Notes under the pieces: model-generated
What the model saw: the letters and a program-made list of their open reading frames with translations, nothing else
What the model was told of the DNA's origin: nothing
Database searches by the model: none
Position numbers and translations under genes: made by a program
Shown: piece by piece, positions 1 to 64,000 of the stretch
Numbering within the stretch: the first letter of the stretch is position 1
Layout: each line of letters starts with the position of its first letter
Source: an uncultured Actinomycetota bacterium
Lineage (GTDB): Bacteria; Actinomycetota; Actinomycetes; Streptosporangiales; Streptosporangiaceae
Direction: 5' to 3'
Assembly: GCA_963795335.1 (NCBI GenBank)
Contig: CAWCHI010000010.1
Coordinates: 453,367 to 517,366 of the forward strand
DNA length: 64,000 bases

Positions 1-246
1 GCCCCACCGCGAGCACCAGGGTGGCCGGCAGCTTCCCGCCGCCGGGGATCTTGCTGATTTCCTCGAGTTCGCCGGTGGCGCCGAGCGCGGCAGCGCGCTC
101 GGCGAGGGTACCGCCGAGCGCCTCGTCGACTCCGGCGAGACCGGGTGCGGCGGCCGGGCCGGCTGGGGTCTGCAAACCCCGATGACAAGGACGTCGGCCT
201 CGGCCGTCTCCGGCGCCGACTCGCTGGTTGCAATGGAGACTGTCAC
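1..246 (-). CDS. pepA: Leucyl aminopeptidase, N-terminal part (runs off the window; one apparent frameshift near 175)
   Basis: Manual translation from GTG at 246: MTVSIATSESAPETAEADVLVIGV...DEALGGTLAERAAALGATGELEEISKIPGGGKLPATLVLAVG, typical of the actinobacterial M17 peptidase N-terminus. Confidence 0.65.
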   Translation of the reverse strand, partial: MTVSIATSESAPETAEADVLVIGVCRPQPARPPHPVSPESTRRSAVPSPSALPRSAPPANSRKSARSPAAGSCRPPWCSRWG

Positions 247-315
247 GAAGCCGAGCTTATTGCACCCCGACGTGAGCGGCTCGCGCCCCCGGACCCCGGG
301 CCGTGAGCTACGGCA

Positions 316-438
316 CAGTGCTGCTTGCGGGGGGACGACCCCCCTGCGCCCCCTGGTCACGGAAGGGCTTCGCAGTGCTGCTTGCGGGGGACGACCCCCC
401 TGCACCCCCCCGGTCACGGAGGGGCTTCGCCCCTCCGT
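316..438. repeat. Two tandem ~57-bp palindromic repeat units (GGGGGACGACCCCC hairpin; the second unit ends in an ACGGAGGGGC-TTC-GCCCCTCCGT hairpin)
   Basis: Units 316-372 and 373-430 are near-identical; a related copy lies at 3541-3598 on the minus strand. Confidence 0.8.
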
Positions 439-496
439 AGCCTGCCCTACGGGAGGACGCCGCCGAAGGCGCGGCGCCCTCCGCGCTGTGCCCGGG

Positions 497-615
497 GGTT
501 ACGGCCCGGTGGCTGGGGTGGGAGCGGCGCTGGCGCGCCGCCACCGCTGTGGTTGCGGTTACGGCGTGGTGGCTGGGGTTGGAGCCGCGCTGGCGCGCGG
601 CCTGCGCGCTGTGGC
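497..615. repeat. Second imperfect tandem duplication (~60-bp unit, GGTTACGGC...GGTGGCTGGGGT...GCGCTGGCGCGC)
   Basis: Direct comparison of 497-555 with 557-615. Confidence 0.6.
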
Positions 616-617
616 TG

Positions 618-1805
618 TCAGCGGGCGCTGGCGGCGGCCCGCGGCGTGCCGGCGTCGTCGTCGGTCTCCCCGGACAGGGCCGGGGCGGACGGGAACAGGT
701 GGCAGCCCTCCGGGTCGAGCCGCAGCCCGGCCGCGTCGCCGCGGTCGGCCCGGTGCCGGGCGAAGACGCCGGTCAGCCGTCCGATGCCGGGCAGGTCGAT
801 CGCGTACTCGTAGCCCCGGCCGCGGAACGCGACGTCGGCCCCGGTCCCGGTCAGGTGCGGGGTCTCGTCCGCCGAGCGGAGCAGCTGGATGCCCGTGGGC
901 CGGATCGCGAGCAGCCCGCTGCCGCCCGGCTGGAGGCCGGGCCCGCTCTCCCCGGCGCGGCCGCAGCGCGGGCAGCCGCACGCCGTCGCGCCGCCGCACC
1001 GGCGCCGACGGTGAGCTCGAAGGTGCCGTCGCCGCCATGACCGGCCACGGTGACCGGCAGCTCGCCCGCGAGCCCGGTGAAGCGGGCGACGAACGGGGTC
1101 GCCGGGTGCTGGTAGACCTCCTCCGGCCGAGCCCGTCTGCACCAGCACGCCCTCTTCGAGCACCCCGATCGTGGTCGGCCAGCGCGAACGCCTCAGCCTG
1201 GTCGTGGGTGATGTAGACGGTGGTCGCGCCGGACTGCGCGGACCAGGGAGGAGATCTCCACCCGCATCCGCTCGCGCAGGTCGGCGTCGAGGTTGGACAG
1301 CGGCTCGTCGCACAGGATCAGGCCGGTGTCGGCGATCAGCGCCCGGGCCAGCGCGACCCGCTGCTGCTGGCCGCCGGACAGCTCGTTGGGGTAGCGGCGG
1401 GCGAGCTCGTCCAGCCCGACCCGGGCGAGCGTCCCCCGGGCGCGGGCGCGGCACTCCGCCCGCGGCAAGCCGCCGTCGCCGCAGCGCGAACGCCACGTTG
1501 TCGAGCACCGTCAGGTGCGGCCACAGGGCGTAGTCCTGGAACACCATGGACAGGTCGCGCTGTTCGGGCGGCACGTGCGCCGCGGCCGTCGGCGACCACC
1601 TGCGCGCCGATGGACGATGCGTGCCGCGGTCGACGCGCTCGATCCCGGCCAGGCAGCGCAGCAGGGTCGTCTTGCCCGAGCCGGAGGGTCCGAGCAGGAC
1701 CAGGAAGGTGCCGGGGGCCACGTCGAGCGAGACCGACTTCAGCGCAGGCACCGCGGCGCCGGGATAGGTCTTGGTGAGTGCTGTGACCGCGATCGGTTCA
1801 GCCAC
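618..1805 (-). CDS. Fe3+/polyamine-type ABC transporter ATP-binding protein (frameshifted in the assembly)
   Basis: Walker A GPSGSGKT; [11 protein letters not shown]; [14 protein letters not shown] and [11 protein letters not shown] found in the alternate-frame ORF 1193-1468. Confidence 0.9.
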
Positions 1806-3612
1806 GGACGGTCCCTCCTATGCGGCGCCACCCCGCCGGCGCGAGCAGGCGGTACGCGCCGAGCGCGACGCCGACCACTGCGAAGGCGATGAACGAGGCG
1901 AGCACGGCCTGCGCCATGCCGATGCCGAAGTGATAGTTGGACAGGTTGTCCTCGATCGAGATCGACGCCGGAGGGGACCCGGGCGCGTACAGCAGCTGGG
2001 ACAGCGGCAGCTCGAGGAATACGCCGCAGAACGTGTAGAGCCACGCCATCACCAGTGGCCGCGATACGACCGGGAGCACGCCGCGGGCCCAGGCGACGAC
2101 CGGGCCCGCCCCGTGGGCGCGGCCGGCGTCGCGCAGCGACGCTTGCAGCTGGGACACCGGGCCGACCAGGACCCGGGCGTTGGTCGGCAAAGATGACGCG
2201 ATGTACGCGATCACCAGCAGCTGCACGGTCTGGTACAGGTCGATGTGCAGGCTGGCCATGACCGGCAGGTTGTAGGCGAAGATGTAGCCGGCGCCGAACA
2301 CTACGCCGGGCAGCGCGACCGAGGCGAGCAGCAGGAAGTCCATCGCCCCGGTGGCGGCGGTGCGCCGCTGCGAGAGCAGGCGCGCGGCGATGAACCCGAG
2401 GAACACGGTGACGGTCGCGGTGATCAGCCCGTAGACCATGGACCGCTCGAGCGGGCCGAGCAGCCCGGCTTGCGACAGCAGGGCCCGGTAGTTCGCCAGC
2501 GTGAGGGTGAACGAGCTGCCGTAGTCACCGAGCAGTGACCCGGACACCGCCCCGAACGCCGGGATGCCCAGCATCAGCAGGAAGAACGCGGCGAGGAAGG
2601 CCGTGGTGCCGATGGCCTCCCCCCGGGTCAGCCGCCGCCGCACCGCTTGCCGCGTCCGGCCCGACAAGATGGCGTATGACCGCCCGCGCAGCGCGCGGGC
2701 CTGGAGGAACAGCGGCACCGAGACCGCCAGCACCAGCAGCCAGCTCATCCCGGCCGCGAGCGGGAACGACGGCGGGAAGTTGCCGATCGCGGCATACAGG
2801 GCGTAGGTCGCGAGCGTGAAGTTCGAGTTGTAGGCGAGGGTCGCGGCGACGCCGAAGTCGGAGATCGACTCGGCGAACCCGATGGCGAGGGCCGACATCA
2901 GTGCCGGGGCCAGGATCGGGATGATCAGCCGCAGCGCCTGCCAGCGGTTCGCGCCGTGCACCCGGGCGGCGTCCTCGAACTCCTGGCCCAGGCCGCCCAG
3001 GGCGGCGCTGACGGCCAGGTACGAGAACGGCACGCAGCGCAGGCCGAGCAGCAGCACGACCCCGAACGGGCCCATGATCGCGCTGGTCGCCCAGGGCCAG
3101 TCCAGGCCGATCCGGTACATGACCCCGTCCTGCTGGACCAGCCGCTCCCAGCCGGTGGCCGGCAGCCACGACGGCAGCAGCAGGGCCAGCCACATGCCGC
3201 CGGAGACCCAGCGGCGCCCGGGCATCGTGGTGCGGGCGGCCAGCCAGGCGATGGGGAAGCCGAAACCGAGCCCGATGACGGCGGCGAGCGCGGACACCCA
3301 CAGCGAGTTGACGATCGCGACCGCGGTCGACCCGGTCAGCGCCTGGTGCAGGTAGGTGAGCGTGAACCACTGCGAGCCCTGGTCGAACAGGCGGGGCGAG
3401 ACGCACAGCACCAGGAAGGCCAGGCAGGGCAGCAGGATGATGGCGCACAGGATCAGCCAGAAGACCGGCAGGCCGAGCGCGGTCAGGCGTAGCCCGCCCG
3501 GCCTGCCGGCCGGCGCGGAGCGCCGGCCGGGCCAGGGGGCTACGGGGGGGCGGGCAGCCCCCCCGTGCGCGGGGGGGTCCAGGGGGGTCGTCCCCCCAGG
3601 AGTGACAGTCAC
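1798..3612 (-). CDS. Fe3+-type ABC transporter permease (two fused membrane domains)
   Basis: 604 aa, many TM segments, two EAA-like motifs (FEDAARVHGA, LRDAGRAHGA). Confidence 0.9.
   Translation of the reverse strand: MTVTPGGTTPLDPPAHGGAARPPVAPWPGRRSAPAGRPGGLRLTALGLPVFWLILCAIILLPCLAFLVLCVSPRLFDQGSQWFTLTYLHQALTGSTAVAIVNSLWVSALAAVIGLGFGFPIAWLAARTTMPGRRWVSGGMWLALLLPSWLPATGWERLVQQDGVMYRIGLDWPWATSAIMGPFGVVLLLGLRCVPFSYLAVSAALGGLGQEFEDAARVHGANRWQALRLIIPILAPALMSALAIGFAESISDFGVAATLAYNSNFTLATYALYAAIGNFPPSFPLAAGMSWLLVLAVSVPLFLQARALRGRSYAILSGRTRQAVRRRLTRGEAIGTTAFLAAFFLLMLGIPAFGAVSGSLLGDYGSSFTLTLANYRALLSQAGLLGPLERSMVYGLITATVTVFLGFIAARLLSQRRTAATGAMDFLLLASVALPGVVFGAGYIFAYNLPVMASLHIDLYQTVQLLVIAYIASSLPTNARVLVGPVSQLQASLRDAGRAHGAGPVVAWARGVLPVVSRPLVMAWLYTFCGVFLELPLSQLLYAPGSPPASISIEDNLSNYHFGIGMAQAVLASFIAFAVVGVALGAYRLLAPAGWRRIGGTVRG
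3541..3598 (-). repeat. Palindromic repeat element in frame within the permease 5' end (encodes PGGTTPLDPPAHGGAARPPV)
   Basis: Reverse complement has the GGGGGGACGACCCCCC hairpin, a C-run spacer and a CACGG...CCGTA hairpin, matching the layout of the unit at 385-439. Confidence 0.7.
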
Positions 3613-4739
3613 TAACGGACGATGTTCGAGTCGAACCAGGTGTTGACGGTCGTCTCCTGGGTGCCCCAGGTGTAGGGGTTGACCGTCTGGGTCTTGACCG
3701 ACGCGAGCGAGGGCAGCGACGGCAGCGGGCTGACGCCGGTGAGGACCGGGTAGTACAGCGAGTCGCCGGTCGGGTCACCGGTCTGCATGACCTTCTGCCC
3801 GGCCGCCGACAGCACGAACGTGGCGAACTGCTTGGCCTCGGCCTGCACCTGCGGCGACGCCTTGGCGTCGATGCCGATCTGGGACGGCAGCAGGGTGGCC
3901 GGGTCCAGGTACTGCAGCCCGATGTTCTTGTCGGTGAACGTGGCGCCGATCGCCGCCGAGGACTGCACCAGCGCCAGGTTGATCTGCCCGTTGGTCAGCG
4001 CCTGCAGGGTCGGGCCGTTGGTCGGGTGGATGACCAGGCCATTGGACTTCAGCGTGCTGAAGAACTTCTCGCCCGCCGGGACGCCGCCGAGGTAGTTCAT
4101 CACGCCGGCGATCAGCGGGTAGGTCGGCCCGGACTGGGACGGGTCGTTCATGCCGACCTGGCCCTTCCAGGCCGGGGACTCCAGGGCCTGGTAGGTGGTG
4201 GGCGGGTTCTTCACCTTCTGCTTGTTGTACGCGAGCATGCCCATCAGCGTGACGCCGGTCGGCACGTAGCTGGAGTCCTTCGGCTTCACCGAGGTGCCGA
4301 GCGAGTTGAAGGAGACGGACGGCTCCCAGCCCTTGAGCAGCAGGCCCTGGGTGTCGAGGCCGGCGAACGCCTCGTCGCCGTCCGCCCACAGCAGCCCCCA
4401 CTTGGGGTTGTTCTTGGACGCTTCGATCTGGGTCAGCAGCGGGCCGGTCGAGTTGTCGTCGAGCTGCACCGGGATGCCGGTGGCCTTGGTGAAGGCCTTG
4501 GTCATGGCCGAGTCGTAACCCTGGGCCGAGTAGACCACCAGCGGCACGGTGCCAGACGCGGCGGCCGAGCCGGACGCGGCGGCGGTGCCGGCCGCGGAGG
4601 CCGCGGCGGTCGAGGAGGCGGCGGCCGCCGACGACGACGAGCTCGACGAGCAGCCGGCCACCGCCAGCACCGACAGTGCCACGGCGCCAGCGGTGCCGGC
4701 GAGCAGGCGCACCCGGGTGCGCTGGAGAGTGCGGTTCAT
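3612..4739 (-). CDS. ABC transporter substrate-binding lipoprotein (AfuA/FbpA-like, Fe3+/thiamine class)
   Basis: Lipobox LAVAGC, Ser/Ala linker, LVVYSA, MNDPSQSGP; start placed at ATG 4739 (ORF track extends to 4811). Confidence 0.85.
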   Translation of the reverse strand: MNRTLQRTRVRLLAGTAGAVALSVLAVAGCSSSSSSSAAAASSTAAASAAGTAAASGSAAASGTVPLVVYSAQGYDSAMTKAFTKATGIPVQLDDNSTGPLLTQIEASKNNPKWGLLWADGDEAFAGLDTQGLLLKGWEPSVSFNSLGTSVKPKDSSYVPTGVTLMGMLAYNKQKVKNPPTTYQALESPAWKGQVGMNDPSQSGPTYPLIAGVMNYLGGVPAGEKFFSTLKSNGLVIHPTNGPTLQALTNGQINLALVQSSAAIGATFTDKNIGLQYLDPATLLPSQIGIDAKASPQVQAEAKQFATFVLSAAGQKVMQTGDPTGDSLYYPVLTGVSPLPSLPSLASVKTQTVNPYTWGTQETTVNTWFDSNIVR

Positions 4740-4844
4740 GGTGCCGAGTGTGCGCAACCCGGGCAGAGCGGAGATGTCGGGAAGCTGACCGTGAGATGAA
4801 CCGATTGTCACAAAATAGACATAACACCGGTGATTTATTAGACC

Positions 4845-4856
4845 TAACGGCTGTTA
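4845..4856. promoter_or_regulatory. Short inverted repeat TAAC-N4-GTTA in the AT-rich promoter region of the ABC operon (candidate operator)
   Basis: TAACGGCTGTTA in the intergenic region between the ChrB-domain gene and the substrate-binding gene. Confidence 0.3.
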
Positions 4857-4902
4857 CAATGACCTCATGGGCAGAGGGAAGACAGAGGAAGCGGCCGGGG
4901 CG

Positions 4903-5484
4903 TCACGTCCCTTCCGCCTCCTCGGCGTACACCCGGGCGGCGTACGCCTCGAGCGTCTGCTCGCACTTGGCCAGGAAGTCCTCGCAGGCGGCGCGGCCGC
5001 TGGCGCCGAACGCGTCCCGCTCGGTGATCTTGGCGAACCAGTTCTTGAGCTTGACCAGGTCGACCTCGTTCTCCTCGAGTTCGGCGTAGGTGAAGTGGTG
5101 CTGGTCATACTCCTTCTGCACCTGCCCGAGGAAGTCCTCGCACTTGTCGACGATCTCCTCGTACTCGTCGTTGCGGGCGGCCTGGAACGAGGCGCGCACC
5201 TCGGCCTCGCCCGCCAGCACCGCGCACGACAGCAGCACCGCCGTCCCGGTCATGTCGGTGATCTCGCGCCGCAGCTTGCGCAGCGCCCGCTCGTTCGCGG
5301 TCGACGCGGGCAGCGCTGCAACCGAGTTCTGCAGGTAGATGGCGCCGAGCGACTTCACCCGGCGCCACACGGCCGCCCGCAGCCGGGTCGGTTCCGGCGG
5401 CACCCGGTAGACAAGCAGCAGCCAGCCCGCCCCGGCCCCCTCAGCACCCGCGGTCCCGTCGGCCCGGTCCTGGTCAGTCGTCAC
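4903..5484 (-). CDS. ChrB N-terminal-domain protein (putative metal-responsive regulator)
   Basis: WLLLVYRVPPEPTRLRAAVWRRVKSLGAIYLQNSV, plus FTYAELEENE and LKNWFAKITERDAF, characteristic of ChrB-domain proteins. Confidence 0.8.
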   Translation of the reverse strand: MTTDQDRADGTAGAEGAGAGWLLLVYRVPPEPTRLRAAVWRRVKSLGAIYLQNSVAALPASTANERALRKLRREITDMTGTAVLLSCAVLAGEAEVRASFQAARNDEYEEIVDKCEDFLGQVQKEYDQHHFTYAELEENEVDLVKLKNWFAKITERDAFGASGRAACEDFLAKCEQTLEAYAARVYAEEAEGT

Positions 5485-5552
5485 CCTCTTATTGAACCGC
5501 CTTTTCCCGCCGCACCCGACCGGCTCGCCGCGGACCCAGCCCAGGAGACCCC

Positions 5553-6320
5553 GTGAATGCCCTCCCGTTGATCCTCACCGTCTTCGTCGCCTGCGTGGTG
5601 GAGGCGGTCGAGGCGCTCACCATCGTCCTTGCGACCGGCATCACCCGGGAGTGGCGGTCGACCTTCCAGGGGATGGCGGCAGCGCTGGTCGTGCTGGCGA
5701 TCATCACCGCCGCGGTGGGGCCCGCGATCAGCTACCTGCCGCTGACCGCGCTGCGGGTCGTCGTCGGGGCCCTGCTGCTGGTCTTCGGCCTGCAGTGGCT
5801 GCGCAAGGCGGTGCTCCGCGCGACCGGCTTCAAGGCGCTGCACGACGAGGCGAGCGCCTACGCCCGCGAGGTGGCCGCCGCCCGGGAAGCTTCGGCCGAG
5901 CGACGGCGCGGTGTCAGCGACTGGTACTCCTTCACCCTCGCCTTCAAGGGCGTGCTGCTTGAGGGCCTGGAGGTGGTGTTCATCGTCATCACCTTCGGCG
6001 AGAACCAGAGGAACGTCGGCGCCGCCGTGATCGGCGCGGCCGCCGCCATCATCGTGGTCACGGTGGCCGGCATCGCCGTCCGGGCCCCGCTGACCAAGGT
6101 CCCCGAGAACTGGATGAAGTTCTCCGTCGGGGTCATGCTCACCAGCTTCGGCAGCTTCTGGGGCGCCGAGGGCGCGGGTGTCGCCTGGCCCGGCAACGAC
6201 GCCGCCCTGCTGGTCCTCATCCCGGTGACGGCGCTGTTCGCCGGCGCCTGCATCTTCTGGCTGCGCTCGCGTCAGGTCGCCGCGACCGCGCCCGCTAAGG
6301 AAACGGAGGTTGTCGGCTGA
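5553..6320 (+). CDS. COG4280-type membrane protein (FTR1-like duplicated ExxE motifs; putative metal permease)
   Basis: VEAVEALTIVLA and GVLLEGLEVVFIV motifs, ~7 TM segments. Confidence 0.75.
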   Translation: MNALPLILTVFVACVVEAVEALTIVLATGITREWRSTFQGMAAALVVLAIITAAVGPAISYLPLTALRVVVGALLLVFGLQWLRKAVLRATGFKALHDEASAYAREVAAAREASAERRRGVSDWYSFTLAFKGVLLEGLEVVFIVITFGENQRNVGAAVIGAAAAIIVVTVAGIAVRAPLTKVPENWMKFSVGVMLTSFGSFWGAEGAGVAWPGNDAALLVLIPVTALFAGACIFWLRSRQVAATAPAKETEVVG

Positions 6321-6526
6321 TGAAGCAGCTCAGGTCATTCGGCGCGTTCTGGTACGACTTCATCGTCGGGGACGACTGGCAGGTCGCCGCCCTGGTGGCG
6401 GTGGCCCTGGGGCTGACCGCGGTCCTGGTCCACGTCGCCCGGGTGAACGTGTGGTGGCTGCTGCCGGCGATGGCGCTGGCCGCTCTCGCCTGGTCACTGC
6501 ACCGCGCGACCGCCCGCCGCCGCTAA
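6320..6526 (+). CDS. Small membrane protein coupled to the COG4280 gene
   Basis: TGATG overlap with the upstream stop; AFWYDFIVGDDW followed by 2 TM segments. Confidence 0.75.
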   Translation: MKQLRSFGAFWYDFIVGDDWQVAALVAVALGLTAVLVHVARVNVWWLLPAMALAALAWSLHRATARRR

Positions 6527-6626
6527 CCCCCGGTGCCGGGCGCGCGGGGCCAGCGCGCCGGCGCTGACTCAGGTCACCGCGATCAGGAACGGGGCGTGCC
6601 TGCGCCCGGCCGGCCGGGCGCAGCGC

Positions 6627-7349
6627 TCAGCGGCCGAGGTAGCGCACCGGCAGCCGGGTCTCGGCCGAGCCGCCCGTGCCGTCCGGCTCGACGCGGTAGC
6701 CGCCACCGCCGGCGTGGTCGGCCACCATCTCCTCCAGGTCGTCGTCGGCGTAGTGCGCGCCTACCCCGTCGTCGCAGGCCAGGCCGCCCGGCAGGGCACC
6801 CTCGGCGACCAGCCGGCGGTACAGCGGGCGCCGCTCGGCCTCGGAGTTGTAGTGCGGGCAGAACGACCCGGGCAGCATCGCGAGCCCGTCGGTGAACGGC
6901 CGCAGCCGGGCCCCGAAGGAGTCGGTCGTGCCGCCCTCGAACCAGCAGATGCCACCCGCCGACGAGCCCGCCAGCACGATGCCCGCCTGCCAGGCCTTGC
7001 GCAGGATCTGGTCGATCCCGTGGACCCGCCAGACCGCGACCATGTTCGCGACCGAGCCGCCCCCGACGAAGATGATGTCCTGCGACAGCAGGAAGTCCTC
7101 CGGGTCGGCCACGTTCGGCATTGGGAACAGCGACAGGTGGCGCACCTCGGCCGCCGAGTCCGCCAGCCGGTCGTAGAACCGCAGGTAATAGGCGGGGTCG
7201 TCGCCGACGGCCTGGTTCAGCACGCACAGCCGCGGTGCGGGCTTGCCGCTCAGCGCGATCGCGTGCTCGACGTGATAGGGAATGCCTGCCCGGGGCCGCA
7301 GCATGCCGCCCCCGATGGCGATCACGTGCCGCCGTCCGTCTGCCGCCAT
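6627..7349 (-). CDS. Peptidase E (S51 family)
   Basis: IAIGGG, IIFVGGGS, nucleophile GSSAGG, FCPHY. Confidence 0.9.
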   Translation of the reverse strand: MAADGRRHVIAIGGGMLRPRAGIPYHVEHAIALSGKPAPRLCVLNQAVGDDPAYYLRFYDRLADSAAEVRHLSLFPMPNVADPEDFLLSQDIIFVGGGSVANMVAVWRVHGIDQILRKAWQAGIVLAGSSAGGICWFEGGTTDSFGARLRPFTDGLAMLPGSFCPHYNSEAERRPLYRRLVAEGALPGGLACDDGVGAHYADDDLEEMVADHAGGGGYRVEPDGTGGSAETRLPVRYLGR

Positions 7350-7557
7350 GAGACGAGACCGTATCGGGTGCCGCGAACCACGGCAAACGATGCCCGGGGT
7401 GACTCCCCTCACAGCGGGGGGCTGCGAATATTAAACGATTTACGCAGGTGAACTGGGGTGTCAGAAGGACATGGAAAAGGCCGTTCCGTATTTCCCGGCA
7501 AAGACGTACTATCGCGATAGGGACTACGCGACGTAGCGCAGGACGGCGGCGACGGCA

Positions 7558-8088
7558 ATGGCTGAATGGTGGTCCATCGAGGTCTTCTCCTCGGACAAGC
7601 TCCCGGCGAGCGCGTGGCGCTACGCCTACGAAGACGAGCTCACCGAGGCGGCGATCACCCACGGCGCGGTGTACTACGAGTGGCACGACACCCAGTACGG
7701 CGTCGTCCTCGAGGCCCTGTTTCCGGGCGATCGCGAGTGGGAGGCGTTCCGCGCCCTGGCCGCCGTGCGAGCCGCCCTCGACGGGGTCCCCGACCCGGTC
7801 AACGGGCTGCTGATCTACCGCGGCCGCGGCGGGGCGGCGGGCGGCGGCAAGCCGCGCAAGCCCAGGCCCGCGCCGGGCGCGGCCGCGCTCGAGGCGGAGG
7901 AGCCGCGGCGGCGCCTGCGGCTTATGCGCGCCCGCCGCCGGGCGGTGGACGATGCGGTGCGCGAGCTGGCCGGCGAGCCGTCGCCGGAACTGCGGCCGGA
8001 GCCGCCGGCCGAGCCGATGCGGATCCAGCCCGATCCGAATGATCCGGTATGGCGAACTATCGTCCCGGTTGACCGTTACAGCCGATAG
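7558..8088 (+). CDS. Hypothetical protein
   Basis: 176-aa ORF with GC3-rich codon usage; WWSIEVF and DGVPDPVNGLLIYRGRGG segments. Confidence 0.7.
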   Translation: MAEWWSIEVFSSDKLPASAWRYAYEDELTEAAITHGAVYYEWHDTQYGVVLEALFPGDREWEAFRALAAVRAALDGVPDPVNGLLIYRGRGGAAGGGKPRKPRPAPGAAALEAEEPRRRLRLMRARRRAVDDAVRELAGEPSPELRPEPPAEPMRIQPDPNDPVWRTIVPVDRYSR

Positions 8089-8136
8089 GTTCGCGCGGCC
8101 TTTCGGGCGCTCGCGGGTGAACCATGGCCCGGCACG

Positions 8137-8745
8137 GTGCAGGATGGAGTAATGACGGAAACCCGAGTCATGACCGAGGATTTGCGAGCGGCGATTGAGC
8201 GCAGTGGCTACTACCCGGGACTGGTGACTGACGCCGTCGCCAGCGCGCTCGGGCGCGAGCCGGTCACCGCCTTCTTCGCGCTTCATGACGCGATATTCGA
8301 TCCCGGCATGGAAGTCCGCCGCCACATGACCGTGCTGGCGCTGACCCCGACGCGGCTGGTCTACTCGCACACCGACGAGCACCCGGCCGAAGACCCGCAG
8401 AGCAGGCCGCGGGCGGAGACGTCGACCGAGGCGATCCGGTTCAACCGGGTGTCGTCGGTCTCGCTGACCCGGGTCGTGCCCGACCCCGCGACCTACGTGC
8501 CGGGCGTGACCATGCCGTCCGAGGTGATCTTGACGATTGGCTGGAACGTGCTCTCTCATCTGGAGATCGAGCCCGCCCACTGCGGCGATGAGAACTGCGA
8601 GGCCGACCACGGCTACCTCGGCACCATCACCGCCGACGACCTGACCCTGCGGATCAGCGAGGCGGCCGACGGCGCGGACGCGGTCCGCCAGGTGCTGGAG
8701 TTCGCAGGCGCGCTCAGCGACGCCACCGCGCGGTCCGGGAGCTGA
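8137..8745 (+). CDS. DUF5998 family protein
   Basis: LRAAIERSGYYP, EVRRHMTVLALTPTRL, CGDENCEADHGYLG; usual position upstream of a phosphodiesterase. Confidence 0.85.
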   Translation: MQDGVMTETRVMTEDLRAAIERSGYYPGLVTDAVASALGREPVTAFFALHDAIFDPGMEVRRHMTVLALTPTRLVYSHTDEHPAEDPQSRPRAETSTEAIRFNRVSSVSLTRVVPDPATYVPGVTMPSEVILTIGWNVLSHLEIEPAHCGDENCEADHGYLGTITADDLTLRISEAADGADAVRQVLEFAGALSDATARSGS

Positions 8746-9908
8746 TGACCTTGGCCCGCGAACCCCGGCACAGTCCCATCGTGCCCTCCTACGGCGAGTC
8801 CAGCCTGGCCGACCTGTCGGCCTCGGTCCTCGCCGCGATCACCGGCGACGCTGGCGCCAACGTGCTCGGCCTGCCCAAGGCCGGCCGGGTGTGCCTGCTG
8901 ATCGTCGACGGCCTCGGCCTCGAGCTGCTGCGCGCCCACCAGGCGGCGGCGCCGTTCCTGGCCGAGCTCGCGTTCAACTCGCGCCCGCTGACGGCGGGCT
9001 GCCCGTCGACCACGGTCTCCAGCCTCGGCTCGCTCGGGACCGGGGTGCCGCCCGCCGTCCACGGCCTGCTCGGCTACCAGGTCGCCGTGCCCGGCGAGGG
9101 CCGGCTGCTGAACGGCCTGCGCTGGCCGGCCGACGTGGACCCGGTCGGCTGGCAGCCGCTGCCCACCATCTTCGAGCGGGCCGCCCACGCGGGCATCGCC
9201 GCCGTCCAGGTCTCCAACCCGGCCTACAAGGACAGCGGCCTGACCCGGGCCGCGCTGCGCGGCGCCGACTACCGGGGCGCCGACTCGCTCGGTGCCCTCG
9301 CCGCGCTGGCCTGCTCCGCCCTCGGCGAGGCGGACCGCACGCTGGTGGTCGCCTACCACGGTGACCTCGACGCGACCGGGCACCGCTACGGCGTGTCGTC
9401 GGCCGCCTGGGTCAACCAGCTGTCGCACGTGGACCGGCTGGCCGAGCACATCGCCTCCGCCCTGCCCTACGGCTCGGTCCTGTACGTCACCGCCGACCAC
9501 GGCATGGTCGACGTCGGGCCCGACGACCGCGTCGACGTCGACGGCGACGGCGAGGCCGCCGCGCTGCGCGACGGGGTGGTGCTGCTCGGCGGCGAGCCCC
9601 GGTTCCGCCACGTCTACACCGCCCCCGGGGCGGCCGACAGCGTGCTCGCCACCTGGCAGGAGGTGCTGGGCGAGCGCGCCTGGGTGCTGTCGCGTGAGGA
9701 CGCGGTCAAGGAAGGCTGGTTCGGGCCGGTCGGAACCCCGGTCAGCGACCTCATCGCCCCCCGGATCGGGAACGTGGTCGCCGCCTGCGCGGGCTCCTGG
9801 GCGGTCACCGCTTCGCGGGCCGAGCCGCGCGAGTCCGCCCTGACCGGCATGCACGGCTCGCTCACCCCGGCCGAGCAGCTGGTGCCGCTGCTGTCCCCGG
9901 GCCGGTGA
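8745..9908 (+). CDS. Alkaline phosphatase / nucleotide pyrophosphatase-phosphodiesterase family protein
   Basis: LLIVDGLG, PSTT, DLDATGH, VTADHGM, GMHGSLT. Confidence 0.9.
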   Translation: MTLAREPRHSPIVPSYGESSLADLSASVLAAITGDAGANVLGLPKAGRVCLLIVDGLGLELLRAHQAAAPFLAELAFNSRPLTAGCPSTTVSSLGSLGTGVPPAVHGLLGYQVAVPGEGRLLNGLRWPADVDPVGWQPLPTIFERAAHAGIAAVQVSNPAYKDSGLTRAALRGADYRGADSLGALAALACSALGEADRTLVVAYHGDLDATGHRYGVSSAAWVNQLSHVDRLAEHIASALPYGSVLYVTADHGMVDVGPDDRVDVDGDGEAAALRDGVVLLGGEPRFRHVYTAPGAADSVLATWQEVLGERAWVLSREDAVKEGWFGPVGTPVSDLIAPRIGNVVAACAGSWAVTASRAEPRESALTGMHGSLTPAEQLVPLLSPGR

Positions 9909-10826
9909 CTGGCGAACCGCAGGCCGGCCCGCGACCGACAGCCGGCCCTCCGGTAAGCCCGCTGATCAGCGTGGCCGAGCTGGCCGGGCTGCTCGCGGCG
10001 GGCTCACCGGAGGCGGCCGCGCGGCCGACCGTGCTCGACGTTCGCTGGCGGCTCGGCGGGCCCCCCGGACGGGAGCTGTACGACGCCGGGCACATCCCCG
10101 GGGCCGCCTTCGTCGACCTCGACCGCGACCTGGCGGGCCCGCCCGGCCCCGGCGGGCGCCACCCGCTGCCCGCCGCGGCCGACTTCGAGCGTGCGATGCG
10201 CCGGGCCGGGGTGACGGCCGGCCGGCCGGTGGTGGTCTACGACGACGCCGACGCGACCGCCGCCGCCCGGGCCTGGTGGCTGCTGCGCTACTTCGGCCAC
10301 CGGGCGGTCCGGGTGCTCGACGGCGGCTTCCGGGCCTGGACCGCGGCCGGCCAGCCTTCCGGCCCCGCCGGCGACGTCCCTCCACGGGGCACCCGATGTC
10401 CCGCAAGCACCGGGCGATTTCACCGCCCGGCCCGGCCAGCTCCCCCTGCTCGACGCGGACGGTGCGGCGTCGCTGGCCCGGTCGGGGCTGCTGCTCGACG
10501 CGCGGGCGGGGGAGCGGTACCGCGGCGAGAGCGAGCCGGTCGACCCCGTGGCGGGTCACATTCCCGGCGCGGTCAGCGCCCCGACGAGTGAGAACGTCAC
10601 CGCCGAGGGGACTTTCCGGCCCGCCGCCGAGCTCGCCGCCCGCTTCCGGGGGCTCGGCGCGGCCCCGGGCGGACCTGTCGGCGCCTACTGCGGGTCGGGT
10701 GTCACCGCCGCCCACGAGGTGCTGGCGCTGGAACTGGCGGGGCTGCCCGCCGCGCTCTACCTCGGCTCCTGGTCGAACTGGGTCACCGACCCGTCCCGGC
10801 CGGTCGCCACCGGGTCCGGCCGGTAG
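9905..10826 (+). CDS. sseA: Two-domain rhodanese / 3-mercaptopyruvate sulfurtransferase (frameshift near 10410)
   Basis: GHIPGAAFVD, AARAWWLLRY and VLDGG in ORF 9905; GHIPGA, active-site YCGSGVTA and YLGSWSNW in ORF 10548. Confidence 0.8.
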
Positions 10827-11033
10827 CCGCCGGCGTCCCGCCGGGGCGCGTTAACTGGCCATGAGATTAACGGCGGGCCTCCGGCATGTGACAAGCCGGC
10901 CGTCCATTTAGTAAGCCGCGAATTGACGGATGTAAATAATCTTCAATAACGCCTGAATGTGACAGAAAATGTTTGGCGGAACATCCGGTTAACACCCTAT
11001 GTAGTAATTTGCCTGGCCCGCATCATTTAAGGC

Positions 11034-12573
11034 ATGAAGAAGCTCTGGGTGGCCGCGCCCGCGGTCGTCGCCGCCCCCCTGGTGCTCGCGGTCTGCGTCA
11101 GCGCGGCTTCCCCGCCCGCCCCGGCGCTCACGCTGTCCCGCAGCGGGCCGGCCAGGTCCACGTTCGCCGGGCCCGTGGGCGTCACGGTGTCGTCGGTGAC
11201 GCCGACCTGGGCCACCGTCAGGTTTGTCCTCCCGGTGGCCGACCGCGCGGCCGCCAGCGACGAAGTCGCCGTCTACCCGGCGAAGCGCTGGCGGGCCAAG
11301 CCGGTTTTCAGGGGGGCCTTCGCCGGGTCCCCGGTCACCGTCACCGGGCTGAAGCCGTCGACCGCCTACGTCGCCGACGTCTCGGTCGACGGGGCTCCGG
11401 GCCATGCCGCGTCCGCGTGGGAGGGGAGCCGGGCCTTCAAGACGCCTGCGGGGCCCGCCGTGCCGGTCCCGGCCGCGTCATCGGCGACCGCTCCGGCCCC
11501 GGGCACGACCCCGGCCACCTCAACGCCGGCCTCGACGCCGGCCCCGGCGAGCCGGCGGCCGGCAGGCCGGCACCGCCGCCAGCACGGCGGCCAGCCCGGC
11601 GACCGTCCCATCGACCGCGACCGCGGCCCCCACCGTGCCGGTGACCGCGGCCCCCACCGTGCCGGTGACCGCGACGGACCCGTTCCCGACGTCCCCGTTC
11701 AGCACCGCGCCGGCGACCCCGCTGCCGTCGCCGGTGTCCACCGCGGCCGGCCCGGACCCGGCCACCCCGGGGACGGCCCCGTACGCACCGGCCCTGTCCG
11801 CCTACAGCACCGTGACACAGAGCTACTCGGCGAGCGACATCGTCAACGACGGCTGGGCCCAGGATGCCAACGACACCAACGAGGGTGACGCCACCTGCCC
11901 GGTCGCGAACACCACCTACTCGGCCGCCCTCGACGCGGTGGTGATGACGACCGCGGGCCAGCCCGCCGGCTCGGGCAACAACACCGACTGCGGGCACATC
12001 CGGTCGCAGTACACGGTGCCGACCAGCGGGGACGTGGTCGAGGCGAAGATCTGGCTGCCCAGCCTCACCACCGCCGCCACCTTCGGCGGCGCCAGCTACC
12101 CGGCGGGCACGCTGCTCGACTGGGCGTCGATGTGGACCGACGGCGCCAACAGCACCAACGGCACCGAGAACTGGCCCGCCGACACCGAGGTCGATGCGGT
12201 GGAGACTCAGTTCGGCACGAACTACGTGTCGGTCCACTCCGGCAGCGTCAGCTCCGGCGGCGGCAGCACCGGCGACTGGACCACCGAACCGCAGGGCTGG
12301 GAGCCCGCGGGCGCTGTCTACGCCGCGACCGACGCGGGGGTGCCCAACGTCCAGGGCGGCTGGAACGTGGTCGACATCGAGTTCACCGCCGCCGACGCCA
12401 ACATCTACTTCAATGGCGCCCTGTTCGTCACGGTTCCGGCCGGCCAGCTGACGCACGACCCGGCTTACCTCGACTTCGGAATCTCGGGGCCCAGCGATGA
12501 CAACTCGAACGACACCATGTGGCCGTCCGGCCCGGCAACGGAAGATGTCCAGTACGTGAAGGTCTTCGCGTAA
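11034..12573 (+). CDS. Secreted protein: FN3-like module, Pro/Thr/Ala linker, GH16-like jelly-roll domain (frameshift near 11555)
   Basis: Signal peptide; VTVTGLKPSTAY (FN3-like); C-terminal WASMW...NWPADTEVDAVE resembling GH16 WPxxGEIDxxE; ends VQYVKVFA. Confidence 0.6.
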
Positions 12574-12587
12574 TTGCGGGAACAGTT

Positions 12588-12627
12588 AATTCCCCGGGGA
12601 GATTACCCACGGGGAATTTCCTTTTCC
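12588..12627 (+). terminator. Probable intrinsic terminator between convergent genes
   Basis: AATTCCCCG...CGGGGAATT stem followed by a T-rich tract. Confidence 0.55.
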
Positions 12628-12661
12628 GGCCGTGGCCCATTCCCGGGCCGGGCGGATGACG

Positions 12662-13327
12662 TCACCGGCGGCCCAGGCCGCCCTGGCGCCACAGCGCCCA
12701 GGCGGCCACCGTCAGGGCGCCCGCCAGCAGCCCGATCGTGGCCGGGGTGAGGCCCGCCACCGCCACCGCGGCCACCGCGGCCGCCGCCGCGCAGCCGACC
12801 CGCAGCAGCAGGCCCCGGCCCGCCCTCCGGGGCCACCAGCCGCTGCCTGCCTGCCAGCGCCTTCCCGCCTGTCGGCGCCACCTGCCTGCCAGCCAGAGCC
12901 TGCCTGCCGGCCAGAGCCCGCCTGCCTGCCGGCGTCGGCCTGGCCGCCACTGCCCGCGCCGGTGCCAGCGGCTGCCGCGGGCGGGGGATGGGCCGGCCGA
13001 CGATGGGCCGGCCAGCCGCGCCCGGTGGGCGCCGCGCCGTCCCCGGCGACTGTGGCGGGGCCGGCGGCCGGCGGCGGCTGGCCCGCCCCCGAGGTCGGCC
13101 AGGGCCTCACCGCGGCCGAAGGAGGTCCGCAGCTGCATGTAGGCCGCCGCGGCGGAGCCGAACCGGTCCGGGTCGCCGCCATCCTCCCGGTCCGGGTGGG
13201 TGGACGCCGCGATCCGCCGCCACGCCGCCCGCACGTCGTCGTCGGACAGCTGCGCCGTCACGGGCAGCCCGAGCATGGCGAACGGGTTGTCGGTCACCGT
13301 CAGCTCCTTTCGGCGGGAATCAGCCAC
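12662..13327 (-). CDS. J-domain (DnaJ-like) membrane protein
   Basis: NPFAMLGL, AWRRIAASTHPDREDGG (HPD motif), two C-terminal TM segments. Confidence 0.8.
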   Translation of the reverse strand: MADSRRKELTVTDNPFAMLGLPVTAQLSDDDVRAAWRRIAASTHPDREDGGDPDRFGSAAAAYMQLRTSFGRGEALADLGGGPAAAGRRPRHSRRGRRGAHRARLAGPSSAGPSPARGSRWHRRGQWRPGRRRQAGGLWPAGRLWLAGRWRRQAGRRWQAGSGWWPRRAGRGLLLRVGCAAAAAVAAVAVAGLTPATIGLLAGALTVAAWALWRQGGLGRR

Positions 13328-15305
13328 GGCGGGGCCCGAATGCCTCGTCGAGAACCTCGCTCGCGTCAGGCAGGGCCGGCCCGGGGACCGGGCCCGCCCC
13401 CGCTCCGGCCACCGGCAGCGGCTGGGTGGGCGCGGCGGCCCGGTCGCCGGCGGCGCCCCGGGGCGCCATCCCGCCGGTGGGCGCGGCCGGGGCCGGCACC
13501 GCGGCGGCGCCGATCGCCGCCTGCAGCCCGGTCAGCCGCTTGACCTGGAGGTAGGTCACCCCGCCGCGGTACACGTAGCAGGCCTGGCCCGTGTCCAGCT
13601 GCCGCACCAGGTCACCGTCGAGTACCGGGGCGGGCCGGGCGCGCGACAGCCCGTCGTCTTGCCACGGGCCTGCGCCGGAGAAGCGCCGGGTGGTGTCCAC
13701 CGACGGCAGCGTCCCGGCCAGCGCGGCCACCGGCTCCGGGCGGGGCGTGCGCAGCAGCCAGATGCCGCCCTCGGCGGTGGCGGCGACCCGCTGCCGTTCG
13801 TCTTCCGTTTCGGCCAGGCCCTCCCACGACTGGGCCGAGACCTGGACCGCGAGCCCGAGCGAGCGGGCCCGCTCGTAGAGCCGGGAGATCGGCAGCCGCC
13901 GGGACACGGCCGAGAACTCATCGACGCAGAGCAAGATCTCCCGCTCGCCGCCCAGCGCGTAGTACGCCAGCAGGTCGGTCAGCGCCCGGGCCTGCGCCTC
14001 CGCCACCGCCACCTCGGCCGTGCCCTCGAGCACGCAGTACCAGGCGTCCCCGTCGGCGAACGTCCAGCCGCCGTCGAGCCCGGGCCCGAGCCGCCGCCAC
14101 AGCGCCCGGAACCGCAGCTTCACGTCCTCCACGGCCTTGCGGCCCGAGCGCACCGCCGCCAGCGCGTCCGCGTCGCCGGTGGCGGCGTAGGCGGCGGTCA
14201 GCCAGTCGGCGTCGAGCCGGGCGAGGAACCCGGCCGAGTCCGCGGGCGGGCCGCCCGGCGCCCGGACCGCCAGCTCGACCAGGGCCTCCATCACGTCCGT
14301 GTAGTAGGCGGCTCCGCCGGCGCCGTGCTCGACCAGGTCGAGCAGCGTGGTCACCAGCCGGTCGGGCGGCAGCGTCCACAGCGACAGCGACGCCTCGTCG
14401 GGCCAGACCGCGGTCGACCGCGCGCCCGCGTCGCGCAGCACCCGCCGGGTCCGGTCGGCCACCTTGCGCGAAGAAGCGCCGCCCTTGCAGTCGAGCACTA
14501 CCAGCAGCGGCCGCCGCCCGGTCCCGGCCGCGTACCGGCGCAGGCCGGCCGCCATGAACCCGGCCCACAGGCGCAGCAGCAGGGTCGTCTTGCCGGTGCC
14601 GGTCGAGCCGATCACCACCTGATGGGCGCGCAGCCGCTCGTAGGGGATCGCGGCCGCCCGGCCCGCCCGGTGCCGCACCGAGCGGATCACCGCGCCGGTC
14701 ACCACGTGCCCGCCGCGCGACAGCAGCGGCAGCGACCCGGGCGCCGCGATCAGCGCCCGGGCGCCGCGCACCTGGTGGCGCCACTGGCGGGCGTCGAACG
14801 CGGCCGGCGCGCGCGGCGTGAGCCCGCCCGTCCCGCTGTCCATCCGCGCGATCCGGTAGGACCAGGCGAGCGCCCCCGCCAGCAGGCCGAGCGGGATCGC
14901 GGGCGGCGCCGCCGCGACCGCGGCGGCGGCCAGGTGCCCGTGGCCAGCCAGCCGCCAGCTCGCGGCCCAGGCCCTGACGGGGGCGGCCGCCGCCCGGTAC
15001 CAGGGGCTCCCCGGGCCGGTCCCGGCCGGGTCAGTGCCCGCGGGACCGGGTCCGGCCGGCCAGACCGCGGCCGCGGCCAGCCACGCGGCGGTCATCGGCC
15101 CGCACCACAGGACGCTCACGGCCAGCCGCCGCGGCGGGCACCCGCGCCACCAGCCGTAGCCGAACGCCGCCGCCGCGACCACCGTCACCGGCGCCGCCGC
15201 TACCGCCAGGGCGGCCAGCACGGTGATCCGGGCCACGCGCGCCAGCCCGCGCCCGAGCGCCCGCCGCACAGGATGGCCGCCCTGGGCGGCACGCTGCCGG
15301 CTCAC
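13320..15305 (-). CDS. TraD/VirD4-like coupling-protein ATPase
   Basis: N-terminal TM segments, HQVVIGSTGTGKT (Walker A), VVLDCKGG, LLCVDEFS (Walker B), YERARSLG, SAQS. Confidence 0.75.
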   Translation of the reverse strand: MSRQRAAQGGHPVRRALGRGLARVARITVLAALAVAAAPVTVVAAAAFGYGWWRGCPPRRLAVSVLWCGPMTAAWLAAAAVWPAGPGPAGTDPAGTGPGSPWYRAAAAPVRAWAASWRLAGHGHLAAAAVAAAPPAIPLGLLAGALAWSYRIARMDSGTGGLTPRAPAAFDARQWRHQVRGARALIAAPGSLPLLSRGGHVVTGAVIRSVRHRAGRAAAIPYERLRAHQVVIGSTGTGKTTLLLRLWAGFMAAGLRRYAAGTGRRPLLVVLDCKGGASSRKVADRTRRVLRDAGARSTAVWPDEASLSLWTLPPDRLVTTLLDLVEHGAGGAAYYTDVMEALVELAVRAPGGPPADSAGFLARLDADWLTAAYAATGDADALAAVRSGRKAVEDVKLRFRALWRRLGPGLDGGWTFADGDAWYCVLEGTAEVAVAEAQARALTDLLAYYALGGEREILLCVDEFSAVSRRLPISRLYERARSLGLAVQVSAQSWEGLAETEDERQRVAATAEGGIWLLRTPRPEPVAALAGTLPSVDTTRRFSGAGPWQDDGLSRARPAPVLDGDLVRQLDTGQACYVYRGGVTYLQVKRLTGLQAAIGAAAVPAPAAPTGGMAPRGAAGDRAAAPTQPLPVAGAGAGPVPGPALPDASEVLDEAFGPRRG

Positions 15306-15547
15306 GGGCCCACTCCAGCACGGCGGACGGGCCGAACGCGTCGGTCACCGGCTTACGAATCCCTTACGCCTTCTTGGCCCGGCGGCTTGTCGAGGCTGGG
15401 GTGCTCCGGCACGCCGTCCCCGCCCTTCGCCGTTCCCGCGGGCTCAGTGCGCGGGGATCTCGGCGTGCCACGGTCCGTTCTCCCGGCGGATGCTCCCGTC
15501 CGGCCGGATCGTGACTGCGGCCCCGTGGGCGGGCCGCCCGCCGCCGG

Positions 15548-16294
15548 TCAGCACGGCGCCAGCAGGGCGCCCGGCGCGAGATCGCGCACCTCCACCCGGG
15601 CGCCGAGCGGGCCGAGGGCGTCCCGGGCGCGCAGCACCGTCCGCAGCGCGGCCGGCGAGCACAGGTACAGCGCCCGGGCGTGCCGCGGCGGGCGCCCGGG
15701 CACCGCCGCCTCGGCCGCGGGGCAGCCGTAGTCGCCGGTCCGGCCGAGGATCTCGCGCATGATGGCGGCCGTCCTGGCCACCGTCTTAGCCGACAGCTCG
15801 GCCTCGACCGCCCAGCATTCACCGGCCCAGCCGACCGCGGCCCCGTCTGGCCAGTGCACCTCACCGTCGGGCAGGTGCTGGCGGGCACCGACCCGGTGCC
15901 GGGACCTGATCCGCCGCTCGCAGCGCCAGAACGCCGCCGCCTGGCGGTAGCCGCTGGTCGCCTCCAGCGCCAGCCGGCAGGCGGTGACCGCCCGGATGTG
16001 GGCCAGCCGGGACAGCGCGGGCCGCGCGGGCGTGTACTCCCGTCCGCAGGCGGCCAGCCCGGCCCGGGTCACCCAGAGCCAGGCCGGGCCCGGCCCGAGC
16101 CGGGCGGTGTCGGCGTAGCCGAGCGCCCGCCAGCGGGCGGCCGCCGCCCGGGCCGCGGCCGGGCCCCCGGTCAGCTCGGCGAGCTGGTCGAGCTGCAGGC
16201 CGTACATGTCGGCGGCGAGGATCAGCGCGTCCGCGTTCCTGACCGCGAGGCCGCGCCCGTCCGGTCGGCGGGTCGCGCCGCCCGCTTCGGTCAT
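15548..16294 (-). CDS. Replication-relaxation (Replic_Relax)-like protein with wHTH and PD-(D/E)xK-type nuclease motifs
   Basis: LAHIRAV, W.CER, HLPDG...WAVEAELSAK pattern; adjacent to the coupling-protein gene. Confidence 0.6.
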   Translation of the reverse strand: MTEAGGATRRPDGRGLAVRNADALILAADMYGLQLDQLAELTGGPAAARAAAARWRALGYADTARLGPGPAWLWVTRAGLAACGREYTPARPALSRLAHIRAVTACRLALEATSGYRQAAAFWRCERRIRSRHRVGARQHLPDGEVHWPDGAAVGWAGECWAVEAELSAKTVARTAAIMREILGRTGDYGCPAAEAAVPGRPPRHARALYLCSPAALRTVLRARDALGPLGARVEVRDLAPGALLAPC

Positions 16295-16399
16295 CGGTCA
16301 CCGCCCTCACGCGTTGGTTACGAAATGGTGCTAAGCGTAACAAGGCGGCCTGGGCCCGCACCGTCGTTTCCGGGACCAGCACCGGAACCTGGCCGGCGT

Positions 16400-17705
16400 T
16401 CACAGGTGCAGGGCCAGCCACAGGCACAGCACCGACAGGGCCACCCCGGGGAGGACGGTCGCCACGCCGAGCCGGGTGAACTCGCCCAGCGGCGCGTCCG
16501 TTCCCGCGTCCCGCAGCACCCGCCGCCACAGCAGCGTGGCCAGCGACCCGGTGTAGCTCAGGTTCGGCCCGATGTTGACCCCGATCAGCACGGCCAGCAC
16601 CGGCCCGGCCGCCGTCGCCCCGGCCGGCGTCACCAGCGGCAGCATCACCAGCACGGCGGGCAGGTTGTTGACCACCGCCGCCAGCACCGCCGACAGCCCG
16701 GCGACCGCCAGCAGGGCGGGCAGCGACGAGCCCGACGGCACCGCCGGCCGCAGCGCTGAGCCGAGCCCGTTGTCCACCACCGCCGCCACCACGATCGCCA
16801 GGGCGACCACGAACAGCAGGAACGGCACGTCCGCGCTGTGGGCGATCGCCCCGGCCGATGTCTCCCGGCGGAGCAGGGCGCGCGCTCCGAGCAGCAGCGC
16901 CCCGCCGAGGGCGGCCCAGGCCGGGTTGACCCCCGCCGTCGAGGCGACCACGAAGCCCGCCAGCGTCGCCGCGACCACGCAGAGCGAGAACACCGGGGCG
17001 GGGCCGGCCGCCGGCCTGGCCCGCGGAGCCCGTCTCCCCGGGCTCCGGCCCACCCGCGGCCCCGGGGCCAGCAGCAGGCGGTAGCAGGTCGGCCGCGAAC
17101 GTCAGCCTGATCACCACGTACTCGACCGCGATGGCCGCCACCCAGGGCAGTGCCATCAGCCCGGCGAAGCGGGTGAACGACAGCCCGCTGACGGCGAACG
17201 CCAGCAGGTTGGTCAGGTTGGAGACCGGGAGCAGGAGCGAGGCCGAGTTGGCCAGGTGGCCGCAGGCGTAGGCGTGCGGCCGGGCCCGCACGGCGAGCCG
17301 GCCCGCCGCGATCAGCACCACCGGGGTCAGCAGCACCACCGTCGCGTCGAGCGACAGCACCGCGGTGGTCAGCGCGGCGACCGCGAACACCCGGACCAGC
17401 AGCCGCCGGGCGGCCCCCGGCCCGTCGCCGCGGCCGAGCCAGGCCCCCAGGTAGCGGAACAGCCCGTCGTCGTCGCACAGCTTGGCCAGCACGAGCACGC
17501 AGGCCAGGAACCCGATCACCGGCGCCAGCCGCCGGGCCTGGGCGTCGGCCTCGGCCAGCGACACCGCGCCGACGGCGAGGACCAGGGCCGCGCCCGGCAC
17601 CGCGGCGACCGCCTCGGGCCATCCCCGCGGCCGCCGGACCGCCCAGCCGAGGATGACGGCCAGGGCCGCCACCGAGATGACCTCGGCCGTCACGGACGTG
17701 TGCAT
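16400..17705 (-). CDS. ArsB/NhaD-family membrane transporter (frameshift near 17050-17085)
   Basis: LSLDATVVLLTP and ANSASLLLPVSNLTNLL in the N-half; NNLPA and IGVNIGPNLSYTGSLATLLW in the C-half. Confidence 0.85.
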
Positions 17706-17928
17706 CCCGACATTCTGCCTGGGTCCGGGGCTGGGGCCGTACCCGGTGGCCGTTCAGGGCACCTCGGCCGGCCTGTTCGGCACGGGCCCGGCCGCGGCGG
17801 GCCGCCGCGGCCGAGGCGGCGCTGGCGGACGGGGCCGCCCAGTCCTAGACGCCCGGCCGGCCCCAGGACCAGCACGTTCGCGCCCCCTCCGTGAACGGTC
17901 ACCCCACTGCCGGGCGGACAATAGAGGG

Positions 17929-19599
17929 GTGAGGTTGCGCACCAGGCTCGCCCGGCAGCTCCGGCACCCCATGCGGTGGCTGTCGTTCCTTGCCAGCGGC
18001 GTGCCCGTCATCCTGGTCTTTCCCGGGCCGTCGCTGTCCTATCTGGCATGGTTCGCCCTGGTCCCGGGGATGGTGCTGTTCACCCGGGCCCCGACCACCC
18101 GCGAGGCGGCCGCGCGCGGCTGGTGGTTCGGGGCCGGCTACCTCATCGCGATGCTGTACTGGATGGCAGCCCAGGTCGGCCCCGGCCTGATCGTGGTCGG
18201 CGCGGTCTTCGGGTGCATGTGGTCGCCGTACGCGATCGCCGTCGCCCGGCTGCTGCGCCCGCCCGTGAGCTGGCCCCGCGCGGGGGCCGCGCTGCTGGTG
18301 GTGCCCAGCGCCTGGCTGGTGCCCGAGTGGATCCGGTCCTATCAGGGGCTCGGCGGCCCCTGGGCCCTGTACGGGGCCTCCCAGTGGCAGCACCCGGCCG
18401 TCCTCGCCCTGGCCGGAATCGGCGGCGTGTGGCTGGTCAGCGTGGCCCTGCTGATCGCTAACACCGGGCTCATGCTGCTGGCGGGCGCGATCCGGCCGCG
18501 GCTGCTGACTCCCGCGCCGGCCGGGCAGCCCGCGGTGCCCGGGACGCGCCACCGGGCCGCGCTGGCCGCGACCGGGATCGCCGCGTTCGCCGTCGCCGCC
18601 CTGGCCGGACCAGTCACGTTCGCCCTCACCGCCCCGTTCCCGGCCGTCCGCCAGGTCACCGTCGCCCTGGTCCAGCCGGGCGTGGTCAACGACCCGGCCC
18701 AGCGGGTGGACGCGTCCGAGAGGCTGACCCGGCAGTACTTCGCGGGCGCGCACGACCATCCCGACCTGGTCGTGTGGGGTGAGTCGAGCGTCGCCTACGA
18801 CCTCGCCACCGACCCGTCCCTGCTGCACGACATCGAACGACTGTCAGCTCAGTCCCAGGCGGAGATCCTGGTCAACCAGGACTCCAGCCTGCCCGGTCCG
18901 GGCGGTGGCCAGGAGAAGGTCGCGGTGCTGGTCAGCCCGCAGGGAATCGAGGGCCGCTACGTGAAGACCCGGCTGGTCCCGTTCGGCGAGTACATCCCGT
19001 TCCGGCAGCAGCTGGGCTGGCTGACCAGCATCAGCAAGGCGGCGCCGGCCAACATGATCCCCGGCACCGGGGCCCGCACGCTCACCGTGACCAGCCCGTC
19101 CGGCACGACCCCGCCGCTCGGCATCGGCGTGCTGATCTGCTTCGAGTCCGCCTTCCCGGACATGTCCCGGGTCGAGGTGAGCCAGGGCGCTCAGCTGATC
19201 GTCTACCAGTCGGCGACCTCGACCTTCCAGGGCACCTGGGGTCCCGACCAGCAGGCCAGCCTGGCCGCGATCCGGGCCGCGGAGAGCGGCCGGCCGGTGG
19301 TCCAGGCCGCGCTGACCGGGGACACGGTGGCGTTCGACGCCCGCGGCCGCCAGCTCGCCTGGCTCAGCCAGGACGACAGCGGCGTCCTCCCGGTGACGCT
19401 GAGCCTGCCTGCGCAGTCCACGCGGACCTTCTACGACCAGGCCGGGGACTACGTGATGTGGACCGGGGTAGCCGTCACTGCGGTCGCGGCGCTGGTCATG
19501 CTGCTACGCCGGCGACGTTTTCTAGGCGGTACCCCTGGTGCGGGCACCGATCGTACGGCAGAATACGATGCGGATAGTGGAGATCCAGTGCGGAGCTAG
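17929..19599 (+). CDS. lnt: Apolipoprotein N-acyltransferase
   Basis: VALVQPG, VVWGESS, YVKTRLVPFGEYIP, LICFESAFP, IRAAESGRP; start placed at GTG 17929. Confidence 0.92.
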   Translation: MRLRTRLARQLRHPMRWLSFLASGVPVILVFPGPSLSYLAWFALVPGMVLFTRAPTTREAAARGWWFGAGYLIAMLYWMAAQVGPGLIVVGAVFGCMWSPYAIAVARLLRPPVSWPRAGAALLVVPSAWLVPEWIRSYQGLGGPWALYGASQWQHPAVLALAGIGGVWLVSVALLIANTGLMLLAGAIRPRLLTPAPAGQPAVPGTRHRAALAATGIAAFAVAALAGPVTFALTAPFPAVRQVTVALVQPGVVNDPAQRVDASERLTRQYFAGAHDHPDLVVWGESSVAYDLATDPSLLHDIERLSAQSQAEILVNQDSSLPGPGGGQEKVAVLVSPQGIEGRYVKTRLVPFGEYIPFRQQLGWLTSISKAAPANMIPGTGARTLTVTSPSGTTPPLGIGVLICFESAFPDMSRVEVSQGAQLIVYQSATSTFQGTWGPDQQASLAAIRAAESGRPVVQAALTGDTVAFDARGRQLAWLSQDDSGVLPVTLSLPAQSTRTFYDQAGDYVMWTGVAVTAVAALVMLLRRRRFLGGTPGAGTDRTAEYDADSGDPVRS

Positions 19600-19709
19600 T
19601 GCGCCTGGTTCTCCGACAACTGAGTTCACCGCACGACCGCAACACGGCGCTGACCGAGCTGGATGAGGACGCAGGGGAAGGCGAACCTCGTCTTACGCAG
19701 GGAGGCACT

Positions 19710-20204
19710 GTGTCGGTTTACGGCGTTCTGCAGGTCCATTCGGCGCCACCCGCGCTGTGCCCGCACATCGAGTGGGCAGTGGCGGGGACCGTCGGGACCG
19801 CTGTCAGCATGCCCTGGGTCAGCCAGCCCGCTGCCCCAGGGTCTGTTCGGGCTGAGCTCACCTGGAAAGGGCGGGCAGGCACGGCCGGGGCGATCACGTC
19901 GGCCCTCGCGGGCTGGAACCGGCTCCGCTTCGAGGTCACCGAGGAGGCGTCGCCCGGCTGCGACGCCATGCGCTACTGCTACACGCCCAACCTCGGTGTC
20001 TACTCCGCCACCACCAGTGCCAACGGCGACATCCTGGTCCCGGAGAACAAGCTCCGGGCGGCGCTCGCGCTCGGCGCCAACGGCACCTCAGTGCTCGAGG
20101 GCGAGCTGCAGCGGCTGCTCGGCTCGGCCTGGGACCACGAGCTGGAGGCATTCCGCCGGGCCGGCGACGGCGCCCCTGTCCGCTGGCTCAACGCCACCGG
20201 CTGA
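19710..20204 (+). CDS. DUF3145 family protein
   Basis: GVLQVHSAPPALCPHIEWAV, LRFEVTEE, WDHELEAFRRAGDGAPVRWL; GGAGG RBS before GTG 19710. Confidence 0.88.
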   Translation: MSVYGVLQVHSAPPALCPHIEWAVAGTVGTAVSMPWVSQPAAPGSVRAELTWKGRAGTAGAITSALAGWNRLRFEVTEEASPGCDAMRYCYTPNLGVYSATTSANGDILVPENKLRAALALGANGTSVLEGELQRLLGSAWDHELEAFRRAGDGAPVRWLNATG

Positions 20205-20224
20205 GCAACCGGGAGCGACTGCGC

Positions 20225-20263
20225 GGACGGGACGGACGGGACGGACGGGACGGACGGGACGGA
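20225..20263. repeat. 9-bp tandem repeat (GGACGGGAC)x4 plus a partial unit, intergenic
   Basis: Direct reading. Confidence 0.8.
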
Positions 20264-20273
20264 TAATGAGCGC

Positions 20274-21158
20274 GTGAGCGGCTTCAGCACAGCGGACATC
20301 CCCGACCTGACCGGCCAGACCGCCGTCGTCACCGGGGCCAACAGCGGCCTCGGGCTGGCCACCGCCCAGGCCCTCGGCGACCACGGCGCCCGGGTCGTCC
20401 TCGCCGTCCGCGACCAGGCCCGGGGCCAGGCGGCGGCCGCCACGGTCGCGGGCGCGGCCGAGGTGCGCCCACTCGACCTGGCCCGCCTGGAGTCGGTCCG
20501 CGCGTTCGCCCGCGACTGGGACGGCCCGGTCGACCTGCTGGTCAACAACGCCGGGGTGATGGTCCCGCCGCTGAGCCGGACCGCCGACGGCTTCGAGCTG
20601 CAATTCGGCACCAATCACCTGGGGCACTTCGCCCTCACCAACCTGCTGCTCCCGCGCCTGACCCCGATGGCCCGGGTGGTGACGGTCTCCTCCGGCGTCC
20701 ACTACGCCGGCCGGCTCGACTTCAGCGATCTCAACTGGGAACGCCGGCCCTACCGCCGGTGGCGCGCCTACGGCCAGTCCAAGCTGGCCAACCTGCTGTT
20801 CACGAGCGAGCTGCAGCGCCGCCTGACCGCGGCCGGCTCGGCCGTCCGGTCGATGGCCGCCCACCCCGGCTACGCCGCGACCAGCCTCCAGTCGCATAGC
20901 GGCAGCCGGCTGACCGAGTTCGCCATGGTCACCGTGGGCAACCGGCTGTTCGCCCAGGACGCGGCCGGCGGCGCGCTGCCGACGCTCTACGCCGCGTTCG
21001 CCGACCTGCCCGGCGACACCTTCGCGGGCCCGTCCGGCCTGCTCCAGCACGGCCCGCCCGCCCCCTGCGCGCGCTCGGCGGCCGCGAGGGACGCTGCCGC
21101 CGCGGTCCGCCTGTGGACGGTCTCCGAGGAGCTCACCGGGGTCACCTTCGCGGCCTGA
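20274..21158 (+). CDS. Short-chain dehydrogenase/reductase (retinol-dehydrogenase-like)
   Basis: [26 protein letters not shown]. Confidence 0.93.
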
Positions 21159-21178
21159 TCCCGGCGACTCCCCATCGG

Positions 21179-21796
21179 TCAGCCGCCCGCGGCGTGCACG
21201 CCGGCCTCGACCGCCGAGGCCACCGCCGCCGGCAGGCCGGCCGGGGTGAACGGCAGCGCGGTCACGTTCGCCGGGGTGCCAGCGGCCGGCCCGGTGACCA
21301 CGAACCGCACCGAGCTGAACTGGCCCGCGTCGGCCAGCGCGGCCGCCCGTTCTGGCGCACCCGCCGCCACGACGACCTTGCACCCGCGGACCAGCAGCGA
21401 CCCGGCGAACGGGGCTGCCTCCGCCTCGGTCGCGGGGCCGGTCACTGCGAGGTACGAGACCCGGGCCGTGGTGGCGGCCGACGCCTGTTCCATGCCCGCC
21501 CAGACCTGTGCCGTCTGCGGGTCGGTCAGCCCGCTGGCGCCGGTCAGCAGGCAGGCGTCGACGTTTTCGTAGACGCGGGCGCGGGCTGGCGGCAGGACCC
21601 GCCCGCCCGGTGACCACGGCAGCGGGCCGCCCGACACCGCCAGGCCGATGCCGGCTCCCGCCACCGCTGAGCACAGCCCCAGCACCACCCAGTGCCCCGG
21701 CAGCCGCCTCACCAGCGCCCTCGCTCTCTGCCAGCCTCCGCGGGGACATCGCTCGGGCAACCGGAAGAAAATCATCAGAAACCACGAATGCCGCAA
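21179..21796 (-). CDS. Membrane-anchored BMP/periplasmic-binding-like protein, divergent from the RHS gene (true start may be downstream)
   Basis: TM segment, then RARVYENVDACLLTG...VWAGMEQAS...RVSYLAV...CKVVVAAG, resembling half of a BMP-type binding fold. Confidence 0.6.
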   Translation of the reverse strand: MRHSWFLMIFFRLPERCPRGGWQRARALVRRLPGHWVVLGLCSAVAGAGIGLAVSGGPLPWSPGGRVLPPARARVYENVDACLLTGASGLTDPQTAQVWAGMEQASAATTARVSYLAVTGPATEAEAAPFAGSLLVRGCKVVVAAGAPERAAALADAGQFSSVRFVVTGPAAGTPANVTALPFTPAGLPAAVASAVEAGVHAAGG

Positions 21797-22087
21797 ACAA
21801 TCTCATGCCGGCGCTAGCCGTGGCAAGACCTCAGGCGATCTGGCCATATTAGCTTTCTGAGCTGCGATTATGCGCGGTCGGCACGTTCCTGCAGCCTCAC
21901 GGTCCCCACGAAGGCTTGTGCGTCGACGAGGCAGAATCTTCGCTTTTAGTTAAATTTGTTAGCTGAAGCGTCAACCTGCCGTCGGGGTATTGCGGTGTTT
22001 CACGGGCGCATGTCAGGATTTGCTCGCTCGAGATTCTGAAGAGACCTCAAGTCTCCTCTCAGGGTTCTCTTACCTTGTTGATTCCTT

Positions 22088-25000
22088 TTGAGTTCTCTGG
22101 GAGCGGGCGTGCGCGTGCGCGGGTCTGGTTACGGGCGGCGGCCGGGGCTGCTGCGACGGATGGGGCGTCACGTGCGCCGGGTCGCTACCGGGACGGGTGT
22201 GCTGGCGCTGGCGGTGCCGATGGCGTGGCCGTCGGGGGCCGGCGGGCAGCACCTGGACTTCCCGTCGGCGTCGTCGGTCCGCTCGGGCGTGGTCCGGCTG
22301 GCCGACTGGGTGGCCGGCGACAGCAGTGCCCCGCCGGCGCTGCCGGTGCAGCAGGCCGGGACCGCCGCGGGCCAGCAGCACGAGGTGCCCGCGGCCAGCA
22401 CGCAAGGCCTGAAGCACGTGACCGGGCACGCCCCGGGCAAGGGCAAGGGTGAGCTGCCGGCCTGGGCGCCGCGCACCCCGGACGGGTCGGAGACCTACAC
22501 GTCGGGTCTAGCCCAGCACGGCTTCGACCCGGCCACCAGCACCCTCGATCAGTCCGGGGCCACGGTGCAGAGCGACCTGTTCAAGAACGCGGACGGGTCC
22601 TTCACCCGCAAGGTGTGGCCGGTGCCGGTCAACTACAAGACCTCGTCCGGGGCCTGGGCGGCGATCGACCCGAGCCTGGTTCAGGGGGCGGGCGGCCGGT
22701 GGCAGGAGCGGGCCAACTCCCTCAGCGTGAACTTCGCCGCGACGGGCAGCGACCCTGCCCTGGCCACGGTGGCCATACCGGGCGGGCCGGACCAAGTTTC
22801 CTTCTCCCTGGCGGGAGCGGGCAACGTGGCCGCCGCGGCGTCTGGTTCGGCGGTCACCTACCCGGGGATCTTGCCCGGCACGAGCGTGACGGAGACCGCG
22901 ACCGCGGATGGGCTGAGTGAGGCGCTGACGCTGTCGTCGGCCGCGGCGGGGAACAGCTGGGTGTTCCCGCTGGACTTGAAGGGGCTGACGGCCACCCTCG
23001 ACAACGGTTCGGTGGACCTGGCCGACGGCGCCGGGAACGTGGTCGGGGTCATCCCGCCCGCGGTGGCCTGGTCGGGCGCGGTGCGGCCGTCCGGCTTCGG
23101 CGCGAACAAGAACACCTCCCAGCTCACCTACCAGCTGGTCACCAGCAACGGCGCCCCGGCGCTGCAGATGACGCTCGACCCGTCCTGGCTGAATGCCCCC
23201 GGGCGGGTCTTCCCGGTCACGGTCGACCCGAGCATCACCATGCCCAACCAGGGCAGCACCTACGCCGAGTCCGACAACGGGAGCCCGGAGACCGGCAACT
23301 ACAGCGGGGAACAGACTGACGACGTAGGTGTCGCTACCTTCGGCAGTGACACCTACAACGACATCACTTTTGTCGACCTGTCCAGCGTCAACACGACCCT
23401 GGCGAACTACCACATCACCTCGGGCTCGCTGATGATGTTCGACTCCTGGGCCGCCCAGTGCTCCAGCCCCATCACAGCGACGGCCTACCAGGTCACCGGG
23501 GCATGGGCGCCCAGCCAGTCGATGACCTACCCCGGCCCCGCCTACGGCACCGCCGACGCGCAGTGGACCGGGACGGCCTCATCGGCCGCCTGCGGCAACA
23601 ACCCCCTCAGCACGCAGCCCGGGGCAGGCAGCTGGGTCAGCCTGGCCTTCAACCCAGCAGGCGTCAGCCTGCTCAACCAGTGGACTGCGAACACGGCCGG
23701 TGTCAGCAACTACGGCTTCGCCGTGCAGACGTCGCTGACCAATCCGAGCCAGGCTGTGCAGTTCGACTCCTACACCGCCACCGGCATCACCGGCTCCCAG
23801 GGCGGCAACTGCACCGGCAGCTGCCAGCCCTACCTGCAGCTGAACTACACCGGGCCCGCCTCCGACATCGCGCCGCAGGTCAACTCGCAGTACCCGCAGA
23901 ACAACGCCAACGCCCCGACGCTGACCCCGGAGCTGCTGGCATCGGCCACCGACCAGGACAGCTACCCGTTCACCAGCCCGCAGTACAAGTTCACCGTCTA
24001 CAACGCGGCCGGCACCACCACGATCGCCACCTCCGGCCTGATCTCGTCCGGCGACTGGACGGTGCCAGCCGGGGACCTGGCCTGGGGCCAGACCTACACC
24101 TGGTCGGTGCAGGCCTACGACGGCGACCTGTACTCACCCAACCCGCAGCTGTACACCTTCACCACCGAGGTACCACAGCCACTAGTGACCTCGCAGCTGT
24201 CGCAGAACCCGTCTGGTCCCGGCTTCAACCCGCAGACGGGGAACTGGACGTCGTCGGTGACCGACGCGCAGGTGCCCACCGTCGGGCCGTCGCTGTCCAT
24301 CACGCGCGATTACAACAGCGCTGACCCGCGGGTCTCGGGGGCGTTCGGCGCCGCCTGGTCGTCGGTTCTCGACATGAAGGTCAGCCCGGGCGAGGACGGC
24401 AGCGCGGGCACCACCGCGACCGAGGTGGTGAACTACCCCGACGGCGAGGAAGTCGGGTTCGGGCTGAACGCCAACGGGTCGTACTCCCCGCCCCCGGGCC
24501 GGTTCGCCACCCTGATCACAGTGTCAGGCGGCGGGTTCAAGCTGACCGACAAGAACGACACCGCCTACCTGTTCACTCAGTCCCTCGGCTCCGGCGTGTA
24601 CGGCATCTCCTCGATCACCGATGCGCTCGGCCGGGCCGAGACGTTCACCTACAACGCCTCCAACCAGGTCACCACGGTCACGTCGGCATCGGGCCGGGCG
24701 CTGACGATCAGCTGGGCCACCCCGTCGGGCGCCAGCTACGCGCACGTAGCCTCGGTGGTCACCCCCGATGCCACCGCCGGCAACGCCTCGACCGCGCAGA
24801 CCTGGACCTACAACTACTCCGGGGACCGCCTGTCGTCGGCCTGCCCGCCCGCCTCGGCCACCGTGTGCACCGCGTACGGCTACACCTCCGGGTCGGACTA
24901 CCCCGACGCGGTAATCGACTCCGGCCCGTACTCCTACTGGCGGATGGACGAGACGTCCGGCAGCACCGCCGCCAGCTCGGTGCTCGCCAACGAGGGCGTG

Positions 25001-28000
25001 GACAGCTCCCAGTACAGCGCGGTGACGCTGGGCCAGGACGCCGGGCCGCTGGCCGGATCGTCGGCCAAGGCCGTCACCTTCAACGGCTCGTCGTCCTACG
25101 TAACGCTGCCGGACAACCTGGTCACGGCGGCCCAGGACCAGACAATCTCGCTGTGGTTCAAGACGACCAGCACGAACGGGGTCTTGTGGTCCTCGTCCGC
25201 CGATGGCCCGGGCAGCACCACGACCAAGAGCTTCAGCCCGGAGCTGTACGTCGGAAGCGACGGCAAGCTGGTCGGCGCGTTCTGGGACGGCACCGCGGGT
25301 GACGCGATGACGTCGGCGGCCGCGGTCAACAACGGGCAGTGGCACAACGCGGTGCTGGCCGACTACGGCAGCGGCCAGACGCTGTACGTCGACGGGCAGA
25401 AGGCCGGATCGCTGTCGAAGGGATTCGCCAGCACCGTCCAGACCAACAGCTTCATCGGCGCGGGCTACCTCGGCGGCAGCTGGCCCGACGAGCCGAGCTA
25501 CAACCCCGGCAGCAGCGCCGGCTACGGCTACAGCTTCAACGGCGACATCGCCGACGCGGCGATCTGGACTCGGCAGCTGTCGGCGGCCGAGGTGACGGCC
25601 CTGTACAGCGCGGGCACCCACCAGGGCGCGCTGCTGACCAAGCTGACCCGTCCGTCCGGCAGCGTCTACGCCCAGGTCAGCTACGACCCCCTGACCAGCC
25701 GGGTCGTAGCCGACACGGACAGCAACGGCGGCACCTGGACGCTGAACCCGCCGAAGGCCCAGGGCACCAGCCAGGCCTGGCTCAGCGCCGTCCTCGGCGC
25801 CAAGCCGGCCGATTACTTCCGGCTGAACGACACCGGCGGCGCCGGTGCGGCCAACCAGGTCTTCTGCTTCTGCACCCGGGACGCCACGTACAACAGCGTG
25901 CAGGAGAACACGGCCGGCGGCCCGTTCGCCGACGCGAACGTCGCCCAGTTCAGCAACGCCAACGACTCCTACCTGGCGATGCCGCAGGAAGACAGCGCCT
26001 CCGGTTCCACCGCCTCAGTCGGGGTGTGGTTCAAGACGACCGGCACCAACGAGGTCATCTACTCCGAGCAGACCGGGGCGATCACCGGCTCGGCTCCGTC
26101 GGCGTTCGACCCGGTGCTGTACATCGGCAAGGACGGCAAGCTGAACGGCGAGCTGTACGACGGGAACTTCACCACCGCTGAGTCGAGCGCGGCGGTGAAC
26201 GACGGCAAGTGGCACTATGCGGTGCTGGCGGCCGGCGCGGGTAACCAGACGCTGTACGTCGACGGGAACGCGCAGGCTACCGTCAACGGCAGTGTTGCCA
26301 GCGAGTCGTGGACGAACATCGACGCCGGGGCTGGCTTCGCGGGCGGATCGTGGCCCGACCTGTCGTCCTCGTCGGTCGCCACGCTCGGCTTCACCGGTGA
26401 CCTGGCGGAGCTGGCCTGGTACCCCTACCAGCTGTCGGCCGCCCAGGTCACCACGCAGTGGAACACGGTCCAGTACGCCACCGGGCTCACCCCGGCCCAG
26501 GTCAACACCGTCACCGACCCCGGCGGCAACACCCTGAGCTGGACCTACGACCTGCTCAACGGCGGGCGCCTGATGTCGCACACCGACGCTGTCGGCGGCA
26601 TCACGTCTTACACCTACAACACCGGTGGCTTTCCGGCGGCCGTCACCGACCCGGACGGTGACATCACCCAGACCGGGTACGACCCGCGCGGCAACAAGGT
26701 GTCCGAGACGACCTGCCAGAACCAGGCCGCCAACGAGTGCTCGACGTCCTACTGGTCGTATTACCCCGATGACACCTCCGCCCAGCTGACGACGCCCGAC
26801 CCGCGCAACGACCAGGTGCTGACGTCCTCCGACGGCCGGTCGGCGTCCAGCACGGACACCACATATCAGACCTCGTACACCTACGACACGCTGGGTGACC
26901 TGACTAAGGTGACGACCCCGCCGGTGAGCGGGTACCCGTCGGGTCGGTCGACGACTTACCTCTACACCAGCGGCACCACGGCCGGCGGCTACAGCGGCAC
27001 GGTCCCGCCCAAGGGCCTGCCCTACCAGGAGACGACCCCGGGCGGCGCCGTCACCACCACCTTGTACTACGCCGACGGTGACGTCGCCCAGGTCACCGAC
27101 CCGGACGGGCAGAGCACCCTGTACACCTACGACGGGCTCGGCCGGAAGAGCAGCCGGACCGTCACCTCCACCACTTACCCCTCCGGCCTGCTCACCAGCT
27201 ACACCTACGACGCCAACGGGAACCTGTCGACCGAGACCGACCCGGCCACGACCGATGCGGTCACCGGCGCGGTCCACACCGCGAAGACGACCACCACCTA
27301 CGACCCCGACGGTGACGTGCTGACTACGTCGACGGCCGACCTGACCGGGGGTGACGCGACCCGCACGGTCACCAGCACCTACAACTCTTTCGACCAGCTG
27401 GCCACCCAGACCGACGCGGCCAGCGCCAAGACCACCTACAACACCTATGACGGGTACGGGAACCTCACGGAGGAAACCGACCCGGACGGCAACATCACCC
27501 AGTACACCTACGACGGCAACAGTCACCTGCTGACCACCACGCTGGAGAATTACACCGGTTCCCCGCCCGGCTCGCAGCAGGCCGCCCCGCTGACGGAGGA
27601 GTCCCGCGCCTACGACCCGGCTGGCCGGCTGGCGACGGTGATAGACGCGATGGGCCGGATCACCCGGTACTACTACACCGACAACGGCCTGGTGACAGGG
27701 GTGGATCATTTCAGCCCGGACTGGTCGCAGTCGTTCTACACCGAGTGGGACTCCTACGACGGGGCCGGCAACCTGATCGAGCAGTGGACCAACAGCAACT
27801 GGTACACCGACACCCGTTACACCGTGGACGCCGCCGACCGGGTCACCCAGCAGGTGACCGACCCGTCCGGCCTGGACCGCACCAGCGCCATCAGCTACAC
27901 GCCCGACGACCAGCAGGCGAGCGTCACCGACAGCGGCCCGGACGGGGTCTCGAGCACCACCTCCTACACCTACGACCCGGCGGGCAACGAGCTGTCGCAG

Positions 28001-31000
28001 TCGGTCACCGACCCGGGGTCGGGTGGGCCAGCCGCCTGGTACAACCTGAACCAGTCCTCTGGCACGGCGGTCCCGGACGCGATCGGTGGCGGGCAGCCCG
28101 CCACCGCGTCCGCGGTGACCTGGGACGGCACCGAGGGCACGTTCAGCGGCAGCTCCGGCAGCCAGGTCGCCACGGCCGGCCCGGTCCTGGACACCACCGG
28201 CTCGTTCACCGTCGCGGGGTGGGTGAACCTGGCCGCTAACAACCTGGGCCACCCGCAGGTGCTCGCCTCGCAGGCGGCCGGCACCGCCAGCGGCTTCACC
28301 TTGGGCTTCGACCAGGCCAGCGGGGACTGGCAGTTCGGCCGGGCGCTAACCGACACCGCCAGCCCGTCGTACGCCAACGCGAACTCCACCGCGGCGGCGG
28401 CCACCGGGACCTGGGTGTTCCTGGCCGGGGTGTTCAATGCCAACACCGGTGCGATGACCCTGTACGTCAACGGCGCCTCCTCCGGGACCGCGACCGACAC
28501 GTCCCCGGTCGCAGCGCACGGCCCGTTCACGATCGGCAGCGCCAAGACCGCCGGGGCGCAGGGCGACTGGTTCGACGGCAAGGCCAGGAACGTGCAGGTC
28601 TACCCGCGGGCCCTGTCGGCGGCCGAGGTCACCACCCTGTACGGCGGCGGCAGCGGCACCAGCGACGTCACTAACAGCGCACTGACCACCAGCTGGACCC
28701 GCGACCAGCGCGGCCTGCCCACCTCGGTGACAGACGCGGACGGCGCCGTCACCGGCTACGTCTACGACCAGGCCGGCCAGCTTACCCAGACCAACCTGCC
28801 GATGGTCACCACCCAGGTCTACGGCGGGTCCCCGGTCACCGCGCACCCCCAGACGCTGACCGGCTACGACACCTTCGGTGACGTCGCCGAGAACGAGAAC
28901 GCCAACGGCAACGTCACCACCGACCACTACGACGCCGACGGGCGGCAGACGTCGCAGACGCTGCCGAGCTACACCCAGCCCGGAACCTCGACCGTGATCT
29001 CCTCGGTCACCACTACCGTCTACGACGGCGACGGCCTGGTCACCTCGGTCACCGACGGGAACAACAACACCACCAAGTTCGGCTATGACCAGCTCGGCAA
29101 CCAGGTGACCGACACCGCCCCCGACAACAGCGTCACCACCACGTCCTACGACACTGACGGGGAGCCGCTGTCGGTCACCGGGCCGACCGGCGCCCAGACG
29201 GACACGACCTGGGATTACATGGGCCGCAAGCTGACCTCCACCCAGGTCGAGCGCTACACCGGCTCGGGGACCGCCAGCTACACCACCAGCTACGCCTACA
29301 ACGACAATGCCGGCGGCTGGCTGTCGCAGGAGACCAGCCCGGACGGGGTCACCACCAAGTACGCCTACAACACGATGGGCGAGCAGGTCTCGGTGACCGA
29401 CGGCGCCGGCAACACCACCGGTTACGGCTATGACTCGCTCGGCCGCCAGACCAAGGTGACCTACCCGGACGGGACCGCGACCAAGACCGGGTACGACGGT
29501 GCCGGCAACGTCACCTCGGCCACCAAGCTGGACTCTTCTGGCACCACCCTGTCGACGACCTCGGCGGCCTATGACGGTAACGGCGACCAGATCTCGGAGA
29601 CCGACGCGGCCGGCAACAACAGCACGTTCACCTACGACCGGACCGGGCTGCTGACCCAGGAGGTGCAGCCGGTCTCGGCGACCAGCGGGATCACCACGTC
29701 GTTCGGTTACGACGCGGCTGGCAACCAGACGCGGTACACCGACGGCAACGGCGGCCAGTGGTGGGACACCTACAACAGCTGGGGCCTGCAGGAGTCGCGC
29801 GTCGAGCCGTACACGAGCACGTACAACACGGCGGCGACCTCGACGTTCACCACCGCCTATGACGCCGACCAGAACCCGGTCACGCTGACCGAGCCGGGCA
29901 GCTCTCCCGTTATGGTCACTGACACCTACAACAAGGTGGACGAGCTGACCGGCCAGTCCGGCAGCGGCGCGGACGCGGCCACCCCGGCCCGGACGTTCGG
30001 CTACGACACGGCCGGGAATATGACGTCGGCGTCGACGTCGAACACCCTCGGCACGGGGTCCAACGCGACCAGTGAGACATTCACTTACAACGACCGCGGC
30101 GACGTGCTGACCGCGACGGGGACGGGCGGGTCGAGCACGCTCGCCTACAACGGCGACGATCTGCTGTCCTCGGTGGCCGACGCAGCCGGCACCACCTCGT
30201 ACACCTATGACAATGCCGACCGGTTGTCGACGCTGGCGAACCCGGTGACCGGGGCGACGGCGACGTACTCCTACAACCCCGAGTCGCAGGTGTCGGGGAT
30301 CAGTTACGGGTCGGGGAAGGACAGCCAGTCGTTCGGTTACGACACCCAGCACCGGCTGACCAGCGACACCCTGAAGACCAGCTCGGGGACCACGGTGGCG
30401 TCGGAGTCTTACGGCTACAACTCCGACAGCGAGATCACCTCGGAGAACACGACCGGGCTGGCCGGGGCGGCGTCAAACACTTACACCTACGACGAGGCCG
30501 GCCGCCTGACGTCGTGGAACAACGGCACCACGACGGCCAATTACGCCTACGACAGCAACGGCAACCTGACCAGGAACGGGACCAAGACCCTCACTTACGA
30601 CGCCCGCGACGAGCTGACCGGCGACGGGACCAGCACCTATACCTACACCGCCCGTGGCACGAGCTCGTCTGAGCCGGGTCCGGGTGGCCCCCTGGGCGTG
30701 AGCTCGGATGCGTACGGCGACCAGATGACGGCTGGCACCCGGGGTTATGCGTATGACGCGCTCGGCCGGCTGACCGGCGACACCGTGACAGGCGGCCCGA
30801 ACTTCGCCTTCACCTACGTCGGCTCGGCCGGGACTCTGGCCTCGGACGGCTCGTCGGCCTACACCTGGGATCCCTCTGGCGGCATGCTGGTGGGGGCGGG
30901 CGCGGTCGGCGGCGGCACGGGTGGCGTGCAGGTGCTGACGGACTCCCACACGAACATGACCGGCCAGTTCACCGCGGCCGGCACCAGCATCTCCGGGTCG

Positions 31001-32816
31001 AAGGCGTATGACCCGTGGGGCACGGTCACCGCGACGACCGGGACGCCGGTGGGGTTGCTGGGTTACCAGTCGGCGTGGACGGATGCGGCGGCCGGGAAGG
31101 ACCTGATGGGGGCCCGCTGGTATGACCCGTCGGCGGGGGATTTCACTTCCCGGGACACGGTGGTGGTGGCGCCGGACCCGGACCCGGTGGCGGGTAACCC
31201 GTTCGCTTATGCGGGAGATGAGCCGCTGGACCTGGTCGACCCGACCGGGCATGCGTTCGAGACCCCCGGTCATGCGGCTGTCAACGATGCGCATGTCACG
31301 ACGACTGCCAGGACGGCCGCCCGTTCCCCGGTCCGGACGGGAAACGCGGTGAGCACGGTCTCGTCGGTTGAGCGCACGGTCAGTGCCCTGAAGACCGCTG
31401 CGGCTAAGGCAACCGCGGCCAAGGCCAAGCCGGCCCCGGCCCAGAAGACCGCCGCCGCGAAGTCCACGGCGAAGAAGACCAGCACCGCGACGTCTGCCGC
31501 TATCGCGTCCGCTCAGAACAGGGCCCGTTTGAATCTCCTGGCCAAGGCGGCAAGGTCGGCGACCTACTCTGCGGCATATGACGGCGCCGACACATACCAT
31601 GTGCAGACGACAAGTGCAGGCACGGGGGAGCGCACGTCGGCGACCCCGCGAGCCCGGCCAGTCCGGGGCTGTCTTCGCGTCCGGCTGCTCTCAGACCCTA
31701 AGCAAGCTCGGTTCATGCCCAGCCGAACGGGACGCCGCCGGCACCACCGCCGCCGAGCAGAAAGCGGCCTTCAAGGGCGCGCTTTGGGTAATCGGAGGCA
31801 GCATCCTCGGCCCTGCCGTCGAGGCAGCCGCCGGCCTGTTCGGAGCCGGGGACGCCGCGAGTGAGGCGGCCACCGTCCCCGAAACCGCCACTGCCGACTC
31901 CGGTGCCGGTGCCAGCGACGAGCCGACGTCTTGCGTGATCCCTGGCGGGAACAGTTTCACCGCCGGGACCCTGGTCCTGCTCGCCTCCGGCAAGGCCGAG
32001 CCCATCAGCGTGCTCAAGACAGGCGACAAGGTCGTGGCCAACGACACCAAGACCGGCCGCGACCAGCCCGAGGCGGTCACCGCCGTTCTCGTCCACCATG
32101 ACAACAACCTCTACAACCTCACCGTCAAGACCAGCCGCGGCACCGAGGTCGTCCACACGACCAGCAACCACCTGTTCTGGGCTCCTTATCCGCACTACGG
32201 CTGGATTCCGGCAAATCACCTCAAACCGGGCATGCATCTCAAGACGCCGGACGGCCAGCCGGCCATCGTGGTCGGGGGCTCGGTCCCGGCCGATCACGAC
32301 GGCTGGATGTGGGACCTCACCGTCCCCGGCAACAACGACCACGACTTCTATGTACTCGCGGTCGCTGCCAACACAAAAAGCACAGGGGGCACTGGAACAC
32401 TTATCCTTGTCCATAACGCAAACGGACCAGAGTGTGGCGATCAGTTGTCGCTCTTCGACGAAGAGCCCTACCGTTCTACTGCAAACGACGGCAAGACTCG
32501 AGGGATACTTGAGATTGACGGCGAGGAGATCCCGCTGACCTCGCATGGGCCGGATCCGGAAAACTATATCGCGAGCGGACATGTTGAGGGACAGGCCGCC
32601 CTTATTATGCGAGAGCGTGAAGCTGCAAGTGCTACACTTTGGATAGATAACCCGAATGGCATCTGCTCGTACTGCACGGCCCAGGTGCCAACGCTGCTTC
32701 CCGAGGGTGCGTCGCTCGACGTGCAAGCACCGCTTGGCACTGTTCCTAGAGATCCGACCTGGAGCAATAGCAGGATATTTATAGGGAACACCCGAGACCC
32801 CCTGTCGCCTGGATAG
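22088..32816 (+). CDS. Giant secreted RHS/YD-repeat polymorphic toxin: three LamG domains, RHS core, Hint domain, C-terminal DddA-like deaminase (frameshift near 31650 joins ORFs 22088-31864 and 31578-32816)
   Basis: Signal-like N-terminus; dense YD repeats; LamG signatures (YWRMDE, WFKT, VNDGKWH, LYVDG); GARWYDP and PLDLVDPTG core; SCVIPGGNSF...LILVHN Hint; HVE...CSYC deaminase. Confidence 0.85.
31932..32417 (+). other. Pretoxin Hint (intein-like autoprocessing) domain
   Basis: C..NSFTAGTLVLLASG, HTTSNHLFW, WIPANHLKPG, MWDLTV..NHDFYV-like block, terminal LVHN. Confidence 0.9.
32418..32816 (+). other. DddA-like (SCP1.201 clade) cytidine deaminase toxin domain
   Basis: NY..SGHVEGQAALIMR, NPNGICSYC, TLLPEGA and FIGN..DPLSP parallel Burkholderia DddA (GHVEGQSALFMR, NPEGTCGFC, TLLPENA, FTGNSNSPKSP), as recalled. 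Confidence 0.88.
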
Positions 32817-32848
32817 CGGCGTAACCGCATAAAGAATACGGGATGTAA

Positions 32849-33247
32849 ATGGAAGTATCATGGGTAGCAAGTGAACCGGGCTCTGGCCGCCTCTCCGCGT
32901 TCCGGTATTCCGGTGTGGAGGACTACGTCTCCAGGATGGAGGAGCTCTTGGAGTTGGGCGAGGGATATTCCGAGGTAAGTCGCGGCGATCAGCTTTACCC
33001 GCGCGTGAGCCTAACTTTCAGGGCCAATTACGGGGTAGTCGCGCATTGGCAGTCAAGCGATCGAATACTGCTCCTGCTGGGCGATGGCATAATCCCCAAG
33101 GACGCAAGGGTATCAGTCCCTGAATTGGAGGGCGACGCGGTATATACTGGCGCCTTTGTGTCAAGTCGGCAGCGTGCTTGGGATGCGGTCAAGAAGTTTA
33201 TCGGATCGGGTTCCGTTGATGAGCTAGGTCAATGGGTTGAGTTGTGA
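32849..33247 (+). CDS. Cognate immunity protein, Imm1/DddI-like
   Basis: Small low-GC ORF right after the toxin; YPRVSLTFRANYGVV, AWDAVKKFI and terminal WVEL resemble DddI/Imm1. Confidence 0.75.
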   Translation: MEVSWVASEPGSGRLSAFRYSGVEDYVSRMEELLELGEGYSEVSRGDQLYPRVSLTFRANYGVVAHWQSSDRILLLLGDGIIPKDARVSVPELEGDAVYTGAFVSSRQRAWDAVKKFIGSGSVDELGQWVEL

Positions 33248-33646
33248 GGCGGCATGATGGCGTTCGGGTGCGGCCTTGCCAGGTCGTTTCCCGGAAGCGT
33301 GCCCGATCGCGGTGACGAGCAGAGCGATGTTGGCGTCGTCGATGCCGGTGACGGTGTCGCGGAGGCTGACGGGGGTGCCTGCGGCGAGGCTGGCTGCTAG
33401 CTGGAGGATGCGGCGTTCGCCTCCGGAGCACGGGAGGTTTCCGCTGGTGAGGGCGGTGACGGCGGCGTGCCAGTCGATGGCGGCCATCGGGGCGCCGTCG
33501 CTGGTGCCGTGGTCGATGAACTTTCCGGTGAAGTCGTCGCGGTGCAGGAACGTGCCGTTGCTGATGAGCAGTTCGGTGCCTGCTTCGAGCGGGTAGAGGC
33601 CGGCGGCGCAGGCGCGGAGGGCTGCGGCCAGGTCGTCAGTGTTCAC
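33224..33646 (-). CDS. Conserved accessory protein of the recombinase module (orf3)
   Basis: Overlaps the stop of the large recombinase; near-identical paralog at 39504-39890 and a fragment at 38240-38373. Confidence 0.8.
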   Translation of the reverse strand: MNTDDLAAALRACAAGLYPLEAGTELLISNGTFLHRDDFTGKFIDHGTSDGAPMAAIDWHAAVTALTSGNLPCSGGERRILQLAASLAAGTPVSLRDTVTGIDDANIALLVTAIGHASGKRPGKAAPERHHAASQLNPLT

Positions 33647-36113
33647 GGGGGCCTTCGGCGGTGAGGGTGGTGGCGGCGATGTCGCGGTAGGCGGGGATGC
33701 CGAGGTGGACGTGCTGGGCTCGGCGGGCGGCGGTGGCGTCGGCCTGGGCGATTTTGCTGGTGGCGGCGGCGAGGCTGACCTTGAGTCCTTCGGCTTCGCC
33801 GGTCCAGCCTTCGCGTTCGGCTTCGGCGATGCGGGCGTGGAGGTTGTCGCGGATCTCCTCCAGGCGGTGGCGCTGGGCGGGGTCGATGCGCAGGAGGGGG
33901 CATCGGATGCAGGAGTGCTCGTGGATGCAGGGGGTTGAGTAGGCGCGTCCGCAGTCGCCGAGCGCGACGCGGCGGCGCTGGAAGTGGCCGAGGAACTCGT
34001 CCCACTCGGCGTCGGTGGGGGTGCGGTACTCTTCGCTCGGCCGGGCGGCCCTGCGCTGGGCGATGAAGGCGCGGTGGCCGCGGATGGCCTCCTCGGGGTA
34101 GACCGCTTTGTAGCCCATCGTGGTGTTTATGTCCTCGTGTCCGAGTATGAGCTGGGCGATGTGCGGGGGCATGCCGTTGAGGATGGCGTCGGTGGTGAAG
34201 ACCCTTCTGAAGTCGTGGGGCCAGAAGGTGAGGGGCTTGCCGTCGGTGCCGGTGATGCCGGAGGCGGCGAGCGCGCCGGTCAGGAGGTGGCGGATTCCGT
34301 CGGCGGAGATGGGGCGGTTCTCCAGGCCGACGACCCGCTGGAACAGCAGGGGCATGGGCGGTTTCCAGGTGCGCTCGTGCGGGTCGTAGGCGGGGGTGAG
34401 CGGGACGGTCCCGCTGGCGCCGCGGACGCGGGTGATGATGGCGGACAGGGCGTCGGCGAGCTCGGGGCCGATGACGAGGAGGCGCTCGGCGTCTTTCTTG
34501 GACGGGGCGATCGACAGCAGGGGGACCAGCTCGCCGGCTGAGGGGAGCCGGTACTGGACCAGGCTGTGGTGGGAGAGCTCTGTCAGCTCCTCGACGCGGA
34601 CGCCGGTGTGGCGCAGGACTTCTATGGCGGCCCAGGCCCAGAACGCGCTGTCCTCCTCGCGGGTCAGGTCGCGGCGGGCGCCGGTGCCGGGGTCCTCGGC
34701 CCAGGCGCGGGGCGTGGGCTTCTGGGTGCCGGCGCGGCGGAGCCGCTGCCCGGCGGCGGTGAACAGCTCGCCGGGCCCGGCGGCGAGGGCGGCCTCCAGC
34801 CGGGCGGCGGCGTCGGTGCGGGCGCGGCCGGCGGCGGCGGCGAGGGCGGGCAGGACGGGGAGCCGCTCGCGGGTCCGGGCGTCCATGCGGGCCTTGGTCC
34901 GCGACTTCTGCTTCTTGTACTGGATGTCGCTGGCGCGGATGGGGCAGGGCACGGCCCACGGTCCCCAGCGGGCGGGGTCGTCCAGGGCCCACTGGGCGAG
35001 GTCGAGGTAGAACGCCCGGATGATCATCAGGTTGTCGTCGGCGGACTCGCGGGCGACGGCCTGCTCGCCGCCGCCGGGAGTGCGGATGGTCCGGGTCCGC
35101 AGGCGCTTCTTCCATGCGGCGGCGACGGCGGGCGCCAGGTGCAGGGAGCTGATGCCGGGGTGGTGGGCTTCGAGGTCCTTCCAGAAGCACGGGACGAGGG
35201 CCGTGGCCAGCTTGACGAGGGAGTTGTAGTCGATGCCGGGCTGGCGCTCGCGCAGGTAGTCCGCGAGCAGGTCCCGGACCGGCCGGCAGGCGATGCCGTA
35301 CCGGTCGATGAGCTGCTCAGCACTCTGCTGCCCGGCGAACTGGGCGCCGATCATCCGGACCGTGGCCGGCGCGGCGGGCGGGAACGCCCCGGCGGCGTGC
35401 AGGAGCTGGTAGAAGAACGGGCTGGTCCGCCTGGAGCTGGTGCCGTCGCCGGCGGCCTGCCGGGAGCAGTCCAGCAGCTCGATGCAGTCGCCGGGGGTGA
35501 TGTCGGCGACGAGGCCGCCCTTGGCGGCCATGATCACCGCGATCCGCTCGACCGCCGGGTCGAACGTGGCGTTCCCGACGGTGGCCTGCTTGCGCAGCTC
35601 CCGCAGGGCCGCGATCCCGGCGGGGTCCCGGAGCCGGCCCATCTCGTCGGCGATCCTGGCCGGGGCCGGCGTCGTCAGCAGCCAGGCAAGGCCCGGGCGG
35701 AGGACGTCGCCGCCGATCAGCTGGGCCATGCCCGCCCCGAGCCTGGGGTGCAGGCCCGTGCCCAGGGGACCGGCCCGGCCGGCGGCCCGCAGGTCTGCCA
35801 CTGCCTGGTCCCGCCAGTCGCCGGGACCGCCGGCCCCGGCGCCGGAGGAGTCCCACCGCTGCTGCCACGTCGCGCCGGGGTGCAGCTCCAGCCAGTCGAG
35901 GATCTTCAGCATGGACAGCTTGCGCCAGTGCCGGGCGCTGGCGTCGCCGAAGGCGAACGGCGCGGCGAGCAGCCGGCGCGCCACCGTGAACCGGTCCGCG
36001 GCCGTCTCCGGCCACGATTCAGGGACCGGCCGGGGCGGGAACCTGGCCAGCACCGCCGCCGCCTGGGCGCTGAGCTGCCGGGCAGCCGTCCCGGCGGCGG
36101 CCGGGGCGGTCAC
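33636..36113 (-). CDS. Large tyrosine recombinase (Tn554 TnpB-like position)
   Basis: LRHTGVRVEEL, PHDFRR, LGHEDINTTMGY, C-terminal CxRxxxxPCxHEHxCxRC; GTG at 36113 overlaps the upstream TGA. Confidence 0.9.
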   Translation of the reverse strand: MTAPAAAGTAARQLSAQAAAVLARFPPRPVPESWPETAADRFTVARRLLAAPFAFGDASARHWRKLSMLKILDWLELHPGATWQQRWDSSGAGAGGPGDWRDQAVADLRAAGRAGPLGTGLHPRLGAGMAQLIGGDVLRPGLAWLLTTPAPARIADEMGRLRDPAGIAALRELRKQATVGNATFDPAVERIAVIMAAKGGLVADITPGDCIELLDCSRQAAGDGTSSRRTSPFFYQLLHAAGAFPPAAPATVRMIGAQFAGQQSAEQLIDRYGIACRPVRDLLADYLRERQPGIDYNSLVKLATALVPCFWKDLEAHHPGISSLHLAPAVAAAWKKRLRTRTIRTPGGGEQAVARESADDNLMIIRAFYLDLAQWALDDPARWGPWAVPCPIRASDIQYKKQKSRTKARMDARTRERLPVLPALAAAAGRARTDAAARLEAALAAGPGELFTAAGQRLRRAGTQKPTPRAWAEDPGTGARRDLTREEDSAFWAWAAIEVLRHTGVRVEELTELSHHSLVQYRLPSAGELVPLLSIAPSKKDAERLLVIGPELADALSAIITRVRGASGTVPLTPAYDPHERTWKPPMPLLFQRVVGLENRPISADGIRHLLTGALAASGITGTDGKPLTFWPHDFRRVFTTDAILNGMPPHIAQLILGHEDINTTMGYKAVYPEEAIRGHRAFIAQRRAARPSEEYRTPTDAEWDEFLGHFQRRRVALGDCGRAYSTPCIHEHSCIRCPLLRIDPAQRHRLEEIRDNLHARIAEAEREGWTGEAEGLKVSLAAATSKIAQADATAARRAQHVHLGIPAYRDIAATTLTAEGPREH

Positions 36114-37318
36114 CAGCGGCCCTTCCCGAACAGCACGTCCAGGCTCTCGGGCCGGTAGCCCGGGGCTGGCTCGGGCAGGACCGGCCGGCGCTCGGCCTGC
36201 CGCCGGTGATGGGCGAGCGTGGCCTCGATGACGTCCTCGGCTGTCGGGTTGACGTAGATTTGCGTGGTTGTGAGTGAGGCGTGGCCGAGTACCCATTGCA
36301 CGTCGGTGATCGGCATGCCGGGATCACGGGCGAGCCGGTAGGCCGCCGTGTGCCGCAGCGAGTGCAGTGACCACCCGGAGCCGACCGCGGCGTTCGCCCG
36401 GTCGAACATCATCCGGGCCGCGTTGTAGGCCAGCGGCCGGAACGGCCGCCGCAGCGTCCACCACAGCGGGTCGTCCGCCCTGGCCGGGACCAGGCCGTGG
36501 ACCTCCTGCTGGTAGAGCCGCAGCCACACGAACGCGTCCGGCGACGCCGGGAGCGCCTGGATCGCCTGCGATCCCTTGCGGATCACCGTGATGAGCTGCT
36601 GGCCGGGGTCGGCGCCCGACCGCGTGACGCCCAGGAGCTCCGATGCCCGTGCGCCGGTGGAGACCCAGAACGCGACCAGCGCCCGGTCCCGGTTCGACCC
36701 GAGCCCGGCGAACAGCTCGTTGAACACGCTGTCGGGGATCTGCCGGGGAACCGTCTTGGGGACTCTCGGCCGGAACAGGCCGGACTTCCGCCGCGGGAAC
36801 GGGTCCAGCGGGTTCTGATGCGCGTGCGCCCGCCCCGCCCTGGCCAGCGGGAACGGGTTCACGATCGGCCCGGTCCCGGCCTCCAGGTGATAAGCGTAGA
36901 AGCTCCGGCATACCGTCTCGCAGTGCGCCACCGTCGATGGCGCGAACCTTGCCGAGGCCGGGCGCTTCCCCGGCACCGACCTGCGCTCTGCCCTCATCCG
37001 CCCGGGCTTGCCGGCGAGCTGGAGCCACCGGCAAAAGTCCCGGGCCTCGGCCCTGGTCGCCTGATTCCACGGCACCTCCACTGCCCACGTGAACCGGCAC
37101 CAGCGCAGCAGCGCCAGCGAATACGAGCGCTGCGTCGTCGCGGGCCGCCCGGCCGCCTGCAACTCCCGCAGGTACTCCGACACCGGGCCGACCGGGACGC
37201 CGTCAGGATCGCTAAGGTAGTACGGCTCCCACAGGTCGCCCGTCTGGACGAGCCTCCCGGCGGCCGGGACCACCAGTGACCCGAGGTCCCGGGCCGAGTC
37301 CGTGTCTCTCCCTGTCAT
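36110..37318 (-). CDS. Tyrosine recombinase/integrase (Tn554 TnpA-like position)
   Basis: SAM-like N-domain (TQRSYSLALLRW), STGARASELL, LHSLRHT, LGHASLTTTQIY. Confidence 0.92.
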   Translation of the reverse strand: MTGRDTDSARDLGSLVVPAAGRLVQTGDLWEPYYLSDPDGVPVGPVSEYLRELQAAGRPATTQRSYSLALLRWCRFTWAVEVPWNQATRAEARDFCRWLQLAGKPGRMRAERRSVPGKRPASARFAPSTVAHCETVCRSFYAYHLEAGTGPIVNPFPLARAGRAHAHQNPLDPFPRRKSGLFRPRVPKTVPRQIPDSVFNELFAGLGSNRDRALVAFWVSTGARASELLGVTRSGADPGQQLITVIRKGSQAIQALPASPDAFVWLRLYQQEVHGLVPARADDPLWWTLRRPFRPLAYNAARMMFDRANAAVGSGWSLHSLRHTAAYRLARDPGMPITDVQWVLGHASLTTTQIYVNPTAEDVIEATLAHHRRQAERRPVLPEPAPGYRPESLDVLFGKGRW

Positions 37319-37404
37319 GGGAGCCGACCGTAACCACCACCCTCTCAGCGTGTCCGGAGGTTGATGACCGAAGTTTCGTTAGTGCGGTCAACACGCCTTC
37401 ACTG

Positions 37405-37893
37405 AACTACGGCTGGATTCCGGCAAAAAACCTCAAACAGGGCATGCATCTCAAGACGCCGGACGGCCAGCCGGCCATCGTGGTCGGGGGCTCGGTCCCG
37501 GCCGTCCACGACGGCTGGATGTGGGACCTCACCGTCCCCGGCAACAACGACCACGACTTCTACGTGTCCGTCGGCTCCGGTGACGTTGCCGCCTCGATCT
37601 TGGTTCATAATGTAGGCGGGATATGCCCTACGAACGGTTCGCGCATGTCGGTGAATGACGCGCTCGACACCGCTGAGCAGTATCTTGGAGAGGGATATCG
37701 GGAGTCCGTTCCGGGAAGTGGCCGGTACGTTTCCTCCGACGGAACGCGAGTGGTTCGAATGGGGGAATCTGATATCACTGGCGCTCATGGTGGGGGTCCG
37801 CATATGAACTTCGAGGAACTCGCACCCAACCCGATGAAGCCAGGAAAGATGATGGTGACCGTTAATTCACACGTTTACCTCATCGATCCGTAA
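37405..37893 (+). pseudogene. Orphan toxin cassette 2: Hint C-half plus putative nuclease toxin tip (37612-37893)
   Basis: YGWIPAKNLKQGMHLKTPDG...LVHN, then ALDTAEQYLGEGY...SSDGTRVVRM...HGGGPHMNFE; lacks the RHS body. Confidence 0.8.
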
Positions 37894-37918
37894 GGGGAGC
37901 TTTCTTTAGAGGAGGAAA

Positions 37919-38176
37919 ATGGAAAGGACCGTGAAGATCGGGCGTTATGATGACTCCGGCCTCCATCTGGAGTGGTCCCAGGGATTCGAAATAAGTGTTA
38001 CGGAGAGTCAAGGAGAAGTTGTCATCCGGGCAAATGAGGCAGGGCTAATATCCTTGGCCCAGCATCTTCTTACCTTGGCTGATCATGCTGTCCCGGCCGG
38101 TTCGCATATTCATATGGACGCATCACGTGAACTGGAGGAAGAATCGCTGGACCTTGTCCTTGAGCGCATGACATGA
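37919..38176 (+). CDS. Immunity protein for cassette 2 (Imm32-like)
   Basis: GGAGG RBS; IRANEAGLISLAQHLLTLA...GSHIHMD...LEEES pattern; follows the toxin. Confidence 0.7.
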   Translation: MERTVKIGRYDDSGLHLEWSQGFEISVTESQGEVVIRANEAGLISLAQHLLTLADHAVPAGSHIHMDASRELEEESLDLVLERMT

Positions 38177-38239
38177 CGAGGGCGACCTCAAGCCGTCGGG
38201 CAATATCGCCTGAGGAAGGTCTCATCTCATCGGCTGTCC

Positions 38240-38373
38240 TTGAGTCGTTCCCGGCCGTGCAAGATTGATGTGACCAGTCGCGCAATGCTGCCGTCGTCGA
38301 GGACGGTGACGGTGTCGCGTAGGTCGACGGGGATGCCTGCGGCGAGGCTGTCTGAGAGCTGAAGGATGCGCCG
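38240..38373 (-). pseudogene. 3' fragment of an orf3 paralog
   Basis: Translates RRILQLSDSLAAGIPVDLRDTVTVLDDGSIARLVTSI, homologous to the C-terminus of 33224-33646. Confidence 0.75.
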
Positions 38374-39060
38374 TTAACCATCAAGACCACGCACAGCGCC
38401 GAGGTCATCCACACCACCGCCGGCCACCTGTTCAGGGATCCTTATCCGCACTACGGCTGGATTCCGGCAAAACACCTTAAACCGGGCATGCATCTCAAGA
38501 CCCCGGACGGCCAGTCGGCCATCGTGGTCGGGGGCTCGGTCCCGGCCGATCACGACGGCTGGATGTGGGACCTCACCGTCCCCGGCAACAACGACCACGA
38601 CTTCTATGTCTTTCCTTCTCAAGCCGACGGCAGTGATGATGGCGCATACCATGTCACACAAGGCGACGTCGCGGTCCTCGTCCATAACGACAGTTGTGGT
38701 GTCACGCCTCGTGACGGCGGTGGTGAAGATGCGAACGGAAACTTCATCTCTGGTTCTGCGGATGGGCAGAATTTGGCCGGTCAACTGCGTGGAGAGAGCG
38801 CTAATTCCGTCTTCAATGAAGATGGCCGTCTTTCGCAAGGGGCCATCGATAATTCCCAGAAAATCATCGACGGCGAGGACATCAATAACCCGGCTGTCCG
38901 AGAGTATTTCGAGAGCAACGGTGGGGCGGCCCAGTGGGGCAAGTACTCCACTGGGACATATCAAAGTCCGTATGGGCCATTCCAGGTCCATTACTATATG
39001 AACGAGGAGACAGGGGAAATCATGGAGTACGACTATAAAGCGGTAATGAACCGGAGGTAG
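38374..39060 (+). pseudogene. Orphan toxin cassette 3: partial Hint plus putative BECR-fold RNase/tRNase tip (38689-39060)
   Basis: LTIKTTHSAEVIHTTAGHLFRDPYPHYGW...LVHN, then INNPAV...WGKYSTGTYQSPYGPFQVHYYMNEETGEI..YDYK. Confidence 0.75.
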
Positions 39061-39063
39061 GAG

Positions 39064-39447
39064 GTGCGGGTTCGATTCATGGGGGTAGGCGACCTCGGTC
39101 AGCGCGAGGCCCGGGGGAGTCAGGTGCTCGAGGTGGGCGCACAGTATCCGGTTCTTGAGGTCTATGCGAAATCCGGAAAGAGCAACATGCTGCGTATTGA
39201 GTATTCGGATCGCGAGCTTCCTGCCCTTTATGACTCGCGCATGTTCGAGGTGGTATCCGAGCGTATTCCGGCAGACTGGTGCGTCACCTCGGGCGTTGCT
39301 GGTTCCTTGAAATTTGGGCCTCGCTCCTGGACTGCTCCTGGCTTCTGGGAAGCTTTCATGGATCGGGAACCATGGGCAGTTGACGTCTATCATGAAGGCA
39401 GGATTGAGTCAATTCGAGATGCGCAGGATGTTATCTTAACGATTTAA
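39064..39447 (+). CDS. Immunity protein for cassette 3
   Basis: Starts 3 bp after the toxin stop; low GC; YPVLEV, PALYDSRMFEVV, PRSWTAPGFWE. Confidence 0.7.
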   Translation: MRVRFMGVGDLGQREARGSQVLEVGAQYPVLEVYAKSGKSNMLRIEYSDRELPALYDSRMFEVVSERIPADWCVTSGVAGSLKFGPRSWTAPGFWEAFMDREPWAVDVYHEGRIESIRDAQDVILTI

Positions 39448-39503
39448 CCCGTATCACCTTCTGCGGGTTCCGGCTGCCTGCTCATCTTCCCAACTGGGAG
39501 TGG

Positions 39504-39890
39504 CTACTGGCTGCCGCTGTTTTGTGGTCGTTTCCCGGAAGCATGCCCAATCGCGGTGACGAACAGAGCGGTGTTTGCGTCGTCGAGGCCGGTGACGGCG
39601 TCGCGGAGGCTGACGGGGGCGCCTGCGGCGAGGCTGGCCGATAGCTGGAGGATGCGCCGTTCGCCTCCAGAGCATGGGAGGCCGCCGGTGTCGAGTGCGG
39701 TGATGGCGGCTTCCCAGTCGATGGCGGCCATCGGGGTGCCGTCGCTGGTGCCGTGGTCGATGAACCTGCCGGTGAAGTCGTCGCGGTGGAGGAACGTGCC
39801 GTTGGCGATCATGAGCTCGGTGCCGGCTTCGAGCGGGAGCAGGTCGGCTGCGCAGTTGCGGAGGGTGGCGGTGAGGTGGTCAGTGTTCAT
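39504..39890 (-). CDS. Second full copy of the orf3 accessory gene
   Basis: Highly similar to 33224-33646 (PLEAGTEL..NGTFLHRDDFTG..DHGTSDG..MAAIDW..LPCSGGERRILQL). Confidence 0.8.
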   Translation of the reverse strand: MNTDHLTATLRNCAADLLPLEAGTELMIANGTFLHRDDFTGRFIDHGTSDGTPMAAIDWEAAITALDTGGLPCSGGERRILQLSASLAAGAPVSLRDAVTGLDDANTALFVTAIGHASGKRPQNSGSQ

Positions 39891-39984
39891 GGGGGCCTTC
39901 GGCGGTGAGGGTGGCGGCGGCGATGTCACGGTAGGCGGGGATTGATCTGCTCCGAGCTTTCCGGACAGCGGATTTTGGATTAAT

Positions 39985-40896
39985 TCACGCTGCGGACTGC
40001 TGTTCCACGTATTCGTCGTGGACTTGTTGCGGGGTCCGGTACTGAAGTCCGGAGTGCCGACGCTTGGAATTGTACCAGAATTCGATGTACCTCACAACGT
40101 CCCGGCGTGCATGCTCACGCGTCGGATACTCGGTGCGGTGGACCCGCTCGTTCTTCAAAGCGGCGAAGAAGGATTCGGCCATTGCATTGTCATAACAGAT
40201 GCCGGTGCGGCCGACAGACTGACGAATGTTGTGCTTCCTCAGGGTCCCGGCGAACTCACGTGACGTGTAATTACTGCCGCGGTCGGAGTGAAAAACCGCA
40301 CCAGCAGCGAACCGGTAGTTGCGTGCAGCCATTTCGATCGCCCGCTCGATGAGCGGAGTCCGGTAGTTATCGCCTGTCGCCCAGCCGGTCACCGCCTTGG
40401 TATGGCAGTCAATAACCGTCGCCAGGTAGAGCCAGCCCTGCCATGTCGGGATGTACGTGATGTCACCGACCATTTTCTCCCCCGGTGCGCCGGCGGTGAA
40501 ATCCCGCTGCACGCGGTCGGGGATGGCGTGCTCCTGGCCGTCGCCCTCCGTCAGGCTGAACCGCCACGGCCTGGGCTGGCAGGCCTCGAGGCCCAGCTCA
40601 CGCATCACCGAGCGCACGAGCTCGGGACCGGCGGGCACGCCCCAGGCCGCGAGGTCGGCGTGGACCCGCCGGTACCCGTAGGTCCCGTCCGACTCGTCGA
40701 ATGACTTCCGCACAATACAGGCGATCACCACGCGCCTTTTCGCTGTCGCTGATTCCGGCTTGTCCCGCCACTCATAGAACCCTGAGCGTGAGACCTCCAT
40801 CCACCGGCACATTTTCACGACCGACGGCACATGACTATCGCCCGATTCCTGGTAAGCCGCATACTCCGCGTCGATGAACTCGAATTTATCGGTCAC
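39985..40896 (-). CDS. IS3 transposase OrfB (DDE)
   Basis: YGYRRV, GDITYI, YLATVID, FHSDRGSNY, CYDNAMAESFF, YNSKRRHS. Confidence 0.95.
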   Translation of the reverse strand: MTDKFEFIDAEYAAYQESGDSHVPSVVKMCRWMEVSRSGFYEWRDKPESATAKRRVVIACIVRKSFDESDGTYGYRRVHADLAAWGVPAGPELVRSVMRELGLEACQPRPWRFSLTEGDGQEHAIPDRVQRDFTAGAPGEKMVGDITYIPTWQGWLYLATVIDCHTKAVTGWATGDNYRTPLIERAIEMAARNYRFAAGAVFHSDRGSNYTSREFAGTLRKHNIRQSVGRTGICYDNAMAESFFAALKNERVHRTEYPTREHARRDVVRYIEFWYNSKRRHSGLQYRTPQQVHDEYVEQQSAA

Positions 40897-41183
40897 CGAT
40901 GGTCGCGGGCGAAGTACGCCGCGGCTTTTTTCAGGAAATCGTTCTCCATCTTGAGTTCCCGGTTTTCCCGCTCGACCTCACGCAGACGCGCACGGTCAGT
41001 CACGGAAAGCGGCGGCTCCTCGCCAGCATGCTCACGACGGTAAACAGCCACCCAGTTCCCGAGGGTGCCCTCGTTAATACCGAGCTCTTTCGCCACCTGG
41101 GCAATCGGACGCGACGTCTCGATCACCATCTTCACGGCTTCGTCCCTGAATTCTGGCGAGAAGCTTTTCTTCGGTCGGGGCAA
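40893..41183 (-). CDS. IS3 transposase OrfA (HTH), with A6G -1 frameshift motif
   Basis: FSPEFRDEAV, AQVAKELGI, ENDFLKKAAAYFA; AAAAAAG on the minus strand near 40925. Confidence 0.93.
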   Translation of the reverse strand: MPRPKKSFSPEFRDEAVKMVIETSRPIAQVAKELGINEGTLGNWVAVYRREHAGEEPPLSVTDRARLREVERENRELKMENDFLKKAAAYFARDHR

Positions 41184-41421
41184 GTTTTCAACCTTTCCAG
41201 ATAGTCCATCCTAATGGACGGACTGTCCGGAAGCCTCGGGGCACCTCAGATGCCGAGGTGGACGTGCTCGGCTCGGCGGGCGGTGGTAGCGTCGGCGTGG
41301 GCGATTTTGCTGGTGGCGGCGGCGTGGCTGACCTTGAGTCCTTCGGCTTCGCCGGTCCAGCCTTCGCGTTCGGCTTCGGTGATGCGGGCGTGGAGGTTGT
41401 CGCGGATCTCCTCCAGGCGGT

Positions 41422-41454
41422 TGATCTGCTCCGGGCTTTCCGGACAGCGGATTT
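41422..41454. repeat. Solo IS3 terminal inverted-repeat copy
   Basis: TGATCTGCTCCGGGCTTTCCGGACAGCGGATTT differs by one base from 39943-39975. Confidence 0.85.
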
Positions 41455-41606
41455 GTTGCTGGCGGCGGCGAGGCTGACGCGGAGTCCTTCGGCTTCGCCG
41501 GCCCACCCTTCGCGTTCGGTTCAGCATAAGGGGACGTACATATGGCCCGTATCCTCTGTCCGATTCTTTATGGAGAATCGCAGCGTGAAAGCCATTGGCG
41601 GCTGTT

Positions 41607-41921
41607 GTGGCGAATGATTACGGGTACTCGACCGAGGATTTTCGGTTCAGGGTCCTCTCAGATGCATCGGACGATCTGTCCGGTGTCTATGAGGTCTGGT
41701 GGCAGGCCAACGCCTTGTAGCCTGAGTGGCCGTTGAGCCGGCGTCTCCAGTTGGCTGAGGATGCTGTGGCCAGGCTTGTGCGTGACGGTCTGGTCAGGCT
41801 GTACCAGGGGGATTGGAAGACGGCCGGTAGCCATCCGGTATCACTCGACGAGACGGAAGCGGTGTTGCGCGCGTGGGACACGTGGGCGATTCCTGATGGC
41901 CCGCATGTGTTCTTGTTGTGA
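41607..41921 (+). pseudogene. Degenerate small low-GC gene (orphan immunity-like) with in-frame TAG at 41718
   Basis: VANDYGYSTEDFRFRVLSDASDDLSGVYEVWWQANAL*PEWPLSRRLQLAEDAVARLVRDG... Confidence 0.5.
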
Positions 41922-42533
41922 CGCAGGAGGGCATTGCCATCCTGCAGAGCGGGCAAGGCTGAACGGCCGGCATCTGACGACGGTCCCGTTTGAGCGGTAA
42001 GAGGGAGACGCCCAGTAAGCGCAAGTATTGTCATTTAAGCTGTGCCTGTTGGTTCTCAGACAAGATGATGCTTTCGACGAGGCCGAGATTCTCCCTGAGG
42101 AAGGAAGTGGGCTTGCAGGTCACGCAATGAGCGGACATGCAGACCGCAAGGCAGCGAGTGCTATCAGGCGTCCTAATGGGCGCTCGCTTCCCGACTGATA
42201 GCCAACGCGGGCAGCCGGGAGCGCTGCAGAAAACCGCCGGACCGCCGGGCTGACCGGGATACCACGGTCTGTCCCGCCAGAATCTATACGCACACCGATC
42301 GACGCGAATGGGAGTTCGCGTACTTTATGCAAAATACTCAGTCTGGGGATGATCTGGCCACAGGCAGTGCGGCAAGCTAGGCCAGAGATTAACTCTGCTG
42401 TAGGTCGGCTGCCGCCGGGTCCGCCCCGGCGGTCGGGCACGCGCCAGCCACGCCTACGGTAGAAGACAGCGTCCGCCCGCGCGTTCCCGCGCTGCGGCGG
42501 GCGGCCCGCACGGTCTTCACGCAGGAGAGTGAC

Positions 42534-43985
42534 ATGAGTATCACCGAGCTCACCGGCCTCGACGTCCCGACCGGGCTGCTGATCGGGGGCGAGTGGAGCA
42601 AGGGGGGCGCGAGCTTCCCGGTCCTCAACCCCGCGACCGAGGAGCCGCTGGCCGAGGTCGCCGACGGCACCGTGGCCGACGCGCTCGACGCGGTCAGCGC
42701 CGCCCAGACGGCCCTGCCGGGCTGGGCGGCCACGCCGCCCCGGCAGCGGGCGGAGATCTTGCGCAAGGCGTTCGAGCTCATGACGGCCCGGTCGGAGCAG
42801 TTCGCCCGCCTCATGTCGGCCGAGAACGGCAAGTCGCTGCGCGACGCCCGGGGCGAGGCGGCCTACGCGGCCGAGTTCTTCCGCTGGTACGCCGAGGAGG
42901 CGGTCCGGATCGAGGGGACGCTGATGCGGGCGCCGGCCGGGGGCAACCGCATCCTCACCCTGCACCAGCCGATCGGGGTGGCGCTGCTGGTCACGCCGTG
43001 GAACTTCCCGGCCGCGATGGCGACAAGGAAGATCGGCCCGGCCCTGGCGGCGGGCTGCCCGGTCGTGCTCAAGCCGGCCGAGGACACCCCGCTGACCGCC
43101 CTCGCCCTGGCCGACCTGCTGCGCGAGGCGGGCGTTCCCGACGGTGTGGTCAACGTGGTCAGCACCAGCAAGCCGGCCGAGGTGGTGGCGGCGATGCTGG
43201 ACGACCCGCGGGTGCGCAAGCTCTCCTTCACCGGCTCGACCGAAGTCGGCCGGGTGCTGCTCGGCCAGGCGGCCAAGCGGGTCGTTAACACCTCGATGGA
43301 GCTCGGCGGGAACGCCCCGTTCATTATCTTCGACGACGCCGACATCCCCGCCGCGGTCGAGGGCGCGCTGATCGCCAAGATGCGCAACGGCGGCGAGGCC
43401 TGCACCGCCGCCAACCGCTTCTACGTCCACGAGGCGGTGGCCGACGAGTTCACCGCCGCCTTCGCCGCCCGGCTCAGGTCGCTGGTCGTCGGGCCCGGCC
43501 TGGACGAGGGCACCGACCTCGGCCCGCTGGTCAACGAGGCGACCCGGAGCAAGGTCGCGGGCCTGGTCGACGACGCCACCGGCCACGGCGCGGCCCTGGT
43601 GACCGGCGGGCGGGCCCCGGAGCGGCGCGGCTACTTCTACGAGCCGACCCTGCTCGACGCCGTGCCGGCCGACGCGGCGCTGCTCAGCACCGAGATCTTC
43701 GGGCCGGTCGCCCCGGTGGTCCGGTTCAGCGACGAGGCGGACGCGGTCCGCTGGGCCAACGCGTCCGAGTTCGGCCTCGTCTGCTACGTCTACACCGGGG
43801 ACCTGCGCCGCGGGCTGCGGGTGTCGGAGGCGCTGGAGACCGGCATGGTCGGGCTCAACCGCGGCCTGGTGTCCGACCCGGCCGCCCCGTTCGGCGGGGT
43901 CAAGCAGTCCGGCCTCGGCCGCGAGGGGGCCCACGAGGGGCTCCTGGAGTACACCGAGACCAAGTACATCGCGACCGACTGGTAA
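42534..43985 (+). CDS. gabD: NAD(P)-dependent succinate-semialdehyde dehydrogenase
   Basis: TPWNFP, FTGST, MELGGNAP, KMRNGGEACTAANR, EIFGP, PFGGVKQSGLGREG. Confidence 0.9.
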   Translation: MSITELTGLDVPTGLLIGGEWSKGGASFPVLNPATEEPLAEVADGTVADALDAVSAAQTALPGWAATPPRQRAEILRKAFELMTARSEQFARLMSAENGKSLRDARGEAAYAAEFFRWYAEEAVRIEGTLMRAPAGGNRILTLHQPIGVALLVTPWNFPAAMATRKIGPALAAGCPVVLKPAEDTPLTALALADLLREAGVPDGVVNVVSTSKPAEVVAAMLDDPRVRKLSFTGSTEVGRVLLGQAAKRVVNTSMELGGNAPFIIFDDADIPAAVEGALIAKMRNGGEACTAANRFYVHEAVADEFTAAFAARLRSLVVGPGLDEGTDLGPLVNEATRSKVAGLVDDATGHGAALVTGGRAPERRGYFYEPTLLDAVPADAALLSTEIFGPVAPVVRFSDEADAVRWANASEFGLVCYVYTGDLRRGLRVSEALETGMVGLNRGLVSDPAAPFGGVKQSGLGREGAHEGLLEYTETKYIATDW

Positions 43986-44233
43986 CGCGCGAACCCCCGC
44001 CGGCTGGGTCATTCCGGGCGGCGGTCCGGGCCCTGCGGGCAGCTAGCAGGCCAAGATCATGCGGTCCGGACCGGGACCGCCGGTCCATCCGCGCGCTTAG
44101 TGAGAAATTAAGAAGTGTTAACCACTTACCTAATTAGGTGTCGGGCTGAGCTGCCAGCGGAATGCCGATACAGTAGGCGCGCGGTTTTCGGCCGGGCATA
44201 ACGTGCCCACCCCAGCGAAGGAGATTGGCGAGC

Positions 44234-45452
44234 ATGACGACACCGGCTTCAGGGCCCGAGTTCGAGCGCGACGTGGTCGTGGTCGGCGGCTGTGGGCATG
44301 TGGGCCTGCCGTTGGCGATCGCGTTCGCTGAGCGGGGTTTGCGGGTGGGGATTTATGATGTGGGTGCGGCGGCGGTGGAGACGGTGAACGCGGGGCGGTT
44401 GCCGTTTGATGAGCCGGGGGCGGGGCCGGTGCTGGAGCGGGCGGTGGGTTCGGGGGCGCTGGTGGCGTCGGCGGACCCGGCGATTGTGGGCAGTGCGGAG
44501 CATGTGGTGGTGGTGATCGGGACGCCGGTCGATGAGCACCTGAACCCGAACCAGACCGCGATCCCGAAGGCGCTGGGGGGGTGTGCGCCGTTCCTGCGGG
44601 ATGGGCAGTTGCTGGTGTTGCGGTCGACGGTGTTCCCGGGGGTGACCGCGCTGGTGGAGAAGATGGTGGCGGGGCTGGGGGTGTCGATTGAGGTGGCGTT
44701 CTGCCCGGAGCGGATCGCGGAGGGCAAGGCGATGACGGAGCTGTTCAGCTTGCCGCAGATCGTCTCGGCCCGCAGCCCGCGGGGCCTGGAGCGGGCGCGG
44801 GCGTTGTTCAGCCATCTGACGGGGACGGTGGTGGAGCTGTCGCCGGAGGAGGCGGAGCTGGCGAAGTTGTTCACCAATGTGTGGCGGTACATCAAGTTCG
44901 CGGCGGCGAACCAGTTCTACATGATGGCCAATGACCGGGGGCTGGACTTCGAGCGGATCCGGGTGGGCCTGAGCACGGATTACCCGCGGGCGGCGGATAT
45001 GCCGGGGGCGGGGTTCGCGGCGGGGCCGTGTTTGTTCAAGGACACGATGCAGCTGGCCGCTTTGGCGAACAACAATTTCGCGCTGGGGCATACCGCGATG
45101 ACGGTGAACGAGGGGCTGCCGCTGTATGTGGTGTCCCGGCTGGAGCAGCGGTATGACCTGGGGTCGCTGACGGTCGGGATTTTGGGGATGGCGTTCAAGG
45201 GGGAGAGCGACGACATCCGCTCAGAGCTTGTCCTACAAGCTGAAGCGGGTGCTGGAGTTCAAGGCCGACAAGGTGCTGTGCGCTGACCCGTATGTCACGA
45301 CCGACCCCCGGCTGGTCCCGCAGGAGCAGGTCATCCGCGAGGCCGACGTGATCGTGATCGCGACCCCGCACCCGCAGTACCGCGGCCTCGACCTGGGCGG
45401 CAAACCCGCCGCCGACATCTGGAACGTCCTCGGGCAGGGAGTGCGCATATGA
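44234..45452 (+). CDS. Nucleotide-sugar dehydrogenase (WecC / UDP-Glc/GDP-Man DH family; frameshift near 45225)
   Basis: GGCGHVGLP, LRSTVFPG, FCPERIAEG, AELAKLFTN, GPCLFKD, GMAFKGESDDIR; C-tail in ORF 45228-45452. Confidence 0.88.
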
Positions 45453-46219
45453 CCGTCGAGGTGCCCCGGGTCTCCGTGGTGGTGCCCGCCTACAACGAGG
45501 GCAGCCACATCGTCCCGGTGCTTGACCGGATCTTCGAGTCGGTGCGCCTGCAGTGCGAGGTGCTCGTGATCGTCGACGCCCCCGACGACACCACCGTCCC
45601 GGTCGTGACCGCCTACTCCGAGAAGGAGCCGCGGCTGCGCTACCTCATCAACACCTACGGCCGCGGGCCCGCCAACGCCATCCGGTTCGGCATCGACGCC
45701 GCCGCGGCCCCGGTCGCGGTGGTGACGATGGCCGACGGGTGCGACGACCCGCGGCAGATCGACGACCTCGCCCGGCTCGTCGACCGGGGGGTGGCGGTCG
45801 CCGCCGCGTCCCGCTACATGCCCGGCGGCCAGCAGGTCGGCGGTCCCCTGCTGAAGGGGCTGCTGTCGAAGACCGCGGGCCGGTCGCTGGCGCTGCTGGC
45901 CCGCATCGGCACCCGGGACGCGACCAACTCGTTCAAGGCCTACTCGACCGAGTTCGTGCACGAGGTCGGGATCGACTCCCGGGCCGGCTTCGAGATCGGC
46001 ATCGAGCTCACGGCCAAGGCCCGCCGGCTGCGGCTGCCGGTGGCGGAAATCCCCACGATCTGGCTCGACCGACAGGCCGGGGTTTCGAATTTCAAGGTCG
46101 CACAGTGGATCCCCGGGTACCTTCGGTGGTACAAATTCGCGTTCGGTGCCAAGCTGACCCCCGAAGAGATCCGGGGCAGCAGCGGCGAGCACCAGGGAAA
46201 GGAAGCACAGACTCGATGA
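45449..46219 (+). CDS. GT2 glycosyltransferase (polyprenol-phosphate glycosyltransferase-like)
   Basis: SVVVPAYNE, MADG, ASRYMPGG, DATNSFKAY, EIP. Confidence 0.9.
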   Translation: MTVEVPRVSVVVPAYNEGSHIVPVLDRIFESVRLQCEVLVIVDAPDDTTVPVVTAYSEKEPRLRYLINTYGRGPANAIRFGIDAAAAPVAVVTMADGCDDPRQIDDLARLVDRGVAVAAASRYMPGGQQVGGPLLKGLLSKTAGRSLALLARIGTRDATNSFKAYSTEFVHEVGIDSRAGFEIGIELTAKARRLRLPVAEIPTIWLDRQAGVSNFKVAQWIPGYLRWYKFAFGAKLTPEEIRGSSGEHQGKEAQTR

Positions 46220-47240
46220 AGGTTCTCGTCAGCGGTTCGGCCGGGTTCATCGGCGGTTACGTCGTCGAGGAGCTGCTCGGCCGCGGCCACTCCGTGGTCG
46301 GCGTGGACAACTTCTCCAAGTACGGGAAGGTCGCGAAGTCCTACGACAACCACCCCGAGTACCGCCTGGTCGAGGGTGACTGCCGCGACACCGAGCTGAT
46401 GACCAGCCTGCTGTCGGACTGCGATCACTTCATCGCGGGCGCGGCGCATGATCGGCGGCATCTCCTACTTCCACACCTACGCCTACGACCTGCTCGCCAC
46501 CAACGAGCGGATCATCGCCGCGTCGTGCGACGCCGCGATCAAGGCGCACAAGGAAGGCCGCCTGCAGAAGGTCACCTACCTGTCGTCCTCGATGGTGTTC
46601 GAGTCGACCGCCGAGTGGCCGTCCTTCGAGGGCCAGGAGCGCGAAGTCCCGCCGCCGCTGTCGTCCTACGGCTTCCAGAAGCTGGCGGTCGAGTACTTCG
46701 CCCGCGCCGCCTGGGACCAGTACCAGCTGCCCTACACCATCGTGCGGCCGTTCAACTGCGTCGGCATCGGTGAGTCACGCGCCCTCGGCGACGAGGAGAT
46801 CATGTCCGGCAACGTCAAGCTGGCCATGAGCCACGTCGTGCCCGACCTGGTCCAGAAGGTGTACAAGGGGCAGGACCCGCTGCACATCCTCGGCACCGGC
46901 GAGCAGATCCGGCACTACACCTACGGCGGTGACCTCGCCCGCGGCATCGCCACCGCGATGGAGCACCCGGCCGCGCTCAACGACGACTTCAACCTGTCGA
47001 CCGCCGCCGTCCACCACGGTGCTGGAGCTGGCCGAGACGATCTGGCGCAAGATCAAGGGCCCGGACGAGCCGCTTCGCGTCGTCTCCGACGACCCGTTCG
47101 AGTACGACGTGCAGCGCCGGGTGCCCGCCACCGAGAAGGCCAAGCGGGTGCTCGGCTTCGAGGCGACCACCACCCTCGACGAGATGCTCGACGAGGTCAT
47201 CCCGTGGATTGGCGCCGCCATCGAGGCCGGCAACATCTAG
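46216..47240 (+). CDS. NAD-dependent epimerase/dehydratase (frameshifts near 46447 and 47010)
   Basis: SGSAGFIG, LSSSMVF, YGFQK, RPFNCVG, GEQIRHYTY, DVQRRVP. Confidence 0.88.
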
Positions 47241-47279
47241 CGCAGTTTCGCCTGGCCCGTCTCAGCAGCGGGCTGACAG

Positions 47280-47327
47280 GCGAAGGCGGCGGCCCGGGCG
47301 TATCCCGCCCGGGCCGCCGCCTTTCGC
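47280..47327 (+). terminator. Long GC stem-loop downstream of the sugar operon
   Basis: AAGGCGGCGGCCCGGGCG-TATCC-CGCCCGGGCCGCCGCCTT. Confidence 0.65.
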
Positions 47328-47497
47328 ATTCCGCTGCCAGATGTCCGCTTCGTCCCTCCGCACCCCGGCTGAGCTGCGAACGGGCGACCGGGTGAGCGCC
47401 TATACCGGCGACCAGGTCCCGCCCGGGGCACAGCCGGTGGCCCGGCTTCAGCGAGCCATAGTGACCAGCGGCACTAAGAGAACGTAGCCTAGGGACT

Positions 47498-48856
47498 GTG
47501 GACAGGCGAATATTCGGGCTCGAGAACGAGTACGGCGTTACATGCACCTTCCGGGGACAGCGGCGGCTGTCACCCGATGAGGTGGCCCGCTACCTCTTCC
47601 GCCGGGTTGTGTCGTGGGGTCGCAGCAGCAATGTCTTCCTCCGCAACGGCGCCCGCCTGTACCTGGACGTGGGCAGCCACCCGGAGTACGCCACCCCCGA
47701 ATGTGACAACGTGGTCGACCTGGTCGCCCACGACAAGGCAGGGGAGCGGATCCTCGAGGGCCTGCTGGTCGACGCCGACCGGCGGCTGCGCGAAGAGGGC
47801 ATCGCAGGAGACATCTACCTGTTCAAGAACAACACCGACTCGGCCGGCAACTCCTACGGCTGCCACGAGAACTACCTCGTCGGCAGGCACGGCGAGTTCG
47901 GCGGGCTGGCCGACATCCTCATCCCGTTCCTGGTCACCCGGCAGATCATCTGCGGGGCGGGCAAGGTCCTGCAGACCCCGCGCGGCGCCGTCTACTGCGT
48001 CAGCCAGCGGGCCGAGCACATCTGGGAAGGCGTCTCCAGCGCCACCACCCGGTCCCGGCCGATCATCAACACCCGCGACGAGCCGCACGCGGACGCCGAG
48101 CGGTTCCGGCGGCTGCACGTCATCGTGGGCGACTCCAACATGTCCGAGACCACGATGCTGCTCAAGGTCGGCTCGACCGACCTGGTGCTGCGCATGGTCG
48201 AGGCGGGCGTGGTGCTGCGGGACATGACCCTGGACAACCCGATCCGGGCCATCCGCGAGGTCAGCCACGACATGACCGGGCGCTCCCGGGTCCGGCTGGC
48301 CAACGGCCGCGAGATGTCGGCCCTGGAGATCCAGTGGGAGTACCTGAACCGGGCCAAGGACTTCACCGACAAGAACGGCCTCGACCCGATCAGCAAGCGC
48401 GTCCTGGAGATGTGGGAGCGGGCGCTGACCGCGATCGAGGACGGCGACCTGGACCGGATCGCGCGTGAGATCGACTGGGTGACCAAGTACCAGCTGATCG
48501 AGCGGTACCGGGCCAAGCACGACCTGCCGCTGTCGGCTCCCCGGATCGCCCAGCTCGACCTGGCCTACCACGACGTGCACCGCGGCCGGGGCCTTTACTA
48601 CCTGCTGCAGCGCAACGGCGCGGTTGACCGGGTGACCACCGACCTGAAGATCTTCGAGGCCAAGTCGATCCCGCCGCAGACCACCCGGGCCAAGCTGCGG
48701 GGCGAGTTCATCCGGCGGGCCCAGGACAAGCGCCGTGACTTCACCGTCGACTGGGTCCACCTGAAGCTGAACGACCAGGCCCAGCGCACGGTGCTGTGCA
48801 AGGACCCGTTCCGCTCGGTCGACGAGCGGGTCGAGAAGCTCATCGCCGGCATGTAG
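47498..48856 (+). CDS. pafA: Pup--protein ligase
   Basis: [66 protein letters not shown]. Confidence 0.98.
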
Positions 48857-48901
48857 CCGCAGCCGGCGACACGTCGCCCGCCGCCGGCCGGGTCACCCCG
48901 G

Positions 48902-50152
48902 CTACTCGAAGAGCACCCGGCGGCGGGCGGCCACGACCAGCACGGCCAGCGCCATCGCCGCCAGCGCGCCGAGCCGCCGGCGGGTAACGCCCCGGTCGGG
49001 CGTTCCCAGCAGCAGCACCACCGCCATCAGGTACACCTCGATGAACGTGCGGCCCTCGCCGAAGACGCTGTCCCAGAACTGCCCGGACGCGATCACCATC
49101 TCCAGCGTCACGAAGCCGAGGAAGGCGAGCCGCTCGTACGGCGGCGCGGTGGTGGTCCGCAGGACCAGGCAGCCGGCCACCACGGCGGTGGCCAGCGCGG
49201 CGAACTCGAGCAGGTTGTAGTCGTAGCGGCCGAGCGTGGTCCAGCTGGTCCGGGCGATGTCCCGGTAGACCCCGGGCACCAGCGCCTTCAGCGGCCAGGT
49301 CAGGTTGGCCGAGGCGTCGGCCAGGCCGCCCGCCTGGCCGGGCACGGTCAGCCGCTGGATCACCTGCAGCAGCAGGTACAGGGCGCCGGGGACGGTCCAG
49401 GCGAGGTCGGGCAGGCCCGGCCGGGCGCGGTGGCGGGCGAACTGCCCCAGCCGGGTCAGCGCCAGCGCGGCCGGCAGCACCAGCACCGGCTCGTTGGTGA
49501 AGACGGCGTAGCCGATCAGCCCGGCGGCCAGCACGTAGCGGGCCCGCCGGTAGGCCAGCAGCCCGCCCAGCAGGCACGCGTCGGCCAGCGGCTCCGAGGT
49601 GTCCCGCCCGACGCTCACCACCAGGCCGAAGTAGGCGGCGAAGAGCAGCCCCCACAGCGCGTGCCGCCCGCCTTCGCGGGCGAAGACCGCCCCCACCCAC
49701 GCCATCGCGGCCACGCTGAGCAGGTTGACCGTCACCAGCGCGAGCGGCAGCAGCCGGCCGTGGCCGCCGCCGGACAGCAGCCAGGCGGCGACCGAGTACC
49801 CGATCCGGGTGTAGCGGTAGGGGTGGTCGACGGTGATGCCGTAGGCGGTCAGGTGCCAGTTGAACGGGTCGAAGGCGAAGCGGTAGTAGAACTGGCCGTC
49901 GTACCCCTTGCCCGGCACGTGGGCGATCGTCGGGGACATCAGCGCCGGGTGGCTGTAGGTCGTGCCCGATGCGATGAACAGGCTGAGCTGCCCGTGCGCC
50001 CACACCGTGAGCCGGGCCACGACGAAGACGGCCCAGCCGGCCAGCGCGATCAGCCCGGCCGTGGCCGGCCGGTTCAGCCGGCCGCGCCAGTCCAGGCGGC
50101 GGGCGATGGCCCGGGACGGCGGGGCCGCATCGGAGATGGGAGTGAGCTGCAC
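48902..50152 (-). CDS. Polytopic GT-C-like membrane protein (GYDGQFYY family)
   Basis: GYDGQFYY...YRYTRIGY loop after TM1, multiple TM segments. Confidence 0.65.
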   Translation of the reverse strand: MQLTPISDAAPPSRAIARRLDWRGRLNRPATAGLIALAGWAVFVVARLTVWAHGQLSLFIASGTTYSHPALMSPTIAHVPGKGYDGQFYYRFAFDPFNWHLTAYGITVDHPYRYTRIGYSVAAWLLSGGGHGRLLPLALVTVNLLSVAAMAWVGAVFAREGGRHALWGLLFAAYFGLVVSVGRDTSEPLADACLLGGLLAYRRARYVLAAGLIGYAVFTNEPVLVLPAALALTRLGQFARHRARPGLPDLAWTVPGALYLLLQVIQRLTVPGQAGGLADASANLTWPLKALVPGVYRDIARTSWTTLGRYDYNLLEFAALATAVVAGCLVLRTTTAPPYERLAFLGFVTLEMVIASGQFWDSVFGEGRTFIEVYLMAVVLLLGTPDRGVTRRRLGALAAMALAVLVVAARRRVLFE

Positions 50153-50226
50153 CGCGGGAGTCCGTCCTCGGGAGATCGCGCCTTCGCCTGCCGCTGGCGC
50201 CGCTGACGATTACTGTGTGACACATT

Positions 50227-52020
50227 ATGACTGCGCTGCGTACTGTGGCCGCCGTTTCGACGCGCCCGCCGCGGAACCCGCGTACCCGGTGGGCTGGCGC
50301 GGCCGTCTTCCTCGTCCTGCTGGCGCTGCTGTTCACCGCCTGGCTGCGGCTGTCGCGGACCTGCCCGGAGAACTCCGACGAGGCCAACCTCCTGCTGATG
50401 GCGAGCGACCTGGCCCACGGGAACTGGAACCTGGCTGGCTGGACCATCTCCGACGTCCCCTTCATCACCACCGAGCTGCCGGAGCTCGCGGTCCTGGTCC
50501 GGCTGTTCGGCCTGCACCTGGAGACTGCGCACGTCGCCGCGGCCCTGACCTACACGGTCGTCGCCGGCACCGCGATGCTGCTGGCGGCGTCGTCCGCCAG
50601 TCGTCGGCGCGGGACGGGGCACCCGCTGGTGCGGATGGCGGTGGTGCTCGCGATCATGGGATGCCCGCAGCCCGGCGTCGGCGTCTTCGTGCTGCTGTTG
50701 TCGGTCGGCCACATCGGGACCGCCGCCCCCGTCATGCTCACCTGGCTGTTCCTCGACCGCTGGTGGCCCGCGGGCGCTCCGTCGCCGGGGAGTGGCGCCC
50801 CCGCGCCCCGCACCGCCTGGTGGATGCCGCTGACGGCCGGCGCGATGCTGACCTGGGCCCTCCTGGCCGACCCGCTGGTGCTGGTCATCGCGGTGCTCCC
50901 GGTGCTGGTGACCGCGGCCGCGCGGGTCGCAGGGGAACTGCTGCCCCGGATGAGGAACGGGGGCGGGCTCCGCCTCGCCGCACCCGTCCTCGCCCGCCGC
51001 TGGCTGGAGCTGGCGCTGGCGGGCGCGGCTGCCGCCGCCTGCCTGGCCGCCTGGTGCGGCCAGCGGCTGCTGCGCGCGACCGGCGGGTACACCCAGCCGG
51101 CCGTCCCGTACCGGCTCGACCCGGTCAGCACCTGGTACCCGCACACGCAGACGGTGGCCCACGGCCTGCTCACCCTGTTCGGCGCCTTCTTCCTGCCCGG
51201 CGACGCGGTCAACCGGCTCGGACCCGGGAGCTTCGCCGCCGGGCCCCCGCTGACCGGCTTCACCGAGGCGCTCGCGGTCACCCGGCTCGCCTGCGTCGCC
51301 CTGGCCGTGGCGGGCGCCGTGGTCGCCGCCCGGCGCTTCTTCCGCCGCGACGCCGACCTGGTCGGCCAGCTCCTGCTGGCCGGCCTGGTGGCGAACCTGG
51401 TCGCCTACGTCCCCAGCTCGCTGGCTGCCGCCACCGCCCTCAACGTGCGGGAAATCGCCCCGGTCCTGCCGTTCGCCGCGGTCCTCGCCGCCCGCACGCT
51501 GGGCGGCCGGCTCGCCTGGCCCTACGGTGCCCCGCCCAGCCTTCGCCGCGACCGGATCCTGGCGGGCGGCCTGGCCGCGTTGTTCGCCTGGTACGGCCTG
51601 GGCCTGCTGGTCCAGGCACGGTTGCCGGCCGCGCCCGACCCGTTCGCCCGCCTGGAGGTGTTCCTCGAAGCGCATCACCTGCGCTCCGGCATCGGCGGCT
51701 ACTGGGACGCGAGCGTCATGACCGTCGGCACCGGGGGTGCCGTCACCATTCGCGCGGTCACCGCGGGCTGCGCCCAGCCGTACGCCTGGGAATCCAAGCG
51801 CGCGTGGTACGACCCGGCCGCCGGCCACGCCAGTTTCCTGCTGGCCTCGGACCAGCCCGGTTACTTCGGGCGGTGGCTGGCGTCGCCCGCCGCCAGCGCT
51901 GGCCTGGCGCGGCTGCTGCCGCCCGGTCACCCGGCCGTGGCGAATCCCGGTGAGGGCTACCAGGTCAGTCTCTACCGGGGCAACGTGCTGGCGGCGCTGC
52001 CCCGGCTGGCGCACTGCTGA
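50227..52020 (+). CDS. Polytopic GT-C-like membrane protein
   Basis: TM1 followed by NSDEA..DLAHGNWNLAGWTISD, many TM segments, GGYWDAS C-domain; paralog of 56591-58380. Confidence 0.65.
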   Translation: MTALRTVAAVSTRPPRNPRTRWAGAAVFLVLLALLFTAWLRLSRTCPENSDEANLLLMASDLAHGNWNLAGWTISDVPFITTELPELAVLVRLFGLHLETAHVAAALTYTVVAGTAMLLAASSASRRRGTGHPLVRMAVVLAIMGCPQPGVGVFVLLLSVGHIGTAAPVMLTWLFLDRWWPAGAPSPGSGAPAPRTAWWMPLTAGAMLTWALLADPLVLVIAVLPVLVTAAARVAGELLPRMRNGGGLRLAAPVLARRWLELALAGAAAAACLAAWCGQRLLRATGGYTQPAVPYRLDPVSTWYPHTQTVAHGLLTLFGAFFLPGDAVNRLGPGSFAAGPPLTGFTEALAVTRLACVALAVAGAVVAARRFFRRDADLVGQLLLAGLVANLVAYVPSSLAAATALNVREIAPVLPFAAVLAARTLGGRLAWPYGAPPSLRRDRILAGGLAALFAWYGLGLLVQARLPAAPDPFARLEVFLEAHHLRSGIGGYWDASVMTVGTGGAVTIRAVTAGCAQPYAWESKRAWYDPAAGHASFLLASDQPGYFGRWLASPAASAGLARLLPPGHPAVANPGEGYQVSLYRGNVLAALPRLAHC

Positions 52021-52208
52021 GCCCGCCCGAGGCCCCGCGGGCGCAGCGAAGCTGAACGTTTGCTGTCGATCAGGCCAAGCGCACGGAGCCCCCGGTGACG
52101 GCGGGTAGCCTAGGTACGCTTTACCCATCCCGTGGAAAGCGGTGCCGGACGTGGGGCCTTCCTCCGCCGCCGCGCCAGCGTCATCCCGCCTGACCCGAGA
52201 GGTTTTCC

Positions 52209-53177
52209 ATGCGACGCGCAGCCGCGCTTGTCCTCACCCCCCTGATCGCCGCCCTGGCCCTGGCCGGCTGCAGCAGCAGCGGCAGCTCCTCGTCGTCGGC
52301 CAGCGCGGCCGCGTCCGCGTCCGACAGCTACAAATCCGTGAGCGTGAGCGGTGCCTTCGGCAAGGCCCCGACGGTAACGATCCCCAAGGTCACCGGCAGC
52401 GGTGCCCTGTACACGAAGACCCTCATCCAGGGCAGCGGGGCCACGTTCACCACCTCCGACGGGATGATCGGCAACTACGTCGCCTACGACTGGTCGGGCA
52501 AGACGAGCAAGGTGCTCGGCTCCTCCTACACCACGGGCAAGCAGTCGCTGTTCGTCGGCTCGCTCCTGCCCGGCCTGGAGACCGCGCTGCGGGGGCAGAA
52601 GATGGGCAGCCGCGTGCTCGCGGTCATCCCGCCCAAAGACGGCTTCGGCACCTCCGGTAACTCGACCGAGGGCATCGGCGCCACCGACACCCTGGTCTTC
52701 GTGGTCGACATGAAGTCCACCTTCCCGACCGCGGTGACCGGCACGCAGACCAGCAACGGGGGCGGGGCCCTGCCGACCGTCGCCGCGCCCGCCGCGAACA
52801 GCACCGCCGGCCCGACCGTGACCATCAACACCAAGGCCACCCCGCCGACCAAGCTCGAGGTCAGCACCCTGGTCAAGGGGACCGGGGCCAAGGTCGTCAA
52901 GGGCGATGACATCGCGGTGCAGTACACCGGGCTGATCTGGCGGACCGGGAAGGTCTTCCAGTCCTCCTGGACGCAGCAGACGCCGTTCACCACGCCGATC
53001 GGCGAGGGGCAGGTCATCCCGGGCTGGGACACCGGGCTGGTCGGCCAGACCGTCGGCAGCCGGGTCTTGCTCGTCATCCCGCCCAAGGAGGGTTACGGCT
53101 CCTCCGGCTCCTCGTCGGCTGGCATCAAGGGAACCGACACCCTGGTGTTCGTGGTCGACATCCTGGCCGCTGTCTAA
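52209..53177 (+). CDS. Two-domain FKBP-type peptidyl-prolyl isomerase lipoprotein
   Basis: Lipobox LAGC; VQYTG, VIPGWDTGL, GSRVLLVIPP, TLVFVVD twice. Confidence 0.93.
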   Translation: MRRAAALVLTPLIAALALAGCSSSGSSSSSASAAASASDSYKSVSVSGAFGKAPTVTIPKVTGSGALYTKTLIQGSGATFTTSDGMIGNYVAYDWSGKTSKVLGSSYTTGKQSLFVGSLLPGLETALRGQKMGSRVLAVIPPKDGFGTSGNSTEGIGATDTLVFVVDMKSTFPTAVTGTQTSNGGGALPTVAAPAANSTAGPTVTINTKATPPTKLEVSTLVKGTGAKVVKGDDIAVQYTGLIWRTGKVFQSSWTQQTPFTTPIGEGQVIPGWDTGLVGQTVGSRVLLVIPPKEGYGSSGSSSAGIKGTDTLVFVVDILAAV

Positions 53178-53354
53178 GGCTTGGCTGTAGCGGGGGCGGG
53201 CCGCCGCGCCAGCGCCTCACCCGCACCACCGCGCGCACGGACCCCGCCCGTTACGGCCCTGGCTCGTCGGCCCGCGGACGCGGGAAACAATTGTTGCTGG
53301 GACACCGAATAGTTTCCGGCCTGCCGAAAGTTTCCGCTTCTCCTTGCGCTCCTG

Positions 53355-54437
53355 TCACAGCAGCGAGCGGGCATGGCGGCCGGCGGCGGCGGCGGCCAGG
53401 AAGTAGGCCGGGTCTTCATAGAGCGAACGGCCCATCGTGGACAGCGGGACTGGTGTGGCGCGAAGCGCCTCTTCCAGGCCGTCGGCCGGGACCGTGACCA
53501 GGTTGTGGCGCTGGGCCAGGGGGGCTGCCTGTTCGGCGAGCCGCTCAGCGTGCGGGGACGGGAGTTGCGGCAGCACCACGTCGGCCCGGGCCAGGGCCAC
53601 CTGCCCGTAGGCGGTCTCGCTGTGGTGGGAGATGCCCTGGTGGCGGGGGCGCGGGTCGGCGAAGGAGATGCGCAGCGAGGCGACCGGGCGGCCGTGCAGG
53701 ATGGCGGCCGCGTTGACCGCCTCGCCTGCCGCTACCCCGGAGTAGCCCCAGGTGGTGCCGGTGCCGAGGTTGCCCGGGCCCTGGGCGACGACGGCGATGG
53801 CGGCGCCGGCCGCGTGCCGGGCGGCGAGCAGGGCGCTGTGCACGGTGACCGCCTCAAGGTCGCCGCCGAAGGCCTGGCCCGCGGTGATCACCGTCGCCAG
53901 CCAGCCGGCCTCGCGCAGGCCCGCGGCGGTGCGGGAGAACCAGGCCGGGAGCGCGCCGCCGTCGGTCATCACGTAGGCGACGGCGGGGGAGTCCACCGCC
54001 CCCGTTCCGGCAGCGCCGTAAATCCCGGCCAGGATCGCGGGCAGGGCCGAGTGCAGGTCGGCCGTCACCACCGGCATGCCGTCGAGCGAGCCGGCCGTGG
54101 CCAGCACGTCGTGGTAGGCCGAGCCCTGCTCGTCGGCGCTGGCCGTCATGACCTGCAGCGGCGTGTAACGGGCCTTGACGATGTGACCGGCTGGCTCGCG
54201 GTCGGGCGGGAGCCGGTCAGGGAGCGCCACCACCAGCGCGTAGCCGCCGGTGCCGAGGCCGGCCGCGAGCGCGGCGGTGTTCAGCAGCACCCGGTCGCCG
54301 ACGTGAGGCGACCCGACCAGTTCCGGGTAGGCGAGTGCGCGAATCGACGTCCCGTCCACGGTTACCATGAGTTCGGCTGCTCCGCGCCATTCTCGACGCA
54401 ACGCCGTGACAGTTCCGCTCCGCCATCGGATCACCAC
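53355..54437 (-). CDS. DUF3866 family protein
   Basis: VLLNT..LGTGG, GHIVKARYTPLQ, DLHS, MTDGGALP, GQAFGGDLEA, GPGNLGTGT, RHQGISHH. Confidence 0.88.
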   Translation of the reverse strand: MVIRWRSGTVTALRREWRGAAELMVTVDGTSIRALAYPELVGSPHVGDRVLLNTAALAAGLGTGGYALVVALPDRLPPDREPAGHIVKARYTPLQVMTASADEQGSAYHDVLATAGSLDGMPVVTADLHSALPAILAGIYGAAGTGAVDSPAVAYVMTDGGALPAWFSRTAAGLREAGWLATVITAGQAFGGDLEAVTVHSALLAARHAAGAAIAVVAQGPGNLGTGTTWGYSGVAAGEAVNAAAILHGRPVASLRISFADPRPRHQGISHHSETAYGQVALARADVVLPQLPSPHAERLAEQAAPLAQRHNLVTVPADGLEEALRATPVPLSTMGRSLYEDPAYFLAAAAAGRHARSLL

Positions 54438-54502
54438 GGCAGACTAGCGTCGCTGGTGGTGCCAGGGGCGGGTCTGGCGGCTGAAGCCTCAAGGAGGTCG
54501 CG

Positions 54503-55468
54503 TTGTCGAAGCGCAGGACCGAACGCCTCCTGTCCATCGTCGTCCTGCTGCTGTCCTCGCGCCGGTACCTGACCGCCGAGCAGATTCGCGCGGCGGTCAG
54601 TGGCTACCCGGACGAGCAGGAAGCGTTCAAGCGCATGTTCGAGCGGGACAAGGAGGAGCTCAGGGACCTGGGCATCCCCCTGGAGACCGGCCGGTCGGCC
54701 TCGCTCGACGACGAGGTCGGCTACCGGATCAGCCAGCAGGACTACGAGCTGCCCGAGATCCACCTGGAGCCGGACGAGGCGGCCATTCTCGGCATCGCCA
54801 CCCGCGTCTGGCAGTCGGCCGAGCTGGCCGGCGCCGCCGCCGGGGCCGCGCTGAAGCTGCGGGCGGCGAGCCGGGAGCCAGACGGCGACGCCCCCGCCAG
54901 CCCGCTGCCGGGCATCCAGCCGCGGCTGACCACCCAGGAGCCCGCCTTCGGGCCGCTGTGGGAGGCGGTCCGCGACCGCCGCCCGGTCACCTTCGACCAC
55001 CAGGCCAGCGGCCGCTCCGAGGTGATCAAGCGGACCCTCGAGCCGTGGGGCGTCGTCAACCGGCGCGGCCGCTGGTACGTGGCCGGCTACGACCGGGACC
55101 GCGACGCGCCCCGGGTGTTCCGGCTCAGCCGCATCACCGGGCCGGTGAAGCTGGCGGGCCCGGCGGGCAGCGTCAAGGTCCCGCCCGGGACCGACGTCCG
55201 CGAGCTCGTCAAGGACTGGGACAAGCCGCAGACCCGGGAGCACACGGCGACGCTGCGGGTCCGGGCGGACGGCGGCTCGGCTCTGCACCGCTGGGGCGGG
55301 GCCGCGCCCGACGGGGAGCACCCAGGCTGGGACCGCGTCTCGATCGCCTACTCCGACCCGGACTGGTACGCGGGTTACCTCGCCTCGTTCGGCCCCGATG
55401 TCGTCGTCCTCGAACCGCCGGAGCTGCGCGAGGCGGTCATCCGGCAGCTGAAGGGGGTGCTCACGTGA
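54503..55468 (+). CDS. pafB: WYL-domain transcriptional regulator PafB
   Basis: ERLL, FKRMFERDKEELRDLGIP, WYVAGYD, FRLSRI; paf-locus synteny. Confidence 0.92.
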   Translation: MSKRRTERLLSIVVLLLSSRRYLTAEQIRAAVSGYPDEQEAFKRMFERDKEELRDLGIPLETGRSASLDDEVGYRISQQDYELPEIHLEPDEAAILGIATRVWQSAELAGAAAGAALKLRAASREPDGDAPASPLPGIQPRLTTQEPAFGPLWEAVRDRRPVTFDHQASGRSEVIKRTLEPWGVVNRRGRWYVAGYDRDRDAPRVFRLSRITGPVKLAGPAGSVKVPPGTDVRELVKDWDKPQTREHTATLRVRADGGSALHRWGGAAPDGEHPGWDRVSIAYSDPDWYAGYLASFGPDVVVLEPPELREAVIRQLKGVLT

Positions 55469-55541
55469 GCGAGCGTGCGAGCGAACTGGCAACCACAGTG
55501 CCTGGGCGAACGCTGGGTCCGAGCGCCAGCGAGGGGCAGGC

Positions 55542-56504
55542 GTGAGCCCCCAGCCGCGCATGGTGACCTCGGCCGAGCGGCTGCGGCGGCTGCTCGCGCT
55601 CGTCCCCTACGTGTCCGCCCGGCGGGTGGTGGGGCTGGCGGAGACCGCCGCGACGTTCGGGATGACCGAGCGGGAGCTGATCGACGACCTGAACCTCGCC
55701 TGGTGCGTGGAGCTGCGCGCGCCCGAGCCGTACTGCCCGATCGACCTGTCCTACGAGGACGGCGAGATCTCGATCAGCCAGGCCGAGTCGATCGCCCGGC
55801 CGCTGCGGCTGGCCGCCGACGAAGCCAGCGCGCTGCTGGTGGCGCTGCGGATACTGGCCGACGCGGGCGGCGGCGACGCCGTGGCCCGGCTGATCACCAA
55901 GATCGAGGACGCGGCGGGCGCGGCCGGCGCGGCCAGCGCCCAGGTGTCGGTCCAGCTCGAGAACGCGGGCGGCCGGGAGACGGCCGCCGTGCTCAACGCC
56001 GCGCTGTCCGCGGGCAAGCGGGTCCACCTGCGCTACTACGTGCCCGGCAGGGACGAGGAGACCGAGCGGGACGTCGACCCGATGGGGATGCTGGTCTTGG
56101 AGGGACGGACCTACCTCGAGGGCTGGTGCCGCCGGGCCGAGGGGGTCCGGCGCTTCCGGCTCGACCGGGTGCTGGCGGTCGACGTGCTCGACGTGCCGGC
56201 CGAGGTGCCGGAGGACGCGGAGCCGGGGGACGTGGGCGAAGGGCTGTTCCGGGCGTCGCCGACCGACGTGCTGGCCGTGCTCGATCTCGCCCCGGGGGGG
56301 CGCTGGATCGCCGAGTCCTACCCGTGCGAGTCGGTCACCGAGCTGCCCGAGGGCCAGCTGCGGGTCGGGCTGCGCACCCCGGACACCACCTGGGTTCGCC
56401 GCCTGGCGTTGCGTCTGGGCGAGGACGCCCGCGTGGTCGCCCCGGCCGAGCTGGCGGACGAGGTCCAGGCGGGCGCGGCGGCGGCGCTGGCACTGTACGA
56501 GTGA
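55542..56504 (+). CDS. pafC: WYL-domain transcriptional regulator PafC
   Basis: RLLALVPY, RPLRL, ERDVDP, YLEGWC, FRLDRV; follows pafB. Confidence 0.92.
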   Translation: MSPQPRMVTSAERLRRLLALVPYVSARRVVGLAETAATFGMTERELIDDLNLAWCVELRAPEPYCPIDLSYEDGEISISQAESIARPLRLAADEASALLVALRILADAGGGDAVARLITKIEDAAGAAGAASAQVSVQLENAGGRETAAVLNAALSAGKRVHLRYYVPGRDEETERDVDPMGMLVLEGRTYLEGWCRRAEGVRRFRLDRVLAVDVLDVPAEVPEDAEPGDVGEGLFRASPTDVLAVLDLAPGGRWIAESYPCESVTELPEGQLRVGLRTPDTTWVRRLALRLGEDARVVAPAELADEVQAGAAAALALYE

Positions 56505-56590
56505 CTGCGCGCTAACTGCGGAATGTGATCGCTTAGCCACGCTATGATCCCGCTCATGCCGAACGGGGCCGGGCGTTCCCGCCTGACGAC

Positions 56591-58380
56591 GTGATCCTGG
56601 ATCCGTCGTCGGCTGCGCCGCCCCGGCCTGCGTCGCCGCGGCCGCGGCGACGGGCCGCGCTCGGCCGGGCGGCCGCTGGCGGCCTGGCCGCGGTGGCCCT
56701 GTTCGCCTGCTACCTGCGCCAGTCACGTACGGTGGCGGCCGGCTCGGACGGCGCCGCGCAGGCCCTGCAGGCGTGGGACCTGCTGCACGGCAACCTGCTG
56801 CTGCACGGCTGGTGGTTGACCGACGTCTCGTTCTACCCGACCGAGATCCCCCAGTACGCGCTGATCGAGCTCGTCCACGGACTGAACGCCGACGTCATCC
56901 ACGTGGCCGGCGCGATGACCTACACGCTGCTGGTACTGGCGGCGGCGCTGCTCGCGCGGGGCCGGGCGGCCGGGCGGGCCGCTCTGGCCCGGGTGGCGCT
57001 GGCGGCCGGGATTATGCTGGCGCCGCAGCTCGGCCCGGGCACCCAGACGCTGTTGCTGGCGCCCGATCACACCGGCACCGGCCTCCCGGTGCTGCTGGTC
57101 TTCCTGCTCATCGACCGCTGGCTCACCGCCGGGGACGCCCGGGTTGCCCCAGTGTCGTCCGGCGCGTCGCCCCCCCTCGCGCCGCACGCCCTCGCGTCGT
57201 CCGCCCTCGTGCCACGCGCCCGGCGGCGGGCGCCGCTGCTGGTCCGGCCGCTCCTGGTCTGGGCGGGGCTGACCGGCGCGGCCGTGGCCGACACGCTGAC
57301 CGTCTTCATCGCCGTCATCCCGCTCGCCCTGGTCTGCGTCGTCCGCCTGACGGCAGCGGGGCTGGCCGCACGGCGCCCGGACGGGGTGCCCGGGCGGCCC
57401 GTGGCCCGCTGGCCGGAGGCCTCCCTCGTCCTGGCGGCCCTGCTGGCGGTTCCGGCCGCGCTGGCGGTGACCGGGCTGATCCGGGCGCACGGCGGCTACC
57501 AGGTCAACGGGTTGCAGACCGCGCTGGCGGGGCCGGCCAGCTAGCCGCGAACGCCCGGCTGGCAGGCGAGGGGCTGCTCGAGCTGTTCGGCGCGGACATC
57601 TTCAGCGCGCCGCCGGGGACCGCCACCGTGCTCGCGGCCGTCCACCTGGCCGGGGCCGCCGTCGCCGTCGCGGGCACCGGCCTGGCCGCCTGGACCTGCC
57701 TGGCGTCTGACGGCTGGCAGGTGCCCGGCCGGCTGGTCGAGCAGGTCCTGCTGGCCGGGATCGTCATCGACGTCGCCGCCTACGGGGCCGGCGTGCAGGC
57801 AGTGAACATCCTCTCCACCCGGGAAATCGTCCCGGTCCTGCCGTTTGCGGCGGTCCTCGCGGGCCGCTCGCTGGGCGGTCCTCTCGCGGTCGCCCGGCCA
57901 GCCTGGCGCGGGGCCGCCTGCGCCCTGCTGGCGCTGGGGACGGCCGGTCTCGGCTACGCCGCCGCCGCACCGCCCGCCGCCGCCCAGGACGCGGCCCTGG
58001 CCCGCTGGCTCCGCGGGCACCAGCTGACGTCTGGTCTCAGTGGCTACCAGCAGGCCAACATCGTGACGCTGGCCAGCGGCGGGGCGGTGATCCTGCGGGC
58101 GGTGACCCCGGTCCCGGGCGGACGGCTGGCGGGCTACGACTGGAACGCCAGCGCCAGCTGGTTCGGCCCGGCCGCCCGTCCGGCGACCTTCGTCGTGCTG
58201 GCCCGCCCGGGCCTGTCCGGGTCGTCCGGCGTGACCGCCGCCCGGGCCGTCGCGACCTTCGGGCGGCCCGCCGCGCGCTATCAGTTCGAGGGGTACCAGG
58301 TGCTGGTCTGGCCCCGTCACCGCAATCTGATGGCTAATCTGCGAGCAGGCCAGTCCGGTGACGCGGCGGCGTCGAAGTAG
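56591..58380 (+). CDS. GT-C-like membrane protein, paralog of 50227-52020 (frameshift near 57540)
   Basis: GSDGA..WDLLHGNLLLHGWWLTDV in ORF 56591; REIVPVLPFAAVLA and SGYQQAN in the second frame. Confidence 0.65.
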
Positions 58381-58550
58381 AGGCGGAAACACCCGGTAAC
58401 GGGCGGCCCAGCACCCAGCCTGGGTCCATCCGGTCTGTTCACGTTCCAGGTGACCGCCGACCACTAGTGGTTTCCATAGGGGAGTGTAAACTCAACCGCG
58501 AGGCGAGTCCGGGCGATGCCGGGCTCAATCCCTGTTACTTAAGGACGCAA

Positions 58551-58883
58551 ATGATCGGTGACCTGTTCGACAGCCCGTGGAAGATCCTGATCGTCGCGAT
58601 CGTGATCATCGTGCTGTTCGGCTCGCGCAAGCTGCCCGACGCCGCCCGGTCCCTCGGCAAGTCGATGCGCATCCTGAAGAGCGAAGTCTCGAGCATGCAC
58701 GAGGACGAGCCCCAGACGGCTCCCGCCCCGGCCGTCGCCTCCGCTCCCGCCCCGGCTCCGGTGGCCGCGACCCCGGCCGCCGCCACCACCACCCCGGACG
58801 CCCAGGCGCAGATCGACGCGCTCAGCAGGCAGCTCTCTGACCTGCAGCAGTCGGTCAAGACCTCCGGCAGCGCCCAGGCCTGA
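58551..58883 (+). CDS. tatA: Twin-arginine translocase TatA
   Basis: VLFGSRKLPDAARSLGKSMRILKSE; ATG 58551 after AAGGA. Confidence 0.95.
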   Translation: MIGDLFDSPWKILIVAIVIIVLFGSRKLPDAARSLGKSMRILKSEVSSMHEDEPQTAPAPAVASAPAPAPVAATPAAATTTPDAQAQIDALSRQLSDLQQSVKTSGSAQA

Positions 58884-58932
58884 CGCCGGCGCCCGCCGCC
58901 CGTCCTCACCGAACCCCCGGGAAGTCTCGGTC

Positions 58933-59844
58933 ATGGATTCGAAGCCTTCTGCCGTCCGGGGTGCCCGCATCGTGGGTCAGCGCTACATGCGCGCCAAGCG
59001 GCGGGCCAACCCGGACGGGCGGATGCCCCTGCTGGATCACCTCCGCGAACTGCGCAACCGCCTGGTGAAGGCGGTGCTGGTGATCATCGCGGGGGCCATC
59101 GTCGCCGGGTTCTACCACACGCAGACCTGGAACTTCGTGGTCCACCCGTTCTGCTCGGCGTCTATCAACGGGCACACCGGGTGCAAGGTCGTCGGCGACC
59201 AGCTGACCGTGCCCGGCATCTTTGACGGGTTCTTCCTGCAGATCAAGATCGCTTTCTTCCTCGCGCTGATCGGCACCTGCCCGGTCTGGCTCTACCAGCT
59301 GTGGGCCTTCATCGCCCCGGGCCTGTACATGCGCGAGAAGAAGTGGGCCTACATCTTCACCGCGACCGCCGTCCCGCTGTTCGTCGGGGGCGCGGTCCTC
59401 GCCTACCTGGTGATGGACCGGGGCCTGCACTACCTGCTCGGGATCGTGCCGCACAACGTGCTCGTGCTGCCGAGCGTGGACACCTACCTGAGCTACTTCA
59501 CCGGCATGATCGTCGGCTTCGGCATCGCCTTCGAGCTGCCCCTGGTGCTGGTCATGCTCAACGTGGTCGGAATCCTCACCCACGAGCGCTTCCGCAAGTG
59601 GCGCCGGCTGATGATCTTCCTCATCTTCCTGGTCTGCGGCATCGTCAACCCGAGCCCGGACCCGTGGACGATGCTGATCCTCGGTGGCCTGGCCGTGCTG
59701 CTGACCGAGCTGGCCGAGGTCTTCGTCTACTTCAACGACAGGCGGCGGGCCCGGCTGCACCCGGACCCGTACGCGGGCCTGGCCGACGACGAGGTCGCCC
59801 CGCTCGATGACGAGGAGCAGGTCGACCACCGGGAGTCGGTCTAA
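58933..59844 (+). CDS. tatC: Twin-arginine translocase TatC
   Basis: MPLLDHLRELRNRL, YQLWAFIAPGLY, FELP, PSPDPWTM. Confidence 0.97.
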   Translation: MDSKPSAVRGARIVGQRYMRAKRRANPDGRMPLLDHLRELRNRLVKAVLVIIAGAIVAGFYHTQTWNFVVHPFCSASINGHTGCKVVGDQLTVPGIFDGFFLQIKIAFFLALIGTCPVWLYQLWAFIAPGLYMREKKWAYIFTATAVPLFVGGAVLAYLVMDRGLHYLLGIVPHNVLVLPSVDTYLSYFTGMIVGFGIAFELPLVLVMLNVVGILTHERFRKWRRLMIFLIFLVCGIVNPSPDPWTMLILGGLAVLLTELAEVFVYFNDRRRARLHPDPYAGLADDEVAPLDDEEQVDHRESV

Positions 59845-59883
59845 CCCTGACCGCGCTGCCCCGGGAGGCTCAGCCGTACCAGG

Positions 59884-59905
59884 TGACAGCGGCGTCCCCT
59901 ACTCT
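59884..59905 (+). promoter_or_regulatory. Candidate PafBC-type (RecA-NDp-like) leaderless promoter of helY
   Basis: TGACAG-N10-TACTCT, 6 nt before the ATG; one mismatch to TGTCRG-N10-TAnnnT. Confidence 0.5.
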
Positions 59906-59911
59906 GGAGCC

Positions 59912-62900
59912 ATGAGCACACCGGCGGTGAGCCCAGCCGACAGGTACGCGAGGTTCCGCCAGCGGCAGGCCGCCCCCGAGTTCACGTCCTTCCGTGAGCT
60001 CTACGACTTCGAGTTCGACCCGTTCCAGGTCGCCGCCTGCGGCGCCCTCACCGACGGAAAGGGCGTGCTGGTGGCCGCCCCCACCGGCAGTGGCAAGACC
60101 GTGGTGGGCGAGTACGCGGTCCACCTGGCCCTGCAGCGCGGGCGCAAGTGCTTCTACACCACGCCGATCAAGGCGCTGTCGAACCAGAAGTACAACGACC
60201 TGGTGCGCCGCTACGACAGCGCCACAGTCGGCCTGCTGACCGGGGACAACGCGGTCAACGGTGACGCTCCGGTGGTGGTCATGACCACCGAGGTGCTGCG
60301 GAACATGCTCTACGCCGGCTCGACGGGCGCTGAAAGACCTCGGCTACGTGGTGCTGGATGAGGTGCATTACCTGGCCGACCGCTCCCGCGGCGCCGTGTG
60401 GGAAGAGGTGATCATCCACCTGCCCGAGTCGGTCCGGGTGGTCGCGCTGTCGGCCACGGTCAGCAACGCCGAGGAGTTCGGCGACTGGCTCGCCCAGGTT
60501 CGCGGCGGCACCGAGGTCATCGTCGACGAGCACCGCCCGGTCCCGCTGTGGCAGCACATGCTGGCCGGCCGGCGGCTGTACGACCTGTTCACCGACGACC
60601 AGCACCGCGAGGTCAACCCCGAGCTGGTCCGGCTGGCCCACCGTGAGTCGCTCCGGCAGCCAAACCGCCGCCCGCAGCGCGGCGGCCACCGGCCGCGGCG
60701 TACGCCCCCGCCGTACCGGCCAGAGATCATCGACCGGCTCGACGGGGCGGGCCTGCTGCCCGCGATCACGTTCATCTTCAGCCGGGCCGGGTGCGACGCC
60801 GCCGTGCAGCAGTGCCTGGCCGCGGGCCTGCGCCTGACGACGCCGGACGAGGCGCGGACCATCGAGGACATCGCCGCCCGGCGCACCGCCGACATCCCCG
60901 ACGAGGACCTGGTCGTCCTCGGCTACCACGACTGGGTGCTGGCCCTGCGCCGCGGCATCGCCGCCCACCACGCCGGCCTGCTGCCGGTGTTCAAGGAAGT
61001 GGTCGAGGAGCTGTTCACCGCGGGCCTGGTCAAGGCGGTGTTCGCGACCGAGACGCTGGCCCTCGGCATCAACATGCCCGCCCGGACGGTAGTGCTGGAA
61101 AAGCTCGACAAGTGGAACGGCGAGGGCCACGCGGCGCTCACCCCGGGCGAGTACACCCAGCTGACCGGGCGGGCGGGCCGCCGCGGGATCGACGTCGAGG
61201 GGCACGCGGTGGTGCTCTGGCAGCCGGGCATGGACCCCGGCGCGGTCGCGGGCCTGGCCGGCACCCGGACCTACCCGCTGAACTCTTCCTTCCGCCCGTC
61301 CTACAACATGGCGGTCAACCTCACCGGCCGCGTGGGCCGCGACCGGGCGGCCGCCCTCCTTGAGTCGAGCTTCGCCCAGTTCCAGGCCGACCGCGGCGTC
61401 ACCGGGCTGGCCCGCCGGCTGCGCCGCATGCAGGAGCAGGCCGACGGCCTGGCCCGGGAGGTCACCTGCGACCGCGGCGACTTCATGGAGTACGCGCAGC
61501 TCCGGCGGCGGCTGAGCGACGTCGAGCGCGGCGCCTCCCGCAGCCGGGCCTCGGCCCAGCGCGCTGAGGCCCGCCGGACGCTGACCACGCTGCGCCGCGG
61601 TGACATCATCCGGGTGCCGACCGGCCGCCGGGCCGGGCTCGCGGTGGTGCTGAACCCGCCCCCGGCCAGCGGCCAGCTCTCGCCCAGCCGGGCCGACGGG
61701 CCGCTCGTACTCACCGTCAGCGGCCAGCTCAGGCAGCTGTCGGCGGCCGACTTCCCGGTCCCGGCCGACCCGGTCGACCGGATCAGGGTCCCCGCCTCGT
61801 TCAGCGAGCGCTCCCCGAAGCACCGCCGCGACCTGGTGTCGGCCATGCGCTCCAAGGTCGAGGGGCGCCCGCTGGACCCGCCCGGGCGCCGCCTGCGGCG
61901 GCCGGGGACGAGGACGGCGACTCCGAACGGGAGCGTCGCTACGCCACCGACGACGACGAGCCGTCTGCCGGCGGGGGGCGTAACCGCCGCCGTGACCAGG
62001 CCGCCGACGACCGGGACGCGTCCGGGGCGGAGGGCGACATCGCCGAGCTGCGCCGCCGCCTGCGGCACCACCCGTGCCACGCCTGCCCCGACCGCGAGCA
62101 GCACGCCCGCTACGCCGAGCGTTACTTCCGGGCCAAGAAGGACATCGACGACCTGGAACGCCAGGTCGCGGGGCGGCGGCATGTCATCGCCCGGACCTTC
62201 GAGCGCGTCTGCGCCGTGCTCGACGGGCTCGGCTACCTCGACGGCGACACGGTCACGCCGGCCGGCCAGCGCCTCACCCGGCTCTACTCGGAGCTCGACC
62301 TGCTCGCGGCCGAGTGCCTGCGGCGTGGCCTGTGGGAGGGCCTCAACCCGGCCGAGCTGGCCGGCGTGCGTCTCGCTGCTGACCTACGAGTCGCGGCGGC
62401 AGAACGACGACGACGGCCCCGCCCGGATGCCCAAGGGCCCCGTCCGCGACGTGCTCACCGCCATGACCCGGACCTGGGGCGAGCTCGACCAGCTGGAGCG
62501 GCGCAACGGGCTGTCGTTCCTGCGCGAGCCCGACCCCGGCTTCGTCTGGGCGGCCTACCGCTGGGCTCGCGGCGCGAAGCTGGAGGACGTGCTCGACTCG
62601 GTCCCCGGCCTCACCCCGGGTGACTTCGTCCGGTCCATGAAGCAGCTCATCGACCTGCTCGACCAGATCGCGGTGGCGAGCCGGGACCAGTCCGGCCCCC
62701 GCGGCCCCCAGCCGCCAGCCCGCCTGGCGGCGCCGGCCGCCGGTGAGACGGCCGCCGGTGAGACGGACGGTGCCGGAGGAACGGCCGGTGCCGGACCGGC
62801 GAGAACCAGGACCGCGACGACGCGGCGCGAGCGCGACGAGGACGGCCAGGACCGTGACCGCGGCGACGGGCGCGGCCCCGTTGAGCGGTCGCCGAAGCGC

Positions 62901-62981
62901 CGGGACGTGGCCTCGACCGCACGGGCCGCGATCGACGCGCTACGGCGCGGCGTCATCGAGTACTCCGCCCTGGCCGACTAG
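59912..62981 (+). CDS. helY: Ski2-like DEAD/DEAH helicase HelY (several frameshifts: ~60330, ~61890, ~62365 and others)
   Basis: APTGSGKT, TPIKALSNQK, DEVH, LSAT, FSRAGC, HHAG, QLTGRAGRRG, GDFVR; follows tatC. Confidence 0.9.
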
Positions 62982-63132
62982 CCCCGGGCAGGAGCGCCTG
63001 GTGGCCGCGCACCGACGCTCACCGGATCCGGCTCACATAGACCTGGGCTATAGGTGCCGGGCAAGACTGGCATTAGTGCTAATGACTACCCGTGCGACTA
63101 GCGTGGTGGCAGTCGCACTGGAGGTGCTCGCC

Positions 63133-63695
63133 GTGACCAGCCCAGTCGTCGAAATGCCGACGGATCACCGGTACCTGCCCGGAGCTGCTGACGGCCGCCG
63201 TCCGCCGCGCGGTCCGCTGCGGGGGCACGTGGCAGGAGACCGCCGCCCGGGTGGCCGACGCCCTCCGCGGCCGCGTGCCCGGCCCCGGCCAGCTCTCCCC
63301 GGCCCTGCTGAGCCCGGAGCAGCTGGCGGGTGACCCGGGCGGCTACCAGACGCACCTGGTGCACGCCGAGCCCGACGGTTCGTTCTCCATCGTGGTCATG
63401 GTCTGGCTGCCCGGCCAGGCGACGGCGATCCACGACCACCTGTCCTGGTGCTGCACCGCGGTGCTCGCACGGCACCGAGTACGAGGAGGTCTACGCGTCG
63501 CGCGGCGACCACCTCGAGGTGGTCGCCCGCAACGCCAACCCGGCCGGCACCGTCAGCGGCTTCGCCCCGCCGGGCGACATCCACCAGGTCCGCAACATCG
63601 GCGCCACCACCGCCGTCTCGCTGCACGTCTACGGCACCGATATCACCCGCGTCGGCTCCAGCGTCCGCCGCATCTACGACCTCCCGGTCCGCTAG
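63133..63695 (+). CDS. Cysteine dioxygenase-family cupin protein (frameshifted)
   Basis: GGAGG RBS; VWLPGQATAIHDH, PPGDIHQVRN, AVSLHVYG across two frames. Confidence 0.8.
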
Positions 63696-63857
63696 CCCAC
63701 GCTCCGGCAGCCGCCTCCGCAGCCAGTCCTGTGGCCGGCTCCCGCGCCCCGCCCAGCAGCCGGCCCAGCCAGGCGACCGCTGGCGGCCTGGCGAGCGCAG
63801 TCCTGCCTGCCGTCGCCGGCGCTCTGTCCAGAACCAGACTTGCGTAACGATCCATAG

Positions 63858-63867
63858 CGATATATCG
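63858..63867. promoter_or_regulatory. Perfect palindrome CGATATATCG upstream of the terminal partial gene (candidate operator)
   Basis: 10-bp palindrome in an AT-rich intergenic region. Confidence 0.5.
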
Positions 63868-63916
63868 TTGAGATGTCAAGAACGATACAACGATACATTG
63901 AAAGAGGTGACGCGTC

Positions 63917-64000
63917 ATGCGTGACGAGCACCGACGCGGTATGCGAGATGAAGGCTGGGGCCCGTCGCCCCGGCCGGGCGGCCCCGAGTGGGGGCCGCGG
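63917..64000 (+). CDS. 5' start of a gene running off the window (Gly/Pro/Arg-rich N-terminus, possibly a PadR-family regulator)
   Basis: GAGGTG RBS; MRDEHRRGMRDEGWGPSPRPGGPEWGPR. Confidence 0.4.
   Translation, partial: MRDEHRRGMRDEGWGPSPRPGGPEWGPR

Follow-up and report, generated by a model that had tools for sequence, protein, structure and literature searches.

A 64,000-nucleotide stretch of DNA from a soil actinobacterium (the window) carries an RHS-Hint polymorphic toxin locus whose first tip has probably been delivered by a Tn554-like element (32186–37395) that has its right end within the Hint coding sequence, and comparison with relatives suggests that the element's own recombinases would insert its circle at a Hint CC dinucleotide and thereby swap the toxin tip. 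The known features of such loci, namely an RHS body, a Hint, a variable tip, a downstream immunity gene and orphan tips, are all present (Table 1). The 5212-bp segment pointed out in the earlier note does contain a PT-HINT/DddA-like ORF and, after it, a gene for 132 aa; orf3 and the two Phage_integrase genes are the only three genes between this cargo and the left end of the element. Both ends, the 2-nt overlap, a cargo of one tip and one downstream gene, and the use of one codon by one clade can be read directly from the sequences. The window's own genome contained no second full copy of the element but only remnants at this locus, among them additional pieces of orf3 and intB behind imm2 and imm3 that had been overlooked in the first reading. 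A scan of the element's left end with the sigma-70 consensus only found no promoter.

Table 1. Features of the toxin locus and of the inserted element, in window coordinates.
Feature	Position	Strand	Remarks
RHS body	22088..31864	+	RHS repeats, three LamG domains, DUF6531
Host Hint N-half, target left flank	31938..32183	+	last codons H-L-F-W-A
Left crossover, 2-nt overlap CC	32184..32185	.	bases 1-2 of Pro codon
Element right end R' = TTATCCGCACTA	32186..32197	+	inside Hint codons P-Y-P-H-Y; matrix score 15.1
Element-borne Hint C-half	32186..32417	+	up to H-N
Toxin 1, DddA-like deaminase tip	32418..32816	+	PF14428; DddA structures matched, E 1.5e-18
Likely immunity gene 1	32849..33247	+	inferred from position
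orf3	33224..33646	-	140 aa, TnpC position
IntB, long tyrosine recombinase	33636..36113	-	about 825 aa
IntA, tyrosine recombinase	36110..37318	-	402 aa
Element left end L = TAGTGCGGTCAACACG	37380..37395	.	family consensus TAGTTCAGTCAACAGG
Right crossover, 2-nt overlap CC	37396..37397	.	
Displaced tip 2	37398..37893	+	earlier element's R' arm, Hint C-half, toxin 2
Immunity gene 2 (Imm32)	37919..38176	+	
orf3 remnant	38244..38375	-	earlier element
Third Hint part and toxin 3	38376..39060	+	
Likely immunity gene 3	39064..39447	+	
orf3 copy and intB 3' remnant	39504..41435	-	earlier element, split by IS3-type transposase (39985-41183)

The ACTAC-containing sequences quoted at 32194 and 37406 were both present, and the Hint repeat spans 160 bp with 96% identity between copies lying 5212 bp apart. 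The similarity was earlier said to start exactly at ACTAC, which was not the case as CCTT at 32184/37396 is also common to both copies. ACTAC as the crossover was ruled out by comparison with relatives, which places it at the CC dinucleotide (32184–85/37396–97), 8–10 nt upstream of ACTAC. The last 8 bases of R' match the left arm perfectly in inverted orientation (8/8 in the window), the displaced R' arm (37398–37409) agrees with the family consensus at 11 of 12 positions, and the reading frame of displaced tip 2 is open for 165 codons counted from the Pro codon. A third Hint copy (38377–38609), missed in the first reading, starts upstream of the crossover and is therefore not a site-specific junction. 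Of 24 sequencing runs considered, none contained half of the query words and none was an RNA run; the contigs of six, all of them other samples, were examined. Contigs from two soil runs showed the Hint N-half joined to a displaced-type half exactly at 37396, and neither the L-CC-R' circle junction nor the empty site of this strain was seen in contigs from the six runs. Joins of 32181/32198 to 37506 in X1 were judged to be repeat artefacts.

The translations of both recombinases contain the R..K..HxxR..H..Y motifs characteristic of tyrosine recombinases. IntA and IntB are adjacent, have the same direction and both match PF00589. The pair had been taken as new, and it was placed in the Tn554-like family already known from actinobacteria, as IntB shares 55.4% identity across 92% of its length with the long recombinase encoded by plasmid NC_008270, which is listed in Table 2 of Van Houdt et al. 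(2012; PMC3414803). These transposons carry adjacent short (about 350–400 aa) and long (611–828 aa) tyrosine recombinases in one direction, typically with a TnpC-related third gene that is absent in the NC_008270 subgroup (PMC3414803). The orf3 product had no Pfam or NCBIfam match, its predicted structure (pLDDT 45.5) was too poor for a fold search, and the gene was missing from 1 of 11 full units.

Ordinary members of the family have their right end just after intB and lie mostly within transposase genes; the targets of the relatives are dispensable transposase genes and one another. In 41 non-Hint elements, L reads TAGTTCAGTCAACA plus 2 nt and R reads TTCTCTGAACTW, the 2-nt overlap being identical on both sides in 26 of them. 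The family ends are imperfect inverted repeats (TAGTTCAG / CTGAACTA) and the target consensus of the wider family is weak, about G-T-C-x-x around the overlap.

A different arrangement was found for the Hint-linked elements. All 24 Hint-linked IntA proteins fall on one branch (SH-like 98) of a FastTree phylogeny from which rows with <270 aligned residues and duplicates were left out, and their identity to the IntA of the window ranges from the mid-70s to 100%, whereas a Hint adjoins none of the 66 other IntA rows whose flank could be read. As the earlier note had predicted, relatives carry differing toxin cargo but share the Hint codon at which the element ends, and instead of a second end right after orf3 the opposite was seen, the right end being absent within 1.5 kb after intB in the Hint-linked copies checked (window, L001, L002, L012, L042 and L069). 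These alignments indicate that the right end of the clade is written into the Hint codons after W-D-P, replacing the end after intB. With the R matrix, eight Hint-embedded 12-mers scored +4.7 to +18.7 and eight from arm-less Hints scored −10 to −38. When clade members were sampled regardless of their flank (n = 9), eight adjoined a Hint and one was inverted. A further 44 metagenome matches were retrieved with a pattern that contained Hint bases and are therefore no test of target exclusivity. In L206 no element lies within 9 kb of an arm-type Hint, and the first Hint of L001 has no arm, yet element remnants occur about 3 kb downstream. Among 400 genomes of the family, the L-Hint junction pattern gave only one match besides that of the window, in the same genus, and the Hint-site pattern gave one match among 250 genomes of the order, a Hint-like site without the arm; none of 14 pattern matches in viral contigs carried element genes. 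Among the genomes searched, the known range of Hint-linked elements is thus one mostly uncultured genus together with soil and peat metagenomes.

The sister elements L003, L004, L008, L009 and L010 (IntA identity 78–82%) are ordinary, the right end lying shortly after orf3 in L003, L004 and L008, and L001/L012 keep the cut-off half of an old right end after orf3. One could therefore read the element as an ordinary Tn554-like transposon with its end immediately behind orf3 that inserted into an orphan toxin cassette and matches Hint by chance. This reading is highly improbable, since neither a right end nor a Hint N-half lies between imm1 and orf3, all of the clade uses one codon, the two arms vary together and a recombination event has involved the Hint arm. 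It probably describes the ancestor and not the present element.

The covariation concerns arm position 5, which can be T, C or G. L matches the element's own R', 4.2–5.3 kb away, in 11/11 full units, albeit these are not 11 independent tests because they fall in about five subclades, whereas L matches the adjacent displaced R' in only 8/38; in L090, a hybrid formed by a 1.5-kb deletion, this position is mismatched. The 160-bp Hint half is 95–96% identical between copies, some junctions lie away from CC (as in the third Hint copy), and tips are exchanged downstream of the arm, all of which would suit a scenario after Jackson's (2009) circle model, with host homologous recombination in the Hint C-half exchanging the tips and the recombinases only excising circles or riding along. 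Recombination within this half is not favoured because L would then adjoin its own R', which is the opposite of the observed pattern. Furthermore, L156 (active) and L123 (displaced) share a module with 98.7% identity over 1213 bp that begins exactly at the CC base itself, being preceded by the Hint N-half in L156 and by the L end in L123. In L156, L|CC directly precedes a Hint half of a different type without the arm, so that this locus records an insertion into an arm-less Hint. Linked changes in the two arms, and the occurrence of one module in active as well as displaced states, are thus visible as such, and we regard host recombination as an unlikely cause of the tip exchange. Site-specific insertion by the element's recombinases is also supported by L001/L012, where an inversion covers the L end, intA and intB codons 1–738 and joins L|CC to intB and intB|GC to the Hint arm, at an inversion site that other family members use too. 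Junctions that are not site-specific also occur in the arrays, namely at the window's third Hint copy, L001, L090 and L097.

The cargo is highly variable, 68 tips forming 50 clusters at 90%, and elements with 96–97% identity over intA carry differing tips. One toxin family was found behind different arm types (84–88% identity), indicating that tip exchange also occurs downstream of the arm. Immunity gene 1 had no Pfam or NCBIfam match and has a 78% homologue after a tox1 homologue in L069; displaced tip 2 has an 83% homologue in the active position in L175, and in L104 and L113 a tip is followed by an 80% homologue of immunity gene 3. The point at which the immunity gene gives way to orf3 is not constant.

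The in-frame fusion of the RHS body to the toxin tips, claimed earlier, could not be upheld in this assembly, where neither tip shares the frame of the RHS body. The RHS body ORF (22088–31864) is out of frame with the Hint-toxin ORF (31578–32816), and the frame change was located between about 31290 and 31675, so that the end of the RHS body ORF is itself out of frame. As two sugar-metabolism genes at 45.2–47.0 kb show three apparent frameshifts (read by eye), the RHS frame break is probably an assembly error. RHS or tip frames are broken in several loci (window, L069 and L159), and this could be expected of a purely selfish element for which Hint is a safe site, the frame is restored to spare the host, toxin and immunity gene act as an addiction module and re-arming is a by-product, the recombination mechanism being the same as proposed here. 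The relatives' insertion into dispensable transposase genes and each other, and the report of an orphan Rhs as a toxin-antitoxin module (PMC7043789), would agree with it. It is nevertheless quite improbable, since 50 distinct tips and a Hint-compatible arm fit selection for a secreted toxin that works, L156 has an intact RHS-tip fusion with the RHS frame open for 3399 aa, and frameshifts in these assemblies affect the recombinase genes as well.

Integrative elements such as e14 in icd insert within a gene and their DNA restores the frame, leaving the protein much the same. In contrast to this type, here the replacement end encodes another toxin, and the recombination arm also serves as coding sequence. 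The recombinase pair layout is common to this element and Tn554-like transposons, for which the passages of Van Houdt et al. (2012; PMC3414803) on them give no ends, targets or toxin cargo, whereas here the right end is recoded into Hint and the target gene receives its 3' end from the cargo. Imperfect inverted ends are shared with Tn554/SE elements (PMC10214605); those have a 6-bp footprint, and because the variable overlap here is 2 bp in 41 elements, the element appears to work like Tn554/SE elements yet is not classed with them. In addition, SE elements have four core genes including Tfp, whereas here there are three genes and no Tfp gene, and a replacement 3' end, present here, is not part of the account of Tn554/SE ends in that source (PMC10214605). 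In Rhs and T6SS tip displacement, the new tip is placed in frame and the old tip with its immunity gene is shunted downstream (Jackson 2009, PMC2935791; Kirchberger 2017, PMC5361080), and a circular intermediate was proposed (PMC2935791). The discussions of displacement in these papers invoke homologous or homology-facilitated recombination, with no integrase known to take part. The outcome is the same as here, except that every tip here is accompanied by a recombinase pair of its own; core fragments vary in length in homologous displacement, whereas here the breakpoint is fixed at CC beside the recombinase end and a minority of junctions vary. The rAID and XerC/D-adjacent polyimmunity loci (PMC12247911, PMC3482391) also combine a tyrosine recombinase with arrays of conflict genes. 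As described there, they gather immunity genes under one recombinase, whereas here the whole element inserts in a toxin gene and changes the toxin. An earlier description of toxin swapping by a dedicated enzyme was not found among the mainly open-access papers searched in full text.

Site-specific insertion that re-arms the RHS toxin, as put forward in the earlier note, is thus supported by a Hint codon that is fixed clade-wide with varied cargo, with the crossover moved 8–10 nt upstream. By analogy with Tn554 and SE elements, the element would be excised or copied out to a circle joined L-CC-R', which IntA and IntB are predicted to insert, independently of RecA, at the CC of the Hint W-D-P codons. 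On insertion, the element's tip would become the in-frame end of the host RHS protein, and the old tip and its immunity gene would be moved downstream, where displaced immunity genes may stay expressed. Tandem arrays would arise through repeated rounds, related elements recombining with one another would bring cargo and recombinases into new combinations, and some vehicle presumably carries the element from cell to cell. As the end lies in toxin coding sequence and a spare tip with its likely immunity gene is carried, an insertion would likely equip the host toxin with a new warhead.

It therefore seems likely that a Tn554-like clade has turned into a dedicated means of tip delivery, with a Hint-coded right arm that co-evolves with the left, RecA-independent re-arming and an immunity archive. 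How polymorphic toxins acquire new tips yet retain old ones is a long-standing question and, if true, this would provide the integrase-driven tip displacement noted as missing in Rhs and T6SS accounts (PMC2935791, PMC5361080); with the enzymes, both ends and the crossover base named, tip displacement becomes testable. For a transposon family widespread among actinobacteria, the finding further specifies the ends, the overlap and the targets; it also lets a recombination arm be seen evolving under protein-coding constraint, and offers a candidate recombinase pair for in-frame C-terminal swaps.

Both sequences quoted in the earlier note are present, and the recurring segment was confirmed as a 160-bp repeat of 96% identity with copies 5212 bp apart. 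Between the copies lie, as had been described, the Hint C-half, a DddA-like tip, a likely immunity gene, orf3 and two tyrosine recombinases, and the GC content is 0.73 in the recombinase core versus 0.56 in the cargo. The similarity had been said to start exactly at ACTAC; further bases upstream of it are common to both copies. A third Hint copy and additional orf3/intB remnants had been missed, as had a change of reading frame on passing from the RHS body to the Hint-toxin ORF. Three more apparent frameshifts at 45.2–47.0 kb (read by eye), within the sugar-nucleotide gene pair, suggest assembly noise in the form of uncorrected long-read errors.

Features of the window and their positions
Feature	Position	Strand	Length	Assignment
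RHS body to Hint-toxin ORF	about 31290-31675			reading frame shift
CC, opposite side	32184-85
First quoted sequence	32194
Toxin 1 tip	between repeats			DddA-like by Pfam; matches DddA structures, E 1.5e-18
orf3	between likely immunity gene and IntB	minus
IntB		minus	about 825 aa	PF00589
IntA		minus	402 aa	PF00589
Left end (L)	37380-37395
Second quoted sequence	37406
IS3-type element	39944-41248			within intB remnant; 91% copy on contig C5
Low-GC stretch	41560-42040			after last intB remnant; may contain a further decayed immunity gene
Gene pair	44225-47395			presumably nucleotide-sugar dehydrogenase-like and epimerase-like (names from motifs)
Single gene	47498-48856			presumably Pup ligase PafA-like; fits actinobacterial host

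The IntB shares 55% identity with the long recombinase of plasmid NC_008270, which is listed among the Tn554-like actinobacterial elements catalogued in PMC3414803. The IntA relatives confirmed in the genome collection numbered 359, and 79 loci were fetched. The conserved left end (L) sits about 75 bp upstream of intA, and most ordinary members have a right end (R; TTCTCTGAACTW when read in window orientation) no more than about 1.3 kb beyond intB. A 2-nt overlap was found in 41 two-ended elements and was identical on both sides in 26 of them. In the window, L is followed by CC and then by TTCACTGAACTA, which matches the right-end consensus at 11/12 positions and translates as the Hint codons P-S-L-N-Y; on the opposite side, CC is followed by TTATCCGCACTA. 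This places the crossover 8–10 nt upstream of where ACTAC begins; the distance remains 5212.

The ordinary members were found by eye mostly within what we take to be transposase genes (family names from motifs) or within one another's intB/orf3. Some insert, in either orientation, at one and the same codon of what are presumably Tn3-type transposases (L-V-Y/H followed by V-N-T), and others use a presumed IS21-type transposase codon (V-P-V-P then E/R-V); the family appears to target other transposases. Same-codon insertions in transposase genes were seen in the flanks of L028, L029, L036, L040, L043, L047, L050 and L051. The intB of a related element was hit repeatedly at a single site near codon 738 (L010, L012, L028, L042, L085, L104 and L174), and orf3 sites also receive related elements, a nested self-targeting. 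One small unrelated gene lies between intB and the right end in the ordinary loci L029 (13701–14400), L043, L051 and L040; since such genes are often there, cargo capture at this place is common in the family.

When a right-end matrix was applied to Hint sequences, eight arm-type 12-mers scored +4.7 to +18.7 and eight from arm-less Hints −10 to −38. Position 5 of the arm is T, C or G, and here L agrees with the far-end R' (the right end inside the Hint codons) of its own unit in 11/11 full units, which are spread over about five subclades and so amount to closer to five independent cases than to eleven, and with the directly adjacent R' in only 8/38 junctions. The L of L090, a 1.5-kb deletion hybrid, disagrees with its own-unit R'. 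Insertion at CC would predict such covariation, and a crossover within the Hint half the opposite. The match of displaced and incoming arm types is under the roughly one third expected, possibly reflecting a preference for sites occupied by a different subtype. The inversion in L001/L012 spans L to intB codon 738, its joints being L|CC with intB and intB|GC with the Hint arm, and other family members also use this intB site for insertion; in IS21-type targets the target dinucleotide likewise appears to end up on the R side. Arms joined to internal element sites were also found in L085 and L094. Judged from these sequences, the arm within Hint is an end belonging to the element itself.

Among nine clade members with a readable left flank, from loci not picked by flank, eight border on a Hint C-half, each time at one particular Pro codon (the window, L002 twice, L012, L069, L156, L158 and L159, with L158 and L159 assigned by 94–97% DNA identity and not by tree) and one, L001, is inverted. 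This recurrence at one Hint codon with differing tips (68 recovered; 50 clusters with a 90% cut-off, 44 families with 40%) agrees with the flank comparison proposed in the earlier note. The alternative named there, an ordinary transposon with a second end after orf3, does not fit the checked Hint-linked copies, which lack a normal right end in the 1.5 kb after intB. A FastTree built from 101 IntA rows places every one of the 24 Hint-linked sequences on a single branch (support 98), and 0/66 other rows with readable flank adjoin Hint, 11 rows being too short for classing. A metagenome scan that used the L-Hint junction as its pattern returned 44 stretches, and nearly all of the 43 loci run on into a Hint C-half, which in most of them is followed by a toxin-like tail; the pattern contained Hint bases, and therefore the scan shows recurrence, not exclusivity. 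The 11 full units are 4.3–5.3 kb long and, where frames are intact, each have a single tip and, downstream of it, one main ORF; the tip frame is broken in three and orf3 is missing from one. By motif, the tips of L156, L123 / L086, L099, L100, L111 and L124 presumably include an ADP-ribosyltransferase-like domain and several deaminase-like domains, an annotation covering a minority of the 44 families.

Both states of the locus were found. L156 has an uninterrupted RHS frame of 3399 codons that crosses an arm-type Hint and ends in a toxin. Next comes the element, whose L|CC abuts an arm-less Hint half; this arrangement looks like a first insertion into an untouched gene. In L123, the L156 module is displaced behind the L end of another element (98.7% over 1213 bp from CC to the contig end), and further active/displaced pairs include three at 84–88% identity and one at 73%. 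In L175, a homologue of toxin 2/imm2 (83%/77%) follows a Hint without the arm and is in the active position. Arm-less Hints with downstream DNA (L200–L205) lacked element genes in 6/6 cases, one with only 2.6 kb. Two loci go against a simple rule: L206 shows the arm without any element in 9 kb, and in L001 the first Hint is arm-less yet has remnants 3 kb downstream. Contigs of soil runs X2 and X13 join the Hint N-half to a displaced-type half exactly at 37396; neither the circle junction nor the empty site of the window's strain was seen in contigs of six sequencing runs. In another genome, homologues of toxin 1 (59–76%) and imm1 (78%) lie downstream of the element at a distance of about 8 kb (L069, about 729–1466; L163, 14273–15010), and no Hint match precedes them.

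The sequences show directly the two ends with their overlap, the cargo, the single clade, the covarying arms and the two states of the locus, and it is quite probable that IntA/IntB drive insertion at the Hint CC and thereby swap the toxin tip. IntA and IntB would form a circle joined L-CC-R', via excision or, by analogy with Tn554 and SE elements, for which it has been proposed (PMC10214605), via copy-out. The same proteins would insert the circle at the Hint CC, bringing the new tip in frame and placing the old tip and immunity gene behind L. The window array (tip 2, imm2, orf3 remnant; tip 3, imm3, orf3, intB remnant) would represent older rounds, later worn down by deletion and IS3 insertion. 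Near-identical recombinases carry differing cargo, and intB of L001 is 94–100% identical versus 81% for orf3; these mismatches suggest that cargo is reshuffled between elements. The toxin cargo/orf3 junction has no fixed base and lies near the former right-end position.

Of 43 other genomes of the genus, 14 contain IntA relatives, whatever their subtype, and five of these (G179, G419, G421, G423 and G426) have Hint-linked units; outside the genus, neither the family sample (400 genomes) nor the order sample (250 genomes) yielded the L-Hint junction. Kirchberger 2017 (PMC5361080) remarks on a resemblance to integrons but notes that evidence for an integrase is lacking. Recombinases adjoining immunity arrays are known (PMC12247911, PMC3482391), but the portions available describe no toxin change, whereas the element here appears to replace the tip. 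A full-text literature search, with most subscription papers and all supplements outside its coverage, found no description of the element. The recombinases belong to a known transposon family. The element is a variant of that family, and its apparent role, which we did not find in print, is recombinase-driven replacement of toxin tips by way of a recombination arm concealed within coding sequence.
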